Source: Flavobacteriales bacterium (GTDB lineage Bacteria; Bacteroidota; Bacteroidia; M30B66). Taken from it: a stretch of 64,000 nucleotides of DNA. Position 1 is the stretch's first letter, and the number at the start of each line of letters is the position of its first letter. The notes below the pieces were generated by a model, which saw only the letters and a program-made list of their open reading frames with translations, was not told where the DNA came from and ran no database searches. Made by a program: the position numbers and the translations under genes. Of the stretch, positions 1-64,000 are shown in pieces. The DNA lies in NCBI GenBank assembly GCA_046294625.1, contig JBKBKN010000004.1, positions 69,982-133,981 of the forward strand. Reading direction: 5' to 3'.

Positions 1-1
1 A

Positions 2-418
2 GCTCACATCATACAGGCGCGTGCAGAAGATATTATTGAACATGTTCACTTCGAAATTAAAAACTCCGGTTTCAGCAGCAAAAACCTACTTGAAGGCTTA
101 GTTGTAACAGGTGGTGGAGCGAAATTGAAGCATATCAAACAACTCATAGAATATATGACAGGCATGCCTACAAGAATCGGCTACCCGAATGAGCATTTGG
201 CTGGTTCCAATCAGGAAATTGAAAGTCCGATGTATGCCACATCAGTAGGATTAGTAATCAGGGGAATTGCTAATGAAGAAGCCACAAAGCAGAAAAATCA
301 GGAGACTGCAAAAGGTGGAAAGAAGACCACTCCCTACAAGCCAAAAAGCATTTTTGACGGCTTCTTTAGCAAAGGAAAAGCGTTTTTCGATATGGACAAC
401 GACGACAAAAACATCTAA
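2..418 (+). CDS. ftsA: Cell division protein FtsA, C-terminal part (5' end lies outside the window)
   Basis: The frame is open from base 2. It reads AHIIQARAEDIIEHV...VVTGGGAKLKHIKQLIEYMTGMPTRIGYPNEHL, an actin-like FtsA C-terminus. It lies directly upstream of ftsZ. Confidence 0.9.
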   Translation, partial: AHIIQARAEDIIEHVHFEIKNSGFSSKNLLEGLVVTGGGAKLKHIKQLIEYMTGMPTRIGYPNEHLAGSNQEIESPMYATSVGLVIRGIANEEATKQKNQETAKGGKKTTPYKPKSIFDGFFSKGKAFFDMDNDDKNI

Positions 419-460
419 CATCAAACAATCAAATCACAATAACAACAAAAGCAATTACTC

Positions 461-1933
461 ATGGAAAGCAACAAAAGCATAATCGCAAATTTTGATCTGC
501 CCAGAGAACTTTCGTCTATCATCAAGGTGATAGGCGTGGGCGGCGGTGGCAGCAATGCTGTGAATCACATGCACAGGCAAGGTATAAAAGGAGTAGATTT
601 TATCATCTGCAACACTGATCAGCAAGCACTCGACTCTAGCAATGTACCGGTTAAGATTCAATTAGGAAACTTCCTGACAGAAGGGCGTGGCGCTGGCGCA
701 AATCCTGAAATCGGACGCGAAGCAGCGAAAGAAAACCTCGATGAACTAAGGGAGCTGTTAAAACAAAAAACTAAAATGGTGTTTATCACTGCCGGAATGG
801 GCGGTGGCACCGGAACAGGGGCTGCTCCTGTAATAGCAGGCCTCGCTAAAGAAATGGGAATACTCACCGTGGGTATCGTCACCTATCCCTTCAAATTTGA
901 AGGAAAAAGAAGAATCGAATACGCGCAAACGGGTATCGATGAATTGAAAAAAAATGTAGATACACTCATCGTGATATCGAATGAGAAACTTCGCGAACTG
1001 TCAAAAGACCAAACAATGACCGAAGCATTTGCCAAAGCAGACAATGTACTTACCATTGCAGCTAAAGGAATTGCTGAGATCATCACAGTGACCGGCTACA
1101 TCAATGTTGACTTTGCCGATGTATATACTGTAATGAAAGATGGCGGTTCGGCCATTATGGGATCCGGCTCTGCCGAAGGACAATCCAGAGCGATGGATGC
1201 AGTAAGAGCAGCATTAAATTCTCCGCTCCTTAATGATAATAGAATCAAAGGCGCGAAGCATGTTTTGATTAACATTACCAGCGGAAAGTCTGAAGTGACC
1301 ATGGAAGAAATGTGCGAAATCAGTGATTACGTGCAAGAAGAAGCAGGTCAGACAGCCAATATCATCCTTGGAACAGGATCAGACGAATCGCTCGAAAATA
1401 AACTTAGTGTTACAGTGATTGCAACAGGCTTTCAGGCTGTAGAAGAAAATCAAGCTCCAGTAGTGCATCAGCTCGCTTCGCCGGTTGCAAACAAGCCTAT
1501 TGAAAACAAAATCGTGAATGAAGAGCCTGTATTAAAATCACAGTTAGTAGTGGGTCCGGATAGAGAAGAACTTCGCATGATGAAAAGAAGTGAAGATGAG
1601 GTACCTGAAGAGCTTCAGATTACGCTTAAATACAAAGACAGCACTGACGAAACTGCGGTTAATCATGAGCAGGAGTTAAACCGCCAGGCCGAAGAAAGAC
1701 GTTTGCGCATGAAAATGATGCACGACAACATTCCCGGACAAAAGATGAGCCCTCCGCTTCCTACTTCACAACTGGAAGATATCCCGGCTTACCTGAGACG
1801 AAACATTAAGCTTTCAGAAGTAAGCACGTCTGATAGCACTAAGGCTTCGCGCTATACCCTTACCGATAACCCGGAGACTAAAAATTTAGACATCCGCGCT
1901 AACAATAATTTCCTTCACGATAACCCAGATTGA
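461..1933 (+). CDS. ftsZ: Cell division protein FtsZ
   Basis: Tubulin/FtsZ signatures GVGGGGSNAVNHM and FITAGMGGGTGTGAAPV. A long, charged C-terminal linker ends in DIPAYLRR. Confidence 0.97.
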   Translation: MESNKSIIANFDLPRELSSIIKVIGVGGGGSNAVNHMHRQGIKGVDFIICNTDQQALDSSNVPVKIQLGNFLTEGRGAGANPEIGREAAKENLDELRELLKQKTKMVFITAGMGGGTGTGAAPVIAGLAKEMGILTVGIVTYPFKFEGKRRIEYAQTGIDELKKNVDTLIVISNEKLRELSKDQTMTEAFAKADNVLTIAAKGIAEIITVTGYINVDFADVYTVMKDGGSAIMGSGSAEGQSRAMDAVRAALNSPLLNDNRIKGAKHVLINITSGKSEVTMEEMCEISDYVQEEAGQTANIILGTGSDESLENKLSVTVIATGFQAVEENQAPVVHQLASPVANKPIENKIVNEEPVLKSQLVVGPDREELRMMKRSEDEVPEELQITLKYKDSTDETAVNHEQELNRQAEERRLRMKMMHDNIPGQKMSPPLPTSQLEDIPAYLRRNIKLSEVSTSDSTKASRYTLTDNPETKNLDIRANNNFLHDNPD

Positions 1934-1935
1934 AT

Positions 1936-2379
1936 ATGAGCTTAGAAGAGAGAATCAATGCCGACATCAAAACAGCCATGTTGGCGAAGGAAAAAGAAAA
2001 GTTAGAAGCACTTCGTGCCATAAAATCAGCTGTACTATTGGCTAAGACAGAAAAAGTTGGAAGCGAACTCGATGCTGATATGGAAATGAAACTATTGCAA
2101 AAACTAGTAAAGCAGCGCAAAGAGTCTGCAGCGATTTATGTGACTCAATCGCGCCAAGATATGGCTGATGCAGAACTTTTTCAAGCAACTGTGATTGAAC
2201 AATACCTGCCTGCCCAAATAAGTGAAGAGGAAATTAGACAGACCATTACAGAGATCATAGCTTCTACCGGAGCATCCGGCATGAAAGATATGGGCAAAGT
2301 GATGGGTTTAGCTTCAAAACAGTTGGCAGGAAAAGCAGATGGTAAACTTATCTCAGAGATCGTAAAGAGCATGTTGTAA
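1936..2379 (+). CDS. GatB/YqeY domain-containing protein
   Basis: MSLEERINADIKTAMLAKEKEKLEALRAIKSA... is a typical YqeY N-terminus. The ORF track starts at TTG 1930; ATG 1936 is the more likely start. Confidence 0.8.
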   Translation: MSLEERINADIKTAMLAKEKEKLEALRAIKSAVLLAKTEKVGSELDADMEMKLLQKLVKQRKESAAIYVTQSRQDMADAELFQATVIEQYLPAQISEEEIRQTITEIIASTGASGMKDMGKVMGLASKQLAGKADGKLISEIVKSML

Positions 2380-2408
2380 AGTGCGTTTGGTTGTTGTTTA
2401 TTTGATAA

Positions 2409-2440
2409 GCGGGGTTCCGAATCGGAACCCCGCTTTTTTG
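2409..2440 (+). terminator. Rho-independent terminator after the yqeY-like gene
   Basis: Stem GCGGGGTTCC, loop GAATC, stem GGAACCCCGC, followed by a T-run. Confidence 0.8.
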
Positions 2441-2744
2441 TGCCATACGGGATCACATCCATAAAGTTGTAATTGCTACCGCGAAATGACCTTTCTAAAC
2501 TTATTCAAGTGGGGTAAACCAAGCTTTTTATTGAGTGATATTCTTCATAAATTGATATTATTATGTTAATGTATACTTCACAAACACTGTTGTCAACCAA
2601 GAAATCAGGCTTGGCTATGATTAAAAGATTTCAAGCACTCCTGCTAAGAAATGTGGGATTTCTTATGGATCACATTGCGGAACAATGCAAAAACAACGAA
2701 ATAAAAAACAAGCTTCAGTTTAACCTTCTTATTTAGACCAAAAA

Positions 2745-5546
2745 ATGAAAACAAAAATGACGCATATGAAAACAAGTTTACACAAACTCAAAAAAACACT
2801 TTGCACTTTTCTGCTTAGTATGATTGGTGTCAGCTATTTGCAGGCACAGGATATTTTGGTGGCGGAATATAAATTTGAAACTAACCAACAAGGATGGAAT
2901 TGGCAATCTTACACCACCATGGGTGCCCCTACTACCAACCCTACAGCGGGATGGATTACAGGCTTGAACTGGGCATTACATGGTGGCACAGCGGGATGCA
3001 TCAGACATAATGTTTCAAGTGGAGCAGGAAATTGGTTTGCACAATCTCCAGAACACGCTTTTCAAGCAGGCGAAGAGTATTATGTAAAGTTTGGAACTAC
3101 TTTATCTGCAGCTAACACAATAGCCGTTAATCAACGCGTACAGCTCCGCATGGGAACAAGCGCAACACACAACATGGGTACAATCGTTTTACCCTCTCAA
3201 ACCATTCCTAACACAGCTGTGGGTGCAGCTAATTACGTAGAATATACAACTCCTACTTATGTTGTTCCTGTTGATGGAAATTATAGGATAAAAATTGGTG
3301 TCTTCTTTAGCGCCGGATCATTTGCATGCTATTTAGACGGAATCAGACTATTTAAAGTAGCTCCACCGGCCAACACTTGGCAAGGAGATGTGAGCAGCGA
3401 TTGGAACAACCCAGCAAACTGGAGCAACAATGCCGTGCCTGTGGCTTCAGATCAGGTAGTCATTCCCGCGGTATCTTCTCCTAATGTATATCCTGTATTG
3501 AGCGGAATAAGCTCAAGTGTCACCACCTTAACCGTGCAAAATGGCGCCAGCTTAACTATTGAAGGCAATGCGGCTCTTACGCTTAGTGGTGATCTTACGA
3601 ACAATGGTAGCATTACCGTAAATTCCGGTGCTGCATTGGTGCAAACAGCAAGCTCTACAGCAAGTGGAACCGGCACCTACAACATTAGACGCCAATTGCC
3701 GGGTAGTAATTTGGGCTTCCGCTTTATGGGCTCGCCCATCAGTAACCTGCCGGTAACTGGTATCACAGGCATCACCCCAACCGGACCTGATGGCGGACAA
3801 GTAACCCCTATGCCAAATTGTAACCCAAATTTTGTAGCTGCCGGCTCGCCTTATGGAAATATTCTTGAATTGAGAGAAAATCCTACAACTGTATTGAGCA
3901 ACTGCGCACAGTCGCTATGGCATGTGAAGAGTGCGGGTAATCTTGAAAATGCAAGAGGCTATGCCCTTCGCGGCCAAGGTGGGCAAACTGTGACATTCAC
4001 CGGAAATCAAATAAATAATGGAGATGTTACTATTAGCGGTCTAACTCGACAGCCGGGCACCATCAATGACCACTTGACAGGAGGTGTAACGCGTGGCTGG
4101 CATCTATTGGCCAATCCCTATCCCTCGCCTATTGTGATCACTGGATCAACAGATCTAGAACCTATTGGATTTGAAGGTCAAATTCATTTGTTTAACTCCG
4201 CAACGGGAACATGGATTGCTCCTGTGCCTCCATCTACCCCGATAACAATTGCTCCCGGTCAAGCATTTCAAATCAGAAAAATTACTGTAGGAGGCACATC
4301 AAGTTTCACCTTTACCAATGCGATGCGTGTAGCCACCATTGGTGCATCATTCTTTAGCGAAAATACCGATTGGTTTGATTATCGATTAACAGCCAAAGTA
4401 TCAGGAAACGGATTTACTGACGAATCACATGTTTTCTTTAATCCAAATGCCACGCCGGAATTTGATCCGGCTTATGATGCCAATAAACTCATTTCCAATC
4501 CGGATGTGCCTGCCTTATTTACCATGTCCGGTATTGAGCGAATGACCTACAACGGATTGCCTTTGTTAAATGCTCCCACACAGGTTGATATGGCATTCTA
4601 TCCAGCCAACAACGGAAGCTTTAATTTAAGTTTCGATTATCTTGAATCGCTACCATCCACAGTTATGATATATCTACAAGACAAGAAAACAGGTGTGTGG
4701 ACTAATCTGAGAACTCAAAGCAGCTACACATTTACTTCATCTGCCGGTGATGATATTCAGCGATTTGTTTTGCATTTTGAACCTGCTTTGCGCATCAGTG
4801 CCTTTGAAGCAGCTTGCCAAAATAACAATGGAAGAATTGAAATTATCAACCCATCCAATGAAAACTGGATGGCTACCATTTCAAATGGTGACTTTAGCCA
4901 AACACTTGCCATTGCACCAGGTAACTATGAAATCGCCGGATTATCAGCAGGTATTTATTCCATCAGCTTGAGCAATAACAATTATCTTGTAAGCGAAACG
5001 ATTACTGTAAATGAATTGGCCCCAGTTGATGCTGCATTTCACTTAATCGGCGTTGAAAATAAGATACTCCCTTATCAGCAATTAACGGCAATGGTTAGCA
5101 ATCCAAATGAAAACGCAACCTATGAATGGCTGCTGGATGGCTTATTCATCGGCTTTGGTTCTGAAATTTCATTTGCAGTAGCCGATGCCGGAAACTATAA
5201 TTTGACGCTTCAGGCAAATGCAAATGGATGCGCAAACACATCGGTTCAAAACATTTCGGTAGATCAGACTACATCAATTATGGAAGCTTATGCTTCTGCT
5301 CAAGTCAGAGCTTTTCCAAATCCTGCCAATCAAGTATTGAATTTTGTCTGGAATGCTTCTCACAATTTCGATCAGCTTATCATTAGCGATATAACCGGAA
5401 GAAGAATCAGTGAAACTAATTTGTCAGGTCGCATGCAAGCCAATCAATATCAAATGGATGTGCGCAATATGAATGAGGGCATTTATTTGGCCACTTTCCT
5501 CTCCGGGCAAAAACAAGTAACGATTAATTTTATCGTGAGTAAATAA
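2745..5546 (+). CDS. Secreted T9SS cargo protein of unknown function (type-A C-terminal sorting domain)
   Basis: Signal peptide ...LLSMIGVSYLQAQ. C-terminal sorting domain VRAFPNPANQVLNF...GIYLATFLSGQKQVTINFIVSK. Residues from about 210 onward are paralogous to the C-terminal part of the giant protein at 47626-49835. Confidence 0.85.
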   Translation: MKTKMTHMKTSLHKLKKTLCTFLLSMIGVSYLQAQDILVAEYKFETNQQGWNWQSYTTMGAPTTNPTAGWITGLNWALHGGTAGCIRHNVSSGAGNWFAQSPEHAFQAGEEYYVKFGTTLSAANTIAVNQRVQLRMGTSATHNMGTIVLPSQTIPNTAVGAANYVEYTTPTYVVPVDGNYRIKIGVFFSAGSFACYLDGIRLFKVAPPANTWQGDVSSDWNNPANWSNNAVPVASDQVVIPAVSSPNVYPVLSGISSSVTTLTVQNGASLTIEGNAALTLSGDLTNNGSITVNSGAALVQTASSTASGTGTYNIRRQLPGSNLGFRFMGSPISNLPVTGITGITPTGPDGGQVTPMPNCNPNFVAAGSPYGNILELRENPTTVLSNCAQSLWHVKSAGNLENARGYALRGQGGQTVTFTGNQINNGDVTISGLTRQPGTINDHLTGGVTRGWHLLANPYPSPIVITGSTDLEPIGFEGQIHLFNSATGTWIAPVPPSTPITIAPGQAFQIRKITVGGTSSFTFTNAMRVATIGASFFSENTDWFDYRLTAKVSGNGFTDESHVFFNPNATPEFDPAYDANKLISNPDVPALFTMSGIERMTYNGLPLLNAPTQVDMAFYPANNGSFNLSFDYLESLPSTVMIYLQDKKTGVWTNLRTQSSYTFTSSAGDDIQRFVLHFEPALRISAFEAACQNNNGRIEIINPSNENWMATISNGDFSQTLAIAPGNYEIAGLSAGIYSISLSNNNYLVSETITVNELAPVDAAFHLIGVENKILPYQQLTAMVSNPNENATYEWLLDGLFIGFGSEISFAVADAGNYNLTLQANANGCANTSVQNISVDQTTSIMEAYASAQVRAFPNPANQVLNFVWNASHNFDQLIISDITGRRISETNLSGRMQANQYQMDVRNMNEGIYLATFLSGQKQVTINFIVSK

Positions 5547-5571
5547 AGCAAAACTAAGTTTGGGTTTATAT

Positions 5572-5609
5572 AAAAAAACCGAAAAGGAGTGACCTTTTCG
5601 GTTTTTTTT
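5572..5609. terminator. Bidirectional rho-independent terminator between convergent genes
   Basis: An A-run, stem AACCGAAAAGG, loop AGTGA, stem CCTTTTCGGTT, then a T-run. It is usable on either strand. Confidence 0.75.
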
Positions 5610-5629
5610 ATGCCGAACAACAAACAACC

Positions 5630-6865
5630 TCATAAGTTCAACTTTTGCATCAGCCTAAACTGATTCCGCGCAAAAAGCAAAACTCCCCAAATGGTCCAAA
5701 AGACAATTCCAGCCTGACGATTCAGGATGGACTCTGTAAGCGAATTGATAAGAATGATCAACCCGAATATTATCATAAGAAAGTCGCGGTTTTTTATCCC
5801 ATAAAATATAGGCAAACCCATATACATGATTAAAAACAGAAAGCCTCCTACGCCAAGCGCCAAAAAGGTTTGAAGGAACTGGTTGTGCGCATTGAGCTTT
5901 TTTTCAAATAAAAAATCATGACCCCTTTTTTGATATTCCTGATTCAAAGCTTCATTATCATTGCCCACACCGGTTCCAATCCAAAAGTTGTTTTTGATCA
6001 CCGCCCATGTAGATTGCCAAACCAATATTCGCTGACCGGCAGTGTCCACAGCATGATCGTCCTTTACACTGTAGGTTCTTATATCTTTGATCAACGTGTT
6101 TAATCTGTTAAATGGTACGGGTAAAAATGCCAGTGAAATGGCTAATATCATGGCTGAAACCCCTATGATAATGCGAGATTGGGTTGATTTCACCTTATCC
6201 TGAATCCATCGGAGTCCAAAAGCAAGATAAATAGCCAACAAGGTGATGAGTGCACTTTTCGAAGCCAACAAATAAATGCCAATGGTGAAAAATAGAATCA
6301 ATAAACTCGAAATTTTGGGGTTGAAAGGGCATTTTTCAGTCCCATAGTCAGATAAGAGCAATGCAATGCAAAAGCACAAATACATAGAAAAGTAGCCTGT
6401 ATGCATAAAATGTGATAGATTGACATAATAGAAAGCATGCCAGTCGCCGTGTTGCAAATAGGTTTGAAGGGAAAGGCCAAAACAGGCGACCAATGCAGTA
6501 AGATTGGCCAAAACAAAAGCCTTGGACGCCCTTTCAAACAACGCTGATATTCCATTCAAACCACCGGAAATCATCAGAAAAGCAAGTAAAGCTACAGATG
6601 TTTTCTGCACTGCATCAAACTGCGCCAGCGTCGGGTCGTTTGTCCCAATCATTCCAAGCAGATACATCAAAGCATAAACTACACTCCATCTGAGAAATAC
6701 CGAAGACAGAATTGCTTTTGCTGGTTTGTCCCTCAGGAATGCAAATACTGCATTTCCTATCAAGCCAGCAAGCACTAAGGATAAGGCTCCCTGATAAATA
6801 GGCAACATGACCAATGCCACGATAATTAAAACGCTATTGATATTTTCCGGATTCAATCTTGCCAT
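5630..6865 (-). CDS. O-antigen ligase/polymerase family (Wzy_C-type) membrane protein
   Basis: Polytopic membrane protein with the periplasmic-loop motif ...NAHNQFLQTFLALGVGGFLFL typical of the family. It is the last gene of the polysaccharide operon. Confidence 0.75.
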   Translation of the reverse strand: MARLNPENINSVLIIVALVMLPIYQGALSLVLAGLIGNAVFAFLRDKPAKAILSSVFLRWSVVYALMYLLGMIGTNDPTLAQFDAVQKTSVALLAFLMISGGLNGISALFERASKAFVLANLTALVACFGLSLQTYLQHGDWHAFYYVNLSHFMHTGYFSMYLCFCIALLLSDYGTEKCPFNPKISSLLILFFTIGIYLLASKSALITLLAIYLAFGLRWIQDKVKSTQSRIIIGVSAMILAISLAFLPVPFNRLNTLIKDIRTYSVKDDHAVDTAGQRILVWQSTWAVIKNNFWIGTGVGNDNEALNQEYQKRGHDFLFEKKLNAHNQFLQTFLALGVGGFLFLIMYMGLPIFYGIKNRDFLMIIFGLIILINSLTESILNRQAGIVFWTIWGVLLFARNQFRLMQKLNL

Positions 6866-6931
6866 AGCCTCATCATGCTAAATAGGTAACAAAATTGCGC
6901 TAAATTCATACCAGTGTTCTGACCCATCGGT

Positions 6932-8170
6932 TTATTTATTTTTTTGACCCAATCGCAACAAGAGCTCTTTTCTAAATCGCTCTGCTATCAAATTTCGGTT
7001 AAATTTCTCTCTAACATAACGATAGCCGTTTTCACCCAACAGTGCACAATACTCCGAACCGGAGTAGAGCAACATGGCTTTATTGGCCAGATCCTGCGCA
7101 TTTTCTGGTTCAAAAGCAAGGCCGGACTTACCCTGATCAATAAATAATTGTTTGGCTTCTCCTTCCACACCCAGCAAAATTGGCTTTTTCATCGCCAATA
7201 CTTCAAACAGTTTGGATGGAATAGCACCAAGAAACAAGGGCAACCTCTTCAAAGGAATGACAGAGGCATCACAGGCTTTAATGATTGCCGGCATCTTGGC
7301 TTTAGGCTGATTAGGTAGAAAAACCAAATTATTTAGTCCCGCATTTCTCGTCATCGCCATCAACTTTTCCTTCTCCGGACCATCTCCAATTAGAATAAAC
7401 TTGATGTTGGGTTCTTCTCTCAACATTCCTGCAGCCTTCACGATCACTTCCAGTCCTTGTGCATAGCCAATGATCCCTGCATAAAAGATCAAAAAATCAC
7501 TATCCAAAAAACCTTGCTCTTGTCGCCATGCTCCCGTCTCTTTATTCGGGTCATACAAATCCGAATCTACCCCATTAGGCAACCAAATGATATCTTTTCT
7601 GTCTGTTCGGCTGCTGATATTGGCAACAATACCTTGTGTCTGTCCGCTGATTACACTTGATTTTCTGTAAAGCCATAGCTCTAGTCTTTCGGCCATGCGA
7701 AGCACTACCTTGTTAGAAATAATTCCCAGTTTTTCTGCACTTTCCGGCCACAAATCAGATACATTAAAAATCAGTCTGGCTCGTTTAAACCGAGAAAGAA
7801 TTACTGCAGTTATTCCCAAGAAAAGAGGCGGACTTTCACAAAGCACATAATCATAGCGCCCGCGGATAAACAGACCACGCAGCAGTGAAGTGAACACAAA
7901 TGAGAAATAGTTGAACAGGCGTGCCATCACCGACCGACTTTTGCCCACATAAATCCATGCACGGAAAAGCTTAATTCCGTCCATCTCCTCCCTGAAGAAG
8001 AGTTTTCCTTTATAATCAGAAAAGATCTGGTTTTTAGGATAATTGGGCATGGCGGTGAGCACGGTCACTTCATCGCCTGCTTTTACCAATCTGCTCGCAA
8101 TTTCAAATAAACGATTCTGTGGTGCGCCGGTCTCAGGTGGAAAATATTGTGTCAGAATCAGAATTCTCAT
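6932..8170 (-). CDS. Glycosyltransferase family 4 (WbuB/WcaI-like, GT-B fold)
   Basis: MRILILTQYFPPETGAPQNRLFEIA... is a typical N-terminus. Start set at ATG 8170, which forms an ATGA overlap with the asnB stop; the ORF-track start at 8191 would overlap asnB further. Confidence 0.85.
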   Translation of the reverse strand: MRILILTQYFPPETGAPQNRLFEIASRLVKAGDEVTVLTAMPNYPKNQIFSDYKGKLFFREEMDGIKLFRAWIYVGKSRSVMARLFNYFSFVFTSLLRGLFIRGRYDYVLCESPPLFLGITAVILSRFKRARLIFNVSDLWPESAEKLGIISNKVVLRMAERLELWLYRKSSVISGQTQGIVANISSRTDRKDIIWLPNGVDSDLYDPNKETGAWRQEQGFLDSDFLIFYAGIIGYAQGLEVIVKAAGMLREEPNIKFILIGDGPEKEKLMAMTRNAGLNNLVFLPNQPKAKMPAIIKACDASVIPLKRLPLFLGAIPSKLFEVLAMKKPILLGVEGEAKQLFIDQGKSGLAFEPENAQDLANKAMLLYSGSEYCALLGENGYRYVREKFNRNLIAERFRKELLLRLGQKNK

Positions 8171-9987
8171 GCAAAGTGTTGTTTGGCCCATTTCTCCGCA
8201 ATAAATAGCCGAAGCATTTCACTGTAATGCATCGACGATTTTCCGCCTAAATATGATTGATAAACCTCCATAAGCTTTTTTGAATCAATCAGCCCCAGCT
8301 CATCCAGTTTGCTTTGTTTGAATGCAGTAATTATATCATTTCGCAAGGATGTTTTAGTCCACAATTCTTCGGGCAAGGTAAAGCCTTTTTTATCTCTGCG
8401 CCAACGGATAGCATCGGGTAGTTCATGCATAGATTTTCGCAAAAGATATTTGCTCCAGCCATTTCTGATTTTCTCCAATTCAGCCACGTTGAGCATGAAA
8501 TTCACCAAACGGTGATCCATAAATGGCAATCGAGATTCTATGCTCCATGCCATGGAGTTTCGGTCTTCGTAATGTGCAAGCGCCGGCACTGAAAATCGCT
8601 CGATATCCACTATTTGCCGTTCTCTAATGTCATCAGCCATCCAGGTGCTTTCAGGAGTGTAGGTGTATAATTGATACGCTTTTGCCGCACCTGCCTTTCC
8701 AGGTAAATAGCGCTTGGCATGTGCTAAGTCAAATTGCCAAATCATCGTACGGTAAATCAGTGATGCAAAGAGCTCTTTCAGCATTTGCAGATACGACCCA
8801 TCGCGACGGAGCTTTTGAAGATAGAAAAAATAAAATTTCAAGTACCCCATCAAAATCTCGTCTCCGCCTTGCCCGCTCAGCACCACTGTGACATCGGTTT
8901 CTTGCTTTATTTTCTGAAAAATCTGATACTGCGCCACCATACTCATTCCGGAGAAAGGTTCATCCTGATGCTCGATCACCTTATCAAACATTCCGAGCAT
9001 TTTTTCAGGATCTAACGAAAGCTGATGATTTGCAATACCTTTTTCCTTTACCAACAGATTGATAAAGCTAGCTTCACTATACTTTTTATGATCAGACACC
9101 ACCGAATACGATGAAAAACTATCGCCTAGCATCTCTTGCGCCACCTCAGTGATGGCCGATGAATCTAACCCTCCGCTCAGCAATGCCCCTGTTTTCACAT
9201 CGCTCCTTAGCCTTATGCGCACACTGTCAAAAAACAGTTCACGAAATTGGCTAACCAAGTCACCGCTGTGCAATGTTTGATTACGCTCAAAATCCCAGTA
9301 GGTCTCATGTCGCTGCTTACCACTTTTTAAATCTATATGATAGTTGGTGCGTGGAGCAACCTTCTTAATATGTTCAAAAAAGGTATCTGTTTGATCGTCG
9401 ATCAAGGCTTGATTGATAAATCGGGCAAAGGCACTTTGATTTACTTTCTTATGTTCAAGCAGCGGAAGCAATTGCTTAATCTCACTGGCAAAATAAATAT
9501 CGCTTTGCTGCTTTAAATAGTACAATGGCTTAATGCTGAATCGATCGCGCGAGGCAATCACTCCCTGCCGTTGACAATCATACAGCACAAAAGCCCACAT
9601 GCCGTTGAACAGGTGAAAACCGTCTGCACCATAATGCTGATAGACCCGGATAATTACTTCCGTATCGGTTTCTGTATGAAACTGGACACCTTTTTTTTGT
9701 AGATCTTGACGCAGTTCGATATAATTAAATATTTCACCATTGAATACGATGTGAATGCCATCGAAGCTCATCGGCTGAGTGCCCGAGTCCGACAAATCAA
9801 TGATGGCTAATCGGCGATGGCCGAAAAAGATATTGAAACCCTGTTCTTCTGAAGATGCGGCAAAAGTCAAATGTTTCCCCGCATCCGGTCCGCGATGTTT
9901 CACCCGGTCGGTCAACTCGCGAAAATAGTGTGCTTGATTGGGGTCAAAGACTCCTTGGGTTCTTATGGCTGCAAATATTCCGCACAT
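8167..9987 (-). CDS. asnB: Asparagine synthase (glutamine-hydrolysing) family amidotransferase
   Basis: N-terminal nucleophile MCGI. SGGLDSS PP-loop motif. 606 aa. Embedded in a polysaccharide cluster, so it probably amidates a sugar rather than making asparagine. Confidence 0.9.
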   Translation of the reverse strand: MCGIFAAIRTQGVFDPNQAHYFRELTDRVKHRGPDAGKHLTFAASSEEQGFNIFFGHRRLAIIDLSDSGTQPMSFDGIHIVFNGEIFNYIELRQDLQKKGVQFHTETDTEVIIRVYQHYGADGFHLFNGMWAFVLYDCQRQGVIASRDRFSIKPLYYLKQQSDIYFASEIKQLLPLLEHKKVNQSAFARFINQALIDDQTDTFFEHIKKVAPRTNYHIDLKSGKQRHETYWDFERNQTLHSGDLVSQFRELFFDSVRIRLRSDVKTGALLSGGLDSSAITEVAQEMLGDSFSSYSVVSDHKKYSEASFINLLVKEKGIANHQLSLDPEKMLGMFDKVIEHQDEPFSGMSMVAQYQIFQKIKQETDVTVVLSGQGGDEILMGYLKFYFFYLQKLRRDGSYLQMLKELFASLIYRTMIWQFDLAHAKRYLPGKAGAAKAYQLYTYTPESTWMADDIRERQIVDIERFSVPALAHYEDRNSMAWSIESRLPFMDHRLVNFMLNVAELEKIRNGWSKYLLRKSMHELPDAIRWRRDKKGFTLPEELWTKTSLRNDIITAFKQSKLDELGLIDSKKLMEVYQSYLGGKSSMHYSEMLRLFIAEKWAKQHFA

Positions 9988-10994
9988 TAGCTGAAAGAGT
10001 TGTAAATTTCCCGTAGTTTACCGGCCACGGCTGCTTCACTGTGAAAATCGGAGACAAATTTCCGGCTTTTCGCTCCGATTTCACGCAGTTGATCGCGATT
10101 TTCCCAAATTTGTATCAACACGTCTTCTAAATTGTGCTCCCCGGCATTGATAATCGGCAGTTGCAAAGGCAAAGCAGCATTCAATAAATCTTGTCGAATA
10201 TAAGCCAACACCGGCAAATTTAACGACATCATTTCTACAGCAAAATTGCCATACCAGCCTACCCTGATCTGATCAATTGCCAAGTCGGCAGATTGAGCCA
10301 AGGAAAACACCTGCTCTCTGGTCATTTGCTCAGCAAGCACCAACTCAAATTTATCTTGATGTCTACTCAGTACCTCGATAATTCGGTCTGTCCCTTTAAT
10401 GGAGCGATCGGTAGGTGCGTGAATGATGTTGAGCTTACTGTTCACTTTTGATGATGTAGACAATAGCTCCTTGTTGACTTCAACGATCTTGGGAATCAGG
10501 TGAATATTTGCACGTTTCAAATACGTAACCAAATCCGGTGTTGACACTGTAACGGCATCCGCAATTTGGCATAGTTTCAAAAGCCTTTTTCTGCGATTAG
10601 TGCTACGACTTGGGCTGCAAAACTGATCCTTTATTTTGCACTGAGAACATACCGATTGCGCAAGTGGATGAAAACGATCACGAATTTCGCAGCCTTGAAA
10701 ATGAAGCACAATTTTTTTCCCTAATAATTGAAGAAAGCGGAGCTCTAAGCCAGCCAGACGGCTATACAGCTCGTGATGATTTTGACTCAATGGCAAAAGA
10801 AAGTAACCTGTATAAAAATGCAACACATTGGCTTTGAAAAGGATCGTGAACCAAAACAAAGGATTCAGTAAGTTGCCATAAGTGTAGCTTCGGCTATTCA
10901 GGCCCATTTGCCTTTCAGCACGACTATTTTTCTCAGCCGTATGATTCCATGACTTTGGACCGTGCAATATAATTAGTTGGTCGGGTTTCAACAT
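9987..10994 (-). CDS. Putative glycosyltransferase (GT-B/GT1-like), weakly supported
   Basis: IIHAPTDRSIKGTDRII and GWYGNFAVEMMSLNLPVLA resemble the C-terminal half of GT1-type enzymes. Coupled to asnB by a TAATG overlap. Confidence 0.45.
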   Translation of the reverse strand: MLKPDQLIILHGPKSWNHTAEKNSRAERQMGLNSRSYTYGNLLNPLFWFTILFKANVLHFYTGYFLLPLSQNHHELYSRLAGLELRFLQLLGKKIVLHFQGCEIRDRFHPLAQSVCSQCKIKDQFCSPSRSTNRRKRLLKLCQIADAVTVSTPDLVTYLKRANIHLIPKIVEVNKELLSTSSKVNSKLNIIHAPTDRSIKGTDRIIEVLSRHQDKFELVLAEQMTREQVFSLAQSADLAIDQIRVGWYGNFAVEMMSLNLPVLAYIRQDLLNAALPLQLPIINAGEHNLEDVLIQIWENRDQLREIGAKSRKFVSDFHSEAAVAGKLREIYNSFS

Positions 10995-12280
10995 TTGCCT
11001 GCTTTGGAAAACTTATCTGTAAAGTAAGCTGAAAAGAACAACACCAACCAGTTAAACTTATTGTTGAGAAAGTTGCTTGGCATGCTTGACAGTGGTACAT
11101 ATATCAACAGCAGCAAGAAGGCTACAGCAAGAAAATAATACAGCTCATCGCGCTGTCTAGCCAAATAAAGCATTTGTACCTGTTTTTTAATAATCCAAAT
11201 AAACCAGCCCAGCATTGGTAAAATAATCACTAGGCCATACTGAGCAAGAATCTGGATAAACCAATTATGTGAATTGACAATATGATGCGTTGGATAAATG
11301 CCTTTTCCCGTCTGCAAATACGTTTCAAATTGACCTGCTCCAATCCCAATGCCATTTGACTGAAGGAAGAAAGTCCATCCATTTTTTATAAGATTAATTC
11401 GCACTTCGGTTGAAAAATCGCTTGTACTAAAATGCTTTTCAATGGCTTCGCTCAATTGCAGGCCATTATAAGCAATTAGCACCAGAGCAATCGCAAGGCC
11501 ACCTAAGGGATATAAAAAATTTCGTTTGTCGGAAAAGAGCATTCGGTAATAATCCGGAGATAAAAACAACCACATAACAGATAGGCAGAGCACCACCAAA
11601 ATCAGATTAGCAAATCGACTATGTGTCTGATAAATCACTAAGGTGCATAGCAAAATGCCTATCAGCCATATTTCTTTTCGTGCAGGCTTGAATTTCAACA
11701 GCAAAATCAACATCACTACGCTGAAAATCAAATAAATGGACAGGTTGTTTGGATTGTCAAAGGTGCCTGCCGGAATGAATCGCACCAGGTCACCTCCGGG
11801 ATAATCACTCAGCACATCTACAAAATTTCCCGAAAAATGAACAGCATAGGTCATTTCCAAAAAACATATAAAGAGTACACTCATTAACCCGGTAAGCCAT
11901 GCTTTGAAAAATAGTTCTTTAGGCCTAGGTAAAAACTCAAAAAATGACAGAAAAACAATGATAAAAATACCACCCTTGGCCACAAAAATTAACTCCATAA
12001 GCCAGGCTGTTTTGTCCGAGACCCAAAAATACCCCAAGGCAGCATAGCCCACCCATGCTATGATTAAAAGCATGAGGGTTCGAGTAAATGAACCTACCTG
12101 CCAGACAATTTTACCCTTAATGAGTAATAAAAAAAAACACAAAATGAGGATAATCCGATAACCAAACAGATGAACGGGACCGGTAGCAAAGGGAATAAAA
12201 TAATAACCCAATGGTAGCGAGAGCACAAGCAGAAAAAACAAGCTCTCAAAAATGATCATCTCTTTTTTATTCTTTTCCAA
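10988..12280 (-). CDS. O-antigen polymerase/ligase family (Wzy_C-type) membrane protein
   Basis: About 10-12 transmembrane segments. Motif IVNSHNWFIQILAQYGLVIILPMLGWF. Overlaps both neighbouring genes. Confidence 0.75.
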   Translation of the reverse strand: MEKNKKEMIIFESLFFLLVLSLPLGYYFIPFATGPVHLFGYRIILILCFFLLLIKGKIVWQVGSFTRTLMLLIIAWVGYAALGYFWVSDKTAWLMELIFVAKGGIFIIVFLSFFEFLPRPKELFFKAWLTGLMSVLFICFLEMTYAVHFSGNFVDVLSDYPGGDLVRFIPAGTFDNPNNLSIYLIFSVVMLILLLKFKPARKEIWLIGILLCTLVIYQTHSRFANLILVVLCLSVMWLFLSPDYYRMLFSDKRNFLYPLGGLAIALVLIAYNGLQLSEAIEKHFSTSDFSTEVRINLIKNGWTFFLQSNGIGIGAGQFETYLQTGKGIYPTHHIVNSHNWFIQILAQYGLVIILPMLGWFIWIIKKQVQMLYLARQRDELYYFLAVAFLLLLIYVPLSSMPSNFLNNKFNWLVLFFSAYFTDKFSKAGKC

Positions 12281-13427
12281 TGGCTTGATTGTAAATGTTC
12301 ACCTGCCTTCGCAAAACCGCTTCTCTACTGTAGTTCTTCTCAATATGAGCCCTGATTTGCTCTGGTAAATATTGATGATAATTTCGGTAAACATACAAAA
12401 TTGCGTCAAACAGCGCATTTGGGTCTTGCTTCTTGCAGAGTATTCCTGCCTGCTTCACCACGGTTTCTTCCGGACCTCCACATCTTGTTGCCACCACAGG
12501 AATGCCAGATGCCATTGCTTCAACGATCGATACACCAAATGTCTCAAAATGACTTGCAGAAACGTATATATCTGTTTGGCTTAAGTATTCCTTCACTTGC
12601 TCGGGCAATATTGCTCCGGTGAACTGAACATTTGCATCAATTCCGAGCGAATGACTCAGTTGAATCAAATGTGTTCTTTCCGGTCCGTCGCCAATTACAA
12701 TCAAACGAAAATCGGCTTCTATGCTCAATAACTTCGAAAAAGCTTGCAACAACTCTGCAAAGCCTTTGGTTTTCAACAGATTGCCAATACTACAAAGCGT
12801 TCTAGGCTTTCTTGATTGATGCCTCACCTCATATTTTCTAGTATCGATAAAATTGGGTATCAGCTCAGACTGTTTTCCAGTTTTATCATACATGGCATTC
12901 CCAATAGCTGTGCTCACTGCGCATACACTTTTTGCTTGAGCATACACTTGCTGGTGAAAATACACTTCAGAAGGCGTTAGACTATTTTTTAGAAATGCTG
13001 ATGAGTGCTCAGTGATTACATAAGGTACATCAAACTTCTTTGAAATTTGCATTGCTGCCCATCCTGCCCATTGCGTGGTATGGGCGTGCAAAATATCCGG
13101 TTTCCCATATCGATCAACATACTGCAGAAAAAGCTTTTCTGAATATCTGCCAAAAATCCTGCGATTGAAATCCTTACGGAAAGGGAGTAAATTGATGGCT
13201 GTTTTTCTTAATACAGGCAAACCAGGCTTTAACTCGTAGGCAGCTTCTTTACCAAATTCTTTCCATTGCTTCAACGAAATAATTTCTTTTACAGGACGGA
13301 TATCCGGTGCGATTACTCCGGTTTTAATGCCAGAGTCGTGCAGTCCCAAAGCCATTTCCTGATAGAAAATTCCCGCATATGCATTATACGGTCCCGGAAA
13401 AGCCGATGGAATAATCAAGATGTGCAT
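12267..13427 (-). CDS. Glycosyltransferase family 4
   Basis: Nucleotide-sugar binding motif ETFGVSIVEAMASGIPVVATRCGGPEE. MHILIIPSAFPG N-terminus. Confidence 0.88.
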   Translation of the reverse strand: MHILIIPSAFPGPYNAYAGIFYQEMALGLHDSGIKTGVIAPDIRPVKEIISLKQWKEFGKEAAYELKPGLPVLRKTAINLLPFRKDFNRRIFGRYSEKLFLQYVDRYGKPDILHAHTTQWAGWAAMQISKKFDVPYVITEHSSAFLKNSLTPSEVYFHQQVYAQAKSVCAVSTAIGNAMYDKTGKQSELIPNFIDTRKYEVRHQSRKPRTLCSIGNLLKTKGFAELLQAFSKLLSIEADFRLIVIGDGPERTHLIQLSHSLGIDANVQFTGAILPEQVKEYLSQTDIYVSASHFETFGVSIVEAMASGIPVVATRCGGPEETVVKQAGILCKKQDPNALFDAILYVYRNYHQYLPEQIRAHIEKNYSREAVLRRQVNIYNQAIGKE

Positions 13428-14707
13428 TACTCAGGTATTGAAGCGTTTTTTATGAAAAATATTGCTGCAGCAATAGCAATCAAATAAGAAATAATCTGCG
13501 CTGCACTATAAAACATAATGGTGATCATTGGGTCATGATACAACTGATGACCTATCAAAATACTAATTACAGATAAAGCTACACGAATGATATCAACCCC
13601 CAACATTTGCTTTTGTCGGTTGAGTCTGATATAAATGAAAGAAACAGCCGATGACACAAACATACAGGCTAAATAGGGAGCCATTACTTTTGCATATGGC
13701 ATAATACCTTGCCAGCTATCGCCTAATAAGCTCCCAATCCAACTATTGGGAATAATCTGTAAAAGCACTGCTGAAGGAATAGCTATTAAAAACAATTGCT
13801 TAACAAATCTCCAGTAAATGTGTAATAAGTCTGACTTGGTTTTTAGCTCTGAGATTCGTTGATAAAAGACCTGCGAAAATGACCCGGAAATAATACCTGC
13901 CGGCACAGCTATATAAATGAATGCGGCACCAATCAATCCGATTTCAGCTCTTTCGTAATAATATTGTGGAATCAGGATATGTAGGTTATTGGCAAAAGTT
14001 CCCAGCAAAGCGCTTGGCATCGAGAAATAAAGAAAGTGTCTGTGTTTATGTGCTGCAGACCTCATGCCATTCACACTCACCTGCTTCATAAGTTTGGCTT
14101 TGATGTTAAACAATACACTTATACAAAGCCAAATAAAACCTAAAAAATGACCGATGGCTCTTCCTGCGATGAGACCGATAGCCTGAAATTGAAGAATGCC
14201 TGAAATCACTTTTACACTCTCGCCGGCAGCATTTTGTATCAATTTTGATTGCCCGATCTTCTTAAACTGCTTCTGCTGATTTTGCCAATAGTTGAGCACC
14301 TGCGAGCCAGCAAAGCCAATTACAGATAGGCTAAGAAAGACAAGTAGCCAGGGTGAAGCTGGGAACCGAGCCAGTTGGCTAAATTGTTCAGGCAATAAAA
14401 AACCAAAAATCAACAAAGCGAAGGCAATGGCAAAAACCGAAATCAGACCAATAGCCAAAAGATTGAAGCGAACCTTCTCCTGTTCTTCCATCACGATAGC
14501 AAGTTCAAATTTGAGCGATGCAAAAGCGATGATAACGGATGAAAAAGCTGTAAAACTGCTAAAGAGCCCAAAATCGTAAGGTGTATAAAAATAGCGTTGC
14601 AAAAAAGGCAATACCAAAAAAGGTATTGCCTGCGACAATGCTGTAAAAAACGACAGTTGGATTACGTTTCGTGAAAAATCCCCTTTAAATCTTTTTTTCA
14701 GCCTCAT
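13427..14707 (-). CDS. wzx: Oligosaccharide/polysaccharide flippase (Wzx, MOP superfamily)
   Basis: 426-aa polytopic membrane protein with a typical flippase N-terminus (SRNVIQLSFFTALSQAIPFLVLPFLQRYFYTPYDFGLF). First gene of the cluster. TAATG overlap with the next gene. Confidence 0.8.
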   Translation of the reverse strand: MRLKKRFKGDFSRNVIQLSFFTALSQAIPFLVLPFLQRYFYTPYDFGLFSSFTAFSSVIIAFASLKFELAIVMEEQEKVRFNLLAIGLISVFAIAFALLIFGFLLPEQFSQLARFPASPWLLVFLSLSVIGFAGSQVLNYWQNQQKQFKKIGQSKLIQNAAGESVKVISGILQFQAIGLIAGRAIGHFLGFIWLCISVLFNIKAKLMKQVSVNGMRSAAHKHRHFLYFSMPSALLGTFANNLHILIPQYYYERAEIGLIGAAFIYIAVPAGIISGSFSQVFYQRISELKTKSDLLHIYWRFVKQLFLIAIPSAVLLQIIPNSWIGSLLGDSWQGIMPYAKVMAPYLACMFVSSAVSFIYIRLNRQKQMLGVDIIRVALSVISILIGHQLYHDPMITIMFYSAAQIISYLIAIAAAIFFIKNASIPE

Positions 14708-14725
14708 GATTGCTCAAGGACTGAA

Positions 14726-16267
14726 TTACTTGGCTACACTCACCGCTCTGGTTTCCCTGATCACAGTGATTTTAACCTGACCAGGATAGGTCATCTCGTT
14801 TTGTATGCGCTGCGATATATCAAAGGAAAGCATTTCTGCTTCTTTGTCTGACACTTTTTCGCTTTCCACAATCACACGTAGCTCTCTACCGGCTTGAATA
14901 GCATACGTGCTGCTCACGCCATTATATGACATAGCCAATGCTTCCAAATCCTTCAAGCGCTTAATGTAAGACTCAGCAATTTCACGACGTGCACCCGGAC
15001 GTGCACCTGAAATGGCATCGCACACCTGCACGATGGGAGAGATCAGGCTAGTCATCTCCACTTCATCGTGGTGAGCACCAATGGCATTGCACACTTCTTG
15101 CTTTTCCTTAAATTTTTCAGCTAGCTTCATCCCCAAAATAGCATGTGGCAATTCCGGTTCATCATCAGGCACTTTTCCTATATCGTGCAATAGACCCGCA
15201 CGTTTTGCAAGTTTCACATTCAATCCAAGTTCGGCAGCCATCACTGCGCAAAGATTTGCAACTTCACGGGAGTGCTGCAAAAGGTTCTGACCATAGGAAG
15301 AGCGATATTTCATTCTACCCACCATGCGAATCAACTCTGGATGCAATCCGTGAATGCCTAAATCAATGCAAGTTCGTTTACCGGTTTCAATGATTTCTTC
15401 TTCGAGTTGCTTTTTAGTTTTAGCTACCACTTCCTCGATACGTGCCGGATGAATTCGGCCATCGGTAACCAATTGATGTAAGGCAAGTCGGGCAATCTCT
15501 CGACGTATCGGATCGAAGCAGGAAAGTATAATCGCCTCAGGAGTATCATCAACAATAATTTCCACGCCTGTAGCAGCTTCAATCGCTCTGATATTTCTAC
15601 CTTCTCTTCCAATAATTCTGCCTTTCATTTCATCACTTTCAATGTTAAACACCGAAACAGAATTTTCGATCGCATGCTCCGTAGCCACACGCTGAATCGT
15701 TTGAATCACCACCTTTTTAGCTTCTTTGTTGGCCTGCAGCCTTGCCTCATCCATAATGTCTTTGATGTGCGCTGCCGCATCAGTTTTGGCTTCCGCCTTT
15801 AGCGCATCCACAAGCTGATTTTTGGCATCTTCTGCAGATAGTCCGGCGATTACTTCAAGTTGCTCTACCTGACGGCGATGTGCCTTATCCAGATCACTCT
15901 GCTTTTTGTTCATCAGTTCAAGCTGAGCATGGAGGTTTTCTTTTAATGATTCGACCTCAAACTGTTTGCGCTTGAGCTCTTCTAGCTTTTGATTAAGCGT
16001 GCCTTCCTTTTGCTTGATTCGATTCTCCGCATTCGACATCTCGTTGTTGCGCTGTTGTATGCTTTTTTCATGTTCAGCTTTCAACTGCAAAAACTTTTCT
16101 TTTGCCTGAAGAAGTTTTTCTTTCTTAATCACCTCTCCTTCATTCTCCGCATCCTTAATAATTTGTTTCGATTTCTCTTCGATGCTTTTCCTGATGAGTT
16201 GACTGGTAACAATATACCCTCCGCCTAATCCCAGTAGCAGTGTAATTACATAATACAATACTTCCAT
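14726..16267 (-). CDS. rny: Ribonuclease Y
   Basis: N-terminal transmembrane segment, a long coiled coil, a KH domain ([15 protein letters not shown]) and an HD domain (LLHDIGK...GAHH). Confidence 0.97.
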
Positions 16268-16282
16268 TTTGTTCTCACATGT

Positions 16283-16591
16283 TTAAGACAAAATATCTGA
16301 AGTGTCGTTGGAATGGTCAAGGTTTTCAAGCAGTCTGCTTATGGCATCAATCTTATCGTGAAGAATTTGTATTGAAGCAGACTCATCTTTTGCCAGAGAA
16401 GATAGTGCCAATTGAAATGCACTCATTGCGAGTAGATCTTGCGTGGATTGTAGCTGAAAAGATTGTCCAAAGGAATCCAAGGTGTCATTTACCATCTGCT
16501 CAGCTTTGCGCATAATGTCAAGCTCTCCTTCACTCACTTGTAAAGGATAAGTCCTTTTGGCTATGTTAATGTATAATGTTTGTTTTTCCAC
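16283..16591 (-). CDS. zapA: Cell division protein ZapA
   Basis: 102 aa starting ...INIAKRTYPLQVSEGELDIMRKAEQMVND. Conserved position upstream of rny. Confidence 0.75.
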   Translation of the reverse strand: MEKQTLYINIAKRTYPLQVSEGELDIMRKAEQMVNDTLDSFGQSFQLQSTQDLLAMSAFQLALSSLAKDESASIQILHDKIDAISRLLENLDHSNDTSDILS

Positions 16592-16606
16592 TATCCCCGT
16601 AATTCC

Positions 16607-16882
16607 TTATTTAATCTGTGTGATACAGTCTTCAAGATCTTCGATGAGCTTATCCAGATTCCGCCTCAATTCTTCATGTTGCTCTTGCTTCGACTCGCTT
16701 TCAGCTTGTTTCACCCTCACTTCCAGTTGACTTATGATATTTTGTTGTTCGTTAATTTTTAATTTATATTGTTGATTTTCAGAATTTAAGCTGCGAATTT
16801 CTTCTATCAGCTTAGCCTGCAAATTTATAATTTTTTTTACACGAGCTTCAAGTATGTTGAGCTTTTCAAGGGTATTCTGCAT
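16607..16882 (-). CDS. Small coiled-coil protein (ZapB-like, hypothetical)
   Basis: 91 aa, rich in heptad-like E/K/Q/L residues. Directly upstream of zapA. Confidence 0.55.
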   Translation of the reverse strand: MQNTLEKLNILEARVKKIINLQAKLIEEIRSLNSENQQYKLKINEQQNIISQLEVRVKQAESESKQEQHEELRRNLDKLIEDLEDCITQIK

Positions 16883-16970
16883 ATTGAATGTGAATTAAAG
16901 CGTTTAAAATTAGTCACAATCAACGCAGAGAATTCCGATAAAGGCAGGTTTTTTGTAACAATATTTTGTC

Positions 16971-18647
16971 ATGTATAGCATCCATCATCTTTTAACATAT
17001 TTCAGCATTGTACTGTTGCTTCCGGCTATGCTGAAATCTCAACAATACCAAATGCCGCTTGATGCGCCTTGGGATATTTCTGCTTCATTTGGCGAAGCTC
17101 GTAACAATCATTACCACGCCGGACTGGATTTTGCTACAGGAGGCAAATCGCTGCCTGTGAAAAGCATCGCCGATGGATTTGTGGAAAGAATCAAAATCAG
17201 CTCAGGTGGATATGGTCTTGCCCTTTACATTCGACACCCCGACCAAAATATAAGTGTGTACGGACACTTGGATCACTTCACGGGAGAAATTGCCAAAAAA
17301 GTTCTAGAAATCCAAGAGCATAACAATTTCTACGAGTTTGATCAATATTTCGAGAAACATGAGTTGCCTGTAAAAAAAGGTCAGATCGTAGCTTACAGTG
17401 GTAACACCGGTTCTTCATCTGGTCCACACCTTCATTTCGAAATTCGAGGTCAGGGCTTTGAAACCATTCATAACCCTTTACTTTTTGATTTATCTATCAA
17501 AGACCAGATAAAACCGGTGATCAGTGCTATACACATTATCCCTTTTAAAAATTTCGGAAGGGTAAACGGTAAAAATGCGTCTATCCGCATTCCAATTATA
17601 AATGGCTCACCTGACCCTAAAATCCCAATTCCTGAAGTGGATGGCCTAATCGGTTTTGCTTATGAAGGTTACGACGGAGTCACCCGAGCATCATCGCGTT
17701 CTAAAGTGTTCAAAACCCAACTTTTTCACAATGAAATTCTGGTTTTTGAAAAAACAATGGACTCATTCACATTCGACAATACGCGTTGTGTGAATGGCTT
17801 TTTAATCTATGAAGAATTGATCAAAAACAAGCGAAAGGTGTATCGTTGCTTTGAGCCGGTTCACCACAATTCTACTTTGGTAAAAACAGCTATTGACAAG
17901 GGACTTATTCATTTTGCTTCAAAAAATGAATCGACCGTGAAATTAAAGTTGAGCGATTTTTCGGGCAACCAAACCATGGTCTCTTTAAAACTAAGAAGCG
18001 CCGGAGCCAACAAAATTCAAAGCTCAGTTAAATCAAAAGGTGTAATTCCCGGGGTGGAAGAAGTGTTAAAATTTGAAGATGGGAGCATATTTTTCCCATC
18101 AAACGCATTATTTGACACAACAGAAATTTTGGCTAAGAAGAATGGAAACATATACAACATAGGCCATCACACGATTCCGGTGAATGAATCCTTCACCCTA
18201 AATTTAAAACTACCTGCTCATTTAGCAAAAACAGATACATCGAAAATCATTTTAAAAATTATCAGTGGTAGCAGCTCCAAATACCTGAGAGGGGAAATTG
18301 TCGATGGATATTTCAAAACCAAAGCTAATGTTTTCGGTCAGTTTGAACTAATCGTAGACCAAGACCCGCCTCTGATTACTTTTAGCAGACCAAAAAAGAT
18401 TCCGGCAGGCACATTAGCATTTGCCACAGGTAGAGCAAACTTTGCGGTAAGCGATAAACTTAGCGGTATTTCGCACTATAGTGCAAGCTTGAATGGAAAG
18501 TGGATTCTACTCCCTTACGATGCCAAGACAGGTAAAATGTGGGTGGACTTCCCGGTAAATCTCCCGAAAGGAACGCATGAATTAATTATAAAAGTAAAAG
18601 ATAAGTGTGCAAATGAGACTGTTCTCAAGCAAAACTTCTCGAAATAA
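16971..18647 (+). CDS. M23 family metallopeptidase with a long C-terminal extension
   Basis: M23/LytM motifs HYHAGLDFA and GPHLHFEIR. N-terminal signal peptide. Confidence 0.9.
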   Translation: MYSIHHLLTYFSIVLLLPAMLKSQQYQMPLDAPWDISASFGEARNNHYHAGLDFATGGKSLPVKSIADGFVERIKISSGGYGLALYIRHPDQNISVYGHLDHFTGEIAKKVLEIQEHNNFYEFDQYFEKHELPVKKGQIVAYSGNTGSSSGPHLHFEIRGQGFETIHNPLLFDLSIKDQIKPVISAIHIIPFKNFGRVNGKNASIRIPIINGSPDPKIPIPEVDGLIGFAYEGYDGVTRASSRSKVFKTQLFHNEILVFEKTMDSFTFDNTRCVNGFLIYEELIKNKRKVYRCFEPVHHNSTLVKTAIDKGLIHFASKNESTVKLKLSDFSGNQTMVSLKLRSAGANKIQSSVKSKGVIPGVEEVLKFEDGSIFFPSNALFDTTEILAKKNGNIYNIGHHTIPVNESFTLNLKLPAHLAKTDTSKIILKIISGSSSKYLRGEIVDGYFKTKANVFGQFELIVDQDPPLITFSRPKKIPAGTLAFATGRANFAVSDKLSGISHYSASLNGKWILLPYDAKTGKMWVDFPVNLPKGTHELIIKVKDKCANETVLKQNFSK

Positions 18648-18751
18648 TTGGTACATCCGACACCATTCAGAGTGTATTGCCCAGCTATACAGCATCATAC
18701 ATAAATAGGTTGGTAAATAATCTGGTAAAATTGATTGCTTCAAAATTTTCT

Positions 18752-18759
18752 TAATTTTG
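18752..18759 (+). promoter_or_regulatory. Bacteroidota -7 promoter box (TAATTTTG) for the SRP RNA
   Basis: Exact match to the TAnnTTTG consensus a few nt upstream of the RNA 5' end. A TTG lies about 21 nt further upstream (18731). Confidence 0.55.
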
Positions 18760-18761
18760 CG

Positions 18762-18858
18762 CCGGGTAAGTCAATACGACCAGCTCCTGCTGAATCCCCC
18801 AGGTCCGGAAGGAAGCAAGGGTAGGTGGTTGAGCGGTGCGATATCGGGCTTACCCATT
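18762..18858 (+). ncRNA. ffs: Signal recognition particle RNA (small 4.5S-type)
   Basis: Contains the conserved domain IV sequence CCAGGTCCGGAAGGAAGCA. The termini pair (GGGTAAG with CTTACCC) to close a long hairpin. Internal pairings include GCTC/GAGC. A T-run follows. Confidence 0.85.
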
Positions 18859-18875
18859 TTTGTTTATCATCTTAC

Positions 18876-19619
18876 ATGTTTCAAAACATGGAAAACATAC
18901 CAGTAAAAAAACTCTCAATCGTTATTCCTGCTTACAACGAAGGCAAAACGATACACCACATACTCAATAAGGTGGCTGCAGTTAATTTGATTCATCATCT
19001 TGAGAAGGAAGTTATTGTTGTGAATGACTGCTCTACCGACGATACCGACGAAGCCATTGCAAGATATCAGAAGGGAAACCCTGAGTTTCCAATGCTTTAC
19101 CTTACACATCCCGTAAACATGGGTAAGGGGGCTGCCTTGCATACAGGAATTAATCATGCCAAAGGTGACTGTATAGTCATTCAGGATGCCGACCTGGAGT
19201 ACGACCCGCAAGAATTTAATATCTTATTAAAACCGATTTGCGATGGGAAGGCTGACGTGGTTTATGGAAGTAGATTTATGGGGGGCAAACCACATAGAAT
19301 ACTCTTCTTCTGGCACACCATTGGGAATAAATTCCTCACTTTTCTCTCCAACATGTTCACCAATCTGAATCTCACAGATATGGAAACCTGTTATAAAATG
19401 TTCACAAGTGATGTGATAAAGCAGGTTAAACTCAAAGAAAAAAGGTTCGGATTCGAACCTGAGGTGACAGCAAAAATTGCAAGAATACCAAAGGTGCGAA
19501 TCTATGAAGTAGGTATCTCCTACTATGGACGCACCTATGAAGAAGGTAAAAAAATCAATTGGAAAGACGGCTTCAGAGCAATATATTGTATCCTGAAATA
19601 CAACCTGTTTTCGAAGTGA
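18876..19619 (+). CDS. Glycosyltransferase family 2 (polyprenol-phosphate glycosyltransferase, ArnC/DPM1-like)
   Basis: [10 protein letters not shown]...[10 protein letters not shown]...[10 protein letters not shown] motifs. Start moved to ATG 18876 because the ORF-track start at 18825 lies inside the SRP RNA. Confidence 0.88.
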
Positions 19620-21280
19620 AAAACCTCCCATACAAATTCCTTTTTTTGCTCATTATCATTGTTTACATGGTTGGAGCCTTTGTGGATGTAATGGATGTTG
19701 ACTCAGGTCAATATGCTTCCATGGCACGCGAAATGATTGCTTCGGGCAATTGGTTGCACTTCACAGACCGCGGCATTCCTTATTTAGATAAGCCTCCTTT
19801 TATTTTCTGGATCAGCGGACTTTCTTATGTGCTATTAGGTATCAGCAATTTTAGCTTTAAGCTACCCGCAATTCTTTGTTCCATTGCCGGCATTTATGCA
19901 ACATATCGATTTGCAAATATTTATTTCAACAGACATACCGGTCTGCTTGCAGCGATCATCCTAGCTTCATCTCAAGCTTATTTTCACTTCAACAACGATG
20001 TGCGAACAGACGTGTATCTAACCAATTTTATCATCTTAGGAATGTGGCAAATGGCTGAATTCCTACACAATCATAAAAGATTTGCATGGATTTTTGCCTT
20101 CATTTTTTTCGGTTTGAGCTTGTTGGCCAAAGGCCCTTTAGGACTCATGTTGCCTGCTCTGGCTTATGGTGTCACATGGCTTATAACTGCAAATTGGAAA
20201 AACATTTTTCGCTGGCAGTGGCTAGCTGGTATTGTAATCGTGCTTCTTGTGATTTCACCTATGCTTTGGGGGCTTTATACACAATTCGATTTGCAACCTG
20301 AGCTGGAAGTGAATGGCAAAACCAATACTTCAGGCCTGCGATTCTTTTTTTGGGAACAAAGCTTTGGTCGTCTAACTGGAGAGAATGTGTGGAAAAACGA
20401 TACCAGTCCTTTCTTTTTTGTCCATAACCTACTTTGGTCTTTTTTACCTTGGACTGTATTTTTGGTCATCGCATTGGTTTCAGCCTTCACAGAAATATTG
20501 CGCAAACGAAAATCAGCAAGCAGGGAATATGAAGGTTTAATGATCTGTATGACAGGTAGTTTACTCACATTCATTGCCTTATCAGCCTCAGCTTACAAAC
20601 TTCCGCACTATATCTACGTAATATTTCCATTGCTGGCAGTGATTACTGCAGATTGGATCAGCAAATGGATGGTTGCGAAGCAAAATATTCAATTCTTTAA
20701 GGGCTTTAATTGGTTTTTTCTCGGGCTTGCCTTGCTGTTGGTGCTTCTTATTTCGCTTTGGGTCTTCCAAAACAATCGTTCTTGGACCCTAGTACTTTCT
20801 CTAGCCATATTCGCATTGGCTATCGTAAAATCCATCCATATAGGAAAAGATAGCGCAAACTTAATCTCCGGACTAACCTTAAGCATTATCGCATTTAACT
20901 TATGCATGAATTTACATTTCTACCCATCCCTATTAGCTTATCAAGCACCAGGGAGAATTGCAAGATTAATAAATGAAGAAGGTATCAATCCTAATCAAGT
21001 GTATAACTATAAAGTAGGCGGACGTTCGCTTGACTTATATACCAGAAGCATTGTGAAGGATTTTCAATATGCAGATTTTTCAGATGCATCAAAGCAATTC
21101 TATTTGCATTGCGATCAGGAGGGGCTTCAGGAACTCAAAAAAATTGGCTACCAAACCGATATATTATGCGCATTTGAAAACATAGCCGTTACCATGCTAA
21201 ACATCAAATTTATCAACCCATCCACTAGAAAAGATGCGGTGAATATTAGGTATCTTGTAAAGATTAGGCCAAATACTTAA
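19559..21280 (+). CDS. Glycosyltransferase family 39/83 (ArnT/PMT-like membrane glycosyltransferase)
   Basis: [38 protein letters not shown] is a typical ArnT/PMT_2 N-terminal loop. Polytopic. The true start may be GTG 19616, which forms a GTGA overlap with the GT2 stop. Confidence 0.82.
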
Positions 21281-21771
21281 CGCGACAGCGTTGTATTGCA
21301 AATATCAAAGTTGTCCGGTGTGTCAGGGCCAAATCCAACTTTGGTTTGAAAATTCATTTGTACCTGATTGCCAAGTATCGAACCACTTCCCTGAAATCTT
21401 CTGAAACCAGGGAGTTGCTGCGAAGGTATAACAAACGTTGAGCCTACAACAGTGGCTCTAACAGGAGGAGCATTAAGGTTATGAATGTTAATTATAAAAA
21501 TATCCGTTAGGTCGGCGTTTGATTTTACAATTTGGCACACATAGTTTTTCTGCACAAAAAGGCAATTATCATAAGCCAGATAAACGCCCACAAATTTTTC
21601 ACGCGGGTTGATGCAGGTACCATTCTCCAATTCAGCCGAAGGATCATAATTGTCCGCTAGGGGATCAGTACAACCTTCTTTTCTCTCACAAGATGAGAAG
21701 GAAAGTGAAACAAGTATGTATATAAAACACAGAATTGTTATTCTGTAAAATTTCTTCATGAGCTTAATCAT
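21277..21771 (-). CDS. Hypothetical lipoprotein with a GCTDPxAxNYDP...GxC motif
   Basis: Lipobox LSFSSC followed by EGCTDPLADNYDPSAELENGTC. Paralogous to the next gene. Confidence 0.6.
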   Translation of the reverse strand: MIKLMKKFYRITILCFIYILVSLSFSSCERKEGCTDPLADNYDPSAELENGTCINPREKFVGVYLAYDNCLFVQKNYVCQIVKSNADLTDIFIINIHNLNAPPVRATVVGSTFVIPSQQLPGFRRFQGSGSILGNQVQMNFQTKVGFGPDTPDNFDICNTTLSR

Positions 21772-21933
21772 GTTACTCTTGAGTTTGAAAAACCACGTCT
21801 AATCCGCTATTTGATTGTGATTAGCATTTTTAATTCGACAAAACTCTTTGTGATATTATGTAACAACAAATTTAATTCTTTTTGTCATTTACGCAGCCAA
21901 AGCTAAAAGGTTTTTCGCAATGTTAATAATAAT

Positions 21934-22365
21934 TCATTTCGTCCCGGTAAATCCGCACGTCGTCTGCTGCCCTGCCTCGGTCAATACATAGCTCACTGTG
22001 AGTTGGTTACCATCTACCCGCCCACTTCCAATAATATTAACGCTAATTAGTGCTGATGAAACAGTTTGTGAAGGAATAGTTAAGTCATTGCCATTTGCAA
22101 TAGCATAAGGAGAAATGGCAAAGCGAGTCGTGGCTTGAAAAATGATTCGGTCTTCACTTGTTTCTACGTGGTTAATCACCAGCTCTTCATTTACAATTGA
22201 ACCATCATTGCAGGTATCTGTTCCGGTAAATTTCCCGATAAACAAATCTGTTTTGTATTTGCAGGAACCATCATCTGTTCTTGCACTTTTCTCGAAGTTA
22301 AGCGCAAAAGAATCGGTGCAGCCCTGTTTATTACAGCTTATTAAAACAATCCCTGTAAAGATCAA
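21934..22365 (-). CDS. Hypothetical lipoprotein, paralog of 21277-21771
   Basis: Short signal ending in LISC, then QGCTDSFALNFEKSARTDDGSC. TTG start; no ATG, GTG or TTG is available upstream before the in-frame stop. Confidence 0.5.
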   Translation of the reverse strand: MIFTGIVLISCNKQGCTDSFALNFEKSARTDDGSCKYKTDLFIGKFTGTDTCNDGSIVNEELVINHVETSEDRIIFQATTRFAISPYAIANGNDLTIPSQTVSSALISVNIIGSGRVDGNQLTVSYVLTEAGQQTTCGFTGTK

Positions 22366-22426
22366 AAAGCTGATGAGAACTAATGATAAGCATGATGTAA
22401 AGCCATAAGACGTTCAAGTTTGGTGA

Positions 22427-23593
22427 TTACTTTTTTCTTCTTCGTTGTCGCTCCAATTTAATTAAATTCAATTCTCTGCTACTTTGGCCTGCTACTGAAG
22501 TGTTCTCATCAGCTCTGCGAATCAGATAGGGTAATACATCCTGAACAGGTCCATAGGGAACATATTTGGCCACATTATAGCCTTCATGAGCAAGATTAAA
22601 GCTGATATGATCGCTCATCCCAAGCAACTGTGAAAAATAAATATTCGGGTGATTTTTCGCAACATTCTTCCTGCTCATCAACTCGGTAAGATAAGCCGAA
22701 GAGTATTCGTTGTGCGTTCCGGCGCATACACCTACCCTATCAATATGCTCCATAATGAGTTCCAGTGCTTTATTATAATCACGGTCGCTCGATTCCTTAT
22801 CGGGCTGTATGGGACTTGGATAACCTAAGTCTGCTGCACGTTTACGCTCTTTCTCCATGTAGGCACCTCTAACAAGCTTCACCCCTATTTGAAAACCTTC
22901 TTTTTGCGCTTGTACAATCAACGATTCCAATACCTTAAGCCGATCATGTCTATACATTTGAAAGGTATTGTAAAACAATGGATATTGATGATTATAAGTT
23001 TTCATCATTTCCAGAGAGAGTTCGTCTAAAATCGGCTGAATCCATGATTCTTCAGCATCCATCATCACACGAAGTTTCAATAGTTTTGAGCGCTCGCAGA
23101 TTTGAATCACTCTGTTTTTCACTCGATCATATTCCTTTTGCTCCTCAGGGCTCAGCTTCTGTCCTGTACTAAGTTTTTCCAAGAGAGAAAACCTTGCTAT
23201 ACCGGTTATTTTGAACACATTAAAGGGAACTAACTGATCTTTTGATGCACGAACTTGAGTAGCTAAAATCTCTTGAAGATTTCGGTCAAAGTCCTGCTCT
23301 GTCTCTTTCCCTTCAACAGAATAATCAAGTATAGTCTTTACCCCGTATTTATATAGATGCTGGATGGTGTTTTCACAATCATCAATGCTTTCGCCACCAC
23401 AAAAGTGATCGAAGATGGTATGTCGTACAATCATTCGAAATGGAAAACCAATTTTCATCGCAACGCCGGCGAATGGTTTGGAGAAACGAACCAAGTTATT
23501 ATTGCCCAACAAACGAAATAGGTAATACGCCTTATTCAACGCTTCGTCTGTCTTGCTCTCAAAGGCTATTGCTGTGTTTTCAAATGAAATCAT
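22427..23593 (-). CDS. Proline dehydrogenase
   Basis: 388 aa. C-terminal FSQLLGMSDHISF...YVPYGPVQDVLPYLIRRADENTSV is characteristic of monofunctional proline dehydrogenases. Confidence 0.88.
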   Translation of the reverse strand: MISFENTAIAFESKTDEALNKAYYLFRLLGNNNLVRFSKPFAGVAMKIGFPFRMIVRHTIFDHFCGGESIDDCENTIQHLYKYGVKTILDYSVEGKETEQDFDRNLQEILATQVRASKDQLVPFNVFKITGIARFSLLEKLSTGQKLSPEEQKEYDRVKNRVIQICERSKLLKLRVMMDAEESWIQPILDELSLEMMKTYNHQYPLFYNTFQMYRHDRLKVLESLIVQAQKEGFQIGVKLVRGAYMEKERKRAADLGYPSPIQPDKESSDRDYNKALELIMEHIDRVGVCAGTHNEYSSAYLTELMSRKNVAKNHPNIYFSQLLGMSDHISFNLAHEGYNVAKYVPYGPVQDVLPYLIRRADENTSVAGQSSRELNLIKLERQRRRKK

Positions 23594-23765
23594 CCCCCTA
23601 AAAATTGTTGCAAACCTAATTAAAATTGTGCCCGAAAAAATTGATTTTTATCCGCATGCAATACATGTATATAAAAAAGACCAATATAATTGGGCATATA
23701 TCAAACAAGCCTGAAATTGAATAGTTGAAAAATCTAAATAAAACATATTACCGGTGAAAACAAGC

Positions 23766-23773
23766 TATTTTTG
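23766..23773 (+). promoter_or_regulatory. Candidate -7 promoter box (TATTTTTG) for aroB-aroA
   Basis: Match to TAnnTTTG 17 nt upstream of the aroB ATG. Confidence 0.4.
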
Positions 23774-23790
23774 CAGCAAAGAATCGAAGT

Positions 23791-24873
23791 ATGGAGGCAA
23801 TGTTGGAACCGCAAATCACTAAAGATCTGTTTATCGGCACCACGAAAGACATCAACCATTATATACAAAGTCAAATTCCTGCTGATGCGAGTAGTATATT
23901 TCTCCTGTGCGATGCAAATACACGAAAATATTGCTTTCCCAAAATGGAAAAACTCTTTGCATCCTATGAGCCTTTCGACCTGATTGAAATAGAGCCGGGA
24001 GAGTTATCTAAAAATCTACAGGTTGCAGAAGAAATCTGGAAAACTTTGAAAAACTGTAACGCCGATCGCAAATCCGTACTAATCAATCTTGGTGGAGGTG
24101 TAGTAACCGATTTGGGTGGCTTTATTGCCAGCACCTACATGCGTGGGATTCGCTTTATGCATTTGCCTACATCCTTACTTGCCATGGTCGACGCAGCCTC
24201 GGGGGGGAAAAATGGAATCGATTTCGATGGCGCAAAAAATATGATTGGTACTGTAAGCGATCCATTGTGTGTCGGGATAAACATAGATTTTATTAAAACG
24301 CTTCCAAAGAGAGAAATTCTTTGTGGTTGGGCTGAAATGCTCAAACATGCTTTAATCGCAGATGAAAAACATTTTAAAGAACTTAGCGAAACGGAAGAAT
24401 TAAAAAACATCAACTGGGAAGATTTGGTAATGAGAAATCAACAGATTAAACGACAAATTGTAATGAAAGACCAGTTTGAAAATGGTGATCGTAAGAAACT
24501 AAATTTCGGTCATACCGTAGGTCATGCAATAGAAGCCTGCTTTCTTCAAAAAAAGGAGAAAATGCAACTGACGCATGGCGAAGCAATCGCTGCCGGGATG
24601 ATCATTGCAGCCGATCTTTCCAGACAATATCTTCAACTGAACGATAAGGCGTACAATAAAATAGAACGTATCATCGATTGGTCCTATCAGCGTATTGCTA
24701 TCAACAAAACAGACATTAAAAAAATTATGTCTTTTCTGCGTTTCGATAAAAAAGCCCAGAAAGGAAAAAACAAAATGGTATTACTCGATAAGATTGGCCA
24801 TGCAAAGATTGATATTGAAGTAAGCAACAACGAAATAGAACAAGCTATCATCCGCTATGCAAAATTTGCCTGA
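23791..24873 (+). CDS. aroB: 3-dehydroquinate synthase
   Basis: NLGGGVVTDLGGFIASTYMRGIRFMHLPTSLLAMVDAASGGKNGI and the HGEAIAAG motif. Confidence 0.93.
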   Translation: MEAMLEPQITKDLFIGTTKDINHYIQSQIPADASSIFLLCDANTRKYCFPKMEKLFASYEPFDLIEIEPGELSKNLQVAEEIWKTLKNCNADRKSVLINLGGGVVTDLGGFIASTYMRGIRFMHLPTSLLAMVDAASGGKNGIDFDGAKNMIGTVSDPLCVGINIDFIKTLPKREILCGWAEMLKHALIADEKHFKELSETEELKNINWEDLVMRNQQIKRQIVMKDQFENGDRKKLNFGHTVGHAIEACFLQKKEKMQLTHGEAIAAGMIIAADLSRQYLQLNDKAYNKIERIIDWSYQRIAINKTDIKKIMSFLRFDKKAQKGKNKMVLLDKIGHAKIDIEVSNNEIEQAIIRYAKFA

Positions 24874-26110
24874 CCTCATTTCACTTCGATATCTTGGTCC
24901 CCAATCCAATATCGCCGAAATTAAACTTCCTTTATCCAAAAGTATAGCCAATAGATTGCTCATCATAAGCAGGGTTTCCAAAGGAGCTATTCATGTCGCT
25001 GAATGGTCCGATGCCGACGATACCATTGTATTACAAAATGCTTTGAGTTGCAATTCAGGCGAAGTTAACATAGGTCACGCAGGCACGGCTATGCGATTTC
25101 TTACAGCCTATTATGCTTCTACACCCGGCACTAAGGTGCTGCTTACGGGTTCGGAAAGGATGAAACAACGGCCCGTAAAAATGCTGGTTGATGCCTTATT
25201 TCAGCTTGACGCAAATATCAGATATGCTGAAAATGAAGGCTATCCGCCATTAATCATTGAAGGAAAAGAAATTAAGGGGGGCGAAATTGAAATTCAATCC
25301 GATGTTAGCAGTCAATTCATCAGTGCACTTATGCTCCTGGCACCTTCCTTTAGCTATGGACTTCATATTGTTACTAAAGGTAAGCGAGTATCTCAACCCT
25401 ATATTGATTTGACGGTTGAGCTAATGAAGCAATGCGGAGCAAAAATCGAGCTTGACGACCACGCAATTAAAATTTCCCCCGGCAGCTATCAATCTGATAG
25501 AACTTTAAAAATAGAGGCTGATTGGTCAGCAGCAGCTTTTTGGTTTGGCATAAGCGTGCTATCCATGCAAAAATTTCACTTGCAGGGCTTGCAAAAAAAT
25601 TCTTTTCAAGGAGACTCCTGGTTGATAAAGTGGTTTAGTGAACAGGGGTTAAGATATTATTACGATGAACATGGTCTTATCATTGACCCAAGTGCCTTTC
25701 AAGTCAAAGCAGAAACCATTCATTTGGACTTAGTCAACTACCCCGATCTTGCTCAAATGTTTTGTGTGCTCTTTGCTGCGCTCAAGTTAAAATTCCGAAT
25801 CTCGGGACTTCAAACCCTCCCATTAAAAGAGACAAATCGCATTGAAGCTATTATGAATGAGCTAAGTCCTTTTAAGGTTAGGTTTACATCCTACCAATCA
25901 GATGCTATTGAAGCAGATGCTACTCTTGCTGATTTTAGTCTGTCACACACCGTAATCACCTACAAAGATCATCGGATGGCAATGGCCTTTAGCCTTCTTG
26001 CATTTACAGGATTTAATATCACAATAAAGGATCCCGGAGTTGTAACCAAATCGTACCCCGGATACTGGATTGACTTGTCAAATGCGGGTGTCCAAATAAA
26101 TAAGCAGTAG
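24857..26110 (+). CDS. aroA: 3-phosphoshikimate 1-carboxyvinyltransferase (EPSP synthase)
   Basis: LPLSKSIANRLLII, GHAGTAMRFLTAY and DHRMAMAFSLLA motifs. 17-nt overlap with aroB. Confidence 0.93.
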   Translation: MQNLPDLISLRYLGPQSNIAEIKLPLSKSIANRLLIISRVSKGAIHVAEWSDADDTIVLQNALSCNSGEVNIGHAGTAMRFLTAYYASTPGTKVLLTGSERMKQRPVKMLVDALFQLDANIRYAENEGYPPLIIEGKEIKGGEIEIQSDVSSQFISALMLLAPSFSYGLHIVTKGKRVSQPYIDLTVELMKQCGAKIELDDHAIKISPGSYQSDRTLKIEADWSAAAFWFGISVLSMQKFHLQGLQKNSFQGDSWLIKWFSEQGLRYYYDEHGLIIDPSAFQVKAETIHLDLVNYPDLAQMFCVLFAALKLKFRISGLQTLPLKETNRIEAIMNELSPFKVRFTSYQSDAIEADATLADFSLSHTVITYKDHRMAMAFSLLAFTGFNITIKDPGVVTKSYPGYWIDLSNAGVQINKQ

Positions 26111-26135
26111 CAAAAAATAATTAAGAGTGCTAATG

Positions 26136-26480
26136 TTATTTCTCCAGATCATCAAAATCGATGTCAGAATATTCTCCCTTGCTCACTTTTTCGGTGTGCT
26201 CATCACTCAGTGGCTGACGCTCACTAATGAAATTAATGGCGTCTTCTAATCCTTCTCGAAACTTGTCGAAATCTTCTTTATAGAGAAATATCTTGTGCTT
26301 TTCGAAAAAGAAAGTTCCGTCATCTCTTAGCTTTTTCTTGCTCTCTGTCACGGTGATGTATAAATCATCGGATCGTGTAGCCTTCACATCGAAGAAATAA
26401 GTCCGTTTGCCGGCTCTAATTGGTTTTGAATATATCTCTTCCCGCTCGTTTTGGTTGTGATTATCCATGAAAATATGCAT
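26136..26480 (-). CDS. PUR-alpha-like DNA/RNA-binding protein (DUF3276 family)
   Basis: IYSKPIRAGKRTYFFDVKATRSDDLYITVTESKK...FFFEKHKIFLYKEDFDKF is a typical bacterial PUR repeat. Confidence 0.8.
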   Translation of the reverse strand: MHIFMDNHNQNEREEIYSKPIRAGKRTYFFDVKATRSDDLYITVTESKKKLRDDGTFFFEKHKIFLYKEDFDKFREGLEDAINFISERQPLSDEHTEKVSKGEYSDIDFDDLEK

Positions 26481-26654
26481 TGTTAGCTGATTTGTAGCGC
26501 TTCAAAGATAGTTTTTTTTTGAAAATATACGCCTATTGCCTTTTGTTATTCGATTCTTGTAATGAAAATGTGAATGATTTGGTTGATTGTTTTCAGATTA
26601 GTATCCATTTGTTCTTAATTTAGAGCTATATATTGTGAGTGAAATTAAAGGCAG

Positions 26655-27554
26655 ATGGAATGGCAAAGCGCGATTAAAGGTTTTATTGCCTATTTAAACC
26701 TAGAAAAGTCATTATCAGGCAACTCGATCGAAGCATATATCAGGGACGTAAATCGTTTGAAGGAACACGTCGAAAGTGTGGCTCCGCAAGCAAAGCCGCA
26801 TCAAGTAACTGCTGAGCATATTCGCTCTCTTATCAAATGGCTAAATGAAATTGGGCTTCATCCGCGAAGTCAGGCGAGATTAATTTCCGGAATAAAGGCA
26901 TTTTTCAAGTATTTATTGTTGGAAGACCTCATACAAGAAGATCCTGCTGCCTTAATTGAGCTACCAAAGCTTGGCAGGAAACTGCCTGAATCCCTAAGCG
27001 TCGAAGAAATAGATTTGATTATTCAATCCATCGATCTGAGCAAGCCTGAAGGAGAACGCAACCGGGCAATTATTGAAACATTATATAGTTGTGGACTCCG
27101 TGTTTCTGAGCTTACCAGTTTGCGGATTTCTGATTTACACTTCGACGCCGGATTCATTAAGGTGATTGGCAAGGGCGATAAGGAAAGGCTTGTGCCCGCA
27201 GGTTCTATCGTAAAAGAGCGAATCGAAACCTACCTTAATCATATTAGAGTTCACATCAAACCATTGAAAGGAAGCGAAAACATTGTTTTTCTCAATAACC
27301 GTGGCAATAAGCTTACTCGCGTGATGATTTTTCTAATCATTCAAAAACAAGCCATGTTGGCAGGAATCAGAAAAAAAATAAGCCCTCACACCTTTCGGCA
27401 TTCGTTTGCTACACATCTTGTAGAAGGTGGAGCAGATCTCAGGGCAGTGCAAGAAATGCTTGGGCATGAATCCATCACCACTACCGAGATTTATACACAT
27501 CTTGACCGGGATTATCTTCGACAAGTCATCACATCTTTTCATCCAAGAGCGTGA
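26655..27554 (+). CDS. xerD: Site-specific tyrosine recombinase XerD
   Basis: 299 aa. N-terminal SAM-like domain. Catalytic motifs ...GLRVSELTSLR..., HTFRHSFATHL and LGHESITTTEIYTH. Confidence 0.9.
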   Translation: MEWQSAIKGFIAYLNLEKSLSGNSIEAYIRDVNRLKEHVESVAPQAKPHQVTAEHIRSLIKWLNEIGLHPRSQARLISGIKAFFKYLLLEDLIQEDPAALIELPKLGRKLPESLSVEEIDLIIQSIDLSKPEGERNRAIIETLYSCGLRVSELTSLRISDLHFDAGFIKVIGKGDKERLVPAGSIVKERIETYLNHIRVHIKPLKGSENIVFLNNRGNKLTRVMIFLIIQKQAMLAGIRKKISPHTFRHSFATHLVEGGADLRAVQEMLGHESITTTEIYTHLDRDYLRQVITSFHPRA

Positions 27555-27555
27555 A

Positions 27556-29667
27556 TTATAATTGAGCAGCAAAATAGCCTGACTCCTTGATATTGAAAAC
27601 CCGATCACTGACAACCCCCAAATCTTCGAGCGACTTTCTCATTTTCCTGATATAAGCATGAGTATTATTGGCGGTAAAAATCCATTCGTTGCATTGAATA
27701 CAGCTTAATAGAGCTTCTGTATTTACCTTGGGATTACCTGATAAAATACAATAGTCCAACATGATTTTTTCACCACATTCAATATTCGACCATGTATCTT
27801 CTATCACAGCAATCGACTTATTTATTGCACCAAACAGCCTTATGCCATTATTGGATGCTACATGGAAATCGACTTGTTCCAATTTAGGATAAGAACTTAG
27901 CCCAATATTAATAACCGAAGAGCTGATTGCCTGTGTTTTTTCTGCCAAGAGTGATTGCCACAAAAATTTTTCTTGTCGTCCAATGCCTATTAAAATCTCA
28001 TTTTTATCATGCAGAACATACAACAATTCATTATTATTATTTTGCAATTTTTGGATAATGTTCAATGCTAAAAAAATACATGTCACACCTAAAGAAATGG
28101 AAAAAATACTTTTTTCACGGGTTGCCGCATACACAAATATGAGAATTAAAATAATGTAGAAAAAGAACGTCAACTGAAAATCAAAATAAATATTGTTTGA
28201 AACAGCTCCGGGTAGCGAGCTGACCATATTAATCAAATAATTCAACGCCTTAATCAGCCAATTTAAAGTGAAAGTAGTAGCGGTGAGCAAAAATGAAACC
28301 GGAGAAACTACAAAAACGATTATACCATTAAGTACAATCAAAAAAGCTAAAGGAATAGCAAACAGGTTTGCCAAAATAAAATAATTAGGAAACTGATGGA
28401 AGTAAAGCATACCGATAGGGGCAGTTACCAATTGCGCCGCAACAGAAACGGTAATCAATTGCCAACTATAGTTTAAAACCTTATTTCGAGGCTCCCATAA
28501 TCTTGCAAAATAGGGCTGAAGACAAACAATACCCAACACCGCCAAATATGACAGCTGAAAACCAACTTTATATAATAGATTAGGATTAAACAATAATAAA
28601 AAAAATGCAGAAGCAGCCAATGAATTAATCACATGTGCTTTACGCGATACTAGGTTTCCAAGTCCAATAAATGAAAACATGACCGTGGCACGCAATACCG
28701 ATGGCGACAAGCCGGTAATAAATGCGTAAGTCCATAAAACAGAAATAACTAAAATAAAAAACAGCCATTTGCTAGGCTTCAAAAAGCCTAGTAAAAAAAC
28801 CAGAACACCATACAACATGCCGACATGCAATCCTGATACGGCAAGAATATGCACGGTACCGGCACCCGAGAAGGCACTCATTAGGTCTTTTGAAATTTCG
28901 CTACGCTTACCTAGTAATAGTGCATCTGCAATACCAAGCTCATTATCCCTGAGCCCACCCTTTATAAATTGTTTCTCAAGAAAATCTCGGCATTGAAAAG
29001 CATAATACCTAATATCCTTTCGAAAGGCTTTTTCAAGACTTATAATGTCATCTGCTGTGCAATAAGCTACATAATGAATCCCATCTGCTTTGAGATATTT
29101 CCCATAATCAAATTCACCGGGATTATTAGGCCTAGGAAGCGGACTAAGCTTTAATCGCAAATTCAATAGGTCACCATAATTAAAACTAATGCTCGAATCT
29201 AATCTTATAAAAACTCTAATGCTTAAGGGTGTAATCGCATCAAGATCGTGTTGATCCGATTGAATAACTTGTAAATTAAATGCCTTACCCGAACGAGTAT
29301 TAGAAACTTCGCTGCTTATCAACCCCGCGGCTAAAATTTCGCTCTCGGATGCATTCGCATTGACAAATTGAACCAAACATCTTGTATGTAAATCATAAAC
29401 GCCTATTCCAAAGAAAAAAATGGATAAAACAAAAAGTAGATTGAACAGTCTTATGAATTTTATACGTCTTTGAGCACTAAGTAGACGTGGGAAGTAAGGG
29501 ATCAGAAGAATAATACCGACTAAAAACAGTGCTAATAACCATGGAAAGTTCAAATATGACCCTGCGATTAATCCGGCTATAAATAACAAAACCATTTTAA
29601 ACATGGGCATAGCATCCCATACATAAAAATTATCATAGTTGAACCGATGAAGAAACACTTTAGCCAT
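27556..29667 (-). CDS. comEC: ComEC/Rec2 family competence membrane protein
   Basis: Polytopic. Motif GTVHILAVSGLHVGMLY. Start set at ATG 29667 (MAKVFL...) because the ORF-track start at 29712 lies inside the upstream terminator hairpin. Confidence 0.85.
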   Translation of the reverse strand: MAKVFLHRFNYDNFYVWDAMPMFKMVLLFIAGLIAGSYLNFPWLLALFLVGIILLIPYFPRLLSAQRRIKFIRLFNLLFVLSIFFFGIGVYDLHTRCLVQFVNANASESEILAAGLISSEVSNTRSGKAFNLQVIQSDQHDLDAITPLSIRVFIRLDSSISFNYGDLLNLRLKLSPLPRPNNPGEFDYGKYLKADGIHYVAYCTADDIISLEKAFRKDIRYYAFQCRDFLEKQFIKGGLRDNELGIADALLLGKRSEISKDLMSAFSGAGTVHILAVSGLHVGMLYGVLVFLLGFLKPSKWLFFILVISVLWTYAFITGLSPSVLRATVMFSFIGLGNLVSRKAHVINSLAASAFFLLLFNPNLLYKVGFQLSYLAVLGIVCLQPYFARLWEPRNKVLNYSWQLITVSVAAQLVTAPIGMLYFHQFPNYFILANLFAIPLAFLIVLNGIIVFVVSPVSFLLTATTFTLNWLIKALNYLINMVSSLPGAVSNNIYFDFQLTFFFYIILILIFVYAATREKSIFSISLGVTCIFLALNIIQKLQNNNNELLYVLHDKNEILIGIGRQEKFLWQSLLAEKTQAISSSVINIGLSSYPKLEQVDFHVASNNGIRLFGAINKSIAVIEDTWSNIECGEKIMLDYCILSGNPKVNTEALLSCIQCNEWIFTANNTHAYIRKMRKSLEDLGVVSDRVFNIKESGYFAAQL

Positions 29668-29700
29668 TGAACAAATCGAATCCCTAATGTATAAAAAACA

Positions 29701-29730
29701 AAAAAGGGGCACAAGGCCCCTTTTCTTTTC
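29701..29730 (-). terminator. Rho-independent terminator of the adhesin/PorP/OmpA unit
   Basis: On the minus strand: AAAAGGGGCC, loop TTGT, stem-closing GCCCCTTTT, followed by a T-run. Confidence 0.7.
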
Positions 29731-29741
29731 GAAATAATCAC

Positions 29742-31646
29742 TTACTGAACTTCGATAACTTTAAATTCAGTTCTACGGTTCATTTGGTGCTGATCTTCGC
29801 TGCATGACTCACAAGGATCGCACTTCACACGTGGCTCAGATTCTCCATAACCTTTGAAAGTTAAACGCTTAGCGTCAATTCCCCTCAGCGTACAATATTT
29901 AACAACTGATTTAGCTCTGCGCTCTGAAAGATTCTGGTTGTAAGCATCAGAACCACGACAATCGGTATGAGAACCCATCTCTACGCGATACTTAGGGTTA
30001 TCTGTCAATAGCTTTACTAATTTATCAAGTGAAGGCATTGCATCCGGACGTATATCAGCTTTGTCATAGTCGTAGAAAATGTCTTTAACCTCTATTCCTT
30101 TTCCTGGCTCAAATTTCTCAAGTTCCAAATCAACAGTGAAGGTCTCAGATCTTGTTTTTCCTTTAGTAGAGATATCAACACTGTTAGACAATGATTGGTT
30201 GTCGTCGCTTGTAGCATTTATAGTATAATCAAAACCTGGCTTCATAATAAATGAATAGCGACCTTGATTATCAACTCTGATCGATTCTTGTTCACCAGTG
30301 GTTTTATTTAAAAGGATAGCACTTGCTCCCTGATATGGATTATTAGTTCCTTTTTCTCTCACCATTCCTTGAACAACTAATCTTGGTCCATTGAAAACAA
30401 CTTCAAACAGCTGATCAGAACCCAAACGAGATGATGTTATTAAACCAACTTTACCTTCTTCATCAAAACTAAAAGAGAAATCGTCTCTGGATGAATTAAT
30501 TGGGTATCCAAGGTTTTCAGGTTGTGACCATTGACCATTTCTGTAAACAGTGCGGAACACATCAAAACCACCCAGGCCAGGATGTGTATTCGAAGAGAAA
30601 TAAAGTGTATCCTGCCCCCCAGCCATTGGAAACAATTCTTTGCCAGGTGTATTGATTACAGCTCCAAGATTTTGCGGTTCCGACCATGAAGATCCGTTCC
30701 AACTTGACATATAAATATCTGTTTCTCCTATTCCACCCGGCTTATTTGATGAGAAGAATAAAGTTTTGCCATCTTTGGAAATAGAAGGGTGACCAACTGA
30801 ATAATCATCATTATTGTAAGGAAAATTTTCAGGATTTACCCAATCTCCACCCTCTAATGAAAGCTTTACGATGCTAAGCGTAGCTTCATTGTCTTTGTTA
30901 CGCTTGATTTTTCCCTTTTCCTGATTTGTACGAGTAAAGTACATGGTTTTACCATCAGATGAAACAGAAGCAAATGCATCATGGAAAGTACTATTTACAT
31001 CTCCGCTCAATGGTGCAGGTGCGCTCCATTTACCTGAGCCTTTGTCTTTCTTAGTGAAATACAAATCATAATAGCTATTACCTGTAGCTGGATCACGCAT
31101 TTTCAACCCTTTGCCTTGAGCAACACTTTCGCCGGTGAAAATGTACCCAAAATTGTATGGCGCTGCTCCAGATGCGGAAACAAGCCCGCTAAGATCAACT
31201 CTGTTTAGAGTCCACTGAACAGTATCATCCTTAAATTGATTAGGGTTCTTTGCTGCATCAATTAATCCTTGAACATACTTTGCATCTGGATTAGCTTTCA
31301 GATAAGCTTCTAATGCTGATTGTGCCTCAGCATATTTTTTATTCTCCATCAGCACACGTCCATAATGATAATTGAGCATTGGATCCGCATCTTGAGTGTC
31401 TAAAGCTTTCTTATAAGCAGTTTCCGCTTTCACCGGATTATTGGTCATTCTGTATGCATCGCCAAGTTTTGCCTGCACAGAAGGATTATCACGCTTCGAA
31501 AGAGCTTTCTCGTATCTCTCTACAGCGTCAGCATAGGCAAGTCGGTCAAATTTTTTATCTCCTTGTCTTACATACATGTTGGCGCAACTGCCCAGAAATA
31601 GACTGATGCCAATCAAAAAAACAGGGTAGGATTTTCTCATTTTCAT
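29742..31646 (-). CDS. OmpA family protein with TPR and TolB-like beta-propeller repeats
   Basis: Lipoprotein signal (LGSC). TPR-like N-terminus. Repeated FFSSN/YFSSN propeller motifs. C-terminal OmpA domain ...HTDCRGSDAYNQNLSERRAKSV... Confidence 0.88.
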   Translation of the reverse strand: MKMRKSYPVFLIGISLFLGSCANMYVRQGDKKFDRLAYADAVERYEKALSKRDNPSVQAKLGDAYRMTNNPVKAETAYKKALDTQDADPMLNYHYGRVLMENKKYAEAQSALEAYLKANPDAKYVQGLIDAAKNPNQFKDDTVQWTLNRVDLSGLVSASGAAPYNFGYIFTGESVAQGKGLKMRDPATGNSYYDLYFTKKDKGSGKWSAPAPLSGDVNSTFHDAFASVSSDGKTMYFTRTNQEKGKIKRNKDNEATLSIVKLSLEGGDWVNPENFPYNNDDYSVGHPSISKDGKTLFFSSNKPGGIGETDIYMSSWNGSSWSEPQNLGAVINTPGKELFPMAGGQDTLYFSSNTHPGLGGFDVFRTVYRNGQWSQPENLGYPINSSRDDFSFSFDEEGKVGLITSSRLGSDQLFEVVFNGPRLVVQGMVREKGTNNPYQGASAILLNKTTGEQESIRVDNQGRYSFIMKPGFDYTINATSDDNQSLSNSVDISTKGKTRSETFTVDLELEKFEPGKGIEVKDIFYDYDKADIRPDAMPSLDKLVKLLTDNPKYRVEMGSHTDCRGSDAYNQNLSERRAKSVVKYCTLRGIDAKRLTFKGYGESEPRVKCDPCESCSEDQHQMNRRTEFKVIEVQ

Positions 31647-31666
31647 AATTTTCTATTGAGCAGTTA

Positions 31667-32581
31667 TTAAAATAATCTAGGGTTTCTAACTTTAGTAATT
31701 TTTGCACCGAAATCATACGCTAACATGATTTCATGAGAGCCACCTGAATAATTTCTGATAGGTGTGGTGGTAGCGTCGTAAGCATAACCAATTCTCAAAT
31801 TGGGTGTAATTTGAATATCAAAAATACCAACGATTGCGTCACCTGTGCGATAAGATGCGCCTATCCAAAATCTATCCCATAGTAGGAAATTTGCATTAAT
31901 ATCAGCCTGCAAAGGTGCACTTGGCTCATATTTGATAAGTGTTGATGGCTTGAACTTTACTTTGTCACTTAAATCAAACACATAACCTGTATTGAAGAAA
32001 AAGTGACGTGTATACTCCCTCATGTTTGCACCACTTACTGCATACAATGTTGGAATAGAAAGACCTGCAAAGAATCTGTCTGTGTAGTAATAAGTACCAA
32101 AACCAAACTTTGGCACCCAAAAACTCTCATTATTTTGATAAAGCGGATCATTCAAATCCACATTCACCAATCCATCACGGTTAAATGTTTCATTGGAAAT
32201 GCCAGCTCTAAGCCCAAAAGACAATTTGCCGGGTCCAAGCTTTACATGATATGAATAGTTTGCAAGAATGTCTGTGTTCCCTAATAATCCAATTCTGTCA
32301 TTGATTACAAGAAGCCCAAGACCCATGCTTTGATTGGCAATTGGAGCATCAATTGCAAACAGATTGCTTCGAGGCGCACCGTCAAAGTTAACCCATTGTG
32401 TTCGGTGCAGTGCAGTCACATTTGCAAAGTCATGACTTCCTGCGTAAGCCGGATTGAGAAACAATCCATTAAACATGTACTGACTTACCATCACTTCTTG
32501 CTGAGCATTTAATCCAAGTGAGCAAATCATTACACCTATTGCTAAAACTACTTTTTTCATCGGTAGGAGTATTTGGTTCAT
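31667..32581 (-). CDS. T9SS membrane protein PorP/SprF family
   Basis: AQQEVMVSQYMFNGLFLNPAYAGS is the family N-terminal signature. About 300-aa beta-barrel. Lies immediately downstream of a type-B CTD cargo gene. Confidence 0.9.
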   Translation of the reverse strand: MNQILLPMKKVVLAIGVMICSLGLNAQQEVMVSQYMFNGLFLNPAYAGSHDFANVTALHRTQWVNFDGAPRSNLFAIDAPIANQSMGLGLLVINDRIGLLGNTDILANYSYHVKLGPGKLSFGLRAGISNETFNRDGLVNVDLNDPLYQNNESFWVPKFGFGTYYYTDRFFAGLSIPTLYAVSGANMREYTRHFFFNTGYVFDLSDKVKFKPSTLIKYEPSAPLQADINANFLLWDRFWIGASYRTGDAIVGIFDIQITPNLRIGYAYDATTTPIRNYSGGSHEIMLAYDFGAKITKVRNPRLF

Positions 32582-32606
32582 TTATGGTGTTTTTTTCAAA
32601 TTAAAA

Positions 32607-35600
32607 TTATCTTCTTAAGTCAACATATCCTGTAATTGTATCGAAGCCGTCAACTTCGAGAATAATAAAATAAGTTCCCTCTGGTAAGTTCTCGCCGTTA
32701 TTGTTTACTCCTACCCAATCATTGGCATAGCCTCGCTGCTGGAAAACAATGTTACCCCAACGATTATACACTGTCAACGAATTTGATGGATAGCCTTCGA
32801 GACCTTGAACAACAAAACGATCGTTGAAACCATCACCATTTGGTGTAAATCCATTTGGTACAACTAAGCCTTTTGGCGCTGTTAATGTAATGCTTAATTC
32901 CACACTGCAACCTACAGCATCTGTGATAGTCACAGAATAGGTACCTGCAGGAAGATTTGAACGATCCGATGTTACTATCGATGAATTATCAGACCAAGCG
33001 TATGTAAATTCAGGAATTCCGCCACTTACGGTTGTTGTAATACTTCCATCGCTTCCACCAATAGTGCTGACATTAAACCCATTATTGTAAAGCGGACTGT
33101 TGATTGTTGCATTAATAGTAGGAGACTGAATAATATTAATAAAACCAGTTGCTTGACAGCCATTTTGATTCGTTCCGGTTACGAAATAAGTACCAGGTGA
33201 CGTCACAACTATTGATTGACTTGTTTCACCTCCAGGGAACCAAGAATATAAAACATAGCCAGCGTTTGCTGTTAATGTAATGTTAATAGGATCATTTCCA
33301 CATACGATGGTATCGCTGTCTGCAGTAATGACAGGAACAGGATTCAATTTAACCGTGATATTTACTATTGTAGACAATGAAGAACAACCTGCCGCATTAG
33401 TTACTTGTACTTGATAGCTTCCGGGAGTGTTGGCACTCACAGAAGGAGTTGATAAATTAGAAGGTGTACCATCAATAATCCATGTGAAATTTGTAGTCGC
33501 ACTTGAAGTAAGTGTAACAATATCACCTTCACAAAGGTCGGTAGGCCCATTCAAGGAGATGGTTGGTTGTGGAGGATTAGCTACCACAGAAACAGTTGTT
33601 GCTACTGGCTCGCTTTCACAACCAGCCTGATTCGTTACCACCAATGTGTAAATACCTGCTTCTGAAGCTGTGATAGTTTGTGTATTAAGTGTAGCCGAAG
33701 GTGTTGTCCACTGATATGAGGTTGCTTCACCGGCTGTTAAAGTAACCGTTTCACCCTCGCAAATGGTTTGATTACCAGATGGTGTAATTGTTGCTACAGG
33801 GGCATCAAGTATGGATACATTAATGACGTTTGAAAATGCAGTGCAGGTTCCATCAGATACTGAAGCCGTGTAGGCGCCTGGCTCTGTAACCAAAATGCTT
33901 AACACATTTTCAATACCATTGCTCCATGTGACACCTTCACCTATGGTTGATGTAAGTATTACACTTCCACCTTCACAGAATATCGTGTCGCTCTGAGCAG
34001 AAATAATTGGTGCCACAGGAAGCGGCAGTACAGCAACATTTACTGTATCTGTTATTTCGCAGCTGTTGGCATTGGTTATGGTTACAAATACTGACGTGTT
34101 TGTGGAAACAGAAACAATAACAGAAGGCTCATCATTGGGTCCTACTATGGCAGAAGCTGGTCCCCATGAATAAATAGCGCCCGATACATTTGCAGCTTCC
34201 AAGGTAATGGTCTCATTTTCACAAACACTAATTTCTCCGGGTAATCCTGAATTAACAACCGGCAACACAGTAATGACAATTGTGTCTACTGACACACCGC
34301 AGTTATTGGTTCCTGTAACTGTGTAAACAGTTGTCACGGGCGGACTGGCTATGGGATTGGAAATAATCGTACCAGTTAGTCCAATTGAAGGACTCCACAC
34401 ATAACTATCGGCGCCGCTGGCTTGCAATTGGGTAGAAGAACCTTGGCAAATAGTCACATCAGCTCCAGCATTTACATTTGGTAATGGCGAAGCTTCAATA
34501 TCAATCGTATTAGACACCGCTGTGCATCCAAACTCGTTCGTAACTGTTACAAAATAAGAGCCTGAAGTGTTGACAGTGATAACAGCTGTCGTCTCTCCAC
34601 TTGGCGACCAAACAATGCCATCTGATACACTTGAAGTTAAAATCACTTCATCGCCTGGACAAATAATCAATTCTCCTTCCGCCGTTATCACAGGCACTTC
34701 AGGATTAGGATTAACTGTTAATGTTACCTGACCGATTAATATGTTACCTTCACAGCTAGGATTGGACTGAGATACCAAAGAAACCAAGGTGTAGGTAGTA
34801 GTAGTATTTGGATTCACATCGAAGCTAAACGTATTTTGATTGAATCCGGTTACATTAACATTCGTTATTCCATCGAAATAGGTGAAGTCGAATGGCGCTT
34901 GACCAATCAAACTTATAGTAACCGTAGCAGACTCACCTTCACATATTTCATTATTGTTTATAGTGATTTCACCTGAAGGCGCATCATCTAAAATTAGATT
35001 GACGCTCTCTGAAACTTCACAATTGGCTCCATCTGTCAATTCAATTAGATAGATACCGGCAGATAAGCCAGTAACATTCAAGTCAGAAATGGGGTTGCCA
35101 TTTAGGGAAATTACAACCGGATCAGTAGCATTACTAAAAGAAATTAAGATGCTACCGCTAGCAGGATCATCACAAGTTGGATTTTCTGATATAATTTCCA
35201 ATATAGGTTGATTCGGATTTGAAATAGTAACACTTGTATCAGCAGAACAGCCATTGGCATCCGTTACAGTTACTGTATAAACTCCGTCGGCTAAGCCAGT
35301 AATGGTTGCTGTGGTTTCGTTGTTAGACCACAATATGCTAAACGGTTCAGTTCCTGAAAGTATGGTAACAGTGGCTGTTCCATTTGATTCATTACAGTTT
35401 TCATTGTCTGTGGATGTGGCAGCAATTTGCACAGATGGTGAACCACCAATGATAACATTTACCGTTGTTGAACAATCATTAATATCGGTAATGGTCACTG
35501 TATATTCCCCTTCGCAAAGCGCATTCTGCTGTGCACCACTCAAGCCATTGCTCCACTCAATAGTAAATGGACCTTGACCGGAGGTTACATTAATCTGGGC

Positions 35601-38600
35601 AGTTCCATTACATAGTCCGCAGCTTGCATCCGTTGAAAAAACTTCTGCTTCAACATCGGATGGGCCTTCGGGAACTACAAAGGTTAATATATCAACACAA
35701 TCGTTTGCATCTGCTATAGTAGCAACATAGGTACCAGCTGGAATATTTGACAATACTAAGCCAGTAGAATTATTAGGATCATTCCAGGATACAGTAAATG
35801 GCCCTGTTGTACCTTCTATAACAAGTGTAATAGAACCCGTGTTAGCACCGCACGAAGGGGCTTCAATTGTTTCAGTAACCTCGAAGTCTACTACATTACC
35901 AACAGCCACGTCTAAAGAATCAACGCAGCCATCTTTCTCAAATACCACAATTCGATAAAGACCAGCGGCTAAACCTTCAATATCTTCATCAAACGCGAAA
36001 GGTTCAGATTCTCCGACTACAAACCATGATACCAATGGTGCACCAGATCCACCGATAATGGTAATATCAATTTCACCGTCTTCTAAACCACAGGTGGCAG
36101 GAAGAACGGTAGCTGTAATTTCAAAGTTAATTTCGTTTTCTAATAGGAATTCGCCCGTGAGTTCGCAGCCTGCGGCGTCCACTATAGTGTATTCATACAA
36201 ACCTGCATTTATTTCTTCAAGAACCGGCCCGTTAAATTCCGGTGGGAAGCCTGTCCATATAATTTCATAAGGTTCAACTCCACCGCTCACGATCAAAGTA
36301 ATGCTTCCATCATCAAAACCACAAGAAGGATTTTGTGCAATTACATCAACCAAAATAGCTGAACCATTATCTTCAAGCGTGGCCGAAGCAATTGCAATAC
36401 AATTGCCAGCGTCTGTAACAGTAACTGTGTATTCACCAGGTCCTAAATCAGTGATTGGATTATCCGTTGAGCCAGTATTCCACAATATATCAAATGGCGC
36501 CTGACCACCAATAAATGAAATATTGATTGAACCGTTTGCTGCTCCGCAAGTTGGCTGAGAAACTTCTAAGATTAATTCAGGTGCTTGTGAATTCTCCAGA
36601 CAGAAAGATGCACTAGCTTCACATCCATTTTCATCCTGAATATCGACTGCGTAGCAACCTGCAGCAAGTCCCCCAATTGTTACATCAGTAGATCCATTCT
36701 CCCAAAGCACTGTAAAATTACCTGACCCGTTAACCACATCTATTGTCAATGAACCATCTTCTGATCCACAACCAGGTTGCTGACTTGCTACAAGAACAAT
36801 CTCAGGTTGATCGGCATTTTCAATAGTTATGGTTTCGGTAAACAAACATCCCGCACCATCAAATCCTGAAATTACATAAGTACCAGCTTCGAGCGTGTTC
36901 AAAGTGAGTGTTCCGCTTGCAAATGGGGCATCGTCTTTAGTCCAGTTTGAAGTAATAGGTGCAACTGCATTGGTTAGTGTCACACTGATTGATCCAGTTG
37001 GAACACCGCATGAAGATGGTTGGGAAACAAAACTAACTTCAATTGCCAGGCTCGGTTCAATTGTGTAACTGCCTTCCACAACACAGTTTTTAGCATCAGT
37101 TAATACAAAACTGTAGTCTCCTGGCGCTAAACCAAATTGGTCGATTGTTGTGAAACCATTATCCCATTCGATCGAGAATGGCTCAGTGCCGCCAGTTATA
37201 GTTAAATCAATAATTCCATTATTGTTTCCGCAGCTTGTGTTCACTACAGTAGCAGAAACTTCTGGCACATTTATATTAGTAACAGTAGCTGAACCTGTCA
37301 CAATACAGCCTGCAGCATCGGTTACGGTTACTGTGTAGGAACCTGGAGCCAAAATGCTACCCGTGTTTGCTGTGGTTATGGCACCTGGCTCCCAAAGAAT
37401 AGAAAAATCAGGCGTACCGCCAATGATATTAACGAAAGCCGACCCGGTATCTACATCACAAGCTGTGTTCACCGAGGTGATTTCGAGTTCAGGCAAATTT
37501 TCAAACTGTAGGTCAAAATTCAACGTTAGTAAACAAGTTTCATCCCCGCTGTCAGTAATTGTAACTTGATATGAACCCACAGCCAGTTCTGTGCGATCGG
37601 ATGTAGTTGGCCCGTCGCTCCAGCTGAAGGTAAATGATCCGGTACCTCCAGTCACAATAAGAGCGATACTTCCATTTTCTTGACCGCAATCAGGGTTAAC
37701 AACTGTTTCTTGAACTTCAACAGGTACAACTTCGTTGATGCTAGCCTCTAATGAGTCAATACAACCAGCAGCATCAGTAACAATTAATTTATAAGTGCCA
37801 CCACCCACATTAGTCAAGTTTTGAGTGGTAGTATTAAGAACGTCATTCCACAGGAAAGTGAATTCAGGAGTTCCGCCAACAGGATTTGGTACGATAATAC
37901 TCCCACCTTGAGGCTCCAAACAAGTAGGTTGAATCACTTCAGGCACGCCAAGTGTAAACGCATTTTCATTTTCAATCAAAAATGATTCTGAAATTTCACA
38001 GCCATTTTCGTCAGTTATTGTAACTGTATATGAACCGGCTTCAAGGCCCGTTAAAGGCAAACCGGTTGCGCTATTTGACCATACAATGGTAAACTCAGGC
38101 TGACCTCCTGTGATTGTGAAATTGATGGAGCCATCATTGTTACCGCAAGTTGTTTGATCAATGATTATATTCTCAATTTGTGGACCATCTTCAAGAATTA
38201 TCGCCTGTGAACCAGCAACTTCACATCCAGCTGCATCCACAACTGTTACGGTGTAGCTGCCCACCGGTAAGTCGTTTACTGTGGCCGTTTGTGCCGATCC
38301 GGCATTTGCTCCCCACTGAATATCAAAAGGTGGAGTTCCTCCGATAATATTTACGGTGATGCTTCCTAATAGATTAGAGCAAATTGCATTCGTTACATCA
38401 AATGTTAATGAAGGTTCATTTTCATTTTCCAAGGTAAATGTTTCAGATGAAAAACAACCTGTAGCGTCGGTTACAGTTACAGTGTAAGAACCGGCTTCTA
38501 ATCCGGAAATATTTTGTGTAATAGCATCGTTAGACCAAACAAAAGTATATGGTGTTGAGCCACCACTTACTGCGATGTTAATTTCACCTCTTGGATCGTT

Positions 38601-40172
38601 GCAAAGTGGCTGCACATCGCTCTCTAAAGTTATAGTAGGATTCTCACCGGGTGTAACATCAGTAGTTCCGGTATTCTGGCATTCTCCATCTGGAGATACA
38701 TATTGAACAATATATGAATTTCCCGCTACTAAATTTGAAATAACACCGGTCACAGCATTAATCGTTGCCCCGTCATTGGGTTCTGGATTGAATGAAAACA
38801 CACCCCCTTCTGTAAAACCTTCAACTAAAATTGGGTTTAACTCCGTAATACCAGGACAAACTACGCCATATGAAAAATCTACAATGTCAGAAGGCTGCAC
38901 AGTGATTGTAGTAGTATCGCGAACTTCACAGTTTGGTCCTTGAACAGTGTAGGTAATTGTGTATGTAGCATTAGGAAGGCTATTGGAAATCACTCCTGTA
39001 TTTGCATCAACAACAGATCCATCTCCAGGATCGTTCAAAAAGGCAAAAACACCTCCTGATATCCAGTTGCTGCTCAAAACTGGCTCGTTTGATGTGGTTC
39101 CGCAATAAGGCTCATAAAAAAAGTTGATTTCTGGTCTTGGAACTGTTGTAACAGTAACCGCTCCGTTAGCTCCACCTAAGGTTATGCCACAATTGGTCGG
39201 GAAAGAATCGGTCAAACCTAAGACGGTATATGTACCGGGCTCGGTAACAAATACAACAGTTGAATCAGAAGCGCCGTCAAGAAAAAATACGTTCTGCTGA
39301 CCGCCATCGCTGGAGTAAATAATCTGATATGGATCAACACCCCCATCTACTAAGATTACCAAAGGTAAGGAATCACCTTCACAAATCGTTACTTCCGGAT
39401 TTTGGGGTGTGGTTACGATTAAGCCATTTTCGTCCAAATAAGACAGAAATGTAAATATCGGGGTATTTACTGTGATAGTTACAGGAACTGATGAACTAAC
39501 ACAGCCGTTAGCTCCTGTAACTTGAGTGTAATAATTTCCTGATGAAACTACACCAAGAAAGGGCTGATTATTAATTCCGCCGGGAAACCACAAATTATTT
39601 ACCGGACTGCTTGAAGTAAGAAAGGTAGATGCTGATCCAAAACAAAACTGCAAAGGGCCATTGACATTCACAGAAGGTATCGGCGGCGCTACTTGTGTTT
39701 GTATATTAATGCCTAAACCATTATCAATTGTGGTGGCCGATGGAACCTGAGTAGAAATAACCCTGATGCGGTAATCGGTTCCGGGTGTTGCGGTTCCGGG
39801 TATCACCCCAAAAATGAAACCTTCTATATCTGTACCGGATAAGCTAACGCTTCCAATGTCTGTAGGGATTGTGAAATCTCCTGTAGCATCAGACAATTGT
39901 GCCACGAAAGTATTTGGCGCAGGATAAATCCCTTGGGCTTCGAAATTTACCACCACTGTAGAGCTTCTGCAATATTGCCCAGCAGGTATTGGCTTGGTAA
40001 TAATTACATTTCCTCCTAAAGGCTCATCTAAATTACCTTGAAACATTGCAAAAATCTCAGCAGTGCTTAGGGGTTCAAATGGTTTATCACCCAATGAAAC
40101 AGCATTTGCTAAACTGCTTATGAACAAAAAAAAGAGATATGTCAGACAAATTGAGTAAAAACTTCTTTTCAT
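32607..40172 (-). CDS. Giant cell-surface adhesin with SprB repeats and a type-B T9SS C-terminal domain (gliding motility-associated CTD)
   Basis: Signal peptide. About 17 SprB-type repeats (C..xGxIxxxxxGGxxPFxxxW...G.YTVTVTDAxGC). Ig-like modules. C-terminus ...PNGFTPNGDGFNDRFVVQGLEGYPSNSLTVYNRWGNIVFQ...GTYFIILEV... Confidence 0.92.
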   Translation of the reverse strand: MKRSFYSICLTYLFFLFISSLANAVSLGDKPFEPLSTAEIFAMFQGNLDEPLGGNVIITKPIPAGQYCRSSTVVVNFEAQGIYPAPNTFVAQLSDATGDFTIPTDIGSVSLSGTDIEGFIFGVIPGTATPGTDYRIRVISTQVPSATTIDNGLGINIQTQVAPPIPSVNVNGPLQFCFGSASTFLTSSSPVNNLWFPGGINNQPFLGVVSSGNYYTQVTGANGCVSSSVPVTITVNTPIFTFLSYLDENGLIVTTPQNPEVTICEGDSLPLVILVDGGVDPYQIIYSSDGGQQNVFFLDGASDSTVVFVTEPGTYTVLGLTDSFPTNCGITLGGANGAVTVTTVPRPEINFFYEPYCGTTSNEPVLSSNWISGGVFAFLNDPGDGSVVDANTGVISNSLPNATYTITYTVQGPNCEVRDTTTITVQPSDIVDFSYGVVCPGITELNPILVEGFTEGGVFSFNPEPNDGATINAVTGVISNLVAGNSYIVQYVSPDGECQNTGTTDVTPGENPTITLESDVQPLCNDPRGEINIAVSGGSTPYTFVWSNDAITQNISGLEAGSYTVTVTDATGCFSSETFTLENENEPSLTFDVTNAICSNLLGSITVNIIGGTPPFDIQWGANAGSAQTATVNDLPVGSYTVTVVDAAGCEVAGSQAIILEDGPQIENIIIDQTTCGNNDGSINFTITGGQPEFTIVWSNSATGLPLTGLEAGSYTVTITDENGCEISESFLIENENAFTLGVPEVIQPTCLEPQGGSIIVPNPVGGTPEFTFLWNDVLNTTTQNLTNVGGGTYKLIVTDAAGCIDSLEASINEVVPVEVQETVVNPDCGQENGSIALIVTGGTGSFTFSWSDGPTTSDRTELAVGSYQVTITDSGDETCLLTLNFDLQFENLPELEITSVNTACDVDTGSAFVNIIGGTPDFSILWEPGAITTANTGSILAPGSYTVTVTDAAGCIVTGSATVTNINVPEVSATVVNTSCGNNNGIIDLTITGGTEPFSIEWDNGFTTIDQFGLAPGDYSFVLTDAKNCVVEGSYTIEPSLAIEVSFVSQPSSCGVPTGSISVTLTNAVAPITSNWTKDDAPFASGTLTLNTLEAGTYVISGFDGAGCLFTETITIENADQPEIVLVASQQPGCGSEDGSLTIDVVNGSGNFTVLWENGSTDVTIGGLAAGCYAVDIQDENGCEASASFCLENSQAPELILEVSQPTCGAANGSINISFIGGQAPFDILWNTGSTDNPITDLGPGEYTVTVTDAGNCIAIASATLEDNGSAILVDVIAQNPSCGFDDGSITLIVSGGVEPYEIIWTGFPPEFNGPVLEEINAGLYEYTIVDAAGCELTGEFLLENEINFEITATVLPATCGLEDGEIDITIIGGSGAPLVSWFVVGESEPFAFDEDIEGLAAGLYRIVVFEKDGCVDSLDVAVGNVVDFEVTETIEAPSCGANTGSITLVIEGTTGPFTVSWNDPNNSTGLVLSNIPAGTYVATIADANDCVDILTFVVPEGPSDVEAEVFSTDASCGLCNGTAQINVTSGQGPFTIEWSNGLSGAQQNALCEGEYTVTITDINDCSTTVNVIIGGSPSVQIAATSTDNENCNESNGTATVTILSGTEPFSILWSNNETTATITGLADGVYTVTVTDANGCSADTSVTISNPNQPILEIISENPTCDDPASGSILISFSNATDPVVISLNGNPISDLNVTGLSAGIYLIELTDGANCEVSESVNLILDDAPSGEITINNNEICEGESATVTISLIGQAPFDFTYFDGITNVNVTGFNQNTFSFDVNPNTTTTYTLVSLVSQSNPSCEGNILIGQVTLTVNPNPEVPVITAEGELIICPGDEVILTSSVSDGIVWSPSGETTAVITVNTSGSYFVTVTNEFGCTAVSNTIDIEASPLPNVNAGADVTICQGSSTQLQASGADSYVWSPSIGLTGTIISNPIASPPVTTVYTVTGTNNCGVSVDTIVITVLPVVNSGLPGEISVCENETITLEAANVSGAIYSWGPASAIVGPNDEPSVIVSVSTNTSVFVTITNANSCEITDTVNVAVLPLPVAPIISAQSDTIFCEGGSVILTSTIGEGVTWSNGIENVLSILVTEPGAYTASVSDGTCTAFSNVINVSILDAPVATITPSGNQTICEGETVTLTAGEATSYQWTTPSATLNTQTITASEAGIYTLVVTNQAGCESEPVATTVSVVANPPQPTISLNGPTDLCEGDIVTLTSSATTNFTWIIDGTPSNLSTPSVSANTPGSYQVQVTNAAGCSSLSTIVNITVKLNPVPVITADSDTIVCGNDPINITLTANAGYVLYSWFPGGETSQSIVVTSPGTYFVTGTNQNGCQATGFINIIQSPTINATINSPLYNNGFNVSTIGGSDGSITTTVSGGIPEFTYAWSDNSSIVTSDRSNLPAGTYSVTITDAVGCSVELSITLTAPKGLVVPNGFTPNGDGFNDRFVVQGLEGYPSNSLTVYNRWGNIVFQQRGYANDWVGVNNNGENLPEGTYFIILEVDGFDTITGYVDLRR
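35010..38603 (-). repeat. Tandem array of about 16 SprB repeats (protein level, roughly 70-75 aa each)
   Basis: Repeats run from CNDPRGEINIAVSGGSTPYTFVWSN... to ...GIYLIELTDGANC. They have diverged at the DNA level. A 17th copy lies near 32890-33110. Confidence 0.8.
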
Positions 40173-40197
40173 GTGGCTTTAGTGTTATGTCAATGGG

Positions 40198-40205
40198 CAA
40201 AAGTA
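40198..40205 (-). promoter_or_regulatory. Candidate -7 promoter box (TACTTTTG on the minus strand) for the adhesin gene
   Basis: TAnnTTTG match 25 nt upstream of ATG 40172. Confidence 0.4.
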
Positions 40206-40326
40206 AATAGTTTATGTTGATATAAAAAAATTAAATATGTTAGATTTTGCTTAATTCTTCATATTTTATTGTTTATAAATATCTGTTAACATTTACCAAA
40301 CTGCCAAACCTTTAATCGTCTCACTG

Positions 40327-41649
40327 TCAATCACTTTTTACAAACTTCAATGCTCGGCGCATGTGCTTATTATTTAAAATTATGTAATAGACTCCCGATT
40401 GTAGAAATGAAACATCGATTAAGGTACTTTGAAATCTTCTTAATTCGATGATAGATCTGGTGCATAAGTTGCCTTTTATGTCGTAGATAAACAGGTCAGC
40501 TTCACCATCAACATCGGCTGATGTGATGCTTAATTTGTCAGAAGCCGGATTAGGAAATAGGTTAAATGTTCCTACATGGGAAATTTCATTCAATCCGATC
40601 GGTGCATTGGTTGTATCCACCAATTCTTGTCTAAAGTTTTCTATGCAGAACCGCATGGCATTTATCTGACCTCGCGAAAACATATTCATGCAAGACTCAT
40701 CACTGTAATCCATGTAATTTTCTATCATATCCGGTAAATCTATCGGAGTATCCACACAAGTGTTGTTGGCATAATTGCATGTTTGCTGCGATGCGGCTGC
40801 TGCATTGGGTGTATCGTCTATGCCATCATCTGCATCACAGCCATTTCCGCCACCTACACCTCCTCCATCGCCCCATATATGCCTAAGGCCTAAATAGTGT
40901 CCAACTTCATGGGTTGTAGTTCTTCCTTTAGAGACCGCCGAAAGACTTGGCGGCAATAATGGATTGTCACTACCAAACACCTGATTATGAATCACCACGC
41001 CATCAAATTGTGGCTGAGATGCTGCAGATCCTGCCGGCCAATTGGGCGCCCCATCAGGTGGTGTGGCATACCCTAATATTAAAGGTGTTCCAAAAATAGA
41101 AAGATCGCCAACCCAGATGTTCAAATATCGGTTAGTAGGCCATGCATCTTTGCCTCCGGCAGAAGTTTGCTTAATATTATTGGTTACAACGGAGAGTGCA
41201 AAACTGGTGCTTGTCTGGGTTCTTGTAATTCCATTGGTAGGATTACCTTCCGGATCAATTCCTGCTAAATAAAACTCGATCCTGCTATCTGCTGCAACAG
41301 GCTTAAATACTTCGCGCGTTTCAGTAGTGTCCGGATTTTGCCTTCTAAAATCCTGATTCAAAATATTAATTTGATTCTGAATGATTGAATCATGAAGATT
41401 CGCATCTTCATTATTATATAGTATATGTATAACAACCGGAATTCTGTAAACAGTTTCGTTGCCATCTTTTCGCACAGATGCCGATGAAATTTGTTCGAGT
41501 GTTTGGTTGATCCTTTTTGCGTAGCCGGGTTGCTGCAATTCCCGATGTAGAATATACTCTTGACTAGCACAACGAACATATTGTTGGGCGTGATTCAAAC
41601 CAAAACAAAAAACTAGGAGAACGGAAAAAACTACAGTAAATTTTTGCAT
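40327..41649 (-). CDS. M43 (cytophagalysin/pappalysin-like) zinc metalloprotease with a T9SS C-terminal sorting domain
   Basis: Zinc site HEVGHYLGLRHIWGD. Signal peptide. C-terminal sorting domain LFPNPASDKLSI...GVYYIILNNKHMRRALKFVKSD. Confidence 0.9.
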   Translation of the reverse strand: MQKFTVVFSVLLVFCFGLNHAQQYVRCASQEYILHRELQQPGYAKRINQTLEQISSASVRKDGNETVYRIPVVIHILYNNEDANLHDSIIQNQINILNQDFRRQNPDTTETREVFKPVAADSRIEFYLAGIDPEGNPTNGITRTQTSTSFALSVVTNNIKQTSAGGKDAWPTNRYLNIWVGDLSIFGTPLILGYATPPDGAPNWPAGSAASQPQFDGVVIHNQVFGSDNPLLPPSLSAVSKGRTTTHEVGHYLGLRHIWGDGGGVGGGNGCDADDGIDDTPNAAAASQQTCNYANNTCVDTPIDLPDMIENYMDYSDESCMNMFSRGQINAMRFCIENFRQELVDTTNAPIGLNEISHVGTFNLFPNPASDKLSITSADVDGEADLFIYDIKGNLCTRSIIELRRFQSTLIDVSFLQSGVYYIILNNKHMRRALKFVKSD

Positions 41650-41701
41650 CTTTAAAACTTCATCGATGCAAATTAGTGTTTTTTATTTCAGAGAAAATAA
41701 T

Positions 41702-43180
41702 TTAGTGGAAAAACTTCTCCACTTCATTGGCCACCACTTGACCTGAAATGATCGATGGTGGTACACCGGGTCCTGGAACGGTCAGTTGACCTGCATAAAA
41801 AAGGTTTTTCACTTTCTTGCTTTTTAAAGAAGGTTTTAAAATGGCTGTTTGGTTAAGTGTGTTTGCAAGGCCATAAGCATTTCCTTTAAAGGCATGATAA
41901 TCAGCAATAAAATCGCTATGAGCGAAAGTTCGCATATAAACAATTTTAGAACGGATATCCTGTTGGCAATATTTCTCCATTCGATCCATTACTAAATTGA
42001 AATAGCGAATTCGAAGTTCTTCATCATCCCCATCCAGTCCGGTAGCTGCGGGAATCAATACAAACATGTTTTCCATTCCTTCGGGAGCGCCTGATGCATC
42101 TGTTTTGGTAGTAAGTGAAACATAAAACAGGGGATCTTCTGGCCATCGGGGTTCCGTGTAGATTTCATGAGCATGCCGCTCAAAAGGCCTATCAAAAAAT
42201 AAAGTATGGTGAGGAAGCTTGTTTACCGGCTCACTCAATCCAACATAATAAAGTAATGAAGATGGAGCCATTACCCTTTTTTCCCAATACTTTTCGGTGT
42301 AACTTCTTTTCTCCTTTGGCAACAAATTGGCTTCTGCATGGTGATAATCAGCGCCTGCAACTACTAAATCAGCGGTAAAATCCCCTTTGTGCGTTCTGAC
42401 TTTTGTAATATTACCTAAAGCATCAAACTCGTAGCCTTTTACTTCGTGAGATAATTTAATCGTCACACCTTGACTTTCGGCAATTGAAACCATAGCTTCT
42501 ACAATCCTATGCATTCCGCCAATGGGATACCATGTTCCTAATTTAATATCGGCATAATTCATTAAGCTGTATAGAGCAGGAGTGTTTTGAGGAGTTGCGC
42601 CAAGAAACAATACCGGAAATTCGAGTAACTCAATCAAGCGCGGATGACTGGTGAATCGACGAATATGCTTCGACATACTTGTGAATACATCTAACTTGAA
42701 CACACCGGTAATTAATTCGATATCCAAAAATTCTGTAAGCGATCGGCTTGGTTTATAGACCAATTTGTTGATGCCGACTTCATATTTGTAAGCAGCTTCA
42801 TCTAAAAAACTTTTGATTCGCTCTCCGGCACCTGGTTCAAATGCATCACACATTGCCATAAACTGCTGGAAATCAGCCGGTATATCAGTAGATTCATTCT
42901 CTGACCAAACTACTTTATAGGATGGATCAAGGCGTTTCAATTCATAAAAATCAGTAACAGATTTACCAAATAAGTTGAAATACCTTTCAAATACGTCGGG
43001 CATCCAATACCAACTGGGGCCCATATCAAAGGTGAAGCCTTCTGCACTAAACTTGCGAGCTCTTCCTCCTGCAATATCATTCTTTTCTAATATAGTGACC
43101 TTGAAGCCTTTTTTAGCCAAACATGCAGCTGCGGAAAGGCCTGCAAAACCTGCACCAATTACAATAATATGTTTATTCAT
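41702..43180 (-). CDS. crtI: Phytoene desaturase
   Basis: FAD-binding fold IIVIGAGFAGLSAAACLAKKGFKVTILEKNDIAGGRAR. 492 aa. C-terminal GQLTVPGPGVPPSIISG. Confidence 0.9.
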   Translation of the reverse strand: MNKHIIVIGAGFAGLSAAACLAKKGFKVTILEKNDIAGGRARKFSAEGFTFDMGPSWYWMPDVFERYFNLFGKSVTDFYELKRLDPSYKVVWSENESTDIPADFQQFMAMCDAFEPGAGERIKSFLDEAAYKYEVGINKLVYKPSRSLTEFLDIELITGVFKLDVFTSMSKHIRRFTSHPRLIELLEFPVLFLGATPQNTPALYSLMNYADIKLGTWYPIGGMHRIVEAMVSIAESQGVTIKLSHEVKGYEFDALGNITKVRTHKGDFTADLVVAGADYHHAEANLLPKEKRSYTEKYWEKRVMAPSSLLYYVGLSEPVNKLPHHTLFFDRPFERHAHEIYTEPRWPEDPLFYVSLTTKTDASGAPEGMENMFVLIPAATGLDGDDEELRIRYFNLVMDRMEKYCQQDIRSKIVYMRTFAHSDFIADYHAFKGNAYGLANTLNQTAILKPSLKSKKVKNLFYAGQLTVPGPGVPPSIISGQVVANEVEKFFH

Positions 43181-43238
43181 CTGAGTAGCTTAAGCCTGAT
43201 TAAGCAAACATCAAAAGTGATGCTTTGTTGAAGAAACA

Positions 43239-43465
43239 CCATTTCATGTGTATATAATTTGGTTTTTAATAGGTCACATGGAATGTCCTGATATTCATCC
43301 CCGGTTGGTATGAGCTTATTCTTATGGACATTTCATCTGTGAGTTATTTTATTTTTAGTGGCTCCGATAACTATCGGGGTGCTATGTCCGGCCTTCACGG
43401 GGGGAGAATTTCTTAGTATGCATTTTCGTTTAGTTTGAGTTTGCTCTTAAGGACATTTCATGTGG
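43239..43465. repeat. Four copies of a roughly 14-bp motif, GGACATTTCATGTG, upstream of crtI
   Basis: Copies at 43239-43250 (partial), 43275-43288 (inverted, 13 of 14), 43326-43341 (one inserted base) and 43451-43465 (exact). Confidence 0.6.
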
Positions 43466-43519
43466 TAATAAAAAAGAAAAGCCTCCAAAAAGCAGGCTCT
43501 ACAATAGGTTTAGATCAAA

Positions 43520-44752
43520 TTATTGTCTGATGACTTTGTAGCTTCTGGTAGTTTCTTTTGTACTGATTTGAATGATATACAAACCTTTAGAATATTTACC
43601 TAAGTCAAGTTGCTGACGGAAAGGTTTATCAGTTGCAACATTAAGACGTTCGCTGATCACTTTTTGACCCAAGTTGTTAAATACGCCTATTTCAACCATG
43701 TTGTCGCTCACGCCATTGATAAATTCAAGTGTAAGGAAATCAGTGACTGGGTTAGGATAAATATTTTACACCTTAAGTGACGATTTGTGTTACCCCTTCG
43801 TTTTGAGCAAATCTTGCTGAGCTGCTCAGGCATCCCGGTTGAGTAACTACAACTCCGTCCACATCATAACCATCCTGATTGTTGCCGTTGCCAAAGTTAG
43901 CTGGGTTTGAAATATCGGTTATTCTGATGTATTGAATTGGCCCTTTGCCATTCAAGTCAAGAAAACCATCTAAACAAACTTCGCCGATTGTGAACCAATT
44001 TACTAAATCCAAAGAACCATCAACTCTCGCTCTTTCAGGATATAAGTTGCAGGTTTGTGGACCAAATGATGTTTCTACAATTTCAAGGTCATTGCCCGGC
44101 TTGTCGAATATCACGCAAGAGAACCCAAGAGTTAATGAACCACCATATCCTAAAGAAACAAAGTTTAAGTTATCCACTCTTTGATGTGCACCTAAGGCTT
44201 TAGTTGCATCTTGTCTTTCAGCCAAAGGAGCCGGAGCATTCTTTCTTGGACCTGGGGCATATTCAACTACAAAAGTAGCATACTGACAATCGAGCGTCTG
44301 CAACACAGGGTCTGACTCAAATCCATTTAAACATTCCACACCATCCAGATCTTAACCATCGGCAATATGGCCTACATTAGCAAATGCGCCAATTGGAATT
44401 GTATCGATTAGTCTAATGTACTGCGACCATTCAAGTCCGCCATTAGCGAAATCAAATTCTGTGTCTTGACAGCCGCCTCCGATAAATTTCCAGCTGCAGC
44501 CATCCTGAGAAGCAAATACATTAATCGACTCTGGGTACGTATTGCAATTTTGTGTCCATGGAGAGAAAGTTGTCTTCCATACTTTAATGTCATTACCATG
44601 TCCATTCTTAATAGGAAGGATAAATTTGAGTGTAATCTGACCTCCGAAGCCTAAGGCTACAAAGTTTACATTCTCATCAGATGTGTTTGCGTCGCTACGC
44701 TCATGCTCGCCCAGCGCTTTTTCAGAATTTGCTCTTAACACCGGAATATCTT
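43520..44752 (-). pseudogene. 3' portion of a disrupted T9SS-cargo gene: two tandem ~125-aa domains plus a T9SS CTD
   Basis: No signal peptide or start codon. In-frame TAA at 44354-44352 between two homologous domains (NFVALGFGGQITLKF... and NFVSLGYGGSLTLGF...). A frameshift near 43770 precedes an intact-looking CTD (IYPNPVTDFLTLEFINGV...GLYIIQISTKETTRSYKVIRQ). Confidence 0.8.
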
Positions 44753-44815
44753 AGCCATTAGTTGGGCGTCATTGTAAAGAAACCGCAGCCAGGACAGAGA
44801 ATCAACATAAAATGC

Positions 44816-44823
44816 TAACTTTG
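44816..44823 (+). promoter_or_regulatory. Candidate -7 promoter box (TAACTTTG) for the endonuclease gene
   Basis: TAnnTTTG match 24 nt upstream of ATG 44848. Confidence 0.45.
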
Positions 44824-44847
44824 CTACTTTAAAAATGACACGATTTG

Positions 44848-45612
44848 ATGAAAAATAAATACGTAAACTTTATAACTGACGAACACTTGTTGACCTGTAT
44901 AGGGAATCTCCACAATGCATATTTGAAGACGAAAAACAACATCACAAAGAAAAACTTCTACTCAAACAAAGTTGACACAATCAAACTGACTTTCGACTCA
45001 AAATTCAATGACATTGACGAAGAAAAATTAATTCAATCAGAGATATTAAGACAGATCGACAAATCAATTAATAATTCAATCGGAACTTTTCACGAACAAA
45101 TTTTGGGCGGAATAAAAGGATTTGAAGCAGGAAACTTGAGCGGTTATGATATCAAAGCAACTGACAATACTCTATTTGCAGACATAAAAAACAAACACAA
45201 CACAATGAATAGTAGTGCAGCCGAAGCACTCTTTCAGAAATTAAAACGATATGCAGACGATTACAAACAAGCAAAATGTTATTGGGTGCAAATCCTTGCA
45301 AAAGGTAGTTTTTGTGAATTATGGAGCGGTGACATAAATGGGAAAGAATACAGTCATAGTAGAGTTTATAAAATTTCAGGAGACCAGTTTTATGCTTTAC
45401 TATCAGGACAACAAGATGCAATGCTTCAATTATACAAAGCTCTTTCAAGTGCAATCAAAGACTATCTAAAATCAGTTGAAAAGACCGAAGAAATTGCTGA
45501 AAACTCTGCATTAGAAGAAATTAAATCAGAAATTAAAACAAGCAAAAGAACTGTATTAGACCAAATTACTTTTGAGAATTACAGCTACTATCTTGGCTTT
45601 GACAAGTTGTAG
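44848..45612 (+). CDS. Type II restriction endonuclease, PD-(D/E)XK fold (possibly Eco47II/Sau96I-like)
   Basis: Convergent with, and overlapping, an m5C methyltransferase gene. Candidate catalytic GYDI...FADIKNKHNTMNS (D...D-x-K). The family assignment is from memory only. ATG 44848 is preferred over TTG 44845. Confidence 0.6.
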   Translation: MKNKYVNFITDEHLLTCIGNLHNAYLKTKNNITKKNFYSNKVDTIKLTFDSKFNDIDEEKLIQSEILRQIDKSINNSIGTFHEQILGGIKGFEAGNLSGYDIKATDNTLFADIKNKHNTMNSSAAEALFQKLKRYADDYKQAKCYWVQILAKGSFCELWSGDINGKEYSHSRVYKISGDQFYALLSGQQDAMLQLYKALSSAIKDYLKSVEKTEEIAENSALEEIKSEIKTSKRTVLDQITFENYSYYLGFDKL

Positions 45613-46832
45613 TATTGATTCAAGAACTTAACAATCGAATAACCTACCTCTGTGCCTAAATTAACGGGAACAGCATTTCCAATTTGTTTGTATTGTTGAG
45701 CCATTGAACCCTCAAAAGTCCAATCATCGGGAAAAGTTTGGATACGAGCATATTCTCTAACTGTAAAAGGACGAGTTTCTTCAGGATGACACCTTTCAGT
45801 CTGTTTTTGAGCAGGACTGCAAGTTAAAGTTAAACAAGGTTCGTCCCAACCAATTCTGCGTGCAATTCCAGTTTTGCCACCGCCTAAATGAAAACTTCCA
45901 CCCATAAATTGTTTTTGAATATCAAGTGGTAAATCACGCCAATATCCCTTCTGTGGAACTAAATCTAAAACAGCTTTTTTGCTTTGTGGGTATTTAGCAC
46001 CAGGCGACTTTGGAACATTGGTATCGTAAAGTTCGCCTTTCTTTAAAGCATCTTCTAAATTATAGATTTTATTGTGCGGTTTAGGATATTCATATTTCAA
46101 ATCAATATCTTTTCTAACACCAACCAATATTAAACGCTCACGTTTTTGTGGCACTTTATAATTTATGGCTTTTAAGACTTGAACAGGCTCAACATTATAG
46201 CCTATTTCATCTAAAATTAAAATCATACCTTGCAAAGTTTTTCCATTCTCGTGACTAAGTAAACCACGGACATTTTCGCCAATACAAATTGGTGGGTTAA
46301 CTTCTTTGACAACTCTTGCAAACTCATAAAATAAAGTTCCTCTTGCATCAGCAAGACCAAGTTTTTTCCCTGCATAGCTAAACGCCTGACAAGGAAAACC
46401 CCCAGTTACAACATCAACTGAATTATGATACTCTGTAAAGTCAAAATCTTTAATATCGCCCTCCAAGACTTTCCAATTTGGACGGTTTTTTCGCAATGTT
46501 TGACAAGCCCACTTATCAATCTCATTCAATGCGACACATTTCAATCCGGCTTTTTCCAAACCAATTGCCAAACCACCGGCTCCGGCAAATAATTCTAATA
46601 CAGTATATTCATTGTGCGGTTCAACATAGTTAGAAACAGTATCTTCTAAATCGTGACTAAAAAAATCAGCAAAAAGCGTTTCGACTTGTTCTCGTTTATA
46701 AACACGGTAATTACTCATAGGCTCACGGACAGCGGACAATTTACCTTCCCTATCCCAACGTCTAAGCGTTTCTTTGCTTTTACCAATAAGTTCAGATGCT
46801 TCGGACAGCGACAAATATTCTTTCATAACCAA
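45588..46832 (-). CDS. DNA (cytosine-5)-methyltransferase with an N-terminal MerR/excisionase-type HTH domain
   Basis: Motif I ELFAGAGGLAIG, IV GGFPCQAFS, VI ENVRGL, VIII QKRERLILVG, X GNAVPV. N-terminal LSLSEASELIGKSKETLRRWDREGKLSAVREPMSNYRVY. Confidence 0.93.
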   Translation of the reverse strand: MVMKEYLSLSEASELIGKSKETLRRWDREGKLSAVREPMSNYRVYKREQVETLFADFFSHDLEDTVSNYVEPHNEYTVLELFAGAGGLAIGLEKAGLKCVALNEIDKWACQTLRKNRPNWKVLEGDIKDFDFTEYHNSVDVVTGGFPCQAFSYAGKKLGLADARGTLFYEFARVVKEVNPPICIGENVRGLLSHENGKTLQGMILILDEIGYNVEPVQVLKAINYKVPQKRERLILVGVRKDIDLKYEYPKPHNKIYNLEDALKKGELYDTNVPKSPGAKYPQSKKAVLDLVPQKGYWRDLPLDIQKQFMGGSFHLGGGKTGIARRIGWDEPCLTLTCSPAQKQTERCHPEETRPFTVREYARIQTFPDDWTFEGSMAQQYKQIGNAVPVNLGTEVGYSIVKFLNQYYNLSKPR

Positions 46833-46856
46833 GTTGTTTAACCTTACACAATGGTT

Positions 46857-46864
46857 ACAAATTT
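46857..46864 (-). promoter_or_regulatory. Candidate -7 promoter box (TAAATTTG on the minus strand) for the methyltransferase gene
   Basis: TAnnTTTG match 24 nt upstream of ATG 46832. The inverted hexamers TAACCA (46826-46831) and TGGTTA (46851-46856) lie between the box and the start codon. Confidence 0.4.
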
Positions 46865-46918
46865 ACGACTAAAAATGAAACAGACAACAACGAAAGGAAA
46901 AAACAACGAACGCCCAAC

Positions 46919-47037
46919 AGCCGTTTTGCAAAAGCGGGGGTTTCGTGCTTCTATGAAAGTGAAGTGCTAAATTCAAGCTTTGTGCGTCTAATGAAGTTTA
47001 GTGCAGAAAATCCCCGCCTTCGCAAAGCGGCAAAACG
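46919..47037. repeat. Imperfect ~24-bp inverted repeats enclosing ~65 bp (long hairpin or MITE-like element)
   Basis: CGTTTTGCAAAAGCGGGGGTTT pairs with AAATCCCCGCCTTCGC..GCAAAACG. The interior holds a direct near-repeat, GCTTCTATGAAAGTGAAGTGC and GCGTCTAATGAAGTTTAGTGC. Confidence 0.5.
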
Positions 47038-47340
47038 ATCTTTTAACGGGAACACAAGAAATTACTTCTGATGCATAACACCCCGGAACAACACCTAGAT
47101 CCCATCCTCCAATAGAACTTCCAAGTCAAGGTGCGCCTGAACCGCATTTTGAGCTATCCAAATCAACTGTGCGTTTTCAGGATTACTGGATGGGTTATGG
47201 CAAACCAATACTTTTTGACTGTTTCCGTTGCCATTGCCATTGCCGTTACCATTGACTCTCTAAGCAATTGCTTCGTGGGTAGTAATTCCTGCCAATATGG
47301 TGGCGGAAATCACAATTTAATGTTTTAGGTTTTTCCTGAT
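47038..47340 (-). pseudogene. 5' portion of the same disrupted T9SS-cargo gene (signal peptide, NG linker, CH motif domain)
   Basis: The minus strand reads KNLKH*IVISATILAGITTHEAIA*RVNGNGNGNGNGNSQKVLVCHNPSSNPENAQLIWIAQNAVQAHLDL. After a frameshift near 47125 it reads GSSIGGWDLGVVPGCYASEVISCVPVKR. In-frame stops at 47319-47317 and 47262-47260. Confidence 0.65.
47221..47253 (-). repeat. Hexanucleotide tandem repeat encoding (Asn-Gly)n
   Basis: GTTTCC GTTGCC ATTGCC ATTGCC GTTACC on the plus strand, reading NGNGNGNGNGN on the minus strand. Confidence 0.8.
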
Positions 47341-47565
47341 TAATTGATTTAAATTATTGTTAAATGTACAGTATTTTAATATTCCTTACATATGATTTTA
47401 ATCGTTTTTTTACCACCATTTAATCCGGTCGAAGAAAATGAATTTACATCTCACTGATTTAGTATTGATTATGACTAAATGCCAAGAAGATTATTTTTGA
47501 ATATATAAAAAAACTTTCAATCATTTTGCAACCTATTTCCTAGTTGCGAGTAAACAGACTTATCC

Positions 47566-47600
47566 AAAAAAAGCGGGGCTTGAATATTTCAAGCCCCGCT
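47566..47600 (-). terminator. Rho-independent terminator of the giant gene
   Basis: On the minus strand: GCGGGGCTT, loop GAAATATTC, AAGCCCCGC, then TTTTTTT, starting about 25 nt after the stop codon. Confidence 0.85.
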
Positions 47601-47625
47601 TTCATCAATTATTAATTAATCACAA

Positions 47626-50600
47626 TTATCTTACGATCGATAACTTCGCATTCGTACTGAATTTCTCGCCTTTGATCATTAATTGATAGATTCCAGGTTC
47701 GAAAGAGGAAACTTCAAGGATGATATTGCCTTTAGCTTCTACATCACGATAGTTCTTCGTTGCAACCAATTTACCGTTTCCATCAAGAATGAACACTGTC
47801 AATTCAGCTTCTCGCTGCGGCAGATTGATTCTGATGTTTGCCAAATCTCTCGCCGGATTAGGGAAAATACTCAATGACATTTTCTCAGCATCCATCACCC
47901 CCGTTGTGTTATCAACTACACGGATTGTTAAGGTTTTCACATCCATACAGTTTGCACTGCTGGCAATCAAGGTAACAGTGTAAGTACCCGGCTCAGTGTA
48001 CATGTGGCTTGGGTTGGCTACGTCTGTTACAATCGTGCCATCACCAAAATCCCAGGTAATATCTGTTGCACCATGAATAATAGAAGTGAAATTAACCAAA
48101 GCATTGGTAAGGTTTACCTGAGTTGCAGATGCAGCTATGCTTGCAGTAACACTTGCACCGGAAGCAACAGTTACCACTTCCTGCACACTTCCAAATGCAT
48201 TTGACAATTGAATATTGTAAACACCTCCTGCAAGATTGCTTACAGTAGTTGTTCCAGAGAAATTTTCTCCTTGAGCAACAACAAAATTCTGCTGATTTCT
48301 CACTTGATAGTTCCAAACAGTGTTTGATGGGCTATTGATGATAATCGAGCCATCATTTTGCGCACAGTTCTCAGTGAACGCTGTAAATGATATAGCTGGT
48401 TTGAAATGCAATCTGAAGCGGAATTCATCGGTGTTTCTGTCAAATACATAATTGTAAGAATCAGACACTCTCAAGTTGTGGTACACCCCTAGTTTGGTAT
48501 CTTCAAGAATTACCATTGAGCTAGAAGGGAAGTTTTCAATATCGCGCAGCCTTAAAGTTTGTGCTCCGCTATTGTTTGCACGAACTGAAAGTTGTACCAT
48601 TTTATCCTGATTGAGAGGGCTTCTTGCCTGGATGGCAAAATGAGAGCCGTCAATCATAGAAGATACCGCAAGATTGGTTGAGCCAAAGAGTTTCGGCGCA
48701 TCGAAATCAACATCCACTCCATCGGTTGCACCATCCATAAAGGCAAGGAGTGTCTCATTGTAGTGGTTTGTAGAATTAGACACACTAATCCACAAGCGCT
48801 GCCATTCATTGGTATTGAAGAATGCATTGTTCTCAGTAGTACGCATACTATTGTTGAATACCACATTTGTTGCACTGTTGGCAATCACTACAAAACCTTG
48901 GCCTGAAGCGATATTTCCATTGAAATTAGTACCGCTGTTCGGTCCGGTAAACCCAACCACGTTCCATACTCCATAATCATCATTGGTAAATCCTGAACCA
49001 CCTGAGTTATCGTCATCCCAGAAATACAAGGCTCCGCCAACGAAACGTCCCGGGTTAGCGGCAACAAATGATGTAGCGTTAAGAGCAGATGGATAAGGAT
49101 TACCGATTAGGTTCATTGTGGTATGCGTGCCAATAAGCATTGGGCCATAGATGATGCTACCTTCATTTGCTGTTCCGTCGAAAGTAACAGTTCCGGCACC
49201 TGTTGCAGCAAATCCTTCACCCACAACCATAGACCCTGAAGCAGGTCTCCATCCGCTCAATAGGCCTGCAGATGAACTGCTTGTTGCAAAGTTAGGATTG
49301 TAACGGAATCTGTTTTGTCCCGGTAACAGGTTAAGACTTGCGCTGGTAATTGGAGAAGACCAATAGTTATAAGCAAGAGCGTTAGATGTACCTGTTCTGC
49401 GAATACGTACATTACCGGTTACGTTACCGCCTGCTCCGGGAGTTCCTGCACCATGCATCAATGAAGCATTGTTGGCTAAAATGATACCATTGTTGGTAAT
49501 CAAGTTTGCACCAGCTGCTACTTCAACAATGCCGGAGAATGTTGTTACACCCGAAAGTGTGGCTGTTGGCGAAGTGTATCGTACACGTCCTGCTCCCTGA
49601 AGCACGGTGTTTGAACCGGTCCAGTTTCCACCAATGCTCAGCGTTACTCCTTGTGGAATAGTAATGAAAGCAAGTGGCTCAATTACAATATTGCGACAGT
49701 TTCCATTCACCAAGGTTGGGAAGTTAGGTTTGTTGGTCGTGTTAGGAATCAAAACATCATCGCTTATGCCTGGAACAAATGATGGCAACCAGTTACCTGC
49801 ATCATGCCAGTTGTTATTGACTGCACCTGTCCAAGTGATCACAGATCCAAGCTGTTCACCCACCTGAAAATCTCCGAAAATGTTGTTCAGGTTGATGGCT
49901 TGTGTGCTGGTAGCTGTTCTCACACCAATAGCCGGTGAACTCCAAGCTGAACCATTAAATCTGGCTACTTCAAATGTGTTGGTATTTGAACCAGCATCAA
50001 CATCCGCAGCTACGAAATTGAAGGTTGCATTATAAGATGCAATATTCAGAGCGCTTGGGGTAATATTCCAAAAACGGTTTACAGATCTTGCCGGATTCAA
50101 GCCAGAAGTTGCAATATTTGGATGGTCGCCGCTTTCTGTAAATACTGTAAGACTTCCAGTTCCTGTGATAGTTCCGGTAAAGATCAAATTCACAGGCGCA
50201 TAGCGATTGTTATCACCTACTTCAAACAAACGTGATACCATGGTATTGTTGATGAATTTTTGCAACTGACCATTAACATATGAAGCTGCTGAAGCACCTG
50301 ATACACTGCCTGTTGCAGGAATCACAACTGTGTTACCGTTTGCAGCTAAGATACCATTGTTAAGTGTTAGTACATTATTCACCTGAATGTTAGCATTCAT
50401 AGATTTTATACCACCACCATTTATAGCCAGGTTAGTAAATTGAATGGCACCATTGAAAGATTGATTGGTGCCTGACATATTCACCAGACCAGATCCGCCA
50501 TTGAAGGCTGTAAAACCTGCCAGATTGCTGAAGTTTCCTCTTATATTGATTTCACGGTTAAATGAGTTGGTCACTTGACCTTGTGAGATGATAAAGTCTC

Positions 50601-53600
50601 CATTCACTAAGATATCGGAATTAAATAAAGTCTTGTTTCCAGTGCCGGTGAAATTTATGTTATTATATATGGTTCTGGAAGGTAATGCAGCAGTTACATT
50701 GGAGAAATACTCCACTGTTCCACCGCCCACTGCAGTGAAAGCGGAATAGGTACCCCCTGGGAAGATAAACTCATTTGCAGGTGTTGGTGTCATACGGATG
50801 GTTCCGGTTCCAGTCACCACACCAAAGTTATTTCCGATGGTGTTATTCAGATTCAATGTTCCGTTAATCTCAGCTGTTGGAGCCCCGGTATTGTTAGCGG
50901 TTACGGTGATCGTATGCGCAGGAGCAATTACAATCGGGTTAAATGTAGGTGGAACAATTGCCGGAGCACCTGTATGCTGCAGAATAGGATCTACTGACCA
51001 TGAAGCAGGATCGTTGAAGTTACCGTTAGCAATACTGTAGTAAACTTGAAGCGGGCCAAATTCCTGAGGCTCACCGGCGGTGAATTCACCATTTACATAG
51101 TTCACATTGCTAAGAGTGATGGTATTTGCAGTGGCGTTTACAGTGCCAGGAATACCATTCTGTGGTACCCATTGATTGTTAAAATATCGTCCTGCTACAT
51201 ATAAGTTTTCATCGCCATTTAAGGCAGCATCTGTCTGTACATAGTTATATACGTGGGTAAACAACGCACTTCCAGAGAAACCGTTTCTTGAGCTAATCCA
51301 ATAGTAGGTTAATTCGGTATTTGCAGGATCAGTGGTGGCAGGATGACGCGTATTCACCGGGCGAACCGTGATTTCTCCCGCAGCTGAATTGGATGTTGTA
51401 GAAATTGTTGCGGGCGTATATTTTAATGATACACCGATAGGAAAAGTAAATGAACTATTTGTTGGCGGGTAAATTTTTCTTACTCCACCATCACTTGAAA
51501 CACCATTGGTACGAATCATGCGATCTTCATTAAATGTTCCGGTAACCGATGATTGCTGACCAAGTGTGAGTTGGTGATTGCCTATAAAAAAGAGACCGCT
51601 TTGAAGGTTTAATTCTCCATTGATACGAGTTGGATTGAGTATTTCAACACCTGCAAGATTATTTACTCGTAAATTACCAAATTGACCATTACCGTTTCCA
51701 CTTATGGTTTGAGCAACAGAACCATTCAATACGATAAATCCAGCACCTGACGATGTATGCAATACATTGTTCACCACATTACCAAGCACTGTGACCAGGT
51801 TAGCTCCTGTTGCAAATGTTCCGTTTAATAGAGATAAATTTCTATTTACACGAAGGTTTGAATTTGGATTTAGAGTAACAGAGCCGGATGTGAAACTATT
51901 GTTAATCTCAAGATTAGCAAAATTGATCAGGTTAGTGCCGGTACCAATAATCACTTGATTGCCGGTTGCACCATTAAATCTTGTTACTTGAGAAGCAGCT
52001 ATTGGCCTGTAACCACCTACTGCTAACCCTGTTGCTGCTGATGAATTTTGCACCAATAAGTCACCTCCGATTTCGATATCAAAGGAATTTGTGTTAAACA
52101 CCGATTCTCCAAGAATACTCAAATCATCAAGGATGCTCAGCGGATTTCCAATTACTCTGAGTGTTTTGCTGGTGGTGGTGCCATCTACTGTCAAATCCCA
52201 AAGTGCGGCAGTAGAGTTAATCTCAAACAACATGTTAGAAGCTGTGCTGCTTGTACCTACACGTATCTCTCCACCTGTAACATTGCTGAAAGAAGGCTGA
52301 ATGTAAATATCACCAAAAATATTGCTGGCTGCACCATTCCGATCAATAATCAATAAACTGTTGTCAGACATATTAAAGGAACTGCCAGAATTCAAGATTT
52401 CGAATTTAGCCCGATTCAAATTAAATGAAGCCGAATTCGGATTGCGTCCTCTTATTAATACAGTGCTGTTGCCAGATTGCGTGTAACTCAGGCCTCCAAG
52501 CAGCACATTCACACTTCTTCGTATTTGACCATTCACATTCAGCGATCCGTTTCCAGCTACTATAATAGTTGGTGTTCCTGATGCGGAATATTCAATATCA
52601 TTGTGATTATTGTTTGTATGATTACCTACATTCATTGTCCCCGCCTGAATATTAATTGTTCCAGAGAGAACAAGATCTGATGTATTATTTGCACCCATCC
52701 CTACATTGATTTCAATTCCGCTATTATTTAATACCAATGCGGAGCTGGAAGGAATAGTGAAAACATCAGTTTGATCGGTTAAAGTTAATGACCCTGGTCT
52801 TGAGAATACCAGCCTACCATTTAGCAAATTCAACCAATTGTTGGTTGGTGCTGTCATTGTACCTTGCATGCTCACATTCACCGAAAGAGACTGATTATTG
52901 CCCTTATTTATAGTCAATAGACCAAAGTTGGTTTGCGCTGTTGCGTTAGTACCATTGATTGATGCATCTGTATTACCGATCATGTTTAATGAAACCGGCG
53001 AACTTTGATTAAAGTTGATTACTCCATTATTGGTCACATTGCCGAATGCGTTCAACTGATGAACTACTGAACCACTTGAATTTCCCTCAAAGAAACCGCC
53101 ATTATTGACCACAATGTTACCGGTAACATTAATTGTTTGTGCCACATTAGATGGCATGCGGAAGATACCTGAATTTACAGTAAGAATACCACTAATATTC
53201 AATTGACGCGCAACATTATTATTTAATGTAGCAATACTGGATGCTGAACCATTGATGGTCATGTTTTGAAGTATATTCAAATCTGTTTCAGGTAATGAAA
53301 TAGTTTCGGTCCCTGAAGAAGCGATCACTAAATTTCTGTAGCTTTCTATTGGCAAAGCATTTGGAGCAGCTGTCATTGAAGGCAAGTTAAAACTTGTACC
53401 TGTGCCATAATATTCAGCTGTTCCACCCTGATTGGTAAAGAATAGACCAAAGTCACCTCCCGGCCATTCAGCTGTTGGCGTTGCTGATGAAATTCTGATA
53501 CGTCCTGCACCACCAGCGGTAGAGAATGGAAGTGCTCCGAAATTGTGTCCGGTTGTGGTTCCCAATGTGAGCACTGAGCCTGCATCGACAATCAAACTAC

Positions 53601-56600
53601 CAGCTAGGGTATTGTTAGCTGTAACTGTTACCGTATGGTTAAAGGTTACGCCATCGCCAATGTAAACAGGATTGCTAGCGCCGGGAACTGATGATGCAGG
53701 CGCTCCACCATGGCTCGTGTTTGACCATGTTGCTGGATTATTCCATACGCCATTAGCGCGGCTGTAAAATGGCACTACGGCGCCAAAGGCAGCTGGAACA
53801 CCTGCTGTGTAATCACCTTCTAGCTTACTCATCGCGTTGAAAGTGATGGTGCGGTTGGTTTCGTTCACCATATTCACATCATTAATGCTGGTGTAGGCTA
53901 TATCTGCGAAATTGTAGTATCCGGGAATATAGCTTGTGATAGTAGGGTTTACTGGAATATTCCCATAAGTGAACACGGAGTTGATTGAATTTGCTGCAAT
54001 TCCTGCAAATCCAACCTGATTAACTTTCCAATAATAATCTAAGGCATCAGGATCAGTTACATACAAATGTTTAACCGCTACAGGGCGTACATTGATGGAA
54101 CCGTAAGTCGTCGGGTTGGTAGTAAAAGAGATGGTTGCAGGCGTGTAGGTGTTTCCTGTACCTACAGCGAAGGTGAACGACGTATTGCTGTTGTTATATT
54201 CTTTGGCAATACCTTGATCGGATAAGAAACCTGCTGTTCGAATAAATCTTACATCGCTAAAGCTTCCTGAAGAAGAAATAAGCGAAGCTGCTGGGGCAAA
54301 AGTAATTCTGCGATTACCGAGATTGAAAATTCTATTGGTTGTCATTTCAAGCGAATTCAATACTCTGAAATTTGCTGTGCTGGTATAACGAACGTCGCCA
54401 TTTGAGCCCCCAGTGTTGGCCAATACAATATGAGGGAAAATACCATTTCCGTTTCCACCGATATTCTGTGTGCTTGTACCGCTCAAACGAATCCGACCTG
54501 CAGCTGTTGCGATAATTTGTGTGTTGTTGATCACATTCGCTCTTGCATCAATTATTCTGTTATTGATATCGAGTAAGCCCGAATTAAGTGCAAGTGTGCC
54601 ATTTACGCCAACGTTTGTGGTAGAACCTGTAAGTGTAAGTGTTGCTGAACCGGTTTTATTAACAACCAAACCGCCAATACCAGAAGCTCCTGATGCAACA
54701 TAAGATGAGACTAAGTCTGAAGCTTCAACCAATAAGCCCCATATTGCAGCACCACTTGCTGTGTTGCCTGCATAGGATTGCACACAAGATGCATTTCCAA
54801 GATATAAACCTACTCTTAGGTTTGCATTTCCTGTTCCTGTAGCCGAAATACGATACCATCCATTAGGAAGACTAACAATACTGGCATTGGTGATCCCACC
54901 ATTTGTCGAAATGACTGAACCTGCTCCTGTTATATTAAACCAAGCAAGATCACCAGTGTTTTCGCCAACTCGCAGAGCAACACAGTTTCTTACTATACCG
55001 CGAACATGAATGCTGGCAGTAATTGGGCCGCTAGATGGTATGGTAGGTGTTAAAATTCCATGTATTCCATTTGCAGTTGTTTCCAACATTCTCTCTGCAG
55101 TAAACTCACCATTTGGATCTTCCTCCACGTTTTGAGCGATGGTAACGCGCTCTAATGTATAATTAGGACCTGCGATAAAGTCTTCAGGACCGCTAATCAG
55201 GTTGCTGGTTACCCCGTTAAAGCTGATTGCACCATTAATCGTCAATGTTTGTGCTGAATTGTTCTGGAAAATAAGGTTATTATTCGCTGAACGATAGGTG
55301 GCACCGTTAGCAATGGTCATATTTCCATTTACAATCACATCTAAATTTCCAGCATCGAAAATCGGGCTTCCGGTAGATTGAACATTAAAGTTATTCAATA
55401 CTACAAGAGGGAAGCCACCGGTTGGTTCACGTGTTGCATTTGATTCATTGTAAGACCAATCAAAACTTCTGAGTCGTACCTGACCATTTATACCAGTCCC
55501 TACTTTTGTAACATTTACGTTAAACAAAGGTGCAGATGAAGCAATATCAAATAAGAAATTATTAGTAGAGAAGAAATTAACTGTTCCACCGGTAACTTCA
55601 TAATTCTGTGGAGAGCTACCTACATGGAAACCTCCTGTTGGTGAAATCCCTGTGGCAAATGTTCTTGTAACATTCAATGTACCTCCAGACATTTTGAAAA
55701 CATTGTCAGGGCGTGGCAAGGAGAACATGCCGACTGATGTAATAGGACCACTTTGGCCGGTGATGTTTACTGTACCACCGGTTTGAATATATCCCCCTCT
55801 ATGAGCATTTTCATCAAGTACGGAAATACGCAAACAAGCCATTGTAACTGTGCCACCATCTACCTGTAATAATCCGTTTTCTCTCAAGGTGATGGTTTTG
55901 TTACCGCTTCCGGTCACCACATCAAGACTACCTGCAGTTATTCTGAGTGTTCCATAAGGTACGATGGAGTTTCCACCTGCAAAAGTTACCGTAGCGCCAT
56001 CAATCCACAACACAGGAAATCTATTAGCTGCACCAATGTTATAATTTGTTCCATCATTTTGTCCTAATGTTAGAGTTAAACCAGAACCTAAGCGCATCGT
56101 TCCATTAGTGTTTTGCACTCTTACTCCTGGATTGTTATTGAATACAACTGTGCCAGGTGCGCCATTGATAAATATTTCTGCACCTTCTGTTTTGTTCATT
56201 GTTACATCCCAAAATCTCACAAAACTTCCTGAGTTGGCAAAGAAGGTAGTATTCACTACTGGACCTCCGAATGTGAGGTTGATTCTTCCGGTGGCTGCAT
56301 TGCTGTAAGTTGGGGAATTATGAAAAAGAGCAGTACCACTAACGGTGCTGTTCCCTGCAATTGTCATGGAGTGGTTGCCGCTGTAGGATGGGCTTGGACC
56401 AAATGTACAACCCGAACCGATGGTAAAGTTGCCGTTTACAATGAAACTTCTGTTATTAGCTGTGTTTCCAATAAAGAACGAAACATTACCAGATCCTGTG
56501 CGGCTCATGGAGAAATTTCCATTCAACAAAATATTGGCATCTGTGCGCAATTCAAAGCTTTGGGTGGTAGAGTTAGTTACTAAAAGATTGTTGTAAGTAT

Positions 56601-58842
56601 TGGTAAATGGCGCTACCGTCGGTAAAACAAATGTTCCGGAACCTAAATTGTAATATTCAATGGTTCCCCCACCTGAGGCGACAAAATTTGTGATATTTCC
56701 AACAGGAAGGTTTGTTGTAGCTAAACGCAAGCGCCCTTGACCATTGATTTGACCGAGCGTGTTTCCGGTTGTGTTTCGCAAATCTAACGTACCGCCTTCC
56801 TGAATAGTTGCAGATCCTACTTCGCGACCAATATTTGTAAACACGTTTCTACCATTTAAGATTACGATTTGATCTCCCGGGCCTGGCACCATTGGAAGCA
56901 CTGAGGTGGTTCCAGATGGATCGGTAGTCCAGGTTAAAGGATCAGCCCAGTCGCCGGATTGATAGGAATATAGCGTTGTTCTCACAGCAGGATCATATGC
57001 TGTCCAGTCGCCTGTCAAAAAGTTGGTTCCTGATGAGCCAAATGGCATTGTCCCGGTGGCGGTGGGGTTGTTGGGAGTAATGAGGTTAGCGCCATCAAAA
57101 ACAATTGGGACGTATGCGGTTTGATCGCCTACCACATCAAAACCAACACCTGTTCTTACTACGAAGCGTATATCAGCATTGATGGATGATAGATTAACTG
57201 TTTCGAGTTTCCAGTGTTTTTGCAATGCATTATTAAAATAAGGAATGTTTGGCTGACGATCCCCAACTACCCTTAATGATAAACCAGCCGTACCAGTAAT
57301 GGTGGCTGCGATGGAATTAATCAACATAGCATTATATTGACCATTTGCCCCAAGTGGAATAACACCAGCTGTTGTTAAATTGAAGGTGCGAAAGTCATTG
57401 GCAACAGTATTTCTAAGAATATTTAATTTACCCGAGCCGTTGGTGATAAACATTCTAACGTTAGCAGGCGTAGTCTGAGCAACAACTGGAAAACCTGCTG
57501 TTGAACTTATGTTGCCTGTTGGCAAAAACGTTAAATCAAATGGGCCTAAGTCAACCCAAAAATTACCTTCCCAACGGAAGGTTCCAGCCACACTAACAGG
57601 ACCACCAAGTACTTTATTGTTACCTGCAAAACTATTAGAAAGAGTGATATTCTTGTAATTAGGACTGCTAAAAATAGTTTGCTGAAAAGCTCCAGATGCA
57701 TTATATTGAACGGTAGCATTATTGCTACCTGTTATAAAATTACCAATCGAATTGTTCTCTCCTCTTAGCACAATGGTATGATTAGCCAATGATGCATCTA
57801 ACGTTCCTAAACCATTCAAGCCATTATTAATCGTTGTGTTACGTGCAGTAGAACCTAAATTCAATGTAGCCCCTGAAGAAATAGTCAATGTTGAGGCAGT
57901 GAAATTGTTTGTGCCGGATGCACTAATGGTTAATGATGCTCCAGATTTTTCAATAATAAGATCACTCCAAGAGATAGTTGCATTGGTGTTGTAAATTGAA
58001 TTGGTGATGCCCGAAAATTTTACCGTTCCTGATGAATGCACAATTGTACCCGCATCTCTATTAAAATCTCCATTGATGGTCGCATCTGTAAATGTTTTAT
58101 TTCCCGATCCATTGGTTCGTAAATTGTGATAAGTGGTTGGTCTGATGGTTTGAGCTGCTCCGCCGTAGATGAAAGTATTGCCATCCGTTGATGCATTTAA
58201 AATTCCCGCACTAGCAAAGGGCATCGCTGCACCATTGTAGCGACAGGTAGTTAAATTGCGAAAGGTAGAACCCACGCCTACACCGTCTAAATTTCCGGAA
58301 ATGGTGATTCCATTTGCCCCACCATGATCGTTGGACACCATAATGTTGTTGAGAATGTTTACCGTGGAGCTAAAATTAAAGGTAGCACCGGTTCCATTTA
58401 ACACTTGGTTGGCACCGAAGAACTCCACCGGGCTTACAGATGTAAAAGAGCCATTATTGGTTATCCCCCCCGAGAAGCGGTTAATTCCAGCCACATTATT
58501 ATCATTAAATGTTCCATTAACTGTTACCAGACCTGTTACTTGAAAGAAATCAGTATTTGCGGCGCCAACAGTGAGTGTCCTTCCTGAGTTGATGGTTAAT
58601 ACAGAAATATTCACTTCAGGGACATTGACTGTTACATTGTGATTAATAACTACTTCGTCGCCTGTCTGGGGTATGTTAGCTGCTCCGCCCCAAGTGGCTG
58701 CTGCGTTCCAATTGCCGGCAGCAACTGTTGTTCTTACTGTTTGCGCATGGGCATAATTTGTTAAAAAGGCAAACATTGCAAACAAGTAAATTGTCTTTAA
58801 AGCAAAATTTTGATTTAAAAACATTTTTGTAATTGTTTTCAT
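47626..58842 (-). CDS. Giant (~3740 aa) secreted repeat protein with a PKD domain and a type-A T9SS C-terminal sorting domain
   Basis: Signal peptide MKTITKMFLNQNFALKTIYLFAMFAFLTNYAHAQ. Start set at ATG 58842, since the ORF-track extension to 59025 has no signal-like character. N/G/T/S-rich repeats. PKD domain ITWDFGDGT...YTVTLIASS (~47917-48150). CTD SIFPNPARDLANIRINL...GIYQLMIKGEKFSTNAKLSIVR. Confidence 0.9.
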   Translation of the reverse strand: MKTITKMFLNQNFALKTIYLFAMFAFLTNYAHAQTVRTTVAAGNWNAAATWGGAANIPQTGDEVVINHNVTVNVPEVNISVLTINSGRTLTVGAANTDFFQVTGLVTVNGTFNDNNVAGINRFSGGITNNGSFTSVSPVEFFGANQVLNGTGATFNFSSTVNILNNIMVSNDHGGANGITISGNLDGVGVGSTFRNLTTCRYNGAAMPFASAGILNASTDGNTFIYGGAAQTIRPTTYHNLRTNGSGNKTFTDATINGDFNRDAGTIVHSSGTVKFSGITNSIYNTNATISWSDLIIEKSGASLTISASGTNNFTASTLTISSGATLNLGSTARNTTINNGLNGLGTLDASLANHTIVLRGENNSIGNFITGSNNATVQYNASGAFQQTIFSSPNYKNITLSNSFAGNNKVLGGPVSVAGTFRWEGNFWVDLGPFDLTFLPTGNISSTAGFPVVAQTTPANVRMFITNGSGKLNILRNTVANDFRTFNLTTAGVIPLGANGQYNAMLINSIAATITGTAGLSLRVVGDRQPNIPYFNNALQKHWKLETVNLSSINADIRFVVRTGVGFDVVGDQTAYVPIVFDGANLITPNNPTATGTMPFGSSGTNFLTGDWTAYDPAVRTTLYSYQSGDWADPLTWTTDPSGTTSVLPMVPGPGDQIVILNGRNVFTNIGREVGSATIQEGGTLDLRNTTGNTLGQINGQGRLRLATTNLPVGNITNFVASGGGTIEYYNLGSGTFVLPTVAPFTNTYNNLLVTNSTTQSFELRTDANILLNGNFSMSRTGSGNVSFFIGNTANNRSFIVNGNFTIGSGCTFGPSPSYSGNHSMTIAGNSTVSGTALFHNSPTYSNAATGRINLTFGGPVVNTTFFANSGSFVRFWDVTMNKTEGAEIFINGAPGTVVFNNNPGVRVQNTNGTMRLGSGLTLTLGQNDGTNYNIGAANRFPVLWIDGATVTFAGGNSIVPYGTLRITAGSLDVVTGSGNKTITLRENGLLQVDGGTVTMACLRISVLDENAHRGGYIQTGGTVNITGQSGPITSVGMFSLPRPDNVFKMSGGTLNVTRTFATGISPTGGFHVGSSPQNYEVTGGTVNFFSTNNFLFDIASSAPLFNVNVTKVGTGINGQVRLRSFDWSYNESNATREPTGGFPLVVLNNFNVQSTGSPIFDAGNLDVIVNGNMTIANGATYRSANNNLIFQNNSAQTLTINGAISFNGVTSNLISGPEDFIAGPNYTLERVTIAQNVEEDPNGEFTAERMLETTANGIHGILTPTIPSSGPITASIHVRGIVRNCVALRVGENTGDLAWFNITGAGSVISTNGGITNASIVSLPNGWYRISATGTGNANLRVGLYLGNASCVQSYAGNTASGAAIWGLLVEASDLVSSYVASGASGIGGLVVNKTGSATLTLTGSTTNVGVNGTLALNSGLLDINNRIIDARANVINNTQIIATAAGRIRLSGTSTQNIGGNGNGIFPHIVLANTGGSNGDVRYTSTANFRVLNSLEMTTNRIFNLGNRRITFAPAASLISSSGSFSDVRFIRTAGFLSDQGIAKEYNNSNTSFTFAVGTGNTYTPATISFTTNPTTYGSINVRPVAVKHLYVTDPDALDYYWKVNQVGFAGIAANSINSVFTYGNIPVNPTITSYIPGYYNFADIAYTSINDVNMVNETNRTITFNAMSKLEGDYTAGVPAAFGAVVPFYSRANGVWNNPATWSNTSHGGAPASSVPGASNPVYIGDGVTFNHTVTVTANNTLAGSLIVDAGSVLTLGTTTGHNFGALPFSTAGGAGRIRISSATPTAEWPGGDFGLFFTNQGGTAEYYGTGTSFNLPSMTAAPNALPIESYRNLVIASSGTETISLPETDLNILQNMTINGSASSIATLNNNVARQLNISGILTVNSGIFRMPSNVAQTINVTGNIVVNNGGFFEGNSSGSVVHQLNAFGNVTNNGVINFNQSSPVSLNMIGNTDASINGTNATAQTNFGLLTINKGNNQSLSVNVSMQGTMTAPTNNWLNLLNGRLVFSRPGSLTLTDQTDVFTIPSSSALVLNNSGIEINVGMGANNTSDLVLSGTINIQAGTMNVGNHTNNNHNDIEYSASGTPTIIVAGNGSLNVNGQIRRSVNVLLGGLSYTQSGNSTVLIRGRNPNSASFNLNRAKFEILNSGSSFNMSDNSLLIIDRNGAASNIFGDIYIQPSFSNVTGGEIRVGTSSTASNMLFEINSTAALWDLTVDGTTTSKTLRVIGNPLSILDDLSILGESVFNTNSFDIEIGGDLLVQNSSAATGLAVGGYRPIAASQVTRFNGATGNQVIIGTGTNLINFANLEINNSFTSGSVTLNPNSNLRVNRNLSLLNGTFATGANLVTVLGNVVNNVLHTSSGAGFIVLNGSVAQTISGNGNGQFGNLRVNNLAGVEILNPTRINGELNLQSGLFFIGNHQLTLGQQSSVTGTFNEDRMIRTNGVSSDGGVRKIYPPTNSSFTFPIGVSLKYTPATISTTSNSAAGEITVRPVNTRHPATTDPANTELTYYWISSRNGFSGSALFTHVYNYVQTDAALNGDENLYVAGRYFNNQWVPQNGIPGTVNATANTITLSNVNYVNGEFTAGEPQEFGPLQVYYSIANGNFNDPASWSVDPILQHTGAPAIVPPTFNPIVIAPAHTITVTANNTGAPTAEINGTLNLNNTIGNNFGVVTGTGTIRMTPTPANEFIFPGGTYSAFTAVGGGTVEYFSNVTAALPSRTIYNNINFTGTGNKTLFNSDILVNGDFIISQGQVTNSFNREINIRGNFSNLAGFTAFNGGSGLVNMSGTNQSFNGAIQFTNLAINGGGIKSMNANIQVNNVLTLNNGILAANGNTVVIPATGSVSGASAASYVNGQLQKFINNTMVSRLFEVGDNNRYAPVNLIFTGTITGTGSLTVFTESGDHPNIATSGLNPARSVNRFWNITPSALNIASYNATFNFVAADVDAGSNTNTFEVARFNGSAWSSPAIGVRTATSTQAINLNNIFGDFQVGEQLGSVITWTGAVNNNWHDAGNWLPSFVPGISDDVLIPNTTNKPNFPTLVNGNCRNIVIEPLAFITIPQGVTLSIGGNWTGSNTVLQGAGRVRYTSPTATLSGVTTFSGIVEVAAGANLITNNGIILANNASLMHGAGTPGAGGNVTGNVRIRRTGTSNALAYNYWSSPITSASLNLLPGQNRFRYNPNFATSSSSAGLLSGWRPASGSMVVGEGFAATGAGTVTFDGTANEGSIIYGPMLIGTHTTMNLIGNPYPSALNATSFVAANPGRFVGGALYFWDDDNSGGSGFTNDDYGVWNVVGFTGPNSGTNFNGNIASGQGFVVIANSATNVVFNNSMRTTENNAFFNTNEWQRLWISVSNSTNHYNETLLAFMDGATDGVDVDFDAPKLFGSTNLAVSSMIDGSHFAIQARSPLNQDKMVQLSVRANNSGAQTLRLRDIENFPSSSMVILEDTKLGVYHNLRVSDSYNYVFDRNTDEFRFRLHFKPAISFTAFTENCAQNDGSIIINSPSNTVWNYQVRNQQNFVVAQGENFSGTTTVSNLAGGVYNIQLSNAFGSVQEVVTVASGASVTASIAASATQVNLTNALVNFTSIIHGATDITWDFGDGTIVTDVANPSHMYTEPGTYTVTLIASSANCMDVKTLTIRVVDNTTGVMDAEKMSLSIFPNPARDLANIRINLPQREAELTVFILDGNGKLVATKNYRDVEAKGNIILEVSSFEPGIYQLMIKGEKFSTNAKLSIVR

Positions 58843-59445
58843 AAGGTTAAAATTATGTTTTGGATTGGTTAAGTATTTGGTTACATTATCAAATACTTTG
58901 AAGTTCGGCATCAATGCGTTGCTCTGATAAGTAGATTGTGGCGAGCAATCATAGAGTATCGAATTTGATCGGGTTTTCAAGTAATTTTTTGTCATAGTTA
59001 ACGGTAAAATTTCAAGTTCCTTCAACGTGTCTGATAAAATTTAGTTATATGTTTTTTATTTTTATTTTGCGATATTATTTATTTCAATATCCTTCGATAT
59101 AATTCATTACATGCTTCATCATCAATTTCGAAATTTATATGCCATCTTATTAACAATCACTGCAAGTAAAGCAAAATAACCTGCTTTTCTTTATCAATAA
59201 AGCAAAAAAACATTTGTTAAATCCTAAATCGAAAGTCATTTTGTTGAAATCACCTTTTTATTTTGCAACAAAATTAATCAAAATCTTACATCAAAAAACA
59301 ATAAATTTTTGTTTTAACAATAAATTATTGTGGGGCCGAACCGGGTAGTCAATGTTATCATATGTTCACCCGACTGTTCTGAAATTCAATGATGAGCCCT
59401 GAAAACTTTCTAAAACTATACATTATTTAGTGTGTTGATTGTGAT

Positions 59446-59895
59446 ATGATGGTTACACATTTTAATATCAGGGTATATGGTTTGTTGATGAATGATCAAG
59501 ATCAAGTGCTTGTGTCTGATGAATTTTGCTCAGGACAATATATGACCAAATTTCCCGGTGGGGGATTGGAGTTTGGTGAAGGCCTGATTGATGGACTGAA
59601 GAGGGAATTTCAGGAAGAACTGAATATTGATATCTTCAACATCCAACATTTTTATACCACAGATTTCTTCCAAGTTTCTGCCTTTAAGCCAAGCGGTCAA
59701 TTGATTAGTGTTTACTACACTGTTCGAACATTTGATTCGGCCATGATCAATAATGTTAGCTTTCCGTTTGAAACATTAGCGCGCGTGGAAAATTCACAAG
59801 TATTCAGATGGATAAATTTGCAAGACCTCAACCCAGAAGATATGACATGGCCAGTCGATCGGCATGTAGTTAAATTGCTCAAGCAAAGAAAATAA
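59446..59895 (+). CDS. NUDIX hydrolase
   Basis: Nudix box GGGLEFGEGLIDGLKREFQEELNI. Confidence 0.88.
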   Translation: MMVTHFNIRVYGLLMNDQDQVLVSDEFCSGQYMTKFPGGGLEFGEGLIDGLKREFQEELNIDIFNIQHFYTTDFFQVSAFKPSGQLISVYYTVRTFDSAMINNVSFPFETLARVENSQVFRWINLQDLNPEDMTWPVDRHVVKLLKQRK

Positions 59896-59925
59896 TGGAG
59901 ACAGCCAAAGGCGGTATTTAAAAAA

Positions 59926-60432
59926 TTAGAGTTTGAGTTTTTTCTTTACCAAATTGAGTACATTGTCGCTTTCTTCCCAATATAGTACTGCACCCACAGA
60001 TGTATCAAAAATATATGTATATCCATTTTCTTTAGCTACTTCTTCAATAGCTTTTTTTGCTTTGGTTAATATGGGTTCAATTAGTTCTTGTTCCTTTTGC
60101 TCCAATGAGTTTTGTGCATCTTGCTGGAAGTTACGAATGCGTGTTTCCAAGCTTTTGATTTCTTCCAATTTGTCTTTCTTCAAGATATCGGACATGTTTG
60201 GAGAATCGCGTTCAAACTTTTCATACTTTCCTTGATACTCCGACATTAACTCACGCATTTGTTTTTCAATTTCCTTCGCAAAAGTGTCAATTTTAGCTGC
60301 GGCTGCGGCTCTTTCCGGCATAAGACTGAGCAATTCATTGGAGTTGATATGACCAAATTTATTGGTCTTTTGAGCATTTACAAGCCCTGATGTTAGAAAT
60401 AAAAGCGAAGCAATTGCAATTAGTTTTCTCAT
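59926..60432 (-). CDS. OmpH/Skp family periplasmic chaperone
   Basis: 168 aa with a signal peptide and a coiled-coil-rich K/E/Q composition. Downstream of bamA. Confidence 0.85.
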   Translation of the reverse strand: MRKLIAIASLLFLTSGLVNAQKTNKFGHINSNELLSLMPERAAAAAKIDTFAKEIEKQMRELMSEYQGKYEKFERDSPNMSDILKKDKLEEIKSLETRIRNFQQDAQNSLEQKEQELIEPILTKAKKAIEEVAKENGYTYIFDTSVGAVLYWEESDNVLNLVKKKLKL

Positions 60433-60460
60433 TGTTGTTTGAAATATTTATTTGATTTGA

Positions 60461-61039
60461 TTATTTTCCTTTAAAAACCGGTGCATCTCCCCCTTTGTCG
60501 TCGTCGGTATTTTTGCTGCGTTTACCCGGAGTGAAGCCCATACTATCTAATACATCATCGCTGATATCGTACTTTGGATTGGTGTACATCATCGTAAGGT
60601 CGCTCGACTTGTCGAATATTACTGCATAATTTTTGGCGGTAGCAATGTCTTTAATTGCATTGTAAACCTTATCTTGTATTGGCTTGATCAGTTCTTGACG
60701 CTTTTTAAGTAAATCACCACCTTTGCCAAATCTTTGCTTTTGTAATTCTTTGGCAGCTTTTTCTTTGTCGATGATCTCTTCTTCTCGCTTTCGCTTCATC
60801 TCATCTGTCAATAAAATAGCTTCGGCCTGAAAATCGCGATACATCTTGTCTATTTCAGCAAATTTAGCTTCAATTTCTTTTTGCCATTGCAGCGAAATAC
60901 GATCGAGCTGCTGCTGAGCAGATTTATACTCCGGAAGGTTATCGAGGATATATTGCGAATCAACATAGGCAAATTTTTGTGCCGTAAGTGCAGTAGTTCC
61001 GAACACTGCGGTTAATAAGACAAAGAGTATACGCTTCAT
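60461..61039 (-). CDS. OmpH/Skp family periplasmic chaperone (second copy)
   Basis: Start set at MKRILFVLLTAVFGTTALTAQ (ATG 61039). FAYVDSQYILDNLPEYKSAQQQLD is a typical Skp N-terminus. Confidence 0.85.
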   Translation of the reverse strand: MKRILFVLLTAVFGTTALTAQKFAYVDSQYILDNLPEYKSAQQQLDRISLQWQKEIEAKFAEIDKMYRDFQAEAILLTDEMKRKREEEIIDKEKAAKELQKQRFGKGGDLLKKRQELIKPIQDKVYNAIKDIATAKNYAVIFDKSSDLTMMYTNPKYDISDDVLDSMGFTPGKRSKNTDDDKGGDAPVFKGK

Positions 61040-61117
61040 AACTGATAAATTTTGGTTTGCAAAATAAGTTCTTTTCAAATGCTTAAACAAACATCGTGCT
61101 AAATTGAAAATTTAAGA

Positions 61118-63610
61118 TCAGTTAAAACTTTGTCCGATGATAAAATGAAACTGACTACGCCGCATATTCAAGTCCTGCGGTCTTCGTGTCACATCATCGA
61201 ATCGATAGCCCCAGTCAAGCCCCAACAAGCCGAACATTGGCAGAAATACCCTTACGCCAAAGCCGGCAGATCGTTTAATATTAAAAGGATTGAAATCTTT
61301 GAATCGATCCCAAGCATCGCCACCTTCGAGAAATGCTAAACCAAATACTGTTGCTGAAGGATTCAATGAAACCGGATAACGTAATTCTAAGGTGTATCTA
61401 TTATAGATAGGTGAATTTACCGCAGCAGACAGCGAATTGTCGTCATAGCCGCGAAGTCCGATTATTTCTGTTCCTAAAAACTGTGCTGCAAAGTTAAAAC
61501 CTGTCAAGCCGGCTCCTCCAAGCGAGAATCGCTCGAATGGAGAAACACCTTTGGCAGGATTATAGAATCCAATGAATCCGAAATTAGCACGAGCCATTAA
61601 CACCAAGTTGCCGGCAAGCTTGTTAAACCATTGTGCATCAAACTTCCACTTGTGAAATTCTGTCCATCGAAACTTTTCATCATCTGTCAACACCGCATCT
61701 TCAGGCAGGTTTCTAAACACTGAATAAGGTGGAGTGAGCTGCAATGACACTGATATGTTCGAGCCGGAACGCGGATAAATCGGAGCATCAATCGAGTTGC
61801 GCGATAAGGTGGTACGGAAACTCAGGTTGTTCGATCTTCCATTATTAATAATGAACTGAGGAGAATTTTGAAGCACAAAATACTGATAACTCAATTCGTT
61901 TTGCAAAACAAAAAAGTCATCAGGCCACTTCAATCTACGACCCAAGCCAAGGGTGACACCGGTGTTGTCTGTAACTGCTCTGTTGGGGTCGTTTCGTGGC
62001 AAGCCGTTGGAGTTGATTATGGTTTTGAAAACCGAAACGGAAAGTGAGTTTGGTTTTTTACCCCCTAGCCAAGGCTCTGTAAATGATGCATTGTATGCCT
62101 GAAGGAATCGTCCGTTGGACTGTGCGCGAAGCGACAAACGCTGTCCATCGCCGGAAGGTAAAGGTGACCATGCACCACGTTTGAAAAACTTTTTGGCCGA
62201 AAAATTATTAAATGCAATACCCAATGTACCAATAATGCGTCCGGCTCCCCAGCCGCCGCTAAGTTCAATCTGGTCAGAGGGTCTTTCTTCTACTGTATAT
62301 TCAATATCTACTGTTCCATCTGCCGGATTAGGCACTGGGTTTACGCCCATTTTCTCCTGATCGAAATAGCCCAACTGCATCAATTCTCTTTGTGTACGGA
62401 TAATATCTGAACGACGGAATAGCTGCCCCGGACGAGTGCGCATCTCGCGAAGAATCACGTGATCGTTGGTTTTTTCATTTCCACGAACCGAAACAGAATT
62501 TATCGTAGCCTGCTTGCCTTCGTAAATCCTCATTTCGATGTCCACCGAATCGTTTTCTACAAAAATCTCAACCGGGGTAACTTGAAAAAATAAATGTCCA
62601 TCATTCATATATAATGATGAAACGTCTTGTTCGTTAGGATTCATAAACAGATTCTGCTCGAGGTTGGTCTGATTATAAATATCGCCCTTTTTAATTCCAA
62701 GCACTGCCGAAAGTTGTTCGGATGTGTATTTGCTATTGCCTATCCACGTAATGTTTCTGAAAAAATACTGATTGCCTTCATTTACAAAGATTTCAATATT
62801 CAAGGTTTTATCGTTGAAACGATACATGGTATCCCTTACGATATTGGCATCCTTATACCCTTTAGAGAGGTATTGAGCTAAAACTTTTTTCTTGTCTTCC
62901 TCATAATTCTCTTCCATGAACTTCGATGTAGTGAAAATGCTCCACCATGGATTCTCTTTGGTGCCTTTCATCTTTCGTTTCAATTTGCCGGAACTCATAT
63001 TATTGTTTCCATGAAAGATGATTTCATTGATTTTAACTCGTCTGTTTTTATCAATCATGATACGCATCACCACTCCTTTGGTGAGCGAATCTTCAGCAGT
63101 TGATATTTTAACGATAGGATCGAGGTATCCTTTATCGATATAATAATCTCTCACTGTTTGTTTTGTATTGACAATAAGGTTTTCATTGACCGGCTTTCCT
63201 CTGATCAGCTGAATTTTTTCTCTCAAATTATCAGCATCGCTTTTGTTTACGCCTACTATAGAAAACTTGGACAACCTTGGACGCTCCTGCAAATCGAAAA
63301 GCAGAAATACTCTATTCCCTTCAATTCTTGAAGCCGCCACAGAAATATCGGCAAATAGGCCTTGTTTCCAAAGTGCATGAATGGATTTTGAGATTCTTTC
63401 GCCCGGGATCTGTATTTTCTCCCCTACGGAAAGTCCTGTGAGCATGCGCAATACAGATTGATCCAAATTTTCGGCTCCCTGAAGCTCGATGGAAGCTATT
63501 TCATACTCCTTGGGATTGTTGTAATCAATGTCAATATCACCAAGTGTTATTTGTGCACTTGCTTTAAAAAATGTCAATAAAGCTAAAAGTAGGGTAAACC
63601 TGATCATCAT
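61118..63610 (-). CDS. bamA: Outer membrane protein assembly factor BamA
   Basis: 830 aa. POTRA repeats at the N-terminus. C-terminal beta-barrel ending ...FHFIIGQSFN. 4-nt overlap with uppS. Confidence 0.95.
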   Translation of the reverse strand: MMIRFTLLLALLTFFKASAQITLGDIDIDYNNPKEYEIASIELQGAENLDQSVLRMLTGLSVGEKIQIPGERISKSIHALWKQGLFADISVAASRIEGNRVFLLFDLQERPRLSKFSIVGVNKSDADNLREKIQLIRGKPVNENLIVNTKQTVRDYYIDKGYLDPIVKISTAEDSLTKGVVMRIMIDKNRRVKINEIIFHGNNNMSSGKLKRKMKGTKENPWWSIFTTSKFMEENYEEDKKKVLAQYLSKGYKDANIVRDTMYRFNDKTLNIEIFVNEGNQYFFRNITWIGNSKYTSEQLSAVLGIKKGDIYNQTNLEQNLFMNPNEQDVSSLYMNDGHLFFQVTPVEIFVENDSVDIEMRIYEGKQATINSVSVRGNEKTNDHVILREMRTRPGQLFRRSDIIRTQRELMQLGYFDQEKMGVNPVPNPADGTVDIEYTVEERPSDQIELSGGWGAGRIIGTLGIAFNNFSAKKFFKRGAWSPLPSGDGQRLSLRAQSNGRFLQAYNASFTEPWLGGKKPNSLSVSVFKTIINSNGLPRNDPNRAVTDNTGVTLGLGRRLKWPDDFFVLQNELSYQYFVLQNSPQFIINNGRSNNLSFRTTLSRNSIDAPIYPRSGSNISVSLQLTPPYSVFRNLPEDAVLTDDEKFRWTEFHKWKFDAQWFNKLAGNLVLMARANFGFIGFYNPAKGVSPFERFSLGGAGLTGFNFAAQFLGTEIIGLRGYDDNSLSAAVNSPIYNRYTLELRYPVSLNPSATVFGLAFLEGGDAWDRFKDFNPFNIKRSAGFGVRVFLPMFGLLGLDWGYRFDDVTRRPQDLNMRRSQFHFIIGQSFN

Positions 63611-64000
63611 TCTTCTTCTTCTGCTAATTGTTCGCTGATTTTCCCAAATCTGCGTTCTCGTTTCTGATAACTGATGATGGCTTCATATAAATCTTCCTTT
63701 CTGAATTCCGGCCACAGCTTGTCTGTAAAATAAAGTTCGGCGTAAGCTATTTGCCACAGAAGAAAATTGCTGATCCGAAATTCTCCGCTGGTTCTCACTA
63801 AGAGTTCCGGATCAGGAAAGTTGCTGGTAGTAAGATGTTTTGCGAACAAGGATTCGTCTATGTCTTCAATATTTAGTTTGCCTGTTTTAACTTCTCCAGC
63901 TATTGCTTTCACTGCGTTTACAATTTCCCATTTAGAACTGTAGCTTAACGCAAGAATCAGTGTCATTCGTGTGCCTGATGATGTTTTTTTTATCGCTTGC
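63607..64000 (-). CDS. uppS: Isoprenyl transferase (undecaprenyl diphosphate synthase), C-terminal part; 5' end lies outside the window
   Basis: LILALSYSSKWEIVNA...LLVRTSGEFRISNFLLWQIAYAELYFTDKLWPEF. The frame stays open to the window edge. Confidence 0.9.
   Translation of the reverse strand, partial: QAIKKTSSGTRMTLILALSYSSKWEIVNAVKAIAGEVKTGKLNIEDIDESLFAKHLTTSNFPDPELLVRTSGEFRISNFLLWQIAYAELYFTDKLWPEFRKEDLYEAIISYQKRERRFGKISEQLAEEEE

Follow-up and report, generated by a model that had tools for sequence, protein, structure and literature searches.

An attC-like site accompanies a type II restriction-modification pair inserted in a T9SS cargo pseudogene of an uncultured Bacteroidota bacterium

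Restriction-modification cargo and integron-like systems

Type II restriction-modification (R-M) systems are generally regarded as mobile and move by several routes, the vehicle itself being usually unseen. They belong to the known cargo of integrons (bioRxiv 10.1101/2024.07.02.601686), and the integrase IntI1 puts cassettes into genomes at 5'-GWT-3', where it can disrupt genes (Loot et al., Nat Microbiol 2024; bioRxiv 10.1101/2022.09.11.507474). According to Messier and Roy 2001, as cited in PMC9668308, it is the IntI-specific additional domain that defines an integron integrase, and integron surveys have recorded hardly any integrons in Bacteroidetes (PMC9024848). We have analysed a 64-kb stretch of DNA (the window, 64,000 nucleotides) from a Flavobacteriales bacterium, in which an R-M pair lies between the halves of a T9SS cargo gene. 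We put at about three in four the probability that positions 44762-47037 are a two-gene type II R-M cassette of an integron-like site-specific recombination system widespread in Bacteroidota, inserted at a G|AT target by a recombinase acting in trans.

The split cargo gene and the R-M pair

Three-frame translation of the minus strand at 47038-47340 gives the N-terminal fragment of a T9SS cargo pseudogene, marked by a segment resembling a signal peptide, an (NG)n linker, the motif VCH...AVQAHLD and the beginning of beta-sandwich domain 1 (GCYASEVISCVPVKR), an architecture shared by the intact homologues P0060, P0074 and P0055 (query coverage 92-95%). Profile search and homologue alignment assign 43520-44761 of the same strand to the C-terminal part, which comprises the remainder of domain 1 (SNG*DIPVLRANSEKALG...), domain 2 (CQYATFVVEY...) and a Por_Secre_tail C-terminal domain (CTD) at 43765-43520 (PF18962, E 6e-7), the passenger domains being generic beta-sandwiches. 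An earlier sequence-only reading had taken these flanks for one gene cut in two and had proposed to join them in silico and search for homologues. Once joined, they match 294 proteins, the best of which are intact single-gene T9SS proteins of 555-585 aa (55-66% identity); the intact homologues carry the N-terminal signal peptide and the C-terminal Por_Secre_tail of T9SS cargo on one polypeptide. Excision of 2,276 bp (44762-47037) yields GGWDLGVVPGCYASEVISCVPVKRSNG*DIPVLRANSEKALG in a single frame (…PVKRSNG*DIPVLR…), which aligns gap-free across the junction with P0001, P0002, P0004, P0006 and P0055. Since an empty-site allele was sought and none was found, the junction is deduced from these protein homologues, whose identity is at most 66%.

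The host gene bears lesions on both sides of the insert. In the N-terminal fragment, ATC replaces an in-frame ATG at 47340-38, stops stand at 47319-17 (TAA) and 47262-60 (TAG), and a frameshift lies at about 47140-47100; the C-terminal part contains TAA stops at 44753-51 and 44354-52, a frameshift at 43775 with a stop TAA (43775-73), and a further TAA at 43768-66. The stops at 47319-17, 47262-60 and 44354-52 and both frameshifts had been read from the letters and are borne out by translation, but the TAA at 44753-51 and the missing ATG had been overlooked; similarly, the CTD that was said to read cleanly does match PF18962 but is clean only from 43765 downwards. The evidence supports a single cargo gene that was split when a type II R-M unit arrived by horizontal transfer, and that decayed afterwards. 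As the window is probably metagenomic and Logan contigs break at 44876 and 43300, one might suspect an assembly chimera, the cassette and the gene stemming from different organisms. Such an artefact is hardly credible: the independent Logan contig L197 (SRR31360865), in which the C-terminal part is also present, is 100% identical to 43300-44876, crosses the right junction and reproduces both this junction and the stops, and both junctions agree with a single in-frame point of insertion within one gene, a result that no chimera would yield.

The insert encodes two convergent genes whose 3' ends overlap by 25 nt. On the plus strand, 44848-45612 encodes an Eco47II-family type II endonuclease of 254 aa (PF09553 RE_Eco47II, E 6e-82, 201/202 profile positions), with at least 586 relatives in GTDB genomes; on the minus strand, 45588-46826 encodes an m5C methyltransferase of 412 aa (PF00145, E 2e-85; TIGR00675, 268 bits) with a complete set of m5C motifs (I, IV, VI, VIII and X: FAGAGG, PCQ, ENV, QKRER, GN) and an N-terminal MerR-type HTH (aa 6-53, E 1e-7). 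Both reading frames are intact and adjacent, as in type II R-M systems of the Eco47II family, whose prototype cuts GGNCC. The observed/expected ratio of GGNCC, 0.88 by a Markov model, is uninformative, that of CCNGG being lower. Each gene has its own promoter box, as had been proposed and as inspection of the sequence confirms: TAACTTTG at 44816-44823 (plus strand) for the endonuclease and TAAATTTG at 46865-46858 (minus strand) for the methyltransferase. The methyltransferase promoter also contains a palindrome, TAACC-N9-GGTTA (46857-46839), which is conserved in related loci and is probably an autoregulatory operator. The pair thus shares with Eco47II/Sau96I-type R-M systems (GGNCC) that have an HTH-fused m5C methyltransferase and SsoII-like autoregulation the PF09553 endonuclease, all m5C motifs, the N-terminal HTH and the promoter palindrome; it differs in its convergent genes, and its specificity and regulation are predicted ones. 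The composition of the insert is moderately foreign, in line with the AT-richness noticed by eye: windowed GC is 0.361 against 0.405 +/- 0.019 for the host (1.3% of same-size windows are lower), and GC3 is 0.254 for the methyltransferase and 0.318 for the endonuclease against 0.379 +/- 0.045. Together with 93-97% amino-acid identity to copies in other Bacteroidota orders, this sustains the earlier claim that the R-M unit was acquired horizontally.

The ends of the insert and a family of attC-like sites

The insert had been described as carrying an endonuclease and a methyltransferase only, but the methylase end also holds a 130-nt structured site, 46908-47037 (minus strand), recognised by covariance model, folding and arm match. 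On its bottom (minus) strand the site reads C 47037 (the last base of AAC), a GTTTT spacer, an arm at 47031-47012, a loop of about 70 nt, the opposite arm at 46939-46920 (20-bp stem), a T, and GTTGGGC at 46917-46911. The other end starts with TTGGGC (44762-44767, plus strand), the point at which homology begins and the cassette-borne half of a core site G|TTRRRY, as at the start of an integron cassette. It begins at 44762, with G 44761 as the crossover base common to G 47037, so the interval 44762-47037 is exact to within 1 nt (G 44761 or G 47037). Homology by blastn to the related loci L038, L040, L041 and L042 stops at 44761-44771 and 46917-46957. The window presents the boundary of an integron cassette, with G|TTRRRY, RYYYAAC...GTTRRRY boxes and paired inner arms.

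The sequence-only reading had seen at these ends a 9-bp inverted repeat, GTTGGGCGT (44761-69 and 46909-17), and ATCTT on both sides. The inverted repeat is real and marks the exact end of DNA homology to other genomes; it is the R-box pair of the attC-like site. The ATCTT copies are present at both places but are not a target-site duplication, because collapsing them breaks the frame and removing 44762-47037 keeps it; they stand in different codon phases. These features could evoke a non-autonomous transposon (a MITE-like mobile insertion cassette) with GTTGGGCGT as terminal inverted repeats, extending to 14/16 matches with one gap at the ends of the conserved block, a 5-bp duplication of ATCTT and a transposase in trans. 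We consider this highly improbable, for the copies of ATCTT are not both adjacent to the ends (one lies 9 nt outside the GTTGGGC end of the insert, the other 118 nt beyond the GCCCAAC end), the 118 nt between repeat and host gene are part of the same structured site, and in other genomes what look like inverted repeats are R boxes that pair within the tandem hairpin sites of arrays. The direct target repeat flanking both ends that defines such elements is absent from the window insert, and a second insertion described below also has no target duplication.

Whether the structured site belongs to a wider family can be judged from a covariance model (R1) that was built only from sites adjoining Xer/IntI-like tyrosine recombinases in other Bacteroidota genomes and contains no window or R-M sequence. 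Searched against the 64-kb window, R1 gives one significant match, at 46908-47045 on the minus strand (45.6 bits, E 2e-8), which is full-length (model positions 1-139) and places the site in this cassette family; the alignment indicates that host sequence has taken the place of the 5' AA in the AAC triplet and that nothing else is missing at the host junction. No match occurs in 440 kb of control loci. Among 79 recombinase loci there are 109 matches in 43, of which 103 are downstream and co-oriented with the recombinase and six upstream and divergent. The 80 R-M loci yield 20 matches, all on the same strand; a recognisable site is found in only about 13 of the 80, the pair lying in other contexts in most genomes. 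RNAalifold on 14 sites supports 23 pairs, and compensatory changes occur in 16 of these. In a set of 80 distinct sites the share of paired cells is 96.7% (68% in shuffles, 33-46% in slid controls) and 17 of 18 stem pairs covary; the alignment behind the pair counts, A5, was fitted to the model, which biases them towards the structure. The hairpin that ends each cassette of the family measures about 130 or about 195 nt. On the bottom strand it begins with RYYYAAC and a spacer of 4-6 nt; a stem of 18-20 bp, in which G.T wobbles are conserved, encloses a loop, and a spacer of 1-2 nt leads to GTTRRRY. Rfam contains no family matching the hairpin.

In comparison with IntI integrons and their attC sites, the Bacteroidota elements share the G|TTRRRY boundary, the imperfect hairpin with RYYYAAC/GTTRRRY boxes, one well-folding strand, tandem arrays adjoining a tyrosine recombinase, cassettes of 0.5-2.4 kb and R-M cargo. 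They differ from attC in being long, with partly conserved loops and an asymmetric spacer. The extrahelical bases and symmetric central spacer of attC are not found, and no bulged or extrahelical base is conserved across the 80 sites; three G.T wobbles, each present in 56 to 78 of them, are conserved instead.

Arrays and their recombinases in other genomes

The R-M pair lies between attC-like sites in L040, L045, L048, L071, L087 and L090, and also in L044, where four of them form an array. The G|TTRGGCGTCATT boundary recurs after such a site in L040, L048, L087 and L044, and the layout of the window cassette (G|TTGGGC at 44761-67, GCCCAAC at 46911-17, 20-nt arms) in these four and L045. In L090 the recombinase is followed by the R-M pair as first cassette and then by at least five more sites. 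A related cassette of 2,269 bp interrupts a CxxCxxCC gene at G|TT in L092, where its removal restores a 301-codon ORF. Arrays start 0.5-1.5 kb from the recombinase stop codon, with a shared orientation in 43 loci and with the recombinase gene pointing towards the array in most of them, a further difference from IntI integrons. They occur in the cultured strains Marivirga tractuosa ac6, Marivirga sericea DSM 4125 and Penaeicola halotolerans, so the idea is open to bench testing.

The array-adjoining recombinases score 188-207 bits against TIGR02249 (cut-off 265), in two stretches; none of the six neighbouring enzymes tested reaches the cut-off, each of them passes over profile positions of about 180-235, and the L090 enzyme aligns to VchIntIA at 11-206 and 247-318, with no counterpart of 207-246. 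The arrays are thus present, but not beside an IntI with its additional domain. These Xer-like enzymes are candidates to act on the sites, and do not correspond to the definition of integron integrases; we accordingly speak of an integron-like variant, of which we found no description. It is unlikely, in our view, that the insert is a classical integron cassette brought to an attG or secondary site by a bona fide IntI encoded elsewhere, the array-side Xer-like genes being unrelated. The R boxes, the G|TT crossover, the GWT target and the array organisation would all suit that explanation, and two of five short recombinases pass the cut-off of NF040815, which NCBIfam names "tyrosine recombinase/integron integrase". 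Against it speak the TIGR02249 scores and the stretch lacking in L090, the positional locking of recombinase genes to arrays, the asymmetric spacer and absence of conserved bulges, and IntegronFinder surveys that score Bacteroidetes with almost no integrons. Xer-dependent modules (pdif modules and IMEX, e.g., CTX phage with its folded attP) are similar in that the recombinase most resembles Xer and XerA proteins and in that the substrate of CTX phage is a folded single strand, as proposed here from sequence; the Bacteroidota sites, however, are not 28-bp dif-like, have no dif site and are served by a dedicated adjacent recombinase.

Proposed insertion at G|WT and its meaning

Both host-cassette junctions coincide exactly with the position of cleavage, AA|C (G|TT), and G|ATCT as a target is consistent with the GWT rule for secondary sites. 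We propose that the cassette was excised as a circle, or brought by horizontal transfer, that cleavage of its folded bottom strand took place in AAC, after the second A, and that a recombinase supplied in trans joined it to a non-canonical double-stranded site, 5'-G|AT-3', in the T9SS cargo gene. The window itself contains neither an array nor an array recombinase, its sole tyrosine recombinase (26649-27551) resembling ordinary XerC/D. This fact, and the several known routes of R-M movement, could point to illegitimate or homology-driven recombination with long target duplications or substitutions and no site-specific enzyme. We hold this to be very unlikely, given junctions that are base-precise, in frame, free of deletion or duplication and placed at the cleavage point of a conserved structured site, and given a second precise and independent case in L092. 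The site-specific reading has its closest parallel in the secondary or attG insertions of IntI1, which likewise leave a lone cassette outside an array, a crossover after the G (of G|AT in the window, G|TT in L092), a disrupted gene and no target duplication; the window also shows the hybrid site of such events and a frame restored on excision. The window event differs in being natural and old, in an uncultured Bacteroidota, with a presumed Xer-like enzyme family and a cassette that has its own promoters. As the AA of the cleavage triplet has been replaced by host bases, pairing of the R box is lost, which probably immobilises the cassette in the host gene. Both R-M genes having Bacteroidota-type promoters of their own, no array promoter is needed, and the addictiveness of the R-M system may help to retain the cassette while the split gene decays. 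The insertion mechanism had previously been called unexplained; the attC-like site within the insert, together with array-linked recombinases elsewhere, offers one, and accounts for arrival without a transposase of its own.

This gives a concrete and testable mechanism for an apparently orphan R-M insertion. On a broader scale, we tentatively suggest, at somewhat less than even odds, that Bacteroidota harbour a large undescribed family of integron-like gene-capture platforms, in which arrays of hairpins of about 130 or 195 nt would choose their strand by G.T wobbles and not extrahelical bases, XerA-like recombinases would never have gained the IntI extra domain, and cassettes, including self-promoted R-M units, would jump into genes at G|WT, as in the window and L092. 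The two loci provide natural examples of cassette insertion into genes, so far shown mainly in laboratory assays. They also point to an integron-like system in a phylum where surveys count next to no integrons, surveys which define the integrase by the very domain that is missing here. Should the recombinases prove to act on these sites, cassette capture would require neither the IntI extra domain nor extrahelical bases, which would bear on the evolution of integrons from Xer recombinases.

The split cargo gene and the genes within it

The minus strand at 47340-47038 and 44761-43520 encodes fragments of a secreted protein bearing a T9SS sorting domain (PF18962), and the main reading previously made from sequence alone, a restriction-modification (R-M) cassette lodged in a split and decaying T9SS cargo gene, is right: the split is real. 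The translation of the joined and repaired flanks matches 294 proteins, the best of which are intact T9SS proteins of 555-585 aa sharing 55-66% identity, with an alignment that crosses the junction unbroken. Removal of 44762-47037 (2,276 bp) leaves a single frame, ...GCYASEVISCVPVKRSNG*DIPVLRANSEKALGEHERSD..., which aligns without gaps to the homologue P0001 (...CYAHEVVSYNPGKRFDGSDVPTLRANPEKALGEPDKSD...) and also to P0002, P0004, P0006 and P0055. Since this alignment is gapless across the junction and the N-terminal layout (signal peptide, linker, VCH...AHLD motif) recurs in the intact relatives P0060, P0074 and P0055, the flanks are halves of one gene, whose homologues are intact single genes spanning the junction. 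Among GTDB species genomes the best T9SS homologue reaches 48% identity; P0004, the best homologue, was rejected as positional orthologue because its gene neighbourhood differs. The predicted structure of P0001 is a chain of beta-sandwich domains (pLDDT 79.7), for which a PDB fold search returned generic beta-sandwich matches only (TM 0.1-0.2), none informative on the function of the host gene.

The host pseudogene has no start codon and carries stops at 47319-17, 47262-60, 44753-51, 44354-52, 43775-73 and 43768-66, together with at least two frameshifts, at about 47140-47100 and 43775. All lesions noted earlier are present, and the stop at 44753-51 and the missing start codon are additional. 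A Logan contig from run SRR31360865, an independent assembly, is 100% identical to 43300-44876, so that neither the right junction nor the stops are artefacts of a single assembly. Around the pseudogene, giant T9SS-type ORFs occur on either side (47626-59025, 3,799 aa; 32607-40172, 2,521 aa), and the larger one is closely followed, past its stop codon, by a terminator-like element at 47570-47602, a perfect hairpin of 15 bp with a T run behind it. Two elements lie in the stretch that separates crtI from the pseudogene: a 38-nt direct repeat with 79% identity between its copies (43302-39 and 43427-64) and, at 43364-77, the perfect palindrome CCGATAACTATCGG.

Between 44845 and 46832 the insert holds two intact convergent genes. 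The plus strand encodes an Eco47II-family restriction endonuclease whose real start is the ATG at 44848 (PF09553, E 6e-82, 201/202 profile positions), and the minus strand a cytosine-5 DNA methyltransferase (PF00145, E 2e-85) with the complete set of m5C motifs and a MerR-type helix-turn-helix at residues 6-53. As proposed, each gene has its own promoter box of the Bacteroidota -7 type, TAACTTTG at 44816-23 for the endonuclease and TAAATTTG at 46865-58 for the methylase. On the 3' side of the latter, a palindrome TAACC-N9-GGTTA (46839-46865 with the box) is kept in all close R-M relatives and probably serves as operator to the N-terminal helix-turn-helix of the methylase itself. GGNCC occurs 60 times in the whole window versus 115 +/- 10 in dinucleotide shuffles; under a Markov model its observed-to-expected ratio is 0.88, and that of CCNGG is lower still (0.76). 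A specific avoidance of GGNCC, apparent against shuffles, is thus absent against the Markov expectation, and the counts are for this reason not used as evidence.

The view that the insert is AT-rich and horizontally acquired has moderate support from windowed composition. Its GC content is 0.361 versus 0.405 +/- 0.019 in host windows of the same size (1.3% of windows are lower), and the GC3 of the methylase is 0.254 versus 0.379 +/- 0.045 in host genes. The insert DNA is 92-93% identical to copies in other orders; the neighbouring CrtI (41702-43180) finds its best relative among GTDB species genomes at only 65% identity, which means that this lineage is without a close sequenced representative in that set. 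Judged by sequence comparison, cross-order DNA identity of this degree beside a CrtI at or below 65% argues for a foreign origin more strongly than composition does. At least 586 relatives of the endonuclease occur in GTDB species genomes, the closest 97% identical, and copies at 93-97% amino-acid identity are present in Cytophagales, Flavobacteriaceae and Bacteroidales. Outside the phylum, copies in metagenome-assembled genomes of the cyanobacterial Pseudanabaena (L041, 94% identical) and of Limnohabitans (L080, 81%) reflect either cross-phylum transfer or binning error. Exact-protein look-ups gave no record of the methyltransferase or the endonuclease, and CrtI and the pseudogene ORFs are recorded solely in short Logan contigs that match the window identically.

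An attC-like hairpin site at the end of the insert

DNA homology between the window and its closest R-M copies ends at 44761-44771 and at 46917-46957, and these end points are the two copies of GTTGGGCGT, the 9-bp inverted repeat already noticed. The plus-strand ends, G|TTGGGC... and ...GCCCAAC, match the core (GTTRRRY) and inverse core (RYYYAAC) sites of integrons. The 120 nt from GCCCAAC to the resumption of the host gene at 47038 comprise, in order, the single spacer nucleotide A, one 20-nt arm, some 70 nt of loop, the complementary arm and AAAAC-G; taken as a whole, the 213-nt upstream region has an ordinary fold (z -1.5), the signal being confined to the specific arms. The insert therefore carries the endonuclease and methylase, as first read, but not only those. 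The other junction mark, ATCTT, is indeed present on both sides, but it is not a target-site duplication: one copy lies 9 nt outside the insert, the copies differ in codon phase, and collapsing them breaks the frame. No empty-site allele was found in two exact 22-mer scans of metagenome contigs with host flank sequence, and a search by CrtI synteny gave no genome above 65% identity.

Hairpin sites accompany the R-M pair elsewhere, on both sides and at contig ends in locus L040, four times within 3.9 kb in L044, and also in L045, L048, L087 and L071; CCCGATAGCTATCGGG palindromes similar to the one between crtI and the pseudogene occur within the loop of the L045 site. A first hand-written hairpin scan was too noisy, and a second did no better than a reversed-sequence control on R-M and T9SS loci; on recombinase loci it gave 48 hits versus 7 in the control (29 versus 1 at E <= -25). 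Both were superseded by a covariance model, R1, built from 14 sites at recombinase loci, none from the window or any R-M locus; an alignment (A2) made with MAFFT from six hand-trimmed sites was dropped as out of structural register. RNAalifold predicted 23 pairs on the 14 sites, 16 of them with compensatory changes. In the 64-kb window R1 has a sole significant match, full length, on the minus strand at 46908-47045 (45.6 bits, E 2e-8), and in 440 kb of control loci around T9SS homologues none. It matches 20 times in 80 R-M loci, always on the strand opposite the endonuclease and with a recognisable site at only about 13 of the 80, and 109 times in 43 of 79 recombinase loci. Across 80 distinct sites 96.7% of cells are paired, versus 68% in shuffles and 33-46% in slid controls, with covariation in 17 of 18 stem pairs, values that lean towards structure as this alignment was fitted to R1. 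The folding strand has three conserved G.T wobbles, which would become A.C mismatches on the opposite strand; this offers a simple explanation for the folding of one strand only. Rfam contains no family matching the hairpin. Sites at recombinase loci (L117-L195) are either about 130 nt or some 195-205 nt long, and cassettes are spaced by 0.5-2.4 kb (e.g., L124 11028-17306, L192 9794-15308).

Probable insertion of cassettes into genes

Integron recombination cuts the folded bottom strand between A and C, which corresponds to G|TT on the top strand, and links it to a target that is double-stranded. Aligned to R1, the window site is complete except at its 5' end, where the AA of the AAC triplet is missing and host sequence (...AAAAGAT) adjoins the C, as the integron reaction would predict. 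The target would have read ...CCATTAG|ATCTTTTAAC... on the top strand, and the product ...CCATTAG|TTGGGC...cassette...AAAACG|ATCTTTT...; the crossover, the source of the recombinase and the timing of insertion are what we infer. The target G|AT agrees with the 5'-GWT-3' rule followed by IntI1 insertions at secondary sites in genomes, which interrupt genes as well (bioRxiv 10.1101/2022.09.11.507474; cited as Loot et al. 2024 in PMC12614218).

Support for cassette insertion into genes comes from another natural example. In locus L092 (3020-5289) a related R-M cassette of 2,269 bp is inserted alone in a gene at G|TT; once the cassette is removed, the gene reads as an undecayed ORF of 301 codons that has a CxxCxxCC domain, and this insertion looks recent, since the interrupted gene is still stop-free. 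Locus L038, considered as a third case, has no ORF across its junction. The mechanism, previously left unexplained, is most likely that an integron-like cassette entered at a secondary site, which would require no transposase-type vehicle. Within the window, tyrosine recombinases are represented by a single XerC/D-like gene of the ordinary kind (26649-27551), and the window cassette is probably immobile, as its R box can no longer pair.

A variant on the integron theme

Immediately upstream of the G|TT boundary, both L045 and L090 carry a gene for a tyrosine recombinase; in L090, a Saccharicrinis chromosome, this gene is followed by the R-M pair as first cassette (site 8056-8192) and at least five more cassettes. 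Around relatives of this recombinase we retrieved the 79 loci, in which 103 of the 109 R1 matches lie downstream of the recombinase gene and co-oriented with it, beginning 0.5-1.5 kb past the stop codon. The other six, in L174, L181, L182 and L187, are upstream on the other strand, in the divergent layout of classical integrons. The family is multi-copy in Saccharicrinis chromosomes (L121, L123, L124, L126, L186, L189, L190), with up to four loci in OY776216.1, which suggests several arrays per genome or mobile platforms.

The cassette system appears to work like an integron but departs from one in two defining respects, the recombinase and the site. Against the integron-integrase profile TIGR02249, whose cut-off is 265 bits, the recombinases linked to arrays (277-480 aa) reach 188-207 bits, always in two stretches that omit profile positions ~180-235, and their best matches are archaeal XerA proteins. 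The L090 recombinase aligns with VchIntIA (2A3V) over residues 11-206 and 247-318, leaving without counterpart residues 207-246, the IntI-specific domain. The hairpin sites differ from integron attC by an asymmetric spacer and have no conserved extrahelical bases. The extra domain of IntI reads those bases, and the two absences accordingly fit each other. In surveys with IntegronFinder, Bacteroidetes yielded no more than In0 elements and a single complete integron, in Salinibacter (PMC9024848), and the literature searched gave no description of an integron-like system of this kind in Bacteroidota, which is not proof of novelty. The system appears as a variant on the integron theme that merits separate study.
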